Assembly: GCA_000934665.2 (NCBI GenBank)
Contig: KZ538458.1
Coordinates: 1-64,000, forward strand
Reading direction: 5' to 3'
DNA from: Catajapyx aquilonaris
Lineage: Eukaryota
Length of the DNA: 64,000 bases
In this document: one piece after another, positions 1 through 64,000 of the stretch
Layout: each line of letters starts with the position of its first letter
How positions within the stretch are numbered: position 1 is the stretch's first letter
Position numbers and translations under genes: made by a program
Notes under the pieces: generated by a model
Databases searched by the model: none
The model's input: the letters and a program-made list of their open reading frames with translations, nothing else
Told to the model about the DNA's origin: nothing

Positions 1-68
1 GGCCTCCGTACGGATTTGCATAGCGAATAACAGGAGAGACAGACATACGTCTAGAAATATGTATTAGA
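1..68 (-). mobile_element. Possible 5' terminus of a non-autonomous Helitron-like element (runs off the window)
   Basis: Minus strand reads A|TCTAATACATATTTCTAGACGTATGTCTGTCTC. A TC start after A followed by a GTCT-type tract resembles arthropod Helitron-derived repeats. Only one end is visible. Confidence 0.3.
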
Positions 69-545
69 TTATTATTATTATTATTATTATTATTATTGTT
101 ATTGTTATTGTTATTGTTATTGTTATTATTGTTATTATTGTTATTATTATTGTTATTATTATTATTGTTATTGTTATTATTGTTATTGTTATTATTGTTA
201 TTGTTATTATTATTATTATTTTTATTATTATTATTTTTATTATTTTTATTATTATTATTTTTATTATTTTTATTATTTTTATTATTTTTATTATTTTTAT
301 TATTTTTATTATTATTATTATTATTATTTTTATTATTTTTATTTTTATTATTTTTATTTTTATTATTTTTATTTTTATTATTATTATTTTTATTATTTTT
401 ATTTTTATTATTATTATTTTTATTATTATTATTTTTATTATTTTTATTTTTATTATTATTATTTTTATTTTTATTATTTTTATTTTTATTATTTTTATAT
501 TTATTATTTTTATTTTTATATTTATTTTTATTATTTTTATATTTA

Positions 546-587
<42 letters not shown>

Positions 588-920
588 TTTTTATTATTAT
601 TATTATTATTTTTATATTTATTTTTTATATTTTCATATTTTTTATATTTTCATATTTTTTATATTTTCATATTTTTTATATTTTTATATTTTTTATATTT
701 TTATATTTTTTAATTTTTTAATTTTTTATTTTTTATTTATTTTTATTATTTATTATTTATTTATTATCTATTTTTATTTTTATCTTTATTTTATCTTTAT
801 TTTATCTTTATTTTTTATTATTTTTTATCTTAATTATTTTTTATCTTAATTATTTTTTATCTTTATTATTATTATTATTTATTTATTATTATTGATGATG
901 ATGATGAAGATGATGATGAT
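68..920. repeat. Degenerate (TTA/TTG/TTT)n microsatellite grading into (GAT)n
   Basis: Directly visible; explains the spurious poly-Leu/Phe ORF 96-713. Confidence 0.97.
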
Positions 921-939
921 TATGCTATTGCATTGCATT

Positions 940-1195
940 GGAGGGAAAAATCGATTCGATGATTTGGTTTTGTTGGCGATATTGCTTATCGATATGAGCC
1001 ACCGCCGATTTTATGGATTCGAAATTTTCTAATAGCGGCTACGTTATTATAGGCCCAGTGGGAACAAGTGGTGCCATCTGGAAAGGCTCGAAGAGGGCGC
1101 CATTGCTCGAGAAGGCAGAACATCATCGCCGTTTTTCCTTTGTCTCCAAACCTCCTTCGGGAACAACAAGACGGGTCCAGCGGTGGTGCTTCGGG
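940..1195 (+). promoter_or_regulatory. Candidate CpG-rich promoter A of DDX19 with DRE-like TATCGATA (987-994) and ATCGATTCGAT (950-960)
   Basis: Local CpG enrichment about 200 bp upstream of ATG 1196. TATCGATA is the DRE/DREF core motif of insect housekeeping promoters. Confidence 0.45.
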
Positions 1196-1246
1196 ATGGC
1201 TGAACTCCCGAAGATGCTGCCCTCACGTAGGTGGGGCTCGCTGGAG
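1196..1246 (+). CDS. DDX19: DDX19 candidate first coding exon 1a (MAELPKMLPSRRWGSLE)
   Basis: ATG in GGGATGG context, 17 codons, donor GAG|GTAAGG, phase 0 matching the exon at 15579. Confidence 0.6.
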
Positions 1247-2824
1247 GTAAGGCAGTAAAAGCATGCAGCTGGCAGAGCTATAGGATCGGGCATGCTACAA
1301 CAAGTGGATGTTATCATTATTACAGGGTGACCAAAAAAAAAGCGACGGAATTTTATCAGCAACCTGTTTTTTTGACAAAGTTATTAAGGTTTTATCATGG
1401 CGGATTTTTGAGCTGTGGGTAGTCTGGCCATGTCATGTGCATGCCAGGATTTGTCCAGTGCCAGGTAGCAGAGTGCAGTAACACCATATTGTGCTCGCTG
1501 GTTTAAACTCACCAACAGAGTAATGGGCACCAGTTTCTCGAACTACAGTACCTTGGTGTGTGGTTTTATATTTCACATACACTGAGGTATGTAAATGTCA
1601 AATGTAGGGAATGATAGCTGCAGTGTTGGGATATCGCCTACGTTATGTGTTGCACAGGCCTAGGTGTTTGGTGCTACCATAGCCGCTAGGGGTTGCACAA
1701 ATCTGCTGGTGCCAGTTATGTAGGGAAGATTGTGTGCCAATGTGTGCAAATAAGTTGGAACAACCAGCTAATTGTTCTATAGGCTGATAAAAATTTGCAG
1801 GCAGTCAGCTAGGCCAGTACTGGGGCTTAACTGCTTATTACTAAAGCACAAGTGTTTTGGGTGTAACTCATTAATGGATGTCAAAATGAAGAGGCTGCAA
1901 TCAAAACGTGTTTAACAATTCCATTTGGGTGCACTTTTGACTCATCAAGAAAAATGTAGGGCTGAAATGCAAGGGAAAGGGGTCAGACATCCCATTGAAA
2001 ACATGCCAGATTTGCCTAATTGTCTGACCTGGTCTGACCTGGTCTGACCCTTAGCTAAGGCAGAGGGAATGATCATGCCCAAATAAATGATTAATTCTCC
2101 TGCATTGACTCTCATTGGAACTGTTTATATTGCAATGAAATGTTGAATGGGGTCATAAGGATACTATAATATGACTTGTACATGCTGATCACTTGTAAGT
2201 TGATCCAATCATGTGAGTTTATTATTCTCTGGGCTTTTTGTGGGCAAATTATTCATAATAAATTGCACTTGAGTAAAAGGGTGCAAGTAAAGCAATATAG
2301 AAATAGGAATCCAGTTACACCTTGTGTGTGGTACTCACCATTTCAAGCCAGATGATATGCAAGGTCAAAACATGTACTCTTAGCCTATGAGACACACATT
2401 CTTTTGTGAACAATGTAGGTGCTGATCCTTACATAACATTCCTTGGGCATTGCAAGTGAGACATGTCCTGCAGATAGTGGCACTCACAGAGTACTTCGAA
2501 GATTGAGCATCTACAACAATGTTGGCTGAAAGTACATATAGATTTTTCAATTTTCCCTGATATTAAATGAAGAGTGTTAGCTGTTTGAGCACATATTTAT
2601 TAATTACTGATGATGGTAAAGATTTCTATTAACATGTACTTTAATTTTGGAGGGAGATATTGAATTAACTGAAAATGTCAGGTTTCACATTCAGGAGACA
2701 ATACATGCTCCAAACATCAGACACTACAAGATATTTTGCTTCTGCATTTTTGCACCACATGAAATGGTTGCAAATGTACTTGCCTAAAGACTTTAGTTCT
2801 GTAGATCTGCAAAGCATAATAATA

Positions 2825-3660
2825 CGAGGCGCGTCCAGAAAGTAAGTTCCGTTTTTTTTATGAGAAAACCCACAATGGACCCCCAGAATTTTTATTTACA
2901 CGTCTGAAATTGACAACTGTCTACATTTTTTCTAAATTTTTACCTAATCGAGGAACTTTTTCATTGAGTTACACACGATTTTGTATGCTTATGTCTCTGC
3001 TGTCAGCCATTTCCGCGATCCCTGAACGCTGGATTGCAAATCCTCGTCATCATCAACCTTCTGCTTTGCAAGCCATTTCTCCCTGTCCATGGACAGGTGG
3101 TAATCACTAGGCTCTAAATCCCATGTGACAAAAAATTCTCACGTGAATTGTTGTGGCTGAGTTCCAGTAAGCAAGGCAGTGTGCAGGGGGGCATTGTCGC
3201 ACAAGAAAACACCCTGAAACCCAAAGCCAAAGCAAATGCATCTGTATATTGAGTTGCGGTGTGTTTTCTTGCGTGACAATGCCCCCTTACGTACTGCCTT
3301 GCTTATTGGAACCCTGCTGCAATCATTCAAGTGAGAATTTTTTGATCACCTGGGATTTAGAGCCTATAGCGATTTCCACCTGTTCATGGACATGAAGAAA
3401 TGGCTTGCAAAGCAGAAGGTTGACGATGAAGAAGAATTAAAATCCAGCGTTCAGGGGTCACAGAAATAGCTGGGGGCAGGTTTCTATGGCATAGGCATAT
3501 AAAATCATTTGTAACTCATGAAAAATGCCTCAATTTGGCTGGAAACTATTTTGAAAAAAAAGTCGACAGTTGTCGATTTCAGATGTGTAAATAAAAATTC
3601 TGGGGGTGCATAGCGGTTTTTCTAATAAAAAAACGGAACTTACTTTCTGGACGCTCCTCG
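2825..3660. mobile_element. Mariner-derived fold-back element built from two transposase 3' ends
   Basis: TA|CGAGGCGCGTCCAGAAAGTAAGTTCCG...CGGAACTTACTTTCTGGACGCTCCTCG|TA with about 400-bp arms. Right arm translates to decayed FLRDNAPLRTA...FDH...SDFHLF...HEKCLNLAGNYFEK. Confidence 0.9.
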
Positions 3661-3807
3661 TAATTTGGTTTCTCTGCTATCTTTTTTAAAATTTTGAATG
3701 TTGGTAAATGTGTGTGTAGGAGTTGACATGTGGCACATGAGCAGTATAATGTGTTCCTGGGAACCATCACATGAGGTAGATTGTATAGTAATTTATAGTT
3801 GGATGAA

Positions 3808-3933
3808 TCATCTCCTGCGGAGTTCGGGGTCATCTCCGGCTTCGTCTAGGGTGGGATTTCCGCTAGACGAACCACCTGGGGGAGCTCACAAAATGACCAT
3901 ATTGCCGACATTGCACTGCACATTGCACATCCT
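3808..3933 (+). mobile_element. SINE family A internal fragment
   Basis: Matches the core of 4474-4820 (CCACCYGGGGGAGYTCACAAAATGAC...CATTGCAC). Confidence 0.75.
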
Positions 3934-4473
3934 TGTCGAAACATGACAAACTGTACTACTTTGTGACAAAGGTCTGTGCAAAACCTCATATGAGGTACGC
4001 ACTATTCCCAATTATTATTATTAATTATTATAGTGGGATGAATGAACAATAGTCAACATCAGGCCAAGTAAAGTTGTAGCCTGCGCACCATAACTATTGT
4101 CTGCTGCAGGGAAGGTTGGTCCACATCAATAATCAAAGTAAATGGGTGAGGAAATTAAGTGCAATGTAATCCTGACTTAAGAAATGATAGGACTAGTTCC
4201 AAGTATAGTAATATTTTTTAACAGATCCAGAAAGTTTGGAATAATCCTGCTGGATGGTGTTATCTATAAATGTTTGAATCAATATGGACAGTGGGGGTAG
4301 TCACTCAATAATAATAATCCCAAGAATTTTTCATTATGTTAAACAATTATTATCTTTGGACTTGACCTAGAGCTCACACACGTACTGAACCATAGGATGC
4401 CACATTGGCTTCAGATTACTTAATGGAAGTTTTGAAATTGCGAGCTTTCAATTTTAATAATATCCGTATGATG

Positions 4474-4820
4474 TCGGGGAGACGGAGTGGCGCCGCGGTA
4501 ACGCGTGCGCTCACGGAAGTTAAGGTCCCGGGTTCAATCCCCACCCGGGGTTCCCACCTTCTTTCGTGCAGAGTTGGGCCATCTCTGGCTTCGTTTCGGG
4601 TGGCAATTTCCGGCAGACTAAGCCACCCGGGGGAGTTCACAAAATGACGATTTGAGACATTGCACTTGCACTTTGCACATCCCCTCCTACCCACCCTTGG
4701 AGCATACTAATTAAGATTCTTCTTAAACTCGCTCCAAAAACAATTCCAAAGGTGGCAACCCACCCCCCCTAAGGAGTAGTATAACTCCCCCCGTGGGGTA
4801 ATGAGAAAAAAAAAAAAAAA
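4474..4820 (+). mobile_element. tRNA-derived SINE family A, copy 1
   Basis: A-box-like TGGCGCCGCGG, B-box GGTTCAATCCC, poly-A tail, 12-bp TSD ATCCGTATGATG (4462-4473 / 4821-4832). Five related copies in the window. Confidence 0.92.
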
Positions 4821-5252
4821 ATCCGTATGATGAAGCTGGAAGTAGCCTTAGATTTTGTTAGGGTTAGTGCTGCTGCTTTCCAAAATTTGGAAGAAATGAC
4901 ATCCGAATTTAAATACCCGAGGGTTATCCTCGAGTATTTAAATTCGGATGTCATTTTCACTTGACGTATTCCTGACTATCCTGAGTAGGCCTACTATTTA
5001 TTGCAATATGACATGGTGCCACCTTTCCTAAAAACCATTAGCTTACATTTATCAGGATTACTTTTTAATGATTTGTTCATGAGCAAATTGGTTATGAGGG
5101 TTTCCTGCTTTGTGCAAATAGGTAATGCAATGTAGGGTGCTTATACGAATGCAGTGATTATGTTCAAAAATCAAGAGCAGATTACTAGTTGCCATGTCAT
5201 TTGTCTCCCTCAGTTGCAAACTCCCATATTGTGGATTCCAACACAGGAAATG

Positions 5253-5368
5253 TAGCTATCAAGGGGTAAATCACTCATGAAGTCTGTTGTATGGTATAAG
5301 GCGCCAAGTCGGACAGGTCCGGCTTTTTACAACGCTCAACTGCCGAGTGATTTACCCCTTGGTAGCTA
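5253..5368. mobile_element. Small MITE-like inverted repeat
   Basis: TAGCTATCAAGGGGTAAATCACTC ... GAGTGATTTACCCCTTGGTAGCTA (24 bp, 1 mismatch). Confidence 0.7.
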
Positions 5369-5688
5369 TGGTATTTACCTGTCAGATACAATTCTATGAT
5401 TTATGTGCTTTATATGATGCTGGTGTAGGCTGAGCGAATGTGTTTCATTCTCTACTGTAATGGTATATTTGCCTGCTGTACACCATTTCACACTGTGTTC
5501 AGGAGTTGTACTGCCCATGTGCATGAAACTTATTTTGTGGCTAACAGCATGAAATCTGGAAGGAGTGTGTAAACTGTTACATGAATTGCCCTTTGGTGAT
5601 CTTGCTATCTTCAACTAATCTAAGATGGCAGGGACAAGTTCCATGTGGAGTTTTCTAGCTCCTATATTTTCCCAAGGTCCCATCACCC

Positions 5689-6150
5689 TGTAACGGTACA
5701 TACGTTACCCCAATTGCTCTCCCTTCTTACAATGCATCCCTGCCATTACCACCCTGCCATATCCATCCTATCCCCTATATATTGCCCTCCACCTTTCAGT
5801 CCCATTCCTGCCCCTACCTCCCATAAAACCCTCCCTCTGTGAATGACACCCTGTTTGCCCAACTACCCAACGGTACGATCCTCTCTTGACCTCGCCACCC
5901 CCCTCCTTCTTGGGCACCCTCCTGCTTTCCCCTGCCTTTTTGGAGTTAGTCTGGATTGCAACCTCCTCCAGATGACACCCATATTCCTCCTCCTGCACCT
6001 ACAACATCCCCCGTACATCCTCCCTCGATCTACATTGTAATTGTTTATCTTGCCTCAATACATCAGTTATTCCACTACTATTGACTCCCCATATTCATTC
6101 CTCACACCCCCGTGACACTTCCCTCCTGACTTGACGTAATAAGTGTTACA
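5689..6150. mobile_element. Probable solo LTR (Ty3/gypsy-like)
   Basis: TGTAAC...GTTACA termini, 4-bp direct repeat ACCC on both sides, 462 bp of compositionally distinct C-rich sequence. Confidence 0.55.
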
Positions 6151-6433
6151 ACCCCCACTCAATCTCTTCCACTTCTACTTCTTACAGTAATATGGGAGCT
6201 TGGACATTGAATGCATGGTTTAGAATGGCTCTAATTTTGTGCTTCCAATGCATGTCATTGTCTCCTTAAGGGCCTAAATGGCAGGGGGCATGTAAGCTGT
6301 GAGTCTTTAGGATGCACCATGAAAGAAGCATACTAGATCAGTTGTGCTCATGATTTGTGAGACACTTTTCCATCATCACAGTAAATGTTATATTCCGGTC
6401 ACGAATGAGTGTTTGCTTCTATGTAATGTTATT

Positions 6434-7313
6434 GGGCAATTCCACGCGTTACGTACAGACAATCGGAAGCTGTATTGAGGTGTTTAGGAGTCCACCGTGG
6501 CTAGGTACTTGCCGTAATAGATTAAATTTTATGAAAATCAGATGCAGCGCAGAAATGTGAAGGTGAGGGACATCATGGAAATTTCATTCGATGGCCATCC
6601 ACGCATGTGCGATTGTCTGAAATCTCGTTACGTACAATCCGTCATTGGACACCAGTTTCTGGGGTATATGCAACTAGGGGGAAACTCTGCGAAATTTGAC
6701 AGCACAGGTTTCGAAGCTCAAGTGCATGTGGGGCGTGCGAGGAACCTCATCATGCCATATTAGATTGGGAGAATTCTCATTTTGAATGTGAAAACATTTG
6801 AGATATCCACCCGTTACGTACCACCCGGCATCGTTACATACAACCTGCAGCGATTTACTGGGAGTAGCATAAATTTTTGGAGATTGGAATGTCTGTGAAT
6901 TCATAATCTTATAATGGCTCCACTGCACTGAAATAGGAACTAGGTCAGTTTTTGCCCTTTGGATACCTTTTGGTGTGGCTGTGGAAGGTCACACATTCAT
7001 GAATACAGCAAAGTGATTGCACAGACCAATGTTGCATTTTGTGCCCTTGAATTATATGAAGACGTCTGTCTCTCTTCCTTTCACATATCGGTACAGCGAA
7101 TAACCAGCTGGCAATGCGCATTAGTCGAACGGATATAGAGCGCACGCTTAGATACTCTGGGAATAATACTGTGTTGTTGGGAATGATACTGTCACAAACT
7201 AACAATGGCTAAGGAAACCATGGTCCACATGCTATCGGTTTTAGTCACTCAGATTCCAACTGCGTCAAGATGTAAGAACCGCACCCCATGTCCGCTCTTT
7301 CGTGGAATTGCCC
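6434..7313. mobile_element. Non-autonomous TIR element, superfamily unassigned
   Basis: 13-bp perfect TIR GGGCAATTCCACG / CGTGGAATTGCCC; interior is CpG-richer than the flanks; TSD ambiguous. Confidence 0.65.
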
Positions 7314-8047
7314 TATGTATAGTGATCCCATGACTTTTGGCACTTCAATTCAGTGTATATTTGAATTATAACTTATTTGCATAATCTAGAATCTAGATAT
7401 TCACATAACATATTGGGATTAACTCTCCTTAAATGCTGACTACCCTCTGCTACCCTGAGAGGAAAATGTACTGTTTTGTGTATTCACGGCATACTGCGTT
7501 ACTGCCTAATCCCAAAAGTGCACCGCTCATAGGACTTCTCCACCTAATAAAATCAACCAGATAACCTTAAGCATTTTACTAGCAAAGAAGCGATAAAATT
7601 AAGCATACTTTACTTCATTTAAAGGGCATCATGGATGATGATCATCTCCATAACATTCATTTGCGTTTTTTTGTTCCAAGTGCCAGGAGATGAGTATGCA
7701 CCATTGTTTCACAAAGTAGCTCACATTTATGCAGCTGAAGTGTGCCCACCCACATGCCCTATAAGCAATCTGAAGGGGAAGGACAGGAAAAAGGAAAAAG
7801 ATAAGAGGTTGTGCTGTGCAGCATTTGGTTCTTCTGACCAACTAAAATTTGACCGGTTCCAATTTGATGCTGGCCAGTCTGCAACATTTAAGCCAGTATC
7901 AGTATGTACCCCAGTATCGGGGCTTCATGAACTTTACAATTCAAACAATCAACTGCCCATTGTGCATCATCTGGCGTCCCAAGGTAAAACACCCTAACTG
8001 CAAAACTAGTAAAGGTGAATAAAGACATAAAGTGATAATGTGATAAA

Positions 8048-8256
8048 GACATGAAACCAAAATCAGCATCTGGCAACCTCCTTGCTCTATATGGCAACCT
8101 CCTTGCTCTATATGGCAACCTCCTTGCTCTATATGGCAACCTCCTTGCTCTATATGGCAACCTCCTTGCTCTATATGGCAACCTCCTTGCTCTATATGGC
8201 AACCTCCTTGCTCTATATGGAAACCTCCTTGCTCTTACTGATTTTGGTTTCATGTC
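8048..8256. repeat. 21-bp tandem array (TGGCAACCTCCTTGCTCTATA x about 7.8, 8071-8235) bracketed by a 19-bp inverted repeat
   Basis: Units are directly visible; flanks are GACATGAAACCAAAATCAG and CTGATTTTGGTTTCATGTC. Confidence 0.93.
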
Positions 8257-8599
8257 ACTTGCCTTGTCATAATTTATCTCCATTCTGCACATACTGGATT
8301 ATTCCCTAACTAGACCCCGTCAATTAAATATAGTTATTGTTGTAATACAGAGCTACAACAGTGATCAGTATTAATATTGGCATGCGCTCTCGACGCCATT
8401 ATTATTTTTTCCAGCGGGAAATAGCCATTCATTAATAGCGGTTATCGCGATAACCGTTATCAATTAATCCGGCCACGTGGCCTTGACATATTATAGCTGC
8501 AGCTGAAATGGGCACGAATTCATCTCGTGTTGTAATAATTAGGACGTGATGAGCACTTTGCTTAATTCTAAAGATGTTGAGAACTACTTGTAGTGTACT

Positions 8600-8830
8600 G
8601 CACATCACATGGAAAACGACACCTGAAATTCGAAAATATCGATATACACACCGACGCGTATCGATTCGATACTGTTAAAAGTAGCTGCTACAATCGGCCT
8701 TCCTTCCTGTGATCCTGTGATTGCTTCCGTTTCCTTCTTTTGCCAATTGGGCTGTTTGATCCGGAGTTCTCTGGGACCCAGAATCTGTTGTGATCCTGGA
8801 GTAATCCCCAGCATTTTCGGCAGTATTTCG
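8600..8830 (+). promoter_or_regulatory. Candidate CpG-rich promoter B of DDX19 with TATCGATA (8637-8644) and ATCGATTCGAT (8660-8670)
   Basis: CpG-rich patch inside a CpG-poor intron; the same two motifs as promoter A, about 160-195 bp before ATG 8831. Confidence 0.45.
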
Positions 8831-8881
8831 ATGCAGAGTCCCGCCCCACATCTACCGTCCCGTCGGTGGGAACTTTTGCAG
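8831..8881 (+). CDS. DDX19: DDX19 candidate alternative first coding exon 1b (MQSPAPHLPSRRWELLQ)
   Basis: 17 codons, donor CAG|GTAATG, phase 0; shares LPSRRW and Leu16 at identical positions with exon 1a. Confidence 0.6.
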
Positions 8882-9193
8882 GTAATGGCTTCTGGGTGGG
8901 CAGATGGAGACTGGTTGACTCAATTTTGTTCTTTTGTGCCCTGTCCATGGATGGTTCTTATGGTCTTTTTGTGTTTAGGGAACTAATATGAATTAATAGA
9001 AACAAAAAAAAGTTCACAAATTCAACAAAAACTTTACCCAGCATAACTGGGTTAATGATAGGGCACTTCATAGAGAACAAGTGCAATGCTGTGTGGGAGC
9101 TTCTTCTGTTACTGTGAAAAATTGTTGAGTATGCTTGCTGCCCACTTGTTAATGTCCATGAGGCTATCTTTTAATTATTAGTACTTATTAGTA

Positions 9194-9823
9194 CCGTATT
9201 GCCTCACTTAAAGCGACATGCCGGCGTAGTCCAGGTCAACCAGTTTTCAGAAATGCATGATCTGGTGGCTATACCGGCAGGCCGCTCTAAGCGCGGTATG
9301 CCAGTATAAGGCGAGGTTTCCTTACAATCTCTATGAAAATTTTTATTACTCAAAGGAATGCATTACACCATGTTCTACTGTACGGATACAGCCCAGGACA
9401 CTTCTATCACCTGACACATCCCATAAGATCGTTCGTTAAGTTCAAATACGGCAACATTTTCAATTAAAAGTGCAAGGCTGCTAGAAGGGAAGAAGGAAAT
9501 TGATAACCACTATGCAAAGTGATCATCTCATTGCCAACGAGATCTGCGACCAGCTAACTATTGATAGCAAAACGAAGGACTGAAGGAATTTGCCTAGATC
9601 CTTTGTAATGTTTAGGGGGTGTTCCCCTCTCAGAGCAGGCTGACAGTCGGATTGGTCACACACTATGCCCTGTGCAACAGATGAACTTGCACATTATCAC
9701 AGCCCTGTACTCGCACATTTTTCATCGTAGCATGATTTTAGTACTGTATCAGATGCATTCAAAAAAAATTGACAAGGATCAAAAAGACAGAAATCTACCT
9801 CGGGTATTGCGGCATACGAATGC
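9194..9823 (+). mobile_element. TA-flanked CCGTATT-type DNA transposon relic (Tc1/mariner superfamily, pogo-like)
   Basis: Starts TA|CCGTATTGCCTCACTTAAAGCGACATGC; 9498-9823 is the reverse complement of 33599-33920; right terminus missing. Confidence 0.65.
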
Positions 9824-10330
9824 AGTCCAATCATTCCTACCTCAAGTCCACTGCTAGAGCGGGTGGCAATTATACCAACATAGTAAAAACTTGCTCACTA
9901 AAACACCAACAGTGGCAGGCATGCATGAGTGAGTCACGGAAAATGCAGCCACCTGTAGTAATCAGGTCTGATTTGGAGGGAAATGTGATCCTACTGTCTG
10001 CAGAATTACAAGAAGCAGTGAAGTCAGCCTGTGTGAACTTGTAAGGGTCAGTGACATGCAGCCAACTTAGATATACAGTCACATTATACAAGGTTGGCCA
10101 ATATTTTGCCATGAAGGGAGGGAGGGGAGAGAAATAATATTTGCCAAGCTGGACCAGATGTTTGTCACGAGACAATTATTCAATTCTGAAATTACGGATT
10201 TGGGAGTGTACCGACTCTCAGAGACATTGGCATGGAATCAATACAAATGTGTGCAGCTATCTGATATAATGGACTTCCATTCATTATAATTATGCTTACA
10301 ATAGCAGTGGAGCTGTTCTTCGCATGGCCT
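9822..10330 (+). pseudogene. Decayed transposase fragment, resembling the animal CMC/EnSpm-type C-terminal region
   Basis: Translates to QSNHSYLKSTARAGGNYTNIVKTCSLKHQQWQA, then TLYKVG and DIMDFHSL, recalling the RFEAKH-xxK...NFxNIxKTLAxRHQ pattern. Recognised from memory only. Confidence 0.4.
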
Positions 10331-10945
10331 ATTTGCTTGTTAAAGGAAGTCAGAATTGCTGCAGACCGGAAAAATTCTAAATTTCAGTCATATATAGACT
10401 CAAGAAAGTGCAGTTTTCTGACTTTTCCCTGAATCAGCAGTGCGTAATTACCTCCTCTGAGGAGGACAATCATGCCTTGTATAGCGGAATCGACGCCCAT
10501 ACAGTGAAACCTGTACATTGCAGAATCACACGGGGCCCTAAGTTTTTCCTTAATGAATAGGTTTCCACTATATTCAGATCAAGCACGTTACTGGTATTTT
10601 TCGCCGGTGAGAAAGAGAGGAAAATGGGGAGATCAAAAATAAGCAAAATCAGTCCAACACAAAAGCATTTTTGTGAAATAGTATGTTTTACCCAGTTTTA
10701 CCGTGTGGTTTTACCTGGCGTACAGCACATCTTAAAAACAAGAAAGGCAGTTTCATTTGCGGTTGAAAATGTACTCTTGGAATACCCCGAACAAACGCCT
10801 CCTTCAAATATTCTACTTCGATATTCACGACACTTGCATCACCACACTAGCTGTTTTCCATGAAATTATGTGCCTGTTGCAGAAACTTTCCAGCCACCCA
10901 CTTCAAGCACTAAACTTTGCCGCAACAGTTTTGGACTATTAATTT

Positions 10946-11288
10946 GTTATAATTTTTAAATATTATTTTACCCCATTGAGAGATCATCGCTCTATTAGGG
11001 GAGTGGAACACCACCATATTTTCCATTTTCTTAATTTTCTTCAGCTCCGTGCGAAGATGACATGACATGGGGAATGGATGGGGATTTTTGGTGAGGAGAC
11101 AAGGGTGCAGTGCAATGACATAAACTGGGTCATGTGCAGTCTCCTGGAGGTTAGGTTGCCAGACACCTTCACAGCGCAGGTCAGAGACCCTCCTGATGCA
11201 GGTGAAAGGGAGCGCCCGGACAGGGATGAACCTGGGACCTTTCACTCAGCAAGCCGAGGAGTTACCATCTCGGCCACCACCCCTCCCC
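10946..11288 (-). mobile_element. tRNA-derived SINE family B, copy 1
   Basis: Minus-strand A-box TGGCCGAGATGG and B-box-like GGTTCATCCC; tail ...CAATGGGGTAAAATA; TSD TTTGG(A/G)CTATTAATTT (10930-10945 / 11289-11304); similar to 20657-20982. Confidence 0.85.
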
Positions 11289-12585
11289 TTTGGGCTATTA
11301 ATTTTGCCTGCTTTATTGGACCATCGGCTGTGACATGGGCAATACTTTGAGCCTGGGTCAACCCCTTCCTCTTTCCCAACATTTTAAAACTGGACTGAAC
11401 AGTGAACTAAACTTGAAGGCAGAGCACCTATAGGAATCATGAGTCACAATCTTTCCCCCAAAGGTACTAAGGAAAGACAAAGATTGGAAACAAAGATATA
11501 ATTGGTTGCAGGGATATATTTTTTCAGGGGGGGGGGGGGGGAGANGGGGGAGACGTTTTCCGCCCACCTATGCAGTAGGCCTACTCCATGGATATTCTTT
11601 TTCGCCCATCACTTTGGTCTTGCAACTCCAGATTCAAATTAGTTCAAAATGTTTGATTTGTTTCACACTTTTTGCGCTATAGTTTGAGGGAAAATGAATT
11701 ATTCTATGAGCCACTTCTGAAAATGATGACATAATTTAGTACTAGATTGCAATGCAAACTTTCATATCCATAAGCACCAGTGAAAGAATACTGATGATAA
11801 TATTACTAAACATACACCCCCACTCCTTAAGTATGCATTTATTATTTTAACAGGTTTCAATACAGTACATCTCAGAAATAATTGTACTAGCTGTAACCCG
11901 AAATGTGGTTGCATTCTGGAATTAACCATATAGCCCCAATTTACATTTATATAGCATCAAGTTAGGTAGCATGTTCAGTGTGCCATCCATTTTTCTGTTT
12001 TCTAACGTTATGGAAAACTCCGCATTATTACGTTACATAATCCGTAGTTGTTCAGTGTAATTTTCCTGTAACTATATGGCACACTTTCCGTAAGCTTTAT
12101 CGTGCCGTTTGGATGTGGTCCGGTCATGCCCCACTTTCCGAACTGTCTGCCCATGTAGAAGTTGCCAAAGGGCCTTTTCCGATTTTGTGACTCCGAATGT
12201 GGAAGCATGACCAACAAAACAGCCAGGATCACTCATACTCTTCATGAAGAGGTACGTACAATGGGGAGCACATGAAACGTACCTTTGCCAGCAGCAATGA
12301 ACAAGTCAGAATGTGCTTATGGCCTATCTGATTTTTATAGATAATGTGTTTGTCATAAGTTGTTTCTCTGAGGGTCATTGACTGATAAAAGCACATTTAG
12401 AACAGGTTTGCATTGAATGTTCAATGACTTAACTGGCAAACATCATATTGAAATGCATCTGAAAATATGATACACTTTGGTTGTTTTTTTGAACCTGAAA
12501 TTGTTCATTGCGCAAATCCGTGCATATGCTGAGATAATGTGCATTGCAAAGATTGAACAAATATAGTTGAGTTACTTGAGTACTG

Positions 12586-12887
12586 GAACCGAAGCAGTGG
12601 TAGCGGAGGGCATATGGTATCCGACTGCTAATCGGGAGGTCCTGGGTTCGAATCCCGGTGGCGGCCGACCCTCGTGGTTTTCTGTGGTTTCCCATGGTCT
12701 CACCAGGAAAATTCTGGGGTCGTGTCCGTAATTGTAGGCCACAGCTGCTTCCTTCAGTCCCTATCCCATCCCCATATAAGAGAAGTAAAAAATTAAAAAT
12801 GAAAGCAAGAGTTCTAGATAAAATATAAAAAAATATGGTGGTGTCTCAACCCCCGAAGAGGGCCCATGTCTCTAGCAAGGTGTACAA

Positions 12888-12943
<56 letters not shown>

Positions 12944-13098
12944 TATTATTATTATTATTATTATTTATTTGTTATTTATTATTTATTTATTATTTATTAT
13001 TATTTATTATTTATTATTATTATTATTATTTATTATTATTAATTATTATTATTTATTATTATTTATTTATATTTATTTTTATTTTTATTTATTATTAG
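12586..13098 (+). mobile_element. tRNA-derived SINE family C, copy 1, with expanded (TTA)n tail
   Basis: B-box GGTTCGAATCCC; core GTGGTTTTCTGTGGTTTCCC...GGCCACAGCTGCTTCCTT; TSD TTGAGTACTG (12576-12585 / 13099-13108). Confidence 0.88.
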
Positions 13099-13199
13099 TT
13101 GAGTACTGAAAGTAGAAAAATTATTTGTCCACTTGGGTTTGATCTGACTTTTTCAATTGTTGGTTCACGTCGAAATTGACACATTCACATAATTAATAT

Positions 13200-15300
13200 G
13201 TAGAGTATAATTATAAATATAATAATAACAATAATTATTATTATCATCATCATCACCACCACCACCACCATCACGACCTTTCCCTATATAAAGGGGTAGT
13301 CAGCGATGACGGGAGCTAAAGCTAACCCAAAATATGAACTAAATTTAAAATAGTAAAACTATTAAATTCCTCCAAGTGACTGGAATATTCACCTCCAAAC
13401 GACCAGAACACCCACAGGCCAGCACGGAGAAACAGCATACGGAAATCCACACTTGAACTCCAAGTGCTGTGCAGGACAGAGAGAGAGGCAGAAACCCTTG
13501 CAAGCATGACTACCGGTGTCAACCTATGCATCACTGTGCAAGAGATATTTGCCAACCTTGTAGTTCTGCACAGCACCCAGAGCCCGAGTATGAACTTCCA
13601 GACGCCGACTCCTCCCACCAACCTGCAAACATTCTAGGCATTCGGAAGAATTCAAAAAGAATTTGCATAATTCTAAATACATGTATTCATCAGTTATTTC
13701 TTGATAACATGAGCACAGTCATGATTGTCACCTTCTACAAGCAATTACTACTTTTTGGATCAAATAATGCCTAAGGGATATGTTAGTAACCTACTCTTTC
13801 TCAACCATATCCTCTTCTACATCATCTGATGCAAAAAGGTGTTCATAGAAGGTTACACCATCTTCCAAGATTTTCCGCCTCGTCCACAATTTCCGGATGT
13901 CTCCCCACAAGATTCATTTTGGTCCACTTCATTCACAATGACCTCTACGAGGACAGTTCAAGGAATTTGATTTTTTTCCTCCTCCACATACAAAAACAAA
14001 TTTCAGACAAAATGAATGGTCATTATGGGATACGACTGATACAAGTGATGTAAAGTACGTATGGAAATATGGATGAAGTCCCATGGACAAAATAGAGATG
14101 AATTCCATTTGACAAAAATTGTGTTGCATTCTTGCATAGTGTTATCTATGAAGAACTACGCAGATTGTTACTGGTAACTGCGGGAAAAATCACAGGGTTG
14201 GTCGAGGCCTCATAGGCAAGTATTTTGAACTTAGGTACCCATGTCCGGAAATGCCCCCGTACTGGGGTATGGCCGTTTCCACTTTGGTCTGTTGCACCTG
14301 GAGGGTAGGCAACGCATCGTACTCGAAGCTTGCATTCATCAGGTGTTTTGCACTTGACACTCCCAATTGTTTTCACCTTCGCCTCCTCCACATGCGACAC
14401 CTGATGAACACAAGCTTCGAGTACGATGGGTTGCCTACCTACCAGGCGCAACAGACCAAAGGTGGAAACGGCCTCACCCCCATGAGCTCCTTACCTCCCT
14501 GGCAATGAGGCCTCACACTGCTTTTAACATCGTAATGAAAACGGTGTACCTTGGGGGTGACAAGAGTGAGCTGAATGTTGCAGAATTTCTATCAGGAGAA
14601 ACGACTGTCAGTGTAAGAGGATACCAACAGCAGATGTAATGGGTTTCCACCTTGGCTCAGTTAGACACCAAGGTCGTCCCAATAATGTGGAGGAAGGTGG
14701 TGGAAAATAAATTCACACAGGGTGACCGAACAAGCATCTCAGCATCTCCCAGACCTTCCCCAACTGGGGATGGTGATCAGCTCCTGTTGTTATCTTGCCA
14801 ATGGTTGATTTTACCGGTTTCACCAAATCCCACTGTGTTCATTGGGGTTGGGGTTGTCTTGGTATTTTCCCCCCTCCATAATTCCTAACCCTGGACAAAC
14901 CAGGACACCTACAGTTCAGGAGATGTGGTGTACTGTACACAATGAGATGTTACCACATGTTGTCTGCCATTGTTGGCCCATATCAGTAGCGTGTATCAAT
15001 ATGCAGTACTTGAGAGACTTAGAAGGCAACCAGCGCCAAGTAGTAAGTGGCAACCAGACAGTATTGCCGGTGTCCTTCGAACATCTCAACCTGGTTATTG
15101 CTCAGTGAATGAACCCTTTTGACCAATTGATGACAACTCCATTTGAGAATCATCCTGAGGTATTGGTGAAGGGCAGCAGACTAAACAGAACAGTAGTATG
15201 CAGCCACTGGCAAGCATTTCAGGTGACCCAACATCAGGAGGGTCAAAGTAGACACCGTTAATGTTGGGGCTTTGGGTAGCTGGGAACCTGCTAATTATCA
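13200..15300 (-). mobile_element. Highly decayed LINE-like relic (L1/Tx1-like ORF2 traces)
   Basis: Minus-strand KILEDGVTFYEHLFASDD near 13830-13880 resembles the I..FY..LY motif upstream of L1/Tx1 RT; simple-repeat tail near 13210-13275. Boundaries approximate. Confidence 0.35.
14271..14473. mobile_element. Hairpin MITE (PIF/Harbinger-like termini)
   Basis: GGCCGTTTCCAC...GTGGAAACGGCC with about 80-bp imperfect arms. Confidence 0.75.
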
Positions 15301-15578
15301 ACTCATGAGAAAATTAGGCAGAAGGGCTTACAATAAACTGTTTAAAAGCTATGCATAAGTGATGCCCTGAGATGTTATAATGTACTGTTGCATACATTGA
15401 GCCTATCACCCACATATTATAGTCGGACAGTCACATAGCCTTAGTTTGTTGCTTGGGCTTCTTCCAGCTCAATCATGCAGTAAATGAAAAAAAAAAAAAA
15501 AAATGCAGGACATGACAGAAGAAATTTGTATCAGAGTTAAGCAGTTATTATGCTAATGAAATTGTTCTACCCTTGTAG

Positions 15579-15778
15579 GGTCTGAATATTACCCAAGATG
15601 GTGCTGCTAATGCCAGTCCAAACAACGAGCAGGATCCCAAAGGGGACCAGGAAACGCAATATCTCCTGAGAAAGATCATCAGGAAGGGGTTGATTGAGAA
15701 CAAGAATGACGTGGAGATTCAGAGACGAAATCCCAATTCACCTCTCTACTCCATAAAGACATTTGAGGCGCTGAATCT
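15579..15778 (+). CDS. DDX19: DDX19/DBP5 DEAD-box helicase, exon 2
   Basis: TAG|GGT CTG...; encodes LLRKIIRKGLIENKNDVEIQRRNPNSPLYSIKTFEALN, the DDX19-specific N-terminal segment; donor CT|GTAAGT. Confidence 0.93.
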
Positions 15779-15867
15779 GTAAGTTGAAGTTAGAGGAAGA
15801 ATATGGAAGAATTTTGTCACTGTTGAAAGCACTTTTATAATTTGTGATTTCTGTTTATTTTGTGAAG

Positions 15868-15960
15868 GCCTGCAAACCTGCTGAAGGGTCTGTATGATAT
15901 GGGATATGATTCACCATCCAAGATTCAAGAAGCTGCCCTTCCTACCTTGATGGCTGATCC
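15868..15960 (+). CDS. DDX19: DDX19 exon 3 (Q motif)
   Basis: LLKGLYDMGYDSPSKIQEAALPTLMAD; AG/GT borders, phases 2/2 consistent. Confidence 0.95.
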
Positions 15961-16423
15961 GTAAGTCAACACGTGCTTTACCAATGTTAACTTTTCTCAA
16001 GGCTTGAATTTGATTAGGTAGTAAAATGATTGGGCGTTAATTTGTAGATCATCTGGAGTGTGTTAATTGCTGGATGATGATGGTGAATTTGACAAGTAGT
16101 GGAGCTAAAAATCCCAGTAAATCCTAGTAGATAGTGAAAGAGAAAAAACTTCACCTGCATTTTAGTTTACTTTTGACAACTTTTTGCAGCCTACTAACAG
16201 GGGGTCATTACTGGATTAGTCCAGCAGAAAACTAAAATCTATGTGGACCTTGTAAACCCAACTCATCTTGGATTAACCTCAGACTAGCTTTGTTGTGTGT
16301 CTTGAGCCCATGCCAATGCTATTGCAACCAATGTCAGGCCTTGTCAGTGTTTTTGAACATAAATTAGTGTTTTTGTGGTGTACAGTTTGGTACAATATTC
16401 CATAATGGTTTGTGCTGCTTCAG

Positions 16424-16526
16424 GCCCCAAAACATGATTGCCCAGTCTCAGTCTGGCACAGGGAAGACTGCTGCTTTCGTTCTGGCAATGCTGAGTCGAG
16501 TAGATCCTGACAAGAAGTACCCGCAG
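16424..16526 (+). CDS. DDX19: DDX19 exon 4 (motif I)
   Basis: PQNMIAQSQSGTGKTAAFVLAMLSRVD; CAG| acceptor, CAG|GTAAG donor. Confidence 0.97.
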
Positions 16527-16604
16527 GTAAGGAATGATTGGGAAAGACATGGCATATTGCGCTACCTCCCTGGTATGAAATATTTTATGTTCCTTAACTT
16601 TCAG

Positions 16605-16719
16605 TCCCTTTGCTTGTCCCCAACCTATGAACTTGCACTCCAAACAGCAACTGTCACCAAGAAAATGGCCAAGTATTGCCGAGACTTACAGATTAAGTTG
16701 GCTGTTCGAGGGGAGAACA
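16605..16719 (+). CDS. DDX19: DDX19 exon 5 (motif Ia)
   Basis: SLCLSPTYELALQT...AVRGEN; PTYELA is typical of DDX19; phase-1 donor A|GTACGT. Confidence 0.95.
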
Positions 16720-17091
16720 GTACGTTGTTTCTAATTTCTTAGAGGTCATCATCAGTACATACATTATTAGACCCTCTGCCTGCGCAGTAATTTCAAAAAC
16801 CGTAAGAGCCAGTTGGCCTTTTTTTGTCTTGACTTCTTCCCAATCAACTAACCAAACAAACAAAAAGGCCATCTACTTGATTGGTTGAGACATATTTTCC
16901 AGATGATGTGACAGTTATTTGCTATGCTAGCACAGACAACAATTCGGTGACAAATCTTTACCCAAATTGCCAGCAACAAATACATACATGGTGTTCCAAG
17001 TATATTGGTACTTTTAGTTAGAGGAAATTTTGCTCGAAACTAATTTTTTTTTTTGAAGCTCATTGGGCCCTGATCCAGGTCTCCTATTCTA

Positions 17092-17462
17092 CAGGGTAGT
17101 CACGAATTCGCCTGCCAAAATGGTATGGGGGTGCGTATGATAAACACATGGCATGGGCCTGAAAGGCCGTTGATGCTATGTTTAGCAGGAGATGTCGACC
17201 TTTGACATCTACGATGTCCATCCTGACAAGTATGGAAACCCCTGGCCATGCCTGCGTTACTGATTGCCTGTTCCAGGCGCTTGCACTCCTACACCATTGC
17301 CTGACCCTGGCAACCAGCGATGCAGGGATCAATGCACGGGGTATCCATACTCTTGTCAGGATGGACAGCTTTGACGGCCTTTCGAGCCCATGCCATGCTT
17401 CTTCCATGCTCACCTCCTACCACCCATATCATTTTGGTAGGTATGAATTTGTGACCACCCTG
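17092..17462. mobile_element. Tc1/mariner-type MITE
   Basis: TA|CAGGGTAGTCACGAATTC...GAATTTGTGACCACCCTG|TA with long degenerate arms. Confidence 0.8.
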
Positions 17463-17837
17463 TACAACAAGGCAGTGCTACATTCGACCACCTGATACAG
17501 TAAAGAGATCTCTGGATCGGGGCATAACAAGCTACACAAAAATAACTACTTTGGATGATATTAGTGATAACTAATAACAACCCACAAACTTGCAACACCA
17601 CATATAAGAATATTCTGTATGCCTTCGGACCAATGCACCTATGACAAATGTGCCTGCAATGTGATGAACTTTTGTATGGTTAGCTGCATTGGCACCAGCT
17701 CAGGTTGAGTCAAAATGGCAGCATCTGGAAAGCAACTGCGACAATAAATGTAGCTAGGGTAATATGTGCTGCTGATGACCATGATGATATCTATTCAGTT
17801 TCAAAATCCTTTCGAATGATTTATTTCTCTGATAAAG

Positions 17838-18015
17838 TGGCTGCAGGGGAAAATATTGAAGAGCAGGTTATTATTGGCACCCCTGGAAAAGTTCTGGATT
17901 GGTGTCTGAAGTACGGAGTCCTTGACTTGAAACAGCTAAAAGTATTTGTTTTGGATGAAGCTGACATCATGATCAGTCAGCAGGGGCACCAGGACCAGAG
18001 CATACGCATCCACAA
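17838..18015 (+). CDS. DDX19: DDX19 exon 6 (motifs Ic and II DEAD)
   Basis: VIIGTPGKVLDW...VFVLDEADIMISQQGHQDQSIRIH. An in-frame alternative acceptor lies 9 nt downstream (exon start 17847). Confidence 0.95.
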
Positions 18016-18721
18016 GTAAGTTTACACAGCAGTATTATTTGCTCCAGTTTTGTCCTAACTTACTGTTAGTTAAGTCACCAATTTCTGCATATACGAGTAC
18101 ATCATAGAAAAAATTAACATTTCTCTCAAAGTGAGGAAAGCCTTGTTAGTGATGTCAAAGGTGGAAAGATGTTAATTTTTCCATGATGTGTAAAGAACAG
18201 ATTTTTAGGTTCCAAAAACCCATCAAAAAGGTAGGGATACAGTTCCTGAAAACATTAAACTGGGCTATTAAATAGGCAGTAAAAATGAATCAGCTTCTAA
18301 CTTTTTTTCATTCTGATACAGTATTGCAGCCTACTCTTGGCAGCACAATAACACACTAGCAGTTGCTGGTTCCATTGGCGGTTAGTTGGTGATGCCTGTC
18401 TGACAACACATCATTAGGCCTATACTCGTATGATGCAGAAAATTACATTTCGACGTCACACGAAGTATAACTGGATTATGCGTGAAAAGTGATGAAAAGT
18501 TAATCTGGCATACCTACAACTTCTTTGCCCATCACAGGTTGAAGTGGAAGGAAAGCATTGAACGGAAAACCCACAGAACTCTCGCAAATCTTACAGAACG
18601 GTGTCAAAAAGGTGGAGATATGCGCTAATAAGCCACTTAGGTTCCAATGCCCTGAATATGCAATTTTAGGTTCTACTATATTAAAACTTATGACTTTTGA
18701 GGTCCTTGTGTTATAAAAGAA

Positions 18722-19434
18722 CGATGGCTAGTCGGAAAATAAGTTTCGCGATGCTACAGTTTCGACGCCATGCGATGGACAGAGTAAAAACGAGCATAAG
18801 CAGATACATTGATCCTTCCTCTACTTTACAGGACAGGTAGGCGCCTTCTTGCAGCTTATGTGCAGGCGCGGCAGCTGTTGGAGGAGGCCAAGTGGCGAGC
18901 CGAGCGTGTCCACCCATATGCCTCCAGGAAAAGTCATGCCAGACTGCCAGTGTCGGTCACATGGACTAAGACAGAAGATGCTCGCTACCAGTGGTCGACA
19001 ATTGACATACGATATTCATCACTGGCTAGTGGAGTGTATGATCCGGAGATGTCGTGTCTGAGCACATGGTTCGGCGATATGGTGCCAGCAATTTTAGAAT
19101 AAGCTCGCAAGTGTAAAGAACAACCAGAGACACGAACTACCAGCCACAGCAATGACCAACAGTGTATGCAAGTGTCCTCACTTGTGCCTTAGTCCATGTG
19201 ACCAACACTCTGCCTGGCATGACATTTCCTGGAGGAATGTGGGCTGGCATGCTCTGCTGGCCACTGGGTCTTGTCCAACGGCTGCCGTCCCGGCGCATAA
19301 GTTGCAAGAAGGCGCCTACCCAGCCTATAAAGTAGAAGAAGGATCAACGTACCTGCCTGTGCTCCTCTCTACCCTGTCCATTGCATGGCGTCAAAACTGG
19401 AGCATCGCGAAACTTCTTTTCCAACTAGCCCTCG
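18722..19434. mobile_element. Mariner-derived fold-back element built from two 5' ends
   Basis: About 255-bp inverted arms ending ...CTAGCCCTCG|TA. Spacer encodes a decayed HTH region: DIHHWLVE...VSEHMVRR-WCQQF*NKLASVKNNQRHELPATA. Confidence 0.85.
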
Positions 19435-19602
19435 TATATTATTTATTCCGGTTCCTGTCTTCTGCCTATACAGAATAAAGAGTAGGCAAAAACGTAAAAA
19501 TCCGTTCTTTACTTATTGCATGGTGCATGATATCAGCTCCTTGAAATGCTTGATCACGTTACCTAATGTGTCACTTACGAGTTCCTTACCACCTTTCTGC
19601 AG

Positions 19603-20006
19603 GACCCTGCCTGACATTTGCCAAAGGATGCTATTTTCAGCTACGTATGATGATGAAGTGTTGGAGTTTGCTGACGCCATCATTCCCAACACCCCCTTGA
19701 TCCTCCGCCTGAAGCGAGAGGAGGAATGCTTGACCAATGTCAAGCAGTTATATGTGACCTGCCCTACGCAGGATGAGAAATACCGTGCTATAGCCAACAT
19801 TTATGGGGTGGTAACTATTGGTCAGGCTCTGATCTTCTGCCGCACACGTAGAACAGCCACGTGGTTGGCAGACAAAATGGGTACTGACGGCCATGCTGTG
19901 GCGCTGCTGACCGGAGAGCTTACCACTGAGCAGAGGGCAGCTGTGATAGAACGCTTTAGGGAAGGGTTGGTTAAAGTTATCATCACCACCAATCTTCTGT
20001 CTAGAG
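19603..20006 (+). CDS. DDX19: DDX19 exon 7 (motifs III SAT, IV, IVa, V)
   Basis: MLFSATYD...IGQALIFCRTRRTA...QRAAVIERFREG..VIITTNLLSRG. Confidence 0.97.
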
Positions 20007-20451
20007 GTGTGTGTATTTTTGAGTTCTTCCTGGTTGGAAAGTGGGTAGCAATAATGAGTTTAACATTTGTTTGTGACACAGTACAAACTTCAATAATTGA
20101 TTAATTAATTAATAATTTTAATGCCTTTCTTATTTTTAATAGTGCATATTGAGTGTGGTGCATTTGTGTCACATTAACCTAGACTCCTAGAGGTTTAATG
20201 TCATTTCAAAAATAAATAACTATAGTTATTTATTTTTGAAATGAAATGAAACCTTACTTTTAAATTTGTGGTATTATAGTATTTGTCATATGGTTTTAAT
20301 TGACCAGTGGTAATCATTTGAAATGTAATTTTTTGAGAAAACCTTACTTCTTCATATCTTAAGTGTACAAAGAGTTGTTTTTTTTTGTTTTGTTTTTTTT
20401 TTGTATTTTTTTTCCATTACTGCATGGTGATATTGATTTTTATTTGCACAG

Positions 20452-20643
20452 GAATTGACGTTGAGCAGACCACCTTGGTGGTGAACTACGATCTGCCCAT
20501 TGATCAAATAGGAAGAGCCAGCTGTGAGACCTACTTACATCGCATAGGTCGCACCGGAAGGTTCGGAAAGGCGGGACTTGCCATCAACCTGGTGGAGGAT
20601 GACCATTCCCTAAATGTGCTCAAGCAGATCGAGAATCACTTTG
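20452..20643 (+). CDS. DDX19: DDX19 exon 8 (motifs Va, VI)
   Basis: [15 protein letters not shown]...[23 protein letters not shown]. Confidence 0.97.
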
Positions 20644-20656
20644 GTTAGTTATAACT

Positions 20657-20982
20657 GATTTGTTCAAATGTGTTAAAATTTATTTTACCCCATGATAGAG
20701 AACAATGCTCATATGGGGGGGGGGNGGGCACACCACCATCAGTTTTCTGCGTTCAATTTGATCTTCAGTCTCTGGTGCAAGGAATCAAGGACCTAGGGTA
20801 GGGAGGGCCAAGGGTGCAAGTGCAATGTCGGTACACTGGTCATGTGCAGTCCCCCAGGAGGTTATGTTGCCTGACACCTCCAAGCCGCGGGTCAGGCCCT
20901 TCTGATGCAGGCGAAAGGGAAATACCAGGCAGGGATCGAACCTAGGACCTCAGTAAGCCGAGCCGGTCACCATGCCTACCCG
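20657..20982 (-). mobile_element. tRNA-derived SINE family B, copy 2
   Basis: Similar to 10946-11288; TSD TAGTTATAACT (20646-20656 / 20983-20993); tail ...CATGGGGTAAAATA on the minus strand. Confidence 0.8.
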
Positions 20983-21434
20983 TAGTTATAACTTATTATT
21001 ACAGGTTAAAAAAGTGCAGTCAAGTTTATGTAAAAATTTGTGGAGTCTGGAGCAGTGGTTTTCCAAGTGGGCCATTGCAAAGACCCTCTAGGTCTAGTGG
21101 GGCTGTGAACGTATCAAAATTTCAATTTTTTATTGGAGTTGATTAGCAAATGGCAGTATGCATATGGGATTAAGTGGGCCATGCCATGAATAACTTAGTA
21201 TGCTTCCACAGACATTCCATACACCTTAAGTGTTAAAGTCCTTTCCTATAGGACTTAGGGATGGGAGTGCACCTGTGCAATGACAAAAAAATCAGCTGGA
21301 CACTCTATTTCCTGATGCTACCCTCGTCCATGTTTTCTGCCAGGCACTTCCTGAACTGAAAGTCTGTAGTAACTAGCAGTGCGACGAAAATTCCACCCAT
21401 AGTATATTGCTACTGTTCTTCTTTCTCTTTGCAG

Positions 21435-21502
21435 GCCGGAAAATTGTCAAACTGGACAGTGACAATGTGGATGAACTGGAAAAGCTCTTCCAGGATTACT
21501 AA
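21435..21502 (+). CDS. DDX19: DDX19 terminal exon 9
   Basis: Polypyrimidine tract + CAG|GC CGG; RKIVKLDSDNVDELEKLFQDY*. Spliced total is 1404 nt (467 aa) with either first exon. Confidence 0.93.
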
Positions 21503-21612
21503 ATTTTTTTTTCCATGTCTGTGGTTGATAAAGAGTTGTATACGGAGATGTTGTCACAAGGGATGTATATCACTTATTTAAGTTTTTTTCAAGGTGCAAA
21601 TGGCCTTATTAA

Positions 21613-22131
21613 CCTGTTGAGGACCACGGAAGTCATATGACTTCCTGCTGGTTTTTGAACTGGGAGCACTAGAGTTTACACAAAAATGGCGCAGTTTGAG
21701 GCTCAAACTGCTCCTACCACCTCGTGGAAGGGGGCTCAATCATCACGGCTTATGCTAATCAGTTTTCCCGCCTCCCAGCGGGAGCTAAGCATACCCCCTC
21801 CCGCCTGAAAGTTTTTGACAACATGTGACGTCTGGACTCGTAGTAATTTCTCAAAGTACAGTGTTTTAGTAGTATTATGTAACCACAGTAACAATTTTAT
21901 AGTGACGTTAAAAATTTAAATAAATTTAATTACGTTACAAGTTAATTGCACGTTAAAAAATTTTTTGGACCACCCTGTAGATGAATTTTTTCGGCATTTT
22001 ACAGTCAAAAGGACCACCATGAGTTGAAATGATAAATATTGGAGCATATTGTTTTTCATTAATATTACTCCTACTAGATTTTTTTTTCATAAAGAGACTA
22101 AAATGGCCAAAAAAACTCGGCCCTCAACAGG
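21613..22131. mobile_element. piggyBac-type MITE
   Basis: TTAA|CCTGTTGAGG...CCTCAACAGG|TTAA. Confidence 0.85.
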
Positions 22132-24170
22132 TTAATAATACCTTGTTGCCAGATCTTTTCAAATATTAGCATACTAGAATCATTGAGAAGTTCCATAAAG
22201 TAGTAGTGTCATAGTGATTGATTGTGAAAATGGCAGCAAGCTGGATGCCATGTTCTCCAGAAAGTCACACATGAGTGCATGATTTTCTAAAAAGAATTCA
22301 GTGTCAATGACACTTGTATGTTCTGTTTTGCCATATGCCTCACATCTTTCTAAGTCCCCTTTTCATAAGTTCTGTTTTGTTTGTGGTGGGTCACAAAGCC
22401 ATGATTTTTTGAAAACTCTTAATTTTAAACATGCTGTTAACCCTGTTGTCAGCCACAGTGCACAACTGACTCTTTTTTTCTGTGAAATTAAAATACGGTG
22501 GATAAAACCTTTCTTGTTGTGTTTCCTTGCATTGGTTGTCAGAATAGTAATACTACCACTTGTAGCCTGCATCACAGAAAACTTGCTGTTTCCTCTTTAT
22601 TGGCATCTCATCAACATGCACAATCACATTATGCTGCAATTTCACTAACATTTTTTGGAAACTGGCGACATTTCGTTTCAGGGGAAAGGAATGGACAGGA
22701 TGCCAGGACAGGGAGTGTAGGGCTTAGGTCATCCTACAAACATAGTCAGATTTCCAGATCTAATATCCTATGCTTTTCAGCTCTCTTCTTCATTATGTAC
22801 ATGAAAATTACAACCAGAGCCTTAATTATTAAGGTTCTCAAAAGAATTAGAGTGCAAAGTAATTTAAGTTTGGTGGCTGTTGTTTAATGTACGTAATTTT
22901 AAAATTGTACAAAGCAATTCAAAAAGTCACTCCATATGGACATTATGTACGTTTAACAATAAAGGTGTGTTCACAAGCTCATGCGAAACACCTTTCCAGT
23001 CTGTTTTGGAAGCAAGTTGCACGCCATTAGCTTTCTAACACTTGTAGCCCATGGCATGAGCCAATTTGGTGCAACTCTGCCAAAAAGTGTGGCAAATAGT
23101 GTTTCTTGTGAGCTTCTGAACACTTTTAGTTGTTATTATTTTCTTCGCCTGGATATCCCCATGCAAACTTCAGTCCTGTTACAAGGTTGACTGTATTCCA
23201 CAGCAATAAATTTTTTAAGTGTAAGCTGTTTCTAAGAATATTAAGTTAAAAAGTGCAACTCAGTTTTTCCCTCATTCTTCTCTGAGTTGTGGAATTCTGG
23301 CTTGAAAGTCAAGAATTTGTATTAAATTTTTTTATATTCAAAGGCCACAGAAGGCTCTAGGAACCTTCCACAATTGTAATTTTAATTTGTACAGAAATAA
23401 TAATAGATAATGCCCTATTTTTATACCTGCATATTGTTCACTAAATAAAATCAAAGATTGCAAAGTACACACCTGCTGCACTGTGATATAGCTCTTCAAC
23501 AAGGGCAGTAAGTGGGGATAAATGAATGGACACACATCAATTTCTCGAAGGTTCAAGTTTAGTGAATAATGTGCAACTTTGAAAATTAAAGAACGTCTAA
23601 CATTGCCACAGTAAATTAAAATCAATACTTGGGAAGGTTCCTAGTACTCTTTATGGCTAATTTTAAGTGCCGAAAAGTTACTAATATGCATAATTTTCGA
23701 GCCTCAATTTGCATAACCCAAAAGAAGACAGGGAAAAAAATCAGAGTTTAAATTTTTCCCATAATTTTATTATGAACTTCCAATAAAATTCATAGTACAC
23801 AGGAAAGCCAACAGAAGAACTGATCCCTTATGGAATTGATTTGAAATACTCCACAAGTGCTATGAAAAAGAAAACTTTAGAAAACCTGTGCCTGAATTGC
23901 TTCTACAATAAAAGAATTTTGCATCTCATCTGTTGTGGGCTCTCTCATTGACAAAAATTTAACACTGACCAGGTATAACACAAATCTGTGGTAGTGTTGA
24001 GAGTCATCTTACCATAAGAAGGAAAATCAACATTGTCGACAGAAAAATGGGAGATCTACGATTGGTCTGGTATTTAACAAGTTGATACAAATGGAGGCGA
24101 GTGGATTCAATGGCTAACAGATATGTTGCAACTCTGCTCTTAACATGGACTCAGGAGTAAAGTATTTATA

Positions 24171-24607
24171 CAGAGTGTCCGTGAACCGACCAGTCAGACC
24201 TGTACCAGTGGCTTAAATGACACGAGAGGATCATGTTATGTAGAGTCCTCATTATGTCTGGGCAGCCTCATTACTGAGATAATTGCCTTCAAACTACAAG
24301 TACAAAGTATCCTGGGAGGTATGGAAACCTTCAGCCACGAAATCGCATCACTGGTCAAATATTAGCAGCTTTTCCATTTGGCCACCAGCATGTCGCATGG
24401 CACACACCAGCACACATTGACACTCACCCACACGCACTTGCCACTGCTACTTGACAATCACTCTTAGGGCCAATCGCTAAATTGCAAATGATCAATTATC
24501 TCCGTAATGAGGCTGTCCAGACATAATGACTCCTCTACATAACATGATCCTCTTGTGTCATTTAAGCCACGGGTACAGGTCTGACTGGTCGGTTCACGGA
24601 CACCCTG
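24171..24607. mobile_element. Tc1/mariner-type MITE
   Basis: TA|CAGAGTGTCCGTGAACCGACCAGTCAGACC...GGTCTGACTGGTCGGTTCACGGACACCCTG|TA, about 115-bp arms. Confidence 0.92.
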
Positions 24608-26493
24608 TATAGGCAACTTAAATTATTTCATGATATGATGAATGTGACAATTTAAACGTATTCATTATGGCATACAGGAAGGGGAAGGAGAACTGGCAGC
24701 CAGTGTCTAATCCTAAAATTCCATGACCAACAAATGCATGCAGAAATGACCAATGGTCTAGTTTCCCTTACTGCACAAAATGGCAAAATTCCAAAATTAT
24801 TATAAATTATTGAGACCCTTCCTCGGACTGCATGCGCTATGTGAACAGATAACATTTGATGTCATTTACTACAAAGAAATTTTCAAAGGATATGCCTAGT
24901 AGGTATCAATGGGATCAAATTTACATCGTTTCAAAATTTATTATTTCCATCGAGAATTATGAGAAGTCATGCAAGTGCAATGTACTTGACATTCCCAGTC
25001 CCACAACCTTGACTTGTGTAGCTATCCATGTTTCTGAACTTTGCAGTTGATCAGTTACAATATCAGGGGAACGTATAAGCCATCTGGAGTGAGTCATTGA
25101 ATAACCCTGCCTACATATGTAATGGGAATAACCAGCAAATTCTTAAATTCATTAATCAGCACACATGTGACGCACACTTTTGCCTGCAAAAGTTCAAAGG
25201 TGTCAGTTCCATGAAACGGTACCACAAATAAACACACTGAAAGTCTTCGCCACGGAATAAATAAGTTGCACAAAATACAAAAAAACTGTATCAAAAAAGG
25301 GGAGCATGGGACTCTATAAAAAAAGTGGAGAGTTAAATAAGAGTGCACATTAATGTGTTATGGGTACCGTTTTTCCTACGTAGATGAAAACACATTTTTC
25401 GTTTGATCCTACCTGGTGCCATCTGTTGAGCACAGAAAACGTAACCTTCCCAGCAGCGACATCTGTAGGGTGCATAAGTCCTCAGCTTTTGGGCACCCTT
25501 AAGGCAGAGGAGGGGGAGTTTTAAACTATGGCACGCAATGTTACATTGTAATGCAGAGTGCAGCACTATACATTGTCATGGTTACCAACAGCTTTCAAAT
25601 GGTGACTAGTTTCTCTTCTTTCAGGAAAACATTCTAGAGGGAGAGAAAAGACAAGTATTTAGATATTTGTGCAGATGGGCTGCTAATATCTCTCTGAACA
25701 ATGGAAATGGACCATCATTTTCTCTGAATGTGCAAATGTAGCTGGCTCGATAAATATTCAGCTCTTCTTCAGTGAGACAAGAACCACGAGAGGTAAAATG
25801 TATTGCTATCTGAGATGTATAGACTCATGACCATTTGGTACTACTCAACAGGTATGGTTTACATCCTTCCCTACGGACTGAAAAGCAAATGCCTGATTTT
25901 TCTGTAAAAGATTAGCCGTAGCTTCACCAAATTATGTTCACAATCTTGTACATGCGTGTTTGATTTCCTTATAGCAGGAGGAAGATGGTTAACCCCTTCG
26001 GCCCCAGATCGGCCCGAACCACACAGTTTTTGGCTTACGCGTACTCCGAAGATACGGACAAGATATTTTGCAAATAATAACAGCTATACTTACGAGATCT
26101 GGGAAAACCCTATGAATGTGTCTGGAACCATTTTACTCGTCTAGAAGTCCCTAAATTAATTCCCAAAAAAGGGCTATAATAACTCGAAATTGGACTACTG
26201 CCGCCCAATTTTAGGCTGATTTGATTATGAAATGCGTGAAAATGTGCGGAATAACAACCATGAGAACCATGCCAGAGGAATTTGCTGAAATCGCCATACT
26301 TGCCGAGAAATAAATTAATATTTATTTGCGGCTTTCTAGCACTTAGGAAAACTCCTAAATGAGTATGAGATGAATTATCTGAAATCGTCGTACTTCATGA
26401 GAAACAAATAAATTTGGGAGTTTTCCGAAGTTTTCCGAAGTGCCAGAAAGTGAGTTAATTGATAGGACCTACCAATATATTAATTCCTTGCAA

Positions 26494-27481
26494 CTACAGG
26501 TTAATGTGTCGAAAACCAAGGTAATAGCCTTTAGAAAAGGTGGCAACTTGGCGAGAGCCTTGGGTTCGAGGGTGATTGACATAGTAGGTATAAATATTTG
26601 GGGGTAACTTTTTTCACCTCCGGCATATTTGGTATTCAGGCCGAACTGATGAAGAATAAGTTGATTGGTGCCATAAATTCCATATGGCAGACGCTTAGGA
26701 ATCTGAAACTAAGAAAATTTCAGGTAGCTATGAAGCTATTCGATGCGCAGATTGTGCCAATAGCTCAATATGCTTTTCACATTTGGGGACTAAGGTATCT
26801 TACCGAGATCGAAAGGATTCAAAATTGGTTTGTGAATTATTTTTTTTTGTCTTCCGCAGTCTGCAGCAGGTTTTTTCTTTCGGTTAGAGACAGGTATTTC
26901 CCCCTATCGTTTAATTGGTACGCAACACTGCTACAAAAAATTGCACTGTATGGTTTAACTCTGGATGACTTGGAATCAATGAATTTAACACAAGCCTGGG
27001 AACATATGGAACTTTTCCATCACAATGAGGACTTAGAAAAAAGAAATAATTCTTCAGTATACGGGCCAATACATAAGGTCGCGTCTTCCATGGAACAATA
27101 TTTTTCTTTCAATTTGCCTTTACCTCATTTGCGGCTGTGGCTAAACTTTAAAAATAATTCGAGACCTATATGGATCGCAGGCCATAAGGTTGGTTTTTCT
27201 TTGGATCAGAACTGTGACTGGTGCAATGAGGGCCAGGTTTTTTCTTGTTACCATCTTATGTTTGAATGCCTGATATTTAATACACCTCGCAGACAATACC
27301 TGAATAATGTTCCACGTTATCCTCCCGACTATTTCCATTTGACATTCTATGAACCCACTAAATTGGTTATTTTTTATGTATATAATTTCTGTTTGTATGT
27401 GGGTAAATACATGTCCATGTGTGTCGCATGGGGTTGTGTCCCATAGGAGCAATGCTCCATAACGGGGTAAAAAAAAAACAA
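26494..27481 (+). mobile_element. 5'-truncated LINE (CR1/L2-group-like): RT C-terminal end, CCHC knuckle, poly-A tail
   Basis: VNVSKTKVIAFRKGG...YKYLGVTF...KLFDAQIVPIAQYAFHIWG...IERIQNWF...CDWCNEGQVFSCYHLMFEC; ends GGAGCAATGCTCCATAACGGGGTA(A)n. Confidence 0.88.
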
Positions 27482-27527
27482 CAAAAGGTTAAGGAAAGGG
27501 AGGAGATAAAAGTGAAAAAATGTCTAA

Positions 27528-27652
27528 GGGCCGGTTTCACCTAGCTCAGTATATGATAAAACCAGGGTATTTCTCAAAATCCCTATCTATTTGTATGGAT
27601 TTTCCTAAAGAAAACTGGTTTTATCATATACCAAGCTCGGTGAAACCGGCCC
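27528..27652. mobile_element. PIF/Harbinger (Tourist-like) MITE
   Basis: TAA|GGGCCGGTTTCACC...GGTGAAACCGGCCC|TAA; related partial copy near 42146-42230. Confidence 0.9.
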
Positions 27653-27805
27653 TAAGTGTATTGGTGCCTCTCCCGCTCCCCGTCATCCTTCCTACTCCCA
27701 AGCATTGACCATCCCTATTCTACATTTCAGAGTCTATGTGTACTGGGCTAGACACAATCGCATGAGTGGTGGCGTAACTTTCACTTTGCAAGAGGAAAGA
27801 GGACA

Positions 27806-28603
27806 TATGTGGAGTGACCAATCAAAATGCAACAAACGCCAAGAAAGCCATTTCGAGATATTCAACAAAAACCGATTGCTCCCAAATGGAATGTGACCAA
27901 GAAACAAAATGTGCAGTACATTATGCCCATTTGCAGAGGTGGTTAATGGTGTATGTTAATGAAATCAGGAATTGTCTAGTCACGAGAAAAAAAATTAATC
28001 AAAATTTGACTTATTGCGTTTTGATTGGGCACACGTGTCAGATGTTGCGTTTTGAACGATCATTCTCATTGGCTGTATTATTAAACTGTGACAAATTCTT
28101 AGTTTCTTCTCTCAGCAGGAACTATGATACCATATCCTTGACACTAATTATTATCTAAACACAATGCTAATCATGAGAACATTATTAGCTATTTTTTAAC
28201 ATTTTTGTTACTTATACACCCTTCGGGGTTGGAGCGAGTCGATGAGAACAACATACGTACTACTGTAGTACTGTGTGGGTTGGTTAGCTTACTCTATGGG
28301 GTTGGTAAGATATCGGCCCCCCCCATTGGCTGCTTGGCGCACGTTGCGCTTTGAAGTAGCCGGTATGGGTCACATATGTGACCCATACCGGCTACTTCAA
28401 TGGAGTGTTGCTTCAAAATGCAATATATATTGCATTTTGAAGCAACACTCCATTTTCCAGCCCTTATAACAGGGTAGATATTGCATTTAGAAATGTCACA
28501 ATCTAACACACACGTAGACCCGAGCCTCAAGGACGTGCTACCACCTATAACTCGATTTTGAAAATTTTGGCGTTTGTTGCGTTTTGATTGGTCACTCCAC
28601 ATA
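27806..28603. mobile_element. Non-autonomous TIR element, unassigned
   Basis: About 37-bp TIR ATATGTGGAGTGACCAATCAAAAYGCAACAAACGCCAA at both ends. Confidence 0.8.
28351..28452. repeat. Two abutting perfect spacer-less palindromes (50 bp and 52 bp)
   Basis: 28351-28400 and 28401-28452 are each exactly self-reverse-complementary. Confidence 0.97.
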
Positions 28604-29450
28604 TCCTATGTCCTTGAGTTCTTACATCAGCTACTGCACAAACTCTTTTGTTACAATTCCTCCCTTTCCTTTGATGCACCTTTTACAGAACATGCATACC
28701 AACCTTGAGACAAACCACTTTCATCCAAAGACATCATGCCAAATGAAAATTCATCCAACAGAATTATCTTTCAATTGGCCTATATCTTTTCATCTTAACA
28801 CTTTGTCCCAAGTTGCTCTTCAAATACATGTTGTCCAACAAAATTCTAGTTCAATGACCAAAGACTCAATATATTGCAATAGTACAGGTAGACCATGGAT
28901 AGAGAATTTATTCTTGCTTTGATTGTTGTCAAAAGGAACATGACAATAGCAAAGAATACATGACATACACTCAGAATGGCAACTGGGTCTTTGGTCTTCG
29001 GGTGAAATTCTTTGGTCACAGTGTCATTTGGACAAAATCTTGGTTGAGAATTCCACTGAAATGTATTTGGATAATTTTTTGGACTAGTGTGGTTTAGATG
29101 AAAAGATATATAGAACATTAAAGCTTTTTACTAAACTTCAATACCGTACCTTCCATTTAGCTTGCACACAGATGAATTTAGTGAAGTCTGTGCAGAATAA
29201 ACCGATGGAATTTGGCAAGATCACTGTGTGCTCAGTGATCAATATTGGGATCATATCCTGCTCCCTAGGCAACCACTGAACGTGTAGGAGTCTTTCGGCT
29301 TGCCGCTCTCTCTACAAAATGTACCTATGTCTGCAGCATTACTGGTTGGTCCCTCATCATTTCTCACCTCTAAATCTTTGAATTGTTTTGGGGCAACAAG
29401 TATACTGCCAGCCGGATGACAAGGCATTAGGTAAAATTTCGGATAAGCTA

Positions 29451-30213
29451 TTGTTTATCCGCACGTTAACAACAAGGCCTCCCGACGGTTGGCAACGTTG
29501 CGTCGCAAACAATCGGGTGCCTATTGATACTGCTGCATGGTTACATGGAACTGTGCTTTATTTTTCTTTTTGGGCTTTCGGGGATTCAATTCGGGATTTT
29601 GAGGTGATTAAGTGGATGGAATAGCCCTTTGTCTTGGTATTGCTGCATGGCTTTTTGTTACCGCAACAGTACTGTACATTGTTGTGGCCCTGCCAGGCAC
29701 GGTACGTCGCCCGTGCGTGATATTTTTAGTGTTTGCGGAGCGATAGCGGAGCTGGGCGCTTATTGTGGGTTTCTGTATCCGCAACATTTACTGTCCGTCT
29801 TGTGGCGCCGCAGGCCAACGAACGTTATTGTGGCTTTGCCAAGCGCGAAGTACACCTTCACACAGTCCGTTAAACCAACGAACTACATGACGCCAAGTTC
29901 CGCCCGCCACCACCCGGCTCTCCCCTCCAATCATGCCCACGACTCACTCTGCAGGCATACTACTGCACACACTCAGAAAACACAGCTGGTGTGACATCAT
30001 ATCGTTCTTTGGGTTAACGGACTGCAGCGCAACCATCGTGGCTTTCATATTTCCCACCTCCTTCATTAATACTGTGGTCCTACAGCACTCGTCTGAACGG
30101 TTCGCGTGGCAGGGGTAAGAAGACGCCCTTTGTTGTGCTCTCCCGGCAACCGGTTGTTTGCGACGCGTAGCCAACATGTTTGAAGCACCGCGTCGCTATG
30201 TGCGGATAAACGA
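29451..30213. mobile_element. TA-flanked TIR element, unassigned
   Basis: TA|TTGTTTATCCGCAC...GTGCGGATAAACGA|TA plus subterminal IR GCGTCGCAAACAA / TTGTTTGCGACGC; CpG-rich interior. Confidence 0.75.
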
Positions 30214-31059
30214 TATCCAATGAAATTTTGGAAAGTCAGATGTTTTCAAACAAATATGATTTGGGTGAAATGTTATGTAACCTTTGGTACAGATCAGATC
30301 ATATGAAGGTGAAGCAATTGTTCGCATGCTACCACGTTAGACTTGATTCAGGTAGTTGGCCATTACGTTGGGCTCAACGCCATGGTTGCCTGTGTTTTCC
30401 CTGATCCCTTGCTGTCTGGGGCCTACTATGCCTTTGACCAGCAGGTATAAATCATGCAATCATGCAACTAAAAGGTGAGCCACTAAACAAAGATCAACCA
30501 AGAGCTTCACTATCACACACACATATTGCCATCTTGCAAGTTCAGCATTCAAATCAAAATGGCAGTAGTCACTTGGTTGCTCAAAACGAATGATATTGTA
30601 AATGATAAATAGTGGTAAATAAACAAATGCATGGGTATAAAACAAAGAAGAGATTAAAAATAACATTAAAATGTGTAAACATAATACAACCCTCAAGAAA
30701 AAGGCACATAAATGTAAGTGACAAGATATTTACCATGTGTGCCAGAAAATAAAACATTCATATATAAAAGAAACAGCATGGCCCCTAGGAACTTTGGCAG
30801 TAAACCCATCTTTGGCTGTTATAATCACTAAACAATATGCATAGAGCCATGTGGAACAGCTATGGACTCACTAGCAATTCCAGGAGTGTGATTCTAGCAT
30901 ACCTGCAACAGTGGAATTTCCTTTGAGGAACACCTGATACAAAGTCGCTTCTGATTTTTGTCAGATGTAATGGAGTCAATTTCCATGTTTCATATTTTTA
31001 TTCATAAAAATAGAAAAGCATTAAACTTTGCGAAATTTTTTACCTTTGGTTGTGTTGGG

Positions 31060-31867
31060 CTACAGTGGAGTCTCTTTTTTCCACGGGAACCCGTTGGCTC
31101 GCTGGTGGTGTGCACTACCTCCTCGTTGTTGCCCCCCCTGCCCTGATTTCAGGTTTGGGTTGGTCACAATTCCATTCCGCCGCACCTTTTGTCCCTGGGC
31201 TGCCCCAGGATCTGGGGGTGACCTGGTCCCTAGGATGATCTTCATATGAGAGTCTTGTGTGAATGCCAGTGGCGCCAAACCCCCCTCACCCTCCAGAGAG
31301 AATGGGCAGTTGATCGCCGTAGCTTGGCTCATTCTTGCCCTCATTAGGTCATTGTTGAACCCAGGTGCTGCCCCTGGGCTCAGGCGCGAGCTCAGTGCAT
31401 CACTTAGGGGTGACTGTGGTGGTGATGCATATATAGGTGATTGTGGCTCACTTAATGGTGACAAAACACGGCTCAGTGGGCGATGCTTGGCACGTGAACA
31501 AGCCTGCACCTGCTGCGTAAAGGCTAGCGGAGCTAAAGGCTGTTGTGGTTGCTGTGGTTGTTGTGGAAGTGGGTGATGCTGCCTCTGATGGTGGTGGTGG
31601 TGATGTTGTGAGTGTTGAGATGATTTGGTCGATGATGTTAAGTTGGATGAGCTTTGCCCTGAGGAGGTGTTACCAATGGAGAGAATAGAGCGGCGCTTTT
31701 CAGCATCTGCTAAGGTGGACTCGGGTGATGTTGCTGTTGGTGCTGCACTTTGAGGGGCAGCTGCAGAAACAGTTGGCACATCAGTAGTAGCATCCTCCAA
31801 GTGGCAGCACAAGACAGCACTACTTGGTTTGGTCTCGCCCGTGGAACCAGATGCAGATGATGTTCCA
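31060..31867 (-). CDS. ANKRD50: ANKRD50 terminal coding exon (low-complexity tail ending KKETPL*)
   Basis: TTACAG|T GGA ACA...STGETKPSSAVLC...SPEST...KRRS...FTQQVQACS...MKIILG...KKETPL TAG. Confidence 0.92.
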
Positions 31868-32181
31868 CTGTAAAGAGTTTACTCCTTAGATGTTTCATTC
31901 AGTACAGCTAAAATATGAAGCATATGCAGAGAAAATGGATATAGCAGGTTGTTTAGATGCTAGTCACTGGCAGGGACCTAATTTGAGTGTTTAACTCTTC
32001 CTTCTCTATGGCGTCTCAAAGACATGCTAATAAGTCAAGTTGTTCATGTGTGTAGTGCATGTTAATATATCTTTTACATCAGTATAAATACCTGTAAGAC
32101 ATGAATTTTTTATTGGCAAGTAGGAAAGTCAGAAAACTCACATAACTTATTATGTTAATGCTGTAGAAACTAAATACTTGC

Positions 32182-32519
32182 CTATTCTGCTGAAAGGGTG
32201 TGACAAGAGGCAGCATAGTTGGTCGGCAAGAATGCTCCTCCAGCATTCTGACTACAGCTTCATGGCCACTCTTGACAGCTACCCGCATGGCATTCCTCCC
32301 ACACCTGTCTGACCTGGTTGGGTCAGCTCCAAACCTCAGTAAGACCCGTACACATTCTGCATGCCCTTCTTGTGCTGCTATGCACAATGCTGTTGCACCC
32401 TGGTTGCAGGGGTGGTCCACAGATGCACCTCGCTCCAAAAGTAGCCGCACAACTCCTGCATGACCCTGCCAGCTTGCAGAGTGCAATGCTGTGCGATTCT
32501 CATTATCAGTTGCATCCAC
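32182..32519 (-). CDS. ANKRD50: ANKRD50 coding exon 4 (last ankyrin repeats), GC donor
   Basis: VDATDNENRTALHSASWQGH...GATALCIAAQEGH. Only AG|GCAAGT gives the phase 2 required by the next exon. Confidence 0.9.
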
Positions 32520-33169
32520 CTGTAAATTCCAATTAACTAATCTCAAAATTAAAGGTAAGAAACCTTCCAATTAGCTGTATTAGCAGAAGCATAATTCTTT
32601 TCATGAAAGTTACCATGACAATTACAGCACAGTGAAGCCTGTCTATGACACATCCTGGATGCTGCAAAAACTTGCCCATTACAGACTTTATTTATTATTC
32701 CTGCAGCAGGATATTCTATACATTTCTTTGCATACTGTAAAATAAAACTTGCTTGGAAATTTTTTGCTAACTGTAACTCAGCTACAGACAGCTTTCACTT
32801 CACAATCCGTGTAAATAGATGTAGTATAGTCCCACCACAAAGACCTCCCAGTTTAACATTTATTAATGAAAATCCCCATGTGGACGAGATGTACTGCATA
32901 TCTGTATGTACTTTATTCCATAGCAAAGAGGGGAAGGAGAGAAGTGAGAGAAATGAAGAATATGACAAGAAATGTGCCATAGAAACATGTAAAAGCCATG
33001 TAAATCAACATAATTTGCCTGATGGAGTATATAACTATATTATGTTACAGTTTATGATCTTGCCAAGATTCACACAAACTTACAAGCTTGAAGTGGAGAT
33101 GGGCAGGTAGCCCAAATCTTTCTACCTATGATGGCACCTTTGATAAGGATCACTTTCGAATATGAGATA

Positions 33170-33522
33170 CTGTATAACCTCTCTTAAGGGAAGGCGGAGT
33201 GGCGCTGACGTAAAGTATGCACCCATGGATGTAAGGGTCCCGGGTTCAATACCAAGCCCAGGCATTCCCCCCTTCATCTCGTGCAGAGTTCGGGTCATCT
33301 CTGGCATTGTCTCAGGTGGGTTTCTGCTAGAGACTAGACTAAACCACCTGAGGGAGTTCACAAAATTACCACAGCAACTGTACTGCACTGCACATTCCCT
33401 CCCCCTCATCCCCCCTTGCCCGTGGTACCTGGGAGTTATGAAAAAGGACCAATAAAAGCGTGCACACTTAAAGCAAATAAAGGTACCATGCCAGATGCCC
33501 ATCATGGGCGGTGCACTAAACC

Positions 33523-33578
<56 letters not shown>

Positions 33579-33920
33579 GTATTACCTCACTTAAATCGGC
33601 ATGCAGGCCACAATAACCAAGGTAGATTTCCATAATTTTGATCCTTGTCAATTTTTTTTAGAATGCATCTGATACTGTACTAAAATAATGTTACGGTGAA
33701 AAATGTGTGAGTACAGGGCTGTGAGAATATGCAAGTTCATCTGTTGCACAGGGCACAGGGTGTGACCAATCCCATATTCAGCCTGCTATGAGAGGGGAAC
33801 CCCCGTAAACATTACAAAGGATCAAGGCAAATTACTTCAGTCCTTCATTTTGCTCAATAGTTCGCTGGTTGCAGATCCTGTTGGCAATCAGAGGATCACT
33901 TTGTGTAGTGGAATCAATTT
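33170..33920 (-). mobile_element. Second copy of the CCGTATT-type DNA transposon, terminus split by a SINE
   Basis: Removing the SINE restores TA|CTGTATTACCTCACTTAAATCGGCATGC (compare 9194); 33599-33920 matches 9498-9823 inverted. Confidence 0.7.
33188..33577 (+). mobile_element. SINE family A, copy 2, with a different 3' tail and (TTA)n end
   Basis: Family A head and core; TSD TGTAT(A/T)ACCTC(T/A)CTTAA (33171-33187 / 33578-33594). Confidence 0.88.
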
Positions 33921-34018
33921 GTCTGAGAAGCTTCGTTACTCACAAGGGAACAATAAGTGTTGTCAATGGAGTTGCTGAATGAAACTTGGCACAATAATAT
34001 AGGCAGGGAAGTTATTAA

Positions 34019-34488
34019 CCCTTAACTACGTAGGTGGAGCCTGAGAGGCTCCAAGCACTATTTAAACGCATGTAACTTTTTCATTGAATTTTATTTTCCA
34101 CTCTCCTTCCGTGACTTTGTCAGAAAAACCTTCCTAAGCATGAAAAGGAAAGAAAATTTTTTTTAGTCCCTATTCTTTGGTTTAAAAAAATTCGTAACGA
34201 GGAACAGGTCCCTCTAACCACTCAGGCTATCCCTATGCAGGTGAAGCCAGAGCGGCTCAAAGTTGTTGATGTAACCTTTTAATTAAAAAATTTTCCCAGT
34301 CTGAATATGCCGACTCAGCGTGTGATTTTTACGTTTTCGGAAGCCTAATGATCTGAACTGCACTTTCTGTATGTGAAAAGTCCAATATAACAATTTAGTT
34401 GATAAGCATAAATTTAAATATACCGTTGGAGCCTCTCAGGCTCCACCTACGTAGTTAAAGGTGTTTCGCCCACCTACGTAGTTAAGGG
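34019..34488. mobile_element. piggyBac-type MITE
   Basis: TTAA|CCCTTAACTACGTAGGTGG...CCACCTACGTAGTTAAGGG|TTAA with a longer subterminal IR. Confidence 0.93.
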
Positions 34489-34764
34489 TTAAACAAAATG
34501 CAAACCGATTCTGCAGAGAGCTACAAGGTCAAAAGTTATGACCTCTCAATGTCAGCCCGGACAGCTTACCTTACGGCAAAATTTAAGATATCACACTCAA
34601 AAAAAAAGCAGACCTTTTATTGCATCACAGGAATGGGATAATTACTCTTATTACAACGAGCTAAATTGCTAGATCGCAGCCATATTTGAAAAATGCTTAT
34701 TTTAAGGTGAAATCCCCCACAGCAGATTTTGGTAAAAGGACTGGGAGCCAGACTCTTCCCTTCC

Positions 34765-36031
34765 CTTGTTCGAATATTTCACGATCCCAAGCAATGGTGA
34801 CAACTGAAGTAGACCTAGGTTCACCAATATTCAGTGTTCGAGGTTTTGGTGCCATTTGAAGACAATGGCGATGGAGGCAATGACATGCTAAGAGATGGTG
34901 AAGATGTGCCCCACAGCATTCCGATGGTACAAGGCAGCAAGGGTTGTAGTCAGCTTTCAAAGAGCCAGGTCTGCAGGCTCCCATCAGAATTCTTACAGAG
35001 GAGGTCATTAACCCTCGGACGGTGACGTGGGCACTTTTTGTGACCAATGACCCTTTTTTTGCTATAACTTGGCAAATTTAGGACATTCGAGATTCATCTT
35101 TGAGAACATTTTCGCTTTACTATTTCTGTCATGAATGACGTTAAGTTTAAATTTTTTGAGCAAATAGCACGACCAGGAAAAAATAAATTAGGCGGCAATG
35201 CGTAGATGGGGCCTAACCAAGATCCGGTCTGGCGGCTCCCGGTGGCATCCCAGGCCGCCAAGGGGTGGAATCCCCCTACCCCCGGGAGTTGGCCCCGACT
35301 GATTTTCTTTCCGATTTTTTTTCTGATCGCACTATTTTCTCAAAAAATGTAAACTAAACGCTATTTGCCATAGAAGGAATCACACTATGATTGTCTCAAA
35401 GGTGAAGCCTGAAAGTGCTATATTTCGCCAGATATAACAAAAAATATGGCTTGGTCACAAAAAGTGCCCACGTCACCGGAGAGCGAACATTTCGCATGTC
35501 ACCGTCTGAGGGTTAACACTACATGTCCCGGAAGATCGGCACATAACTGTCGATAACCTTGCCAGAACGATTGGTACCTCCAGTGCTAGCGTCCACGCAA
35601 TTTTGCATTGACCATTTGCACATGCGATGCGTTTGCACTTGATAGAGCCCCAAGCTGTTGACTCCAGAAGAGATGCAGATGTGGGTGGAGGTTTGCAGAG
35701 AGTTGCAACGTCTTGTGGCCTCACATGGTAATCAGTATCTGCTGTTCATAATCTTAGCATGTCGTACACCTCTTTGGCTGTTTTATTCAAATGGCAGCAA
35801 AACCTCAATGCTGAATTTTGGTCCTCACTGCCGATATCTGGCAGAGCGAAGGCGAATGTGAACATAGGCCTACTTCCGCTGTCACCATCTCTTGGGATTG
35901 TGGAATATTCGAGCAAGAATTGGTGTTCTAATACTTCAATCCGGTCTGGACACGATGCCATTCACCACGAGTCATGAACTAATTCTCTTTGCCACATGAA
36001 AAATCAGTCTGTTTGTCTTTACTCGTCCTCA
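34765..36031. mobile_element. Mariner-derived 5'-end fold-back relic interrupted by a piggyBac MITE
   Basis: Minus arm: TA|TGAGGACGAG end and EDQNSALRFCCHLNKTAKEVYDML. Plus arm 34765-34893 is its inverted copy and continues after the MITE as EDRHITVDNLARTIGTSSASVHAILH...HMRCVCT**SPKLLTPEEMQ. Confidence 0.8.
35012..35512. mobile_element. piggyBac-type MITE
   Basis: TTAA|CCCTCGGACGGTGAC...GTCACCGTCTGAGGG|TTAA plus subterminal IR GGTGACGTGGGCACTTTTTGTGACCAA. Confidence 0.93.
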
Positions 36032-36782
36032 TATTTTCAACCTATTTTTACCTCAATTGTAAAATTTCTAAAACGGTCTATTCACTCTTTCTTCTTATTG
36101 CCGACTATGTATTAGAGTCATTAAATCCAGGGTGTTTCATTGAATGTCTATTTTAGTAGGTGATTTTTTGGCACTACAAACTTATTTCAAGCTGTTACTT
36201 TTGAATCGATATTTTTCATGGTCAAAAGTATTAGTTGCTAATGTTAGGTTGCACGGACCCATGTTTTTAAACTCTTGCAAGGGTATCTGGCCTGCAGAAA
36301 AATAGGTTCAGGTATTGACATTGGATGCCAATTGTTCCAATGGACCATTCCAAATTGGAAACTCTGTGCAATTCAAAGCTTGGATAAATGATCCAGTTTG
36401 GCTTATTATTATCAAATAATACTTCTGATGGCCACTAAAATGAATGCCTTAAAAGTAACTTCTTTAAAATACCCACCTAACAACAATAAAAAATCACTAA
36501 AGAAAATCAAGCATTTCAACTGTCATACCCTGCCTAGTCCTCATGACCAGACTTACACTTGGTTGGAAACAAAGAGCAGAGAAAAAGTCAACATGGCAAC
36601 CAATCCGATTACAGTTTGGTTCCTGAAATTAAAAGCAAATCAACAGTCACGTATACTTTGCCCTGCACACAGTTTCTCCTGAATCATAAGCCCTGAGGCA
36701 AGTGCTGCACAGTGAACTGTGAAGTACATCAAAAATGTACAGTATAATGTGGTGGATTTTTATTTTCCCAAACAGTACTGAC

Positions 36783-37512
36783 CTGTGCCCCAGACTCCAA
36801 CAGTAGTGCTACCATCTCCTGGTGCCCTTGCCAAGCACTCACATGCAGTGGTGTCCGCCCCTCAAGGTCACGTGACTCGGCACTACTTCCGCTGTGCAGC
36901 AAGAAGCGGGCCATTGCAGTCCTATTCTCCAAAGACAGTAGGTATAGTGTTGACCTTCCATCAGCATCTCGGTAGTCCATACTGGCACCACGACATAACA
37001 ACAGGTGAGCCACATCCTTATGTCCTTGAAGTGCTGCTGCCCTCAGCGCACTCTTTCCATCATGTGACCTCGACTCAATGTCAGCCCCAAGTTGCAACAA
37101 TGTTGCCACAACAGCACCATGACCTTCCTGAGCAGCCAAAACCAGTGCCGTCTTCCCCTCATTGTCTGCCTCATCTACACGTCCACCCGCTTCAACCAAA
37201 GCTTCACACACTTCACGGTGGCCTTCAAAAGCAGCATAATGCAAAGGTGTCCATCCTGCATTGTCGCGATGCATTTCATCCAGGCCCCGGTCCAACAGCT
37301 GTCGCACCACTTGTGGTGACCCTTGGGCAGCAGCCACACTAAGAACAGTGCGCCCCTCAGCATCGATGCTGTCCACATAGCAGCCCCAGAAGAGGAGAAG
37401 TTCCACCACTGATGCGTGGCCCATGGAGGCAGCTGCCCACAAAGGTGTACGTTGGGAGAGGTCAGCATGATCTGCATCGGCTTCATATTCAAGTAGGAGC
37501 TCACACACCTCC
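36783..37512 (-). CDS. ANKRD50: ANKRD50 coding exon 3 (ankyrin repeats)
   Basis: EVCELLLEYEADADH...LLFWGCYVDSIDAEGRTVLSVAAAQG...GLDEMHRDNAGWTPLH; AG/GT borders, phases 2/0. Confidence 0.96.
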
Positions 37513-37855
37513 CTGAAAAAAATGGATTTGTTGTAGTCATGGTAGTACTCTGTGATCCAACTTTGCTGACCAAGGTGACACAAAAGAGGTTCAATTAGAA
37601 CTAAGCATGAGGGAAGGAAAGGGAGAGAGAATGAATCACAACCATCAAATGATGCATGTCTGAGAAAATACTAATAAGTAAACTTAAAGTGCTTTGAAAG
37701 GCAAGGCACCTGCACCAAAGTTCTGCATGCCTAAAATTTTGAAGGCTGTAATTGTAATAACTATTCCTTTTTTTCAATAAAACCAACTGGTCCAAATAAA
37801 CTGTCTGCAAAAATCAGTCCCTATGGTTGGGCTTCTAGTAAAGACATTTACTTAC

Positions 37856-39888
37856 TTGTGACCCTCAAATGCTGCAACCAAGAGTGGAGTCATCCCCTCC
37901 CTGTCCTGATGATCTACATGTGCTCCTTTCTCCAACAAAATGGTTACCACCTTAGCATGTCCCTCTGAAGCAGGCAAACACAAAGCTGCCACACTTAAGG
38001 CAGTCCTTCCATCTGCATCAGAATGATCCACCTCTGCCCCTGACTCAAGCAGTGCTTCTACTATCTCCGCATGGCCCATGTACGCTGCAGCAATCAGTGC
38101 CGTACGACCCTCTCTGTCTGCACGATTAACTTGCGCACCTGCCCTAACCAGTGCCCCTACTATTTCCTCATGGCCTCCCCAGGCTGCTGCTCTTAATGCA
38201 GTGCGTCCATCTGCATCTTCTAAGTCTACAGTTGCCCCTGCACCAAGCAGCACAGCCACAACTTCGGTGTGTCCACCCCATGCAGCTGAACGTAGGGGTG
38301 TCCAGCCATCAGAATCAGCTTGGTCTGGGTTGGCACCAGAAGCCAAAAGAGTTGCCACTAAAGATGCATGCCCTTGCCGGGCTGCCAAGTTCAGTGCAGT
38401 CTGCCCAGCATGTTCAGGTGCATCAGCAATAGTTGGCACTGGTGGAGCTGCTGATAGCTCGGGTTCAGTCTCTTCCAGTTGCGAGTCCTCATCTGGCTCA
38501 GCACCGTATTCTGCACCCGTCTCGATTAATAACCGAAGTGCTGCTGGATCTGTCGGTGCAGATTGCACCAGACTATCTTTTGTTGGTGCCCCCACCAGTG
38601 CCATCCACAGTGGTAGGTGCACACATGGGTCCCAAGTGGCACCATTTGGTGCAGGAGGCAGCCTTGTCAAGTGCAGCGCCAACTCATGCACTTCTTCTGG
38701 TCCTAGTTCCGATGCCCTTGCTGACATGGCCAATGCCAGCATTGCATGCCCTTCCGACACGCGGCACAGGTACTTCTGTGTGCAGTGTTTCACATCTAGA
38801 AGCCACTCGGAGAAACTGGGATGAAACAGAGTTCGAGCCCCATCATTACCTGTTACCAGAACTCGTCTCAAAAGGTGTAACCGGCGCCCGAAGTCCTCCT
38901 TTGACATTGCAGTATGCCGTGTCCATACTGCAACACGCAACTGCTCCTCACTTATTGGTCGCCTGGCAGCTAAAAGAGCATGAAGTAATGGCTGGACTTT
39001 GTGGAATTGCTTCCGGTTGAACAGTCGCTGACACAGCCATAGGTACAATCCATTTAATGTGCCGGGGATATCCCGAACTTCCCGTAACATTATAAACCCG
39101 TCTGCAACACCATCCAGTACCTTTTCAAGGTAAAGAAAGCACCCATTGCTCTTTATATGTAGCTGATTCAACATCTCTGCTGTTTCACGACTTATGTGCT
39201 GCCTGAGTGCTTCTTCTTGATCAAGTCTTGCTAAAATATATTGTTGAACATCACGAATAACCTGTGGCTTTCGGAGGTCATCAAGGTTGACCTTCCTAAA
39301 CCCAGTGAACAACCTGGCAACAGCACGTGACTGACGCCTTGCTGAGCAAACTAAGAGAAGCCAGTGTGGAAGCAGGTGGTGGTGACCTGCTAGAAGTTCA
39401 GCTATGGTGCGGCTTGGAGCACCCAGGGGTGGACCTAGGAGTGGACCCTGGGCTGGTGCTTGGTGTGTTTGTAGGTATGACTCATCAACTGAGTCCACCA
39501 GGAGGAAGCATGGATGCTTTGGGGGGTCCAGTTCCAAAAGTGGAAATAGTAGTGCCTTTTTGAATGCATCATCTGGATCAGCTTGGCAACGGCGGTAGTC
39601 CAGTGCAGCAGTGACCTCAGGATCGCGAAGCTTGTCTGCATAGCCCTGCAGAAGGTCAGAGCTGCACACCTGCTGGACAATCTGGTGGATAAAGTCAGCA
39701 GGGCTCAAGGTGGAGGCATCCTGTGCCTGGCAGAAGTGGTAGGCCAGGAGGCGTCGGTGAAGGCTGCGTTGACGGCCTCCACCTCCACCTCCACCCACTG
39801 CTCCTGGACCACCAGTGGGCCAGACAAGCTCACAACACAAGGCTGTCTTTCCACATCCAGCACCTCCCACCAGCAGTGCTCCACACAC
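37856..39888 (-). CDS. ANKRD50: ANKRD50 coding exon 2 (P-loop NTPase domain + ankyrin repeats)
   Basis: Walker A GGAGCGKT, Walker B FLLVDSVDE, LNQLHIKSNGCFLYLEKVLDGV, IPGTLNGLYLWLCQRLF, WLLDVKHCTQKYLC, GWTPLRSAAWGGH. Confidence 0.97.
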
Positions 39889-40248
39889 CTGCATTAGAGA
39901 GGGAATCAGTAATAATGACCTACTAAAGTAGTGAGCTTTTGTACACTGAAGGGTAATCCAATATAACACTGATTTGTGACACTTTCACAATAAGATGACA
40001 GCAAGTTTCAACATATGGGTACTGTACCATTTAACAACGTTTCACAATTTAATGCCCTGTTCAAATTTACCTTCAAATAAGAAATATTTGAAAATAACAA
40101 AAAAAATCAAAACATTAACAGTTTGCTGCAACAACTCTGAGTCCCAACACACTATAGGCATTTCTTTTGTTTTCCATGGTGCATTGTGGCCAGGTCTATA
40201 AATATAATAATGCTCATTTGCTGAAACCTAACCACATTGTAAAATGTA

Positions 40249-40809
40249 CAGTGGAACCTCGTACTTTGAACGCCCCTAAAGTCGAACGTCCAGAGTTCAA
40301 ACGCTCAATTCACGAGAAATTTGATCAGGAGTTGGAATGATGCTTCTAAGTTCGAACTACTCACACAACGAAAAAATGCTCTCGCTGCGTAAACACTATA
40401 CGCTTTGCGCCCAAGTTGTCTTTCGCTCTCACTGTGAAAGCATATCTTGCATTACCCTCGTGTGTTTTCAGTGCTTTTATCACTTTATTTGATTGATTTG
40501 ATTCTTCTTCACCTTTCTCTCCACTAGCCACATCCCTCGTCACTGATACAGAAAATGCAATTTTTAATTTATTATTCAGTATTTACGTATTTTATTTATT
40601 GTTTTATTTTTAATTCATTATTTAGGGCATTAATCATGCTATTCTTACCTTAAATTATGTGTATTTACTGTTTAAGTTTATCTAAATGGGTGTTGTTCAG
40701 GGCCTGGGAACGGATTAATTCAATTTCCATGATATCTCATAGGGAAAATTGATTCGGACTTCGAATGGCCTCCTGGAACGAATTAAGTTCAAAGTATGAG
40801 GCACCACTG
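40249..40809. mobile_element. Tigger/pogo-like non-autonomous element
   Basis: TA|CAGTGGAACCTCGTACTTTGAAC...GTTCAAAGTATGAGGCACCACTG|TA. Confidence 0.85.
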
Positions 40810-41000
40810 TACCTCTACATCATTCCAAATAATTGCAGTTTTGAAATAATGTAATCTGTTAGAAAATGTTTCCTTAATTTTCATGATAATTAAATATATG
40901 AGGATTAGATTTTAAATAGTGGCAACCCTGATCCCCTTCTTCCACTCAGCTGCTACAAATAAATCATTTACATTGTGTGGCAACAAGCTGGAATATCTAG

Positions 41001-41061
41001 GTAAACCACATCATCTCTATGTAAACCACATCATCTCTATGTACGTAAACCACATCATCTC
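41001..41061. repeat. 20-bp tandem repeat GTAAACCACATCATCTCTAT x about 3
   Basis: Directly visible. Confidence 0.9.
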
Positions 41062-41142
41062 AACTTAAAACTCTCCTTCTCAAATTTGAAACATTCATGT
41101 AGCACATATCAGAAGCTGGCATGTGTTACTATGGTACATGTA

Positions 41143-41192
41143 CTATGGGGCTCAAATTGTTTTGGCCACTTTATCCTGGTCTTTAAGCAACC

Positions 41193-41227
<35 letters not shown>

Positions 41228-41301
41228 CCTCACCATGGGGCCGGTGCAAAGGGTTGCTTCAAGACCAGGATAAAGTGGCCAAAACTATTTGAGCCCCATA
41301 G
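41143..41301. mobile_element. Tc1/mariner-type MITE with central (CA)n
   Basis: TA|CTATGGGGCTCAAA...TTTGAGCCCCATAG|TA, about 50-bp arms. Confidence 0.88.
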
Positions 41302-41313
41302 TACAGTACTGTA

Positions 41314-41475
41314 CAGTGTTGGACATAAATCGAGGCATGCTGCTAGCAACATTTTCTGAAGCAGCAGAAGAAGGAATCGAAGGTAAGGATAGTGCAAACC
41401 GGGCGAGCAAGGTTCCTTCTTCTGCCGCTTCGGAAAATGTCGCTAGCAGCACGCCTCGATTTATGTCCAACACTG
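41314..41475. mobile_element. Tc1/mariner-type MITE
   Basis: TA|CAGTGTTGGACATAAATCGAGGC...GCCTCGATTTATGTCCAACACTG|TA. Confidence 0.9.
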
Positions 41476-41545
41476 TACATATGATTATCATGTCAAGATT
41501 CCCACTGTTTGGGGTTTGCCTTGTTTATCACTACAATTCTGTATT

Positions 41546-41825
41546 TATTTATTTTATTTATTTATTTATACCCCATTTGGAGAATCTGCGCTCCATTAGG
41601 GGGGTNNNNNNNNNNNNNNNNNNNNNNNNNNGGGGGGGGGGGGGCAAGGATAGGGAAGGAAGGAAGCGGCTGTGGCCTGTTATGCGGAAGCAACCCTGTA
41701 ATTATCCTGGGGGGACCGTGGAAAACTACAGAAAACCACGGTCAGGATTGCCAGCCCCGGGATTCGAACCCAGGACCTCCCGATTACCAGTCGGACTCCT
41801 TGACCACCCCACCAACCTGCTTCGG
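41546..41825 (-). mobile_element. SINE family C, copy 2 (contains N gap 41606-41631)
   Basis: Head and core as in 12586; perfect 14-bp TSD TACAATTCTGTATT (41532-41545 / 41826-41839). Confidence 0.9.
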
Positions 41826-42462
41826 TACAATTCTGTATTATAATGACACTTAACCGTTTAGCCAAATTAGCTCATGACTACTCAAAGAAATCACCCGAAA
41901 CTCATTGATCATATAACGACAATTGGGTCCTATCGTTTAAAAACTTTTTTACTCCATTAGACATTGAATAGGACAACATCTTATCCCATTTTCCTCTATC
42001 CCTAAAAACAGCAGAAAATAAATTTAAAAATCAGCTACTTTCCCAACTAAACCCGAGACTAAATCTTGCCCACTGCTATCAATATTCCAAATCCTACAAA
42101 TTCCTCTTCAAGCAAGTGTAACAGGGGTCCACTTTTGAACATTTAGGGCTGGTTTCACCAAGCCCGGTTTTCATTTTTTTTAAACCGGTTCTTTCGGAAA
42201 ATCCCTATTCTATTTGCAGGGATTGTACCTAACTGATGCCCAGTGACCATGTCACGTGACATTTCAAAGGGAAGAGTGTTAGCATCTGACGAGGTGTTTC
42301 AAAGGGTTAAATGGCATGTCAATTCAGTAGTGTACAGGCAGCTCAATCCTTTTCCCCTCTGTCTAACCCTTTATTTGGTTCTTCCCTTTTTTAACCATTC
42401 ATTATGTTATTGTCATGATTGACTTGATCCAGAACTGCATATTTAAATATTGAATTGTGTAC

Positions 42463-42558
42463 CTTCCCCAAGGAGCGCTGCTCGAGGCAGTGAGACAGCT
42501 TTGCGAAGGCCCACTCTCTGCAGAAGAACCTCTTGCCCTGCAGTAGTGACCCTGCCAT
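42463..42558 (-). CDS. ANKRD50: ANKRD50 first coding segment (exon starts at 42704 with 5' UTR)
   Basis: [38 protein letters not shown]; LLQGKxFxCREW is the ANKRD50 N-terminus; in-frame stop upstream; acceptor TTTGCAG at 42705-42711. Spliced CDS 4005 nt (1334 aa). Confidence 0.93.
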
Positions 42559-43245
42559 TGCCTCCTCCAACTGTTGCGGTTTATGTGGTATATTGGCTCT
42601 ATCTACTTGGGCTTGCCCCGGGGCATGCCCAGGGCCAGCCCCTCTTCTTCTGGCCTCTGCTCATGCCCACCTCTCTCCATGTCTCTCTCTCTCTCTCACC
42701 GATCCTGCAAACAGCATGATACATGTCATTAAGTCATATTCAACACTAAATGTCTAAACTAAACAATGATGTAACTACACTTCTTCACTTGCGAGTTAGT
42801 GTTGTATCTACACAGGACAGTCCAACGAGAAAGGAACACTATTTTTAGAAATTCTGCTTATTAGTTGTTTTCCAATACACGGAAAGTATTGGGTTATCTG
42901 TAGCAGTTAAAAGTAACTGCTCACTCTTCCTGCCCATTACTGCCTCTTTTTTTTTGTGGCCAAGAAAAACATTGGAGACTTCCCACTTTTGACTCCATAC
43001 CTGTCAAAATACAAGCTTGTTGAAGCACACATTTCCGCAGGTCAGATGATACTGATTATAATGCCCACCTAATTGGGTTGTAGTTGGAAAACCAGACACT
43101 TAGTATAGTGATATATAAGAAAAAGAACATTTTTGACACTGTTTTTTCATCGCCATAGCTTCTTTTGACTGCAAAATTGAAGAGAGTAGCATCAGGTGAA
43201 AAGACCAGCAGTACCTTACAAATGTTACAAACAACAATTTCTTGC

Positions 43246-43597
43246 AGAGAGATGAAGTGGCATCACGGTAACGCGTGCTCCCACGGATATGAAGGTCCCG
43301 GGTTCAATCCCCACCTGGGGTTCCCACCTTTATCCGTGCAGAGTTGGGCCATCTCTGGCTTCATTTCGGGTGGAAATTTTCTAAAGACTAATCCACCCGG
43401 GGGAGTTCACAAAATTACCAATTAACGACAGCGCACATGCACTTTGCACATCTCCTCCTACCAACCCTTGGAGTACACTAATAAGATTCTCTCTTAACAC
43501 GCTCCCAAAAAAAAAAAAAAAAATACCAATGGTGGTAATCCACCACCCCCTATAGACCCAACAGGTCATCACGGGGTAAATTTAAAAAAAAAAAAAA
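43246..43597 (+). mobile_element. SINE family A, copy 3
   Basis: Head and core match copy 1; tail CCCCCTATAGACCCAACAGGTCATCACGGGGTA + poly-A. Confidence 0.9.
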
Positions 43598-43608
43598 TGC
43601 TTGATGGA

Positions 43609-43915
43609 TATTTTTATTTATATTTATTTATTTATTAATTTATATTTTTAGATACCCTGTGCTAGTGCCAAACAGCCCTCTTAGGGAGGTGGGAATACCA
43701 CCATATGGAACCTTGTATATAATTTACAATTATTTAGTTGGTCCACGTCGTAGCTCGGTCATTTTGTGAACTCCCTTAGGTGGATTAGTCTAGCGGAAAT
43801 TTCCACCCGAGACGAAGCCAGAGATGGCCCAACTCTGCACGAGATGAAGTGGGGAACCCCGGGTAGGGTTCAAACCCGTGGGCGCGTGCGTTACCGCAGC
43901 ACCACTCCGCCTCCC
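43609..43915 (-). mobile_element. SINE family A, copy 4
   Basis: Reverse-complement family A; TSD TGCTT(G/A)ATGGA (43598-43608 / 43917-43927). Confidence 0.88.
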
Positions 43916-44025
43916 TTGCTTAATGGAATGTAAATAAGCAGAATTTTACAAGTGTTCTGTGTTGGACCTTCTAGTTGTATACAAACACAGTAAACGCATT
44001 TTTCCATGAACACTGGAGAGTCATG

Positions 44026-44033
44026 TATTGTTG

Positions 44034-44103
<70 letters not shown>

Positions 44104-44120
44104 CATCATCATCATTATTA
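44026..44120. repeat. (TTG)(TTA)n(TCA) microsatellite
   Basis: Directly visible. Confidence 0.95.
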
Positions 44121-47100
44121 TGTGTCAATAATAAAGTTCCGGATCAATTCATCTTGTCACTACACAACCATCACCACTCTAGCAAGGTGATAGTTACCGT
44201 GGGGAGGGGGGGGGGTGTCAGCTCACCTTGTCCTGTGCCAGGATACACATCCGAGTTTTTAAAACCTACAGTACTTGTGTCATTTAAAGAATACAGTGCA
44301 GTGGAAACATTCTGGCATCTGCACAAAATGTATGGATATCAATGGACTCAAAAGACGTGGGCCCCCAAGTTTTTTTGTATTTTTTTTAAGGTGAGGCCTT
44401 TGTGGCCAATTATATTTTCTCTCAGCAACATTGGGTCCATTCTAGTCGCCACTGCAAACCACACAAGCTCCTAAGACTCCATTTCCACGCCATGCAATGA
44501 TGGCATGAGTATCTCATTCTCGCCCTGGATAAAAGGATTCCCCTAAGGCCATTCTGTCCATTTCACAGGGGATTGCATGTCTAGGGCTACACAAGTGCAA
44601 TGTCCCTGCAGTGGAGAAACTGGGCCCCATTACCAAATAATCCTTTTGGTACTGGATTTGTTAGTAACAGTCCAAATAAATGCATGACTAATGACTCAAA
44701 ACTGATTTTAGCTGCACATTCATGCATCATCACTGACAGTTCCAACAGCCAGTCCAATTGACATGTCCAAACAATGCCCGCACTGATGTTGCAGTGAATT
44801 GGACAGCCCTTTCGAGTCCACAGACAAAACCAACACAACATGCAATTTTGAACTCAATTTTCCAGATAATAGCATGATTACTAAACGCCTTGCTTACACA
44901 CGTGCCGAGTAATTCAAGTATTTCAATCACCTGTAAACACATCTACTGAGGAATCTGTGATTTCTAGTAGCAGTGTAGCACCTAGTACTTCAGTTTCCAA
45001 GGTTAGTTGAAGAATGAGGTATGTAACCCAGAGGGTGGTTCAATACACAGTAAAAACAAATATTTTAGTGTAGGATCAAATTATTGCATAATTAATAAAT
45101 GTTGAGAATCTCAAATATTCTCTTAGGCAGCGCCTCATCGGAGCGGCAAGCATTTCAAAGTCAGAATCGAAAATGTATGGATGAGAAATGGCCCGCGCCC
45201 ACCATTAACACACACAGGTCTACAACAGCTGTGACAAAAGGCCCGACATGGCAACAGGTGCATAATTGACGAAATTAAGCGTATTTGTAAAAAAGTTAAA
45301 CGAAAATGTAGACACACAAAACGACACGCGAACGCCGGTAACGATCGTACAGTATACGCTGACAAACCTTGCCCCCAAAAAACAGCCATTTCGGATCCAT
45401 TACGGAGAGAATCACATTTTCAGATTCACTCTACAGTCTACACACTGGTAATAGAAGTCATGCAATTACTATTAGCGTATTACTTCGTATATTGCGACAT
45501 ACCGGTATAAAACGAAGTCGACAAGAGCACCGCGGCCAATACACCCCGGGGCCGGTATAAAGAGCGGCAAATTTCGGAATTCCCGCCTTCCCGAAAAAAT
45601 TATTACATATTTTAATTAATTAATTTTTTATTTTATTTTTATTTATTTTACCCCATTAGCTGGCCAGTTGGCCATTTACATATTTTAACCGCTACTGAAC
45701 ATTTGCAATAATGCCTTGCGTAAAACGGCAAAACATCTCGCAAGTTAATAGCAAAGTATAAATGTGAACTCATTCTTATCAGTAAAAATTACACCTTGCT
45801 CATCTAGTGGAGAGAAGGCGGCAATTCCTTAAAAATTATGAAGTGATAGCATCGAGTTCTCACGAATGGCCGCTGACTGTTGTATGAAATGGGCGGGGCT
45901 CTATACCCCCTAATTTTGCCACTCTCGCACAAAATTACAGAGTGCACCATGTATTCTTCCCAAGTAAAATGTAGTATACAGGCATACCCCGCCTTACATG
46001 CTGATAGACCCACCAGACATGCCTTTTCTAGAATCTGGCCACACTCGTTTGTGTGTACTGTACCAACATGCAACAATATGTACATTACTGCACCCACACC
46101 ATCAAAAGAATTCCATCAAATTTTGGTTTTAGATCCACCTAAGGGTAGCTAGGCCGAAACCCAGAATATTTCGATGACGCAAACGAAAAACATACACTGC
46201 ACGCCCTCGATTCCTGTGGATTCTGCTCCAATCGCGAAAACAAACACTACAATGCACCCCCGCTATTGGAAAGGACGGGGTGCCACGTTTATTTTACAAC
46301 CAGTTGAGAAGCAAGAGCCAGGCCACGGAATCCAAAATAATTCAATAAATTAACCCACCAGTTGAGGCCGCATCCCCAAGCATAATTTCCAATCAAGGGT
46401 GGCATAAAAGGCCGTGGATTCCCCCATGAATGAGATGAAATCGATATGAATACACCAGCCCCTTTTCTCCCTTGCCCCCCCCCNNNNNNNNNNNNNCCCG
46501 CCCCATCACCCAACCTAAAAGAATCAGGGGGTTGTTCTTCCACAATACCAGCAAACTGTCTTTTCGTCTCCAGCACCCCAGATTGATGTCCTGAAGAAGA
46601 AGAAAAAAAGGTGGTCCGCTTGTGTGCCTCGCGCAAATATTAGTCAAGACCGACCCCAGATGTCCCCAGAACACTTACCAAATACCCTCATTTTCTCCTA
46701 AATCTAGGGCTCAGTGGATTTACTGAGGGCCGCGTCTGCTGATTGTGCTTGCACTCCATCCTTTTCCGATATATACGTATAACCTTGTTACCTTGGGAGT
46801 CATGCGGTATATTGCCCGACCAGATCAATTGATTACCTGATTGATGCCCGTCATTCAACCCGTCCCTTTGGTGTAAACTAGCTGATGGACGCGACACCTC
46901 AGCCAAATATTGGATTTTCTCTGTGACGACACAAATTGCGACGGCCATTTTTCAATGGCAGGTGCTGGAGAGGGGGGGGGGGGGCGACGCCTCACTCGAA
47001 TTGCTCTCTTATTGCGTCTTGGCCCCATTTCACGGCTGCGTCCATAACACTCCTAAACCTCAAATACATCTTTCCCATCCAGATGATACGGCAGATCGAA

Positions 47101-47791
47101 TGAACGGTCACGTTCCTTGCTCTCAAAAAGATCCGCTTTCAGTATAAAACTACTTATGGACAGCGGCACACGTTTCCTATAGATACGCTCGTACAAGTAC
47201 AGTACAAACATCTCGAACGCGCACTTACGATTCTCTCAGCAACTCTTACTTCAAAAATATCCTTAGGCAGGGGGCACGATAGCGGAAACCTTCATCTGAC
47301 ACCAGTTTATACTGTACACACCTTGTGCGAACCCACAGTATCCACATCAGATGATTCGCCACGTTTACAAGGAATAACGCATTAGCCTAAACTCACAGAA
47401 CTAGCGGCAAGATTCGCACTGTCTGCACACTGAAATTGTCGTAATTCACGATATGGTGCTAAAGAGACCGCTTGATATAGTTAAAGCCATCAGCCAACAT
47501 CGTCGGAATAAATAAATAGATGGCAATTTTGAGACTATAGCTTCCCCATGGCCTCAGTGCTACATGATTTGCAGTATTAGCGTCAGTTAGGCCTATATGC
47601 AGTCTGCTCCTACAAGTGGCTCACATCTTCCCTCAGCGTTCATCACCGTCATAAGAGACTCTCAAGGGGCTGTAACTTACCAGGGGCACCACAAAACATG
47701 GCTTTACGCAGGGTTCGATCCAGGAATCTTGTTTGGCAAAGCAATTCCCCGAAGGATAACGCCCTCACATTTTCCCAGCCCAACGCAAACT

Positions 47792-47792
<1 letters not shown>

Positions 47793-47859
<67 letters not shown>
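47793..47859. repeat. (AAT)n microsatellite
   Basis: Directly visible. Confidence 0.95.
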
Positions 47860-47860
<1 letters not shown>

Positions 47861-47870
47861 CCCTTCATTC

Positions 47871-48197
47871 GGGGAGGCGGAGTGGTGCTGCGGTAACGCA
47901 CGCGCCCACGGATGTTAAGGTCCCGGGTTCGATCCCAGCCCAGGGTTCCCCCCTTCATCTCGTGCAGAGTTGGGCCATCTCTGGATGGCTTCGTCTCGGG
48001 TGGAAATTTCCGCTAGACTAATCCACCCGGGGGAGTTCACAAAATGACCAATATACGACATTGCACTTGCACTTTGCACATCCCCTCCTACTTACCCTTG
48101 GAACAACTAGACATATCCAGTATATGGTTCCAACAAATGGTGGTATCCCACTCCCCTAACAAGGGTCCATGGCCCGATAATGGGGTACAGTAAAAAA
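47871..48197 (+). mobile_element. SINE family A, copy 5
   Basis: B-box GGTTCGATCCC; perfect 14-bp TSD AATGCCCTTCATTC (47857-47870 / 48198-48211). Confidence 0.93.
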
Positions 48198-51100
48198 AAT
48201 GCCCTTCATTCCCACTTTTCACCTGAGTCGACAACTATGCAGGTACAAATTGCATGCATGGGCCACTGTGGCTGATAATGCTGTCTGCACATCGATCAAC
48301 TCAACAAAGAATTACAAATTTTTTTAAAGGGGAAAAATGTGGGAAAATTCTGAGTTTGAGAAGGAGCTTCCTCGGCTCCAACTCGCTCTAATCAAATGCG
48401 CCTTAAAACTTTTTGATGGAGGGCTCCCAGAGTTTTCTTAGAGGTAAAACTTGCCCACCTTCGTAATCGATGCAGGTCTATATCGGGCTGCGGAACCGGA
48501 TCGATCATCTTTTAATCACACCCCACCAAAACTTGGTCTAAGTCAGTGGAAAGTCCTCCGAGATGCTTCCCCGTCAGGTGTAAGTCCGCATCTAGTTCCC
48601 ATCGCGACTGTTATGCACACAGCTACAACCCCCAGAGATGATTAAGATGGCGTGATGGCCATGTCCAATTATAGCGTCGTTTTTTATGAGCGCCAATGCG
48701 GCGGTTCAGAACTGATCAGCTAATTTGGTCTGATTTATGAGCAAAATATCATTCATATAAAATATACACCGTACCTTACATACAAATCCATACAAAATTT
48801 AACCATTGCTCCAGTGCTCATTGTGCGAAGCCACTTTTCATTCGATGCAGTTGAAGCGCCTAAACAAGTGCTTCTTAAGAAGCTAACAATACCCAGCGTT
48901 CTGCAAAACATTCTTTTGTAGCCTCCGAAGCGAATTAACTCCCAAAAGTTGTGATGAAATAATAAGTGGCTCTCAATAACAATAGACAAACGAACGTCTG
49001 TTGTGCCATCTTACCTAGGAAGCAGCCACGTGCTTAATGAGACTTTCCGCAGCTGCGAAGATGGTTCCCAAAGGCGCCATATTCTGTAAAGCAACAGCAT
49101 AAGTTTATTAGCAATAATGACTCACCCCGGAAGAGCGAAACACTTATTCGTCTTAATTTTATCGGCTGGAGCAGAGACGTTACTTTGCATTTACGGCCCT
49201 TCTTTAGTGGGCCGAATCGACACAACCCCATCGACAACCCCCCCAGACTTTACTGCCGAGCATTGTTATCGTCCCTGCTCTGCTAGTACTGAATCAATAA
49301 GAAGCGCATTACAGACTGGAAGGCGATTGCGGTTCAAAGCAATTTAGATTAATTACGTGAAGACAAGTCCAACATGGGCGGGCTTATCTTGATTTAAAAC
49401 CTGTACAAAACAACAGGGTGTATCAAACTCCTGGTCGTTCAAGGCAAATCCAAGTGTGAAATGGCGTGGAACAGTTTATGGACTCAGGCGTCAATCAAGC
49501 TGTGCCTTGGGGGCATTCGGCACGGGCCTTAATGGTACAGTCTCAGGTACGGGATTGAAGTGACATGTGCTGTGACACAAAATTTGATACGGAAAAAGCA
49601 CAAAATGATGATGTATGAGCGACGGTGACCCTGGCACAAGCCGATAAATGTTAAAGTTGTCGCAAAACTTCCCTCGTCACATTCTTCTGCATGCATCAAG
49701 GTGACTGATCATAAGTTTGTGCTCGACTTGTTTGTTTGTTTATGCCATTACAAACCTGTAAACCCCTGGCACTGGGAATTACGGGAAAAAAAACACTACC
49801 ACTAATATGCTTATCTAGACTAACTCTATTACGAATTCACTCCTTGTAACAGCGACATTTGATGGATTCAACTGGTGATTATTATAAATCATCTCTCATA
49901 CATAATCCGGGTGAACCATATCATGAGCCACATTGGCGTGCCATGAGCCCCCACCATTTATCTTGGAACCCGACCAGGAAACCCTGACTTGACCACTAAC
50001 GCAAAATAAATCACAGGTTGTCCCAGAGCCTAACTCCGCTCGGTAAGACATGCACCAATTCCAATTTACAACCCTAATACTTTGTACCGCCTGCTTGGAT
50101 TTTCAGACTAAGACTGTATTTCTAGGAAGCACAAAAGGGGCAATGGTAGACAATAGTAGATTAGACAGAAATGGGAGCGCACCAATGAAATATGTAAAAC
50201 CTTGCTTCCTCGGCGTGCAGGTGTGTGTGTAGAAGTGGTGCGGAGGTGCAGGAAGGTAGGCATCAAGCGAATAAATTCTACCCCTGTGCAAAGCAGGAAG
50301 CTCGTTACTCGCACGCCTACTGATCCAAGTGCAGCTCATTTCCCTCCAGACACTTCTTGCGCCGCTCAATTTTCTATGCTGCATGACCAGACTACCTCTT
50401 GCAGCCCCCCCAATCTTGCTTGCCTTTTCCAACCGATCCTTATAACAATATATGCCAGCTCCAAAGTCATTGCCTTCAAAATGATTGGAAAACACGCCGA
50501 CTCCATCGCTTTAATTTGGGTACCCACCAGCACCGTCGGCGCTCTGTGGGTGAGGAAGGCAAGGAGGAACAATGCAGAGGAAATGAAACGCACTATCTCA
50601 CACAATCCCGACCTATCTCACGCTCCCTTCCACAAAACTTCCCTTCCGGGACGTTCTTCCCACACCTAATATGGTGGCCACACTCCAGAACTGCCACTTT
50701 TTTTTTCATCTTCCTCTATATTTTTCTCGCACGCTCACTCAATACTGTTTTTGAACTAATGGCTCAGAAATATGAGCAGGTACTTTTTATCCAATATCTA
50801 GTCGAAGTGGCCATCTAAGAGCAAATTGGTGGCAGCGACAATGTGGCGAGACAAAGAAGGAGAATAATGTTTCAGGTCCCTGCTGCCGGCTGATAGTATC
50901 CTCTTGGACTAGAGAACTCTAGACTCAGCTGGGAATCAATACTAGCTACCGAGCTAGCAGCCAGCACACTACAGCAGCAAGCATGGTTGACAGGAGATGG
51001 CTTGGGATTCCCCGAAAACCCGCTCTATTGCCAGACTGCGGATTTTGTCCCTCTAGTTTTTTTAGGGTTCCCCCACAGTCCCCGCCCATACCCCGTAAGG

Positions 51101-51939
51101 CGAACATGTAAAAGGACAAAAGAGCATCAGATGGCAATATTAGGTAAGGATCAAAGGACCCAGTTACCCTCCTGCTCCTTCCTGCAATTGAAAAAAAAAA
51201 AAAAACTCATCACACTTTTGCCATCTCCTCTCCTGCGCTGCCGAAATGAATCTCCAGGAACCAAACTCAATTTTCAGCATTTGAAATTTCGGATTATAGA
51301 TTTCTCCTTTTTTTCCCCCCTCCTCCGCTTCCGGAAAATCCCCTCGTCCCCCATTAATGACTAAGCGCCCGGCACTTCCTTCAGGGAGCTTTACGTGGAC
51401 TAGGATCAGAAAATTTGCAGGTAGGTTCAAACATTTCGGTACGGTACGTGCGAGTACAGCTATAGCTTACTGTTCAAAATATTTATTACAGCCATTCCGG
51501 ACTGGATCACAGTGTTTCAGCAATTATCCTGTAATTCGATTAGTCTTGGCACGTAGTCTACAGAATAAGAATTACAAGGATAAGTTGTACAGGGTTGATT
51601 TCTGATTCCTGTTTCAAGGAGGTACTGTATGTGAGTGCACTGCACTGCGCCGAGATCAAAAGACAAGTGGAAGGCTATACTGTATAGCGTCTAATTTCAC
51701 TTGTGGTGCATGCCACCTTTCGTGCACCAAGAGAAACCGAGGCTCCAGAGTACCTCTACGGCCTGTGGTGTACAGTACCGACCGATTTCCGCTTCACTTA
51801 CAGTTTATGAGGTTATCCTGTCAATAAATGTAACTAGGTACTATATATCTTGTGTACACGTTCTCTGCTGGAAGTTAACCTCTATTAGATTGTGAGAGTT
51901 GGAACAGTTTACTTCTAGATTAACATTAGCAGTCTATGG

Positions 51940-52229
51940 TAATAATAATTCATACCCCGTTATCAGCCGGCTGCTCTTTAGGGGGGATATTTTTTTGTTT
52001 TGACTGGAACTCTTCGTTTTTTCGTTTTTATTGCGCTTTTTGGGATAGGATAGGAAAGGAAGGAGGCGGCTGTGGCCTATTAGTTTAGGAAACAACTCCG
52101 GAATTCTCCTGGAGGAACCGTGGGAAACCACAGAAAACCATGGTTAGAGTAGCCGGCACCGGGATTCGAACCCAGGCCCTCCCGATTAGCAGTCGGACAC
52201 CATATCCCCTCCGCCACCACTGCTTCGGT
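51940..52229 (-). mobile_element. SINE family C, copy 3
   Basis: Head and core as in 12586; tail CCCCCCTAAAGAGCAGCCGGCTGATAACGGGGTA on the minus strand; TCTATGG on both flanks. Confidence 0.88.
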
Positions 52230-55200
52230 AGTTCTATGGAATTAGCATGTAGAGCGGACTGGCAAAGTGGAAACTATAAATGTCTCCTATACAGGTGGTC
52301 CGCTACCCTGTTTCCATTTTTGTCAACTTTGCCATCGACGAAGCCAACATCAGTCCAAAGCGGGACACTATAGATAGCACATTTGCAGCTTCCAATTGTT
52401 TAGGCCCGGGCAACTTTTCTCCATGCTGATGTATACCCACTCCTCCCAAGAAGAAGAAGAAAAAACTGTACTGAAATGGGAATAGTTTTTCCATTCCGCT
52501 GCAGCCTATTACATATCCATTCCACTCTCGCACTTCAAAGCCAGTTTATCGAAGCAATTGCTTTGCACTTGCCAAGAATAATTTGGCCCATTTCAGAAAT
52601 GCTCTGCGCAGCAACAGTTTTCTTTCACTTTTCCATCCATTTTCCCAATCGAAGTTTTTAAATATGGTCTCTTTGTGGGGAAAAATTTAAGTTCGTTCTT
52701 GAAAGGTCGCCCTTCTTAGCAATAGCAGCCACAGCAGCTATATAAGGAAAACTTTCCGATTATTATTATCATCATCATCATCATCAACAACAACAACATC
52801 TGGAGATCATAAGCATTGGCAATATTTGCACAGTGTGTTGCAGAAGAGAAATGAAGTCTTTTCAGAAGTCAGGCATGTCTGAAAGTCTCCTGAGCCCCCC
52901 GCTGAGCGGCTGCTGACTTGAGAAGGATGAATGGCGTGGGAATGGCTGGCGTGTTCTGATGCTGGCCCCACCTCCATCGCTGCAGTTACGCAGCCAAAGG
53001 TTCATCTCGACAACTCGGTAAAAAATTAAAAGATACGGACCCAGAGAAGAAAAGCAAGTAACATCAGCCTCGCAACTTTTCGCAGTCTTTTCTTCTGTTC
53101 CCCACCCACGTCGCCCCCTACCCAATCTCATGCCCTGATCTCTCATTCTGCACACTTGCTAGACCACGAAATGTCAACAGAATGGGAGGGGGGGGGGGGG
53201 NGAAGGCGAAATTCGACAAAAGAGAATGGGGAAGGGTGAACAAAATTGGCGATGTGTGAAGGCGTCCACATTGCGCCGGGGGGCTTCACCAGAGCATTAG
53301 GACAAATGTGACAGGCGTGAGATTGGGATGCCGTGTGTTAAAAGCCACAAAGGGTGACGTATAGATAAGATATTCGCCAACTTGCCATGTAAATCCTGCT
53401 TTCAGCCATTAGGCCAGTTTCACTTACTGACTCACAACTCGCTTTTGGAGCAGAGGTGGTCCCCATGCTGTCACCATGCAGGCCACCCAATGGGGCGTGT
53501 ATTCGGACTACCTAATTATGACATCAGGTATCATTAGTCAAAATGTAACTGCCTAACGCAATCAAAACGAAGCCTCCACTACCGAAAACACATTTAATAA
53601 ACCAGCAGTTCAAAAATGTTTTGACAGTATACAGTACACGTGGTTCGGTACCGGAGAAGCGACCTGTGCAAATACAGACCAATAAAGTTATGCAAATCAA
53701 ACTTCACGGTTACTGTACTCTCACCCATAACATCATAATTACTCGAATTTCACTGCGCTTTATGTACTGCACAGTGGTGGCCATTATAGCAAATTCGCGC
53801 AATCCAAACGGAGCATAATCGCCAAAATATTCACGACTCCCAACCATAGAGCTAGCAGCATGTTGCGCATTGATTATAAAGAAAAAGCCCCCTATCTATG
53901 CAACAGGTATCTTCGGCCTTTCCATCGGGGAAAAATTATTATGATTAAGATCGACGATATCTCCCTTCCCGGCCGGTCCGACCTGACCGCCCTCCCTGAC
54001 AATGTTACGTGAGCACACGTGCTGACTCATACTTAATTCACGAACCGGACTTGAGTCTCTGAACTGCACAGACCGCACAAGAGAAGGGAAATCGGGCTAA
54101 AAATGCCAGCAGGTTGTTTGGACAGGGAAGACCTGCCCGTGTCCTCCCCCCCTACCCACCATACTGGCAATCCTCCAGCTCTCTCCCCCGTACGAGACAC
54201 TTCAACAGATAACTACACTCCGATGTAGTTGCAGGTCCCAAGAGGCCGGTTCCATATCAGGTAATGGGTGTCGAGACATCACTCACCCACCTTAAATGCG
54301 AGGACCCCACCCCCCCCCTCTACCACAAAAGTTTGTTCAACTTCCGACAAGTTATTGGACTAAGAAGTTGGGGTGCAATCGATTTCGTTACCACTGTTGG
54401 CACAGACAAGATCCTTTTAAGGCCCGCTAATATAATTCAGCAGGGTCTGGCACCTTGTCAAAAAAAAAAAAAAAAAATCTCAGACCGTCTGACGGCCATG
54501 GAAGGAATCACGATTTTAATGCTGAGCAAAGCTCCGGCCTGATTTCGCTCTACCCACCTACCAAAATACTCCAACCTACCTGCTAGGTCAGGTTTTTTCT
54601 TAAGCGCAGATACGGCTACTTATAGCCTCTTATCGACACACACACCCCCAAAAATAGCGTGGTGCCAGCCAGCAAGTGGACCGCCATAAAATTATGGCTC
54701 ACCCTGTACATAAAATTCCGGACATGCAACGCCTACCACAATAGTCGTGGCACAAATAAGGCCATGTAGGACGAGGCAATGCTGTACGTCACAATTTTCT
54801 TCAGACTCCACGAGCCGTCACCAATTCCTTAGAAAACAAGGCAGCACCCCCCCCCCCCCCCAATGCATCTCAAGTGTGCCAATTTCCAAATGGGCCAGGC
54901 GACACCAGCCAAGAAAATAGCATTTTGACCCGGAAGTGTATGGGGGACCAAGGGACACCCCTATTTCGACTTGGAATGAATTGGATGGACCCTGAAAAGC
55001 TCGCTAATGAACTGCAATGCGGAGTGCAAATTGAATGGAAAAACCGGTGGGGTGGGGTGGGGGGGATGGGGAGACATGGAAAAATGATAAGATAGAAACA
55101 AATTTTTTGACCATGACATCTAATTTCCTCGCCTGCTGCTCACAAATTTTCAACAGTAGGCCTAACGATCTTGTTGGGGGTAGTATGCATGCATGTTAGC

Positions 55201-58200
55201 AGGCAAACTCAAAAAGAGATGAGGCTGGGTGGGTTTTGTGGGGAGGCAGTGGCGCCACTGTTAAACTATCGATCGGACAAAATTAGGCAACGGTGCCTTT
55301 GGTCTGCCCGCTTCGAATCCCCGCATTGCCTTTCCCAAGGAAAATCAGACTGGATCCTTAAAAATAAAAAATAAAAAAAAAGGAACGAGAGGAGGCCGTC
55401 GCCAAAATGGGGTGAAGGGCACAAGGCCCCCCCTCTCTGCCACTGACTGCACCACCTTCTTTTATATTGCACCAACCCCGCCCAATTCCAACCTGCATAT
55501 CATTGGTTTCCAAAAATGACAAATTTGTCATGGTTGAATCAACAGGCTCAGTGTAGGCTGACCCAAAAAACCGGCTCACATCCGGATCGAAAATGATGAT
55601 TTTTTAAAAAAGCCAGGGGGTCAAGTGGTTCGAGTATTGCCCAACATGGCTACCGTGGCGGATGGTACCCAGACATCAATATTTCAAAAACATTCCCCAC
55701 AAGTTTACCCTGCTTACTATTCACCAATAGTTACAGGCCTCCCCCTCCCCCCCATTTTTTTCGAGCTGACGTACAAGTCATTCCACTCTAATGACATCAA
55801 TTAATCCACCAGCATGAGTAAACAACGCACTCAAGACGGAACTTCCAGAATAATAGCCGTCACAGGGGTCACAACTTCTCATTTTTCAGACTTATGCACA
55901 CCCGGATTTTAACCAGGATTTATTACGGACCCAAAAGTGTGCTTTTACGTCCCCCTTTTTGAGGTCGCAGATTGTCACAGGCAGGGGGACATCCTCCACC
56001 TGCTGCCCACTGTAGCGCAATGGTATCCTTCAGTGGTCTCTTTGCCGGCACCCACATCCCGATCATTACTTGCAGTCCTCCAGAGAACCAGGCCTATTGT
56101 TGTGGAAAAGTGAGCTGGAGCTGCTCGCCTGCCAATCCAAGCAAACCTTCGTGCGACAACACAAACAGCAAACAAGCTCTTCGGCAAACAAACAAGCGGA
56201 TCCATTGTGGGGAAAGCCTAAGTACACACATTCGCTCCATTCCTACCACCTTTTATGGGTCAAAAGCAACTCTCTTAGCTGCCTTAGGCGGACTCCCAAT
56301 CATTAGGCAACTCGATTATAACGTTATTAGATGGGCAAAATTGCATGTAAAATGCACTGTAAGCGGTGTGGCCAAAACGGTGGGAAACTCAAACTTTGTT
56401 CGTCAGCATAAAACCAGGCCTTATGCACTTCAATTCAACCTAATATCTTACAAGGAACTATTGCCGGATACAGCTGATTAATCATGCGCAGATTAAATCC
56501 AAATCCAAATAATGAAGCTTGAACATCCTGTAGATGCGTATCATATATTAATCGTTATGATCTCACGAATGGATCTACCCGACTGTAAAACTCCCAATGT
56601 TTGCACGAGATCATGCGGTTTTAATGCACCCTGGGCGCACATTGCATCACGCACTATCTACGCACACTGATTGGATTAGGATTTGTAAGAGAGATTGGCC
56701 TGGAGATGAGAAACACAGTGGCTACCTATCACTAATAGATCAGTGCTGTGGTCAAACCTTATCCCAACTATACTGACCAAAAGTCCAAGGTAGTAAATAT
56801 GGCATTTAATTCTTTCAATATTTAAAAAAAAAAAAAAATCCTCCTGTCATTTTCATGCGTTTATTGTGCCGGGTATAAATTATTACTAATTTAGACAAAG
56901 ATTTATTCGGTGCCGCCATACCCTATTGGCCTTCGGTCCTTGTTCTATATTGGGCCATAATTATAACAACACCACATAAAACGTGTCGTAATTGTTACTG
57001 CGGTGAGATCTGAGAGAGATGGGGGCATGGATGTGAGGACAAAGGGATAATGCAATTCCCTCTGCAAAGAGGTAACCTGCAGGCTGTAGGCGAGTAGGGT
57101 TCACACTGCAGACTGAGTATTCCGGCGCCAAGAAAGGTCCGCATTTTTCACTGACCGAGGTGACTTTGGTTCCACCCTGTGTAATGGAATGTTACGAAAA
57201 TTACGCGTAATATGCTTTACGATAAGACCAGCTTAAAATTGCAATCGAGCCACGGCGGCCTGGTATGCAATAGGCGGTCATCCCTTGACGAGTGCAACTT
57301 AGTGTAGGTGGTAGGGGCCAAAGAGCGGGTGCTTTCATTAGTAGGGGCTTAAGAGGACTCATCCGGCAATAGGAGGGGGCTAAGCCACATTCCGGAAGCG
57401 CGATGCACTTGAATGCAAATCAAGCCGGCCTTCAGCGACAAGTTCTTTGATGGCCCAACAAGAAGAGATCGAATATGATGAAAAGGCACAAGCGGTGCCG
57501 GAAGGATGTCAAAATTCGCCAATTGCCGCCATATAGCCAATTACAGATCCACTGCAATTTTCTGACAAAGCCATATCAGCACTTCGCAGCAACTGTATAT
57601 TGTCAACACAATCCCGCCTTTTCTTGCCTCACCCATCCCTNAAAAAAAGGACTCTACAAAAGCCCTTGGATCTAGTTGAATCCACGATAGTGTCGATTTG
57701 TGGAAGTGGTCCGAGTGGCTGGTCCTTCAGCAAACCACATGGGCTGGGACAGGAAGCTGCAGATGAATATATTAGGTTGACTGGCTGGCTGGCTGGTCCG
57801 GATGAAGTGACCTCATCGCATCTGGCAGAAATAGGTTCGGAAGCACCAGCCCCAGACGACTCTCCTTCTGTGTTTGGGAGACGCTCCCAAGAATCCCCCA
57901 TATTTTTTCCCCTTTCCTACCCTCCCTTTTCCAAAGCTAGCCATTCACAGCTGCCTTCCCCATACAAGAAATAAAAGTTTCCAGCACCCCGCAAAAAGCC
58001 CCATATCCACCACTATCTCGCACGTTTTACGTCCGCCCTCTCTCTCTCTTTTTATCAGCCACTACATAATGTATTACTCAATTCCAAACTCATTCCAAGA
58101 TCGGTGCTAATGTTCACTCTAGTTGACTTCAATGAAGTGAAACTCCCCTGCAGTGTGGGTTCGATATATATTGCCCGTTCGACCTTCCGGGTGTCCTCAG

Positions 58201-59366
58201 CAGATGTAGAGATTTCCAATACCGCAATTAAAATGTCCTCCTGCAGTGCCACTGGCCAGTTATTTGAACCGATCATTAAATACTGTATAGAGTAATGCAA
58301 CATTAGTGCCGACTGTGGCCGTGCACTGCGTTTGAAAGGAACGTGGGCTAATTATGGCTTAGGCTCTCCTAATGGGCAAAGCACTGACAAACCTATCAAG
58401 TCCTAGTCAAAGCATCGATTTTCGCCCAGTAGAATTACGTGTCGTTCGCGGTTTTAATTGATGTAAAGCAGCAACACACACCGTTATTCAATACCTGGAT
58501 TAGTATTGAGGCTATAATATGAAAACCATGGATGCCGGGGCTATACACAACAACTCTGTAATTATTCTGCGCATGCTCCACGGGCCGGTATCTCGTCCCA
58601 CTTAATCAGCTGTTAGTGGTGTACTGTTATTAAAAGGGCTTCTCCAATAAGGACGCTTATTAGTGACGCCCAGATCAAGCATAGAAGTTTAATCAGTATA
58701 AGTACTGCTGGTACCAATTCAAATTAAAGAGAAAATACTGCGAATTCCCACACATAATTTGAAATTAGCCATAATTTGTGTTTATACACATGGCCCTTAG
58801 GAACCTTTACTTGACAAAGGTCGCACACTTACATACAGTAATGATTCAATTAAGCATAATATTAACTGCTAATACTTTTAATAATCACTGAAATAAGCAG
58901 CTTAGAAAAAAAAAACGCTGAAAGGGACATTTCAATTGGTACGCCCTCTCATGGCAGGACAATACCCCCTCTGTAAATATGTATGTGCTCCCGTTTAAGT
59001 CAAGGCGCGTGACCTGCATCAAAATATCGCCAGTGCATAGAGCTGTGATTAGCAACCCCTTTCAGACCTGGTCATTACCACAAAAACACGGGAGACATAA
59101 ATGGCAAGCGAGTGGGAATAATTTATAAAACCCCCCGCCACCTACAATTTCCCATTGAAGCGTGCTCCATGTGAATCAAGCAGGCTTAATGCACTCGTGG
59201 TTGTTGACAAATCCGCGTAATTATACGCTTAAGTACTTTTACAAGCGGTCCAAGAACAAGGGAGTGCCATTACAGAGCCTGCACCGCTCACTTGTCGCCC
59301 ATTAGTGCAAATATCCTATTTGATCAACGGATTTTGCAGATCTCTCCGAAAACAAAACTTCATTTT

Positions 59367-59800
59367 CTATTCTTCCTCCCTGCCGATTGCCCCGCGAAGC
59401 GGGGCAAACGGCATGGCCCTGCTTGCAGGGCCCGCCAACTCCACCTGCCGGTTGCCCCGCAAAGCGGGGCCCGCGTAAAACGAATAGTAGGGAATCTCTA
59501 CGCTCCCAATGTTAATTTCCCGACTTCATAACTCGCGAGCGGGTTAATCGATTTCAAATCGGAAACAAGATTTACACTCCGCTCATTTCAGTTTCTAACT
59601 TTAGATAGATAAACAACAACTAGGGCCATTACCGGGGTCACTATCCGGGGTCAAAGTTCAAAAATGTGTCGTTACTTCGACAAGGGTACAGCCTAAACGG
59701 TGCATCGTAGAGGGTCATACCATGTGTCATTAGAACCGCAATGTTCTCAGGAAGCGCCCTCCTGCCTACCTTTTTTTTGAGAAAAACCTTCACTTTTTGA
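59367..59800. mobile_element. Possible Helentron/HINE-like non-autonomous element end
   Basis: Clustered short GC hairpins GCCCCGCGAAGCGGGGC, GGCCCTGCTTGCAGGGCC and GCCCCGCAAAGCGGGGC after a T-rich tract, followed by GGGGTCA repeats. Boundaries uncertain. Confidence 0.35.
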
Positions 59801-59913
59801 GTCACGCGGCGATTTCGAAAGTGTCAGTTTTGTGGCTCTCGCTCTCTTTCTGTACCGAGACCGGATATACTTGGGAAGGGGGATTTCCAGTGATGATGAA
59901 AAGAATTAAATAA

Positions 59914-60264
59914 AAATAGGCAGTAAAACTGCAGAAAACTATTCTTCCTCTGGGTGAGATTAAAAGTAAGAAGCAAGTCCATAGGTGGGGGTTGGTTCGT
60001 GTCATGGGGATGTGTGACAATTAAATTTAATTCAAAACATTCGTGCTTTGGGGCTGGGAAGAATTAGGCAGAGTAGGAGAGTCGGAGAAGTACATAAAAG
60101 CGATATCTGCCTAATTCTTCCCAGCCCCAAAGCACGAATGTTTTGAATTAAATTTAATTATCACACATCCCTATGACACGAACCAACCCCCACCTATGGA
60201 CTTGTTTCTTACTTTTAATCTCACCCAGAGGAAGAATAGTTTTCTGCAGTTTTACTGCCTATTT
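59914..60264. repeat. Long near-perfect inverted repeat (159-bp arms, 33-nt spacer)
   Basis: 59914-60072 vs 60106-60264; three mismatches counted by eye. Confidence 0.95.
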
Positions 60265-61183
60265 AAAATAATAATAATAATGCTGGATTTGCGACAGTAC
60301 AGCCAGCGCGGCACAAAGTTCTACTTAAATTTTGTGTTTTCGCAAAGGTATGCAATTTTTGGCAGCGATATGTGAGGGGCATCCCTCCTGACCCCGAAAG
60401 GGTCGTGGTCCAATAATACGCAGGTTCGGAGCAACCCATTTATTACTACCGGCCCGGAACCAGGCCGTCCCACGACTCGCTCTACAAAAGAGCCCTCCCT
60501 ATCCCCACCAAGTCGACCCAGGCGCCACTGACCTCTAGTAAGGTGAGTCACAATGAATAAATGCATAATTAACAACTTTGAACAATTAGTACGTATGAGG
60601 TATGACACAAACTGATCTGAATTTCATCCCAGCAATTCTCACTAATCTATGTTTTAACTGTCTCCAGTAATAAACATGCCTCTCATTTTCCACAATATAA
60701 TGGCTTTTAAAATGTGGCGCCAAATGTGAGTCTGGGACCATATAAACAGGGCACATTTCGGTCACGGGCGTCCAACGCCTGTCCATACCAGATAAGATTG
60801 CTTCCTTATGCATGTTTGTCCTACCAAAACAAAACCGAACTGTTGACTAGATGGTGTTCCTCTCAGCATCCTGTTGGTGCCTAGCCCATTCTGGACAAGA
60901 GTTTGCTTACCACTGTGATTGCCCTCCGGGTCATTTACTCCCTCGCCCCCACTCCCGCCTCAATTATTCCCATGGATCCCTCTTTACGCATGCCCGGCCC
61001 CGAGGCTGGTTGGCCATCCAGGTCCCCAGGCTACCTAAAAAGCTGGCTATCACAATATCGGATCATTTGCTGGCCGACCAAGAAGAGAAAGGGTGATGAG
61101 AAAAGGCCCCATGCACGGTGCCCGGAATGTCAACTTCATTTTATTTATATTAACCTAACATACTCTACCCTAATCTATGTATA

Positions 61184-61436
61184 CAGGGTGTTAATCCTAA
61201 GCGTGTCACCAGAAAAGGTGGTGGTAGAGGCCGCAGGTGTGAGCATTTTTGCATAAGGAACTAGGGGTAGGAAACGCACCCTCACCGAGTTACGCCCCTT
61301 TCAAGTTTTCGGCACGCGGCGGATGAGTGGGTCTTGGCAAGTGCGTTTCCGACCCCTAGTTCCTTATGCAAAAATGCTCACACCTGCGCCCTCTACCACC
61401 ACCTTTTCTGGTGACACGCTTAGGATTAATACCCTG
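61184..61436. mobile_element. Tc1/mariner-type MITE
   Basis: TA|CAGGGTGTTAATCCTAAGCGTGTCACC...GGTGACACGCTTAGGATTAATACCCTG|TA, about 95-bp arms. Confidence 0.93.
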
Positions 61437-64000
61437 TATAAAAGGCAAAGTTGGTTTGGTTACAACAAAGTGTGGGCAAAATCCTCTCGAATTCACCTGC
61501 TATGTAATAACAAGTATAGTTGTACACCAGTGGCATCACAAAATGATGCCATGCTCCACCTGAACCATGAATTAATATCTGCACCAAGTGACGCTAATAG
61601 TGTGTAATTACATAAACCTGGACGTGCATTAAACAATCATGCTATTACGATGGTGCGGAAGTGAAGTCATACTTAAGTCAGAATGACGTGGTTCATATCC
61701 TCCGTTATGTTAGGAGGTCTAACAAGATAATGTTAGTGTCCGCCAGCGAAGGTGAGTTCCTCCAACTAGCCAGTTTGTACTGGATTTAATATGATCATAG
61801 TATGTCTCATGTATTCGTCCCGTATGTGCATGGTAAATCGGCTTTAACTACAATATGCACGTGTAATACTTCCGTTGTTTTGTAATCCCTAGCGCATACT
61901 GAGGATTAATTATGTGACTCTGCAAATTTGGTAACCCCTGCTACGACTTGACGGGGAGAACTCCGCGAATAAGGTGAAAGGATTGCTCTTGTGACTCGGA
62001 GCATGCTCAAGGTTTAATGAAATTCAGTCAATATGTCCCTGAATTGCAAATGGAGGAAGAGGGAGAGTTTGTGGAATACGGACAGATGATCAAATAACGC
62101 ATAAGTCGCCACCAAAGTGGACCTTCGAATCTATGTCGTCCGTGACTTGCGACAATCTCGGCCTTCAGCTTCCGGTTGGGTTGATTGCACTTGGTGGCTA
62201 AGAACTCCATTCCTTTTGATTGCATAACCCAAATCAGCCATTCTGATTGGCTGCAGTCACGAATTCTTCCTCGATATGATGATTTTAGATGCGGCAAGGA
62301 AATATTACATACATTGAAGACCGATACATATGAAACATACGATATCACATCACATGCTGCTGGTACACCATCATGATGAAATTGTCCATCAGATAGACAA
62401 GGTGAGTCATGGCAGCAAATTATCCACCAACCAATGGCTAGATTGAGCCAAAACAAATAGTACGTAGAGAAATGTCCATAAACCAACAGTTAACGACGTA
62501 CACGACGATGTTTGTAACTCATGACTGGGATAAATCATATTGCAAAGCGAGTGACCTCATTCTTTTAAGGATCGACCAAAGCGTTCATTGTTGTTCCCGA
62601 CTCTTTAAGTTACATGTTCGGATCTCTACATTTTTCACCCCTACATTACACACTTGTTTTGTGCCAATCTGGGCCACTGGCCACTGGATGACCTGCCGGT
62701 AGGTCTCATCCATTTTTAATTTTAAAATTATGATTTTGAACATGCTGGCTTATAACCAAAAGTCAGTATTTCAGTCATTCTCACCACTTCCATGCATAAG
62801 CCATAACCTACAATTTCATCAGTAAGGTTTTCATCTCGGGTTGACAGCTTCTACGACACTCTCGGGGAAAAAAACCCCACTGACGCTGACGCCCCTTTTC
62901 CAGCAGGACGTCGGTGAATGCACAGTGGGAGATTGTGGGACTTTTATACATCCCCGTGACATGTGTTTCCTGTCTATGGTCCAATTTTCTGGCAACATCT
63001 GATAATTCCGACAGGACTGACCTAATATTTGCTCTTTTGGTTGGAAAATACACAATGACTTTTTCTGCTGCTTTTAGCAGGTACACTGTACCAATACGAA
63101 TATAAAAGATGATTCCGCCCTTGCTATTTTCTAAGTGACCCTATACTGTTGATATTGACAATTTCGGCTCCATCTCGTTTACCCATCAGTACACTACATG
63201 GAATTTTGCCATTGACAAACACGTTTAACCACCATTTTTCTCCAATGGAAATCGGGCCACGAGGGTAATATAAATTCTAGCAAACTTCACACTAATCCCA
63301 GTCCAATCTGATGACTGACAAGCACCTTTACCAGACGGCCATCAGGGGTCGCTCTGTAAGTGGGCAAAAACAGCTGGATACCATCGGGGCGAGCCAATCT
63401 CCGCCGATCACGTCTATATCGCCCCATACTTTATAATGGTGCAGGTCTCCTCTTGGCAGCGCAATTACCTGGACGAGATGAAGTGTGGCATGTCATGCAA
63501 CGGATGGTGTGGGAGAGAACAAGCAACAGTTGACGTTCCCTGGGGTACCCTCAACATGTCGTGGGCACATAACCTGAATCATAGCTCAGATAGAAGGTCG
63601 TGTGTGGACCCTGATCACACCCTGACTACAAACGTGACAAGTGTGTACGAACAGCCATCTCTTGGCCACCAGGTTCAGACCACTCTCTCTGTCTCTCTGT
63701 ACCTGCATTGTATACCTGTACTGGACTGCTTGCAAGGTTGGACTCCATATTTAGATGGATTGATGGATGCAAGGAGGGAGGCCGATTTCTGTTCTTCCAG
63801 GACAAAAGAAATCCTTGGCCCCATTCCAATATTGCGACTCTTTAAACACCCTCCCGATTCGCAGAGAACTGGCCTCAAGGAGCGGGGCACCGCACCCATA
63901 ACTCACCCATCGCCGTTCAAGCCTAAAACCGTCCACAGGCACGTGCACCACCTAACACCATCTAATTCGGGTATCTTCGCCCATTTCCGTGCCGTTTTTT

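What the first reader, a model, noticed from the sequence alone, without database searches (positions are those of the whole stretch)
940..8883. DDX19 appears to have a duplicated promoter + first-exon module, both copies encoding LPSRRW
Seen: two 51-nt ATG-to-donor segments 7.6 kb apart, 1196-1246 (MAELPKM-LPSRRW-GSLE) and 8831-8881 (MQSPAPH-LPSRRW-ELLQ). They have equal length, are both phase 0 (matching exon 15579), and place LPSRRW and Leu16 identically, mostly through synonymous codon changes (CTG/CTA, CCC/CCG, TCA/TCC, AGG/CGG, CTG/TTG). Each sits in its own CpG-rich patch with TATCGATA about 200 bp upstream and a shared ATCGATTCGAT. The two nearest upstream AGs of 1b are out of frame, arguing against a cassette exon. 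Known: the DDX19 N-terminal extension is regulatory, and TATCGATA is the DRE housekeeping motif. Inference: an old tandem duplication gave two N-terminal isoforms that keep a selected short motif I do not recognise from other DDX19 proteins.
Basis: partly seen in the sequence, partly recalled or inferred. Interest (0 to 1): 0.8.

Follow-up and report, generated by a model that had tools for sequence, protein, structure and literature searches.

The report
Twin promoter and first-exon modules, DDX19
An arthropod copy of the mRNA-export helicase DDX19/Dbp80 seems to have two old, duplicated start modules (promoter plus a tiny first coding exon) that both keep the same short peptide, a familiar kind of gene layout whose actual use could not be checked for lack of RNA data.

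Summary
Two 51-nt ATG-to-donor segments (1196-1246, 8831-8881) both encode 17 residues with LPSRRW at 8-13 and Leu16, in the phase that exon 2 (15579) needs. Either one gives an intact 467-aa DDX19/Dbp80 ORF.

Chance is very unlikely:
- TATCGATA and ATCGATTCGAT each occur only twice in the 64 kb, 194-209 nt upstream of the two ATGs.
- A 56-58 nt block starting at each TATCGATA aligns (0 of 500 shuffles reach its score).
- Both leaders lack any ATG for 183 and 222 nt.
- In LPSRRW synonymous sites are saturated (pS 0.75) and no residue has changed (pN 0); codons 2-7 are scrambled (pN 0.86).

This points to an old tandem duplication with selection on both copies.

The motif is only partly unfamiliar. 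34 of 40 full-length homologues have a Trp in their first 16 residues. Trp13 and Leu16, together with Leu and Ile at the start of exon 2, form an export-signal-like pattern, which 28 of 40 homologues also show near the N-terminus. Yeast Dbp5 has a proven Xpo1 export signal there. LPSRR itself was seen in no homologue.

No RNA run, own genome or close relative was available, so use of both exons is inferred. This is a new member of a known kind, of moderate interest.

The parts
950..960 (+). ATCGATTCGAT element of module 1a
   Evidence: One of only 2 exact sites in the window.
987..1044 (+). Promoter block of module 1a; it begins with the DRE-type TATCGATA (987-994)
   Evidence: One of 2 TATCGATA sites in 64 kb. 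It aligns to 8637-8692 with score 18, reached by 0 of 500 shuffles. The two blocks are each other's best non-self match in the whole window on both strands.
1016..1195 (+). ATG-free leader, candidate 5' UTR of exon 1a
   Evidence: The nearest upstream ATG is at 1013, 183 nt away. Only 2.9% of ATG-to-ATG gaps in the window are that long.
1196..1246 (+). Coding part of first exon 1a (17 codons, LPSRRW at 8-13), followed by the donor gag|GTAAGG
   Evidence: Joined to exons 2-9 it gives an open 467-aa frame.
8637..8692 (+). Promoter block of module 1b; it begins with TATCGATA (8637-8644) and holds ATCGATTCGAT (8660-8670)
8612..8830 (+). ATG-free leader, candidate 5' UTR of exon 1b
   Evidence: The nearest upstream ATG is at 8609, 222 nt away. 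Only 1.4% of gaps in the window are that long. 0 of 7 AGs here are in phase.
8831..8881 (+). Coding part of first exon 1b (17 codons, LPSRRW at 8-13), followed by the donor cag|GTAATG
   Evidence: Joined to exons 2-9 it gives an open 467-aa frame.
15579..15778 (+). Common exon 2. It begins GLNI and holds the DDX19 autoinhibitory-helix region
   Evidence: The acceptor ttgtag lies directly before it, with an in-frame stop just upstream and no Met inside. It aligns to insect Dbp80. Boundaries were fixed.
15868..21502 (+). Exons 3-9 of the DDX19/Dbp80 gene: 15868-15960, 16424-16526, 16605-16719, 17838-18015, 19603-20006, 20452-20643, 21435-21502 (stop at 21500-21502)
   Evidence: tblastn with a termite Dbp80, splice sites read, open frame. 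The ORF holding exon 6 hits human DDX19B structures at E about 1e-21.

Best explanation
The DDX19/Dbp80 gene of this arthropod has two alternative start modules that arose from an old tandem duplication. Each module consists of a DRE-type (TATCGATA) housekeeping-style promoter, an ATG-free leader of about 100-200 nt, and a 17-codon first exon with a consensus donor. Each first exon is spliced on its own to the common exon 2 at 15579. Exon 1b has no usable acceptor, so it cannot be an internal exon.

The two proteins would be 467 aa long and differ at 9 residues. Both keep Met1, LPSRRW (8-13) and Leu16.

The likely reason for that constraint is as follows. Trp13 is this lineage's version of the N-terminal Trp that most metazoan DDX19 proteins carry. 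Trp13 and Leu16 supply the first half of a hydrophobic, export-signal-like pattern. Leu and Ile at positions 2 and 4 of exon 2 complete it.

Shown here: the sequence anatomy and its non-random character. Inferred: that both promoters fire, that both junctions are made, and the role of the peptide.
For: Anatomy:
- Both first exons are 17 codons, phase 0, with strong donors like those of the gene's other introns.
- Exon 2 cannot start translation, because a stop lies directly upstream and it has no Met.
- Either first exon gives an open 467-aa frame.

Non-randomness:
- The only 2 TATCGATA sites and the only 2 exact ATCGATTCGAT sites in 64 kb lie just upstream of the two exons.
- The 56-58 nt promoter blocks align with score 18, reached by 0 of 500 shuffles, and are reciprocal best matches in the window.
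- A shared hexapeptide between candidate first exons appears in 10 of 300 shuffles.
- The ATG-free leaders of 183 and 222 nt fall in the top 2.9% and 1.4% of gaps.

Selection on both copies:
- LPSRRW has pS 0.75 with pN 0 (0 changes over 12.7 non-synonymous sites). Codons 2-7 have pN 0.86.
- The rest of the two modules, and the introns behind them, no longer align.
- Gene conversion is unlikely, because 4 of the 5 codons that have synonymous alternatives differ.

Comparative context:
- 34 of 40 full-length homologues have Trp within the first 16 residues.
- 28 of 40 have an export-signal-like pattern in the first 45 residues, against 4.7 of 40 after shuffling. Several of these homologues are near-duplicates.
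- Cephus cinctus isoforms X1 and X2 differ by a first exon joined at the same intron position.
- Yeast Dbp5 has an N-terminal Xpo1-dependent export signal with L12, L15 and I17 (PMC6711706, passages read).
Against: - There is no transcript evidence of any kind.
- No orthologue from a close relative was found, so conservation of LPSRRW across species is untested.
- The canonical stretch that follows the Trp in most homologues (acidic, EQE-like) is missing from both exons.
- At DNA level the coding blocks are no better matched than chance hits elsewhere in the window. The 5' UTR block between promoter and ATG does not align significantly (409 of 500 shuffles reach its score).
- Exon 1b has a poor start context (T at -3, C at +4).
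- An in-frame ATG at 1013 would lengthen form 1a if transcription began upstream of it.
- No Inr or TCT motif was found in either leader.
- The export-signal pattern is permissive. Given exon 2, I estimate that a random exon pair would show it in both roughly 1 time in 16; this is my own rough estimate, not a call.
- The window starts only about 1.2 kb upstream of 1a, so a further upstream first exon cannot be excluded.
Confidence: 0.6

Rival explanations
1. Only one module is in use today, more likely 1a. The other is a relic of the duplication that has not yet decayed.
For: Exon 1a has the better start context (G at -3, G at +4), begins with Met-Ala like most homologues, and has Trp-Gly as in several insects. 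Exon 1b has a weak start context. No RNA data show either junction (one search listed no run).
Against: Everything else in the modules has diverged to saturation: pS is 0.75 and the flanks are unalignable. Even so, the putative relic keeps its ATG, an open frame, 6 of 6 motif residues, Leu16, a consensus donor, an ATG-free leader and the DRE block. A dead copy of that age should have lost several of these.
Confidence: 0.2
2. The true DDX19 first exon lies elsewhere, upstream of the window or undetected. The two modules would then serve other transcripts.
For: Neither exon carries the canonical Trp-plus-acidic stretch of other DDX19 proteins. The window begins 1.2 kb before 1a. A canonical-looking start (MASGWA) sits at 8885 but has no usable donor.
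Against: A scan of 1-15578 found no exon with Trp followed by an EQE-like stretch. Among Met-to-donor candidates with an early Trp, only 1a and 1b combine a consensus donor with phase 0 and an ATG-free leader. 0 of 30 ORFs tested in the region have a Pfam match, so no other gene is evident. Both exons carry the Trp at a position typical of the family.
Confidence: 0.1
3. Both modules are copies of a dispersed repeat that happens to carry a promoter-like block and a short ORF.
For: The region holds repeats: tRNA-like elements, inverted-repeat elements and another shared hexapeptide, GCLPTR, in repeated DNA. The genome could not be searched.
Against: There are only two copies in 64 kb and no third match on either strand. 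Similarity is patchy, confined to the promoter block and the motif codons with unalignable DNA between, which is unlike copies of a mobile element. Look-ups of both modules in earlier notes found nothing related, though that index is small.
Confidence: 0.06
4. The resemblance is coincidence.
For: A shared hexapeptide alone turns up in 10 of 300 shuffles.
Against: The same offset, the same length, the only two TATCGATA and ATCGATTCGAT sites of the window at matching distances, and the aligned promoter block (0 of 500 shuffles) together make chance negligible.
Confidence: 0.02

Closest known systems
Alternative first exons of insect Dbp80/DDX19 genes, for example Cephus cinctus isoforms X1 and X2 as named by NCBI (P0005, P0004)
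   Same: The two annotated forms differ only in a short first coding exon. It is joined to the common second exon at the same place in the protein as here, just before the hydrophobic N-L-x-I stretch.
   Different: In Cephus the two first exons are unrelated in sequence, and one lacks the Trp. Here the two are paralogous, equal in length and keep the same hexapeptide. I saw only the protein sequences, not the Cephus gene.
Tandemly duplicated alternative exons, first or mutually exclusive (general class; recalled from the literature, no paper read here)
   Same: The two copies are homologous, of equal length and phase, lie in tandem, and each would be joined to the same downstream exon.
   Different: Each copy here brings its own promoter block, so the choice would be made at transcription start rather than by splicing. 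Use is not shown.
N-terminal Xpo1-dependent nuclear export signal of yeast Dbp5 (L12, L15, I17; PMC6711706, passages read)
   Same: A hydrophobic pattern lies within the first roughly 20 residues of the same helicase family. In this gene, Leu16 of either first exon with Leu and Ile of exon 2 have the same spacing.
   Different: The pattern was tested only by matching, not by function. Positional homology between yeast and arthropod N-termini was not established. Here it is split by an intron and preceded by Trp and a basic LPSRR stretch.
Flexible N-terminal extension and autoinhibitory helix of human DDX19 (PMC2667716 and PMC5998080, passages read)
   Same: The helix region is present in exon 2 and shared by both forms. 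The variable 17 residues belong to the part that is flexible in human DDX19, where removal of residues 1-53 raised basal ATPase about 2.5-fold.
   Different: The human N-terminus, as I recall it and not from any call, has the Trp followed by an acidic stretch that this gene lacks.
DRE/DREF housekeeping promoters of Drosophila (PMC12549938, passages read)
   Same: TATCGATA lies with further CGAT-type motifs nearby, there is no Inr, and the setting is CpG-rich.
   Different: The start sites are unknown here and factor binding is untested in this organism.

Membership tests
DDX19/Dbp5/Dbp80 DEAD-box helicase | DEAD-box helicase core with closest similarity to DDX19 | tested here: met
   The ORF holding exon 6 hits human DDX19B chains at E about 1e-21, and Dbp5 next. 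The best database hits are named Dbp80/DDX19 and carry PF00270 and PF00271. The full model is 61-68% identical to the 12 named insect and sponge proteins, except the sponge at 56%.
DDX19/Dbp5/Dbp80 DEAD-box helicase | N-terminal autoinhibitory helix region ahead of the core (metazoan DDX19) | tested here: met
   Exon 2 aligns over this region with insect Dbp80 at 79-85% identity for the 3 best hits. The helix itself was not modelled.
Alternative first exons with own promoters | Each exon has a start codon and a donor in the phase of the common exon | tested here: met
Alternative first exons with own promoters | The downstream first exon has no usable acceptor | tested here: met
   0 of 7 upstream AGs are in phase, and the pyrimidine content of the 20 nt before them is 0.45-0.65.
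Alternative first exons with own promoters | Separate transcription starts and both splice junctions seen in RNA | not testable with these tools
   No RNA run was listed and no genome is held.
Tandem exon duplication | Copies are homologous beyond chance, with the same length and phase | tested here: met
   Promoter block: 0 of 500 shuffles reach its score. Hexapeptide: 10 of 300 shuffles. Both copies are 17 codons. DNA similarity of the coding blocks alone is not outstanding.
Leucine-rich (exportin-1) nuclear export signal | Four spaced hydrophobic positions | tested here: met
   The pattern is found from residue 13 in both forms. It is permissive.
Leucine-rich (exportin-1) nuclear export signal | Export activity dependent on exportin-1 | not testable with these tools
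   This needs a cell assay.
DRE/DREF housekeeping promoter | TATCGATA close to the transcription start | tested here: inconclusive
   The motif is present 194 and 209 nt before the ATGs. The start sites are unknown.
Dispersed repeat family | Many copies across the genome with even similarity along the unit | tested here: inconclusive
   There are only 2 copies in the window, with patchy similarity. The rest of the genome is not available.

The most novel reading that the evidence does not exclude
The extreme N-terminus of DDX19 would be a two-part localisation signal split by the first intron: a Trp-centred motif, then a hydrophobic export-signal-like stretch. In this lineage the usual acidic linker has been lost and a basic LPSRR stretch gained. 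Both alternative first exons would then be held to the same eight residues because each must complete the signal encoded at the start of exon 2. The two promoters would let the cell change when and where the helicase is made without touching that signal.
Probability: 0.25. Interest if true: 0.5.

Novelty: new member of a known kind. Interest (0 to 1): 0.35.

Why it matters
Paralogous first exons act as a natural mutagenesis experiment. After divergence to saturation, what the two copies still share (Met1, LPSRRW, Leu16, the donor and the DRE block) marks what this gene cannot lose.

That draws attention to the very N-terminus of DDX19. Its Trp is widespread in animals (34 of 40 homologues here), yet none of the passages I read from five papers assigns it a role.

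If the export-signal reading is right, it would link the animal N-terminus to the tested yeast Dbp5 signal. For genome annotation, it gives two testable first exons for a gene whose exon 2 cannot start translation.

Tried and rejected
- RNA evidence: for 15579-21600, no RNA holder was listed.
- Own genome: none is held, so neither copy number of the modules nor a second DDX19 gene could be checked.
- Close relatives: three protein searches (exon 2 against longer proteins, exon 7 against longer proteins, exon 2 against proteins of similar length) gave 7, 48 and 3 hits. None was closer than 85% over part of exon 2 or 71% over exon 7, and none had LPSRR.
I did not resend it, because at the allowed limit only near-identical peptides could pass.
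- Earlier notes: nothing related by place or sequence. One unrelated phage hit was ignored.
- A third candidate first exon at 11067-11090 (MGNGWGFL, gtgagg donor) was rejected. It has an ATG 5 nt upstream, no DRE and no leader.
- Cassette-exon reading of 1b: rejected.
- A conserved pyrimidine block in the two leaders (1129-1142 against 8727-8742) is not significant; 409 of 500 shuffles reach its score.
- Inr and TCT motifs: none in either leader.
- Nested gene between the exons: 0 of 30 ORFs have a Pfam match. Rfam gave only two weak tRNA-like hits in the window.
- Literature: no passage that I read assigns a role to the N-terminal Trp of DDX19. This does not show that none is in print.


Full report
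**Observation.** 1196-1246 encodes MAELPKMLPSRRWGSLE and is followed by gag|GTAAGG. 8831-8881 encodes MQSPAPHLPSRRWELLQ and is followed by cag|GTAATG. Each is 17 codons, and 25 of 51 nt are identical.

**The gene.** The gene on the + strand is a DDX19/Dbp5/Dbp80 helicase. The ORF holding exon 6 matches human DDX19B structures at E about 1e-21. Database hits are insect proteins named Dbp80 that carry PF00270 and PF00271. tblastn with a termite protein and reading of the splice sites gave these exons:

- exon 2: 15579-15778
- exon 3: 15868-15960
- exon 4: 16424-16526
- exon 5: 16605-16719
- exon 6: 17838-18015
- exon 7: 19603-20006
- exon 8: 20452-20643
- exon 9: 21435-21502 (stop included)

Exon 2 is preceded directly by an in-frame TAG that also supplies the acceptor AG, and it contains no Met. 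A coding first exon that ends in phase 0 is therefore needed. With either 1a or 1b the frame is open for 467 residues. The two donors resemble those of the gene's other seven introns.

**Is it more than chance?**

- TATCGATA occurs at just 2 sites in the 64-kb window, 987 and 8637. These lie 209 and 194 nt before the two ATGs (shuffle mean 0.37).
- ATCGATTCGAT occurs exactly at just 2 sites, 950 and 8660.
- A local alignment of the promoter regions picks out 987-1044 against 8637-8692 with score 18. None of 500 dinucleotide shuffles reaches that score. Each block is the other's best non-self match in the whole window on both strands.
- Among all ATG-to-GT phase-0 candidate exons in 941-15578 (341 candidates), a shared non-trivial hexapeptide arises in 10 of 300 shuffles. 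That count ignores the identical offset and length.
- Neither ATG has another ATG for 183 and 222 nt upstream. Only 2.9% and 1.4% of ATG gaps in the window are that long.
- The CpG counts of the two 300-nt promoter windows are at the 99th and 96th percentile.

Some results are weaker. At DNA level the coding blocks (score 12; 2 of 500 shuffles in the pairwise test) are no better than chance matches when compared with the whole window. The leader region between promoter block and ATG does not align significantly (409 of 500 shuffles). No Inr or TCT motif is present.

**What the pattern of divergence says.** Across the 17 codons synonymous sites are saturated (pS 0.77). Within LPSRRW pS is 0.75 and pN is 0. 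In codons 2-7 pN is 0.86. Outside the promoter block and the motif the modules no longer align, and the introns behind them share no collinear similarity.

This is the signature of an old duplication in which both copies kept Met1, the motif, Leu16, the donor, an ATG-free leader and the DRE block under selection. Recent gene conversion is unlikely, because 4 of the 5 motif codons that can vary do vary. A mobile-element origin fits poorly with such patchy similarity. Copy number in the genome could not be checked.

**Not a cassette exon, no nested gene.** All 7 AGs in the open frame upstream of 1b are out of phase and lack pyrimidine tracts. None of 30 ORFs tested between 2.8 and 15.1 kb has a Pfam match. 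Rfam finds only a weak tRNA-like hit at 12594-12666 in this region.

**The motif in context.** Of 55 homologues fetched at that point, 40 are full-length by my filter (Met start, and the helix region found). I dropped 15 fragments.

- 34 of the 40 have a Trp in the first 16 residues. It is usually followed by Ala, Gly or Ser and then an acidic EQE-like stretch.
- 28 of the 40 have a spaced hydrophobic, export-signal-like pattern within the first 45 residues, against 4.7 of 40 after shuffling. Several of these proteins are near-duplicates, so the counts overstate independence.
- Cephus cinctus X1 and X2 differ by a first exon joined right before that hydrophobic stretch. This is the same intron position as here.

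In this gene the acidic stretch is missing. Trp13 and Leu16 of either first exon are followed, two residues into exon 2, by Leu and then Ile with the spacing of such a signal.

Yeast Dbp5 has a tested Xpo1-dependent signal at L12, L15 and I17 (PMC6711706, passages). In human DDX19 residues 1-53 are a flexible extension whose removal raises basal ATPase about 2.5-fold (PMC5998080, passages). The autoinhibitory helix lies behind that extension (PMC2667716, passages). Here the helix region sits in exon 2.

The Trp is therefore recognisable, and the invariance of Trp13 and Leu16 has a plausible reason. LPSRR was seen in none of the homologues. The pattern match is permissive and is a lead, not a test.

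**Mechanism proposed.** Two DRE-type promoters each start a transcript with its own leader and 17-codon exon. Each is spliced to exon 2. The DRE as a housekeeping promoter motif is taken from PMC12549938 (passages). The proteins would differ at 9 of 467 residues, so the likely point of the arrangement is separate transcriptional or translational control while the N-terminal signal is kept. Exon 1a looks like the stronger start: G at -3 and +4, and a Met-Ala beginning. Exon 1b has T at -3.

**What could not be done.** No RNA run was listed, so no junctions or start sites could be examined. No genome is held. Three protein searches found no close relative. The full protein is 61-68% identical to insect Dbp80 proteins, which are 69-81% identical to each other among those compared. 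This gene therefore comes from a lineage outside the sampled insects, from a fast-evolving one, or is a divergent paralogue. Notes on other windows of this genome call it an arthropod.

**Verdict.** The duplication-with-selection reading is well supported by sequence. Use of both exons and the role of the peptide remain inferred. This is a new member of a known kind, tandemly duplicated alternative first exons, with a modest added point about the DDX19 N-terminus.

Noticed in passing
window 8885-8986 (+): Four bases after the exon 1b donor, and in the same frame, an ORF begins MASGWA. This resembles the usual Met-Ala-Ser...Trp-Ala start of other DDX19 proteins. It is the only match to that pattern in 941-15578, and 15 of 400 shuffles have any match. 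It has no usable phase-0 donor. It may be a relic of an older first exon, or chance.
   Followed up: partly
window 8047-8256 (+): A 21-nt tandem repeat of about ten near-identical units lies 400-600 nt upstream of the 1b promoter block.
   Followed up: no
window 1-940 and about 12888-13100: Long ATT/ATTTT-type microsatellite tracts. The first ends about 50 nt before the 1a promoter block.
   Followed up: no
window 2823-3662: Nested inverted repeats (arms of 48-113 nt, 81-88% complementary) inside the intron after exon 1a, like a foldback or MITE-type element. ORFs there have no Pfam match.
   Followed up: partly
window 12594-12666 (+) and 52151-52223 (-): Two tRNA-like matches just above Rfam's threshold (32.4 and 29.8 bits against 29). 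They are probably tRNA-derived repeats. Similar tRNA-like translations appear near 4400-4700.
   Followed up: no
window 36732-37670 (-): A long open frame with repeats that look ankyrin-like by eye. It probably belongs to a neighbouring gene on the other strand. It was not tested against any library.
   Followed up: no
whole DDX19 model, 1196-21502 (+): The protein is about equally distant (61-68%) from all insect orders sampled, while those compared are 69-81% alike among themselves. Several otherwise conserved core residues differ. A divergent paralogue cannot be excluded.
   Followed up: partly
window 1013 (+): An ATG in frame with exon 1a and with no stop between lies inside the promoter block. 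It would add 61 residues if transcription began upstream of it.
   Followed up: no
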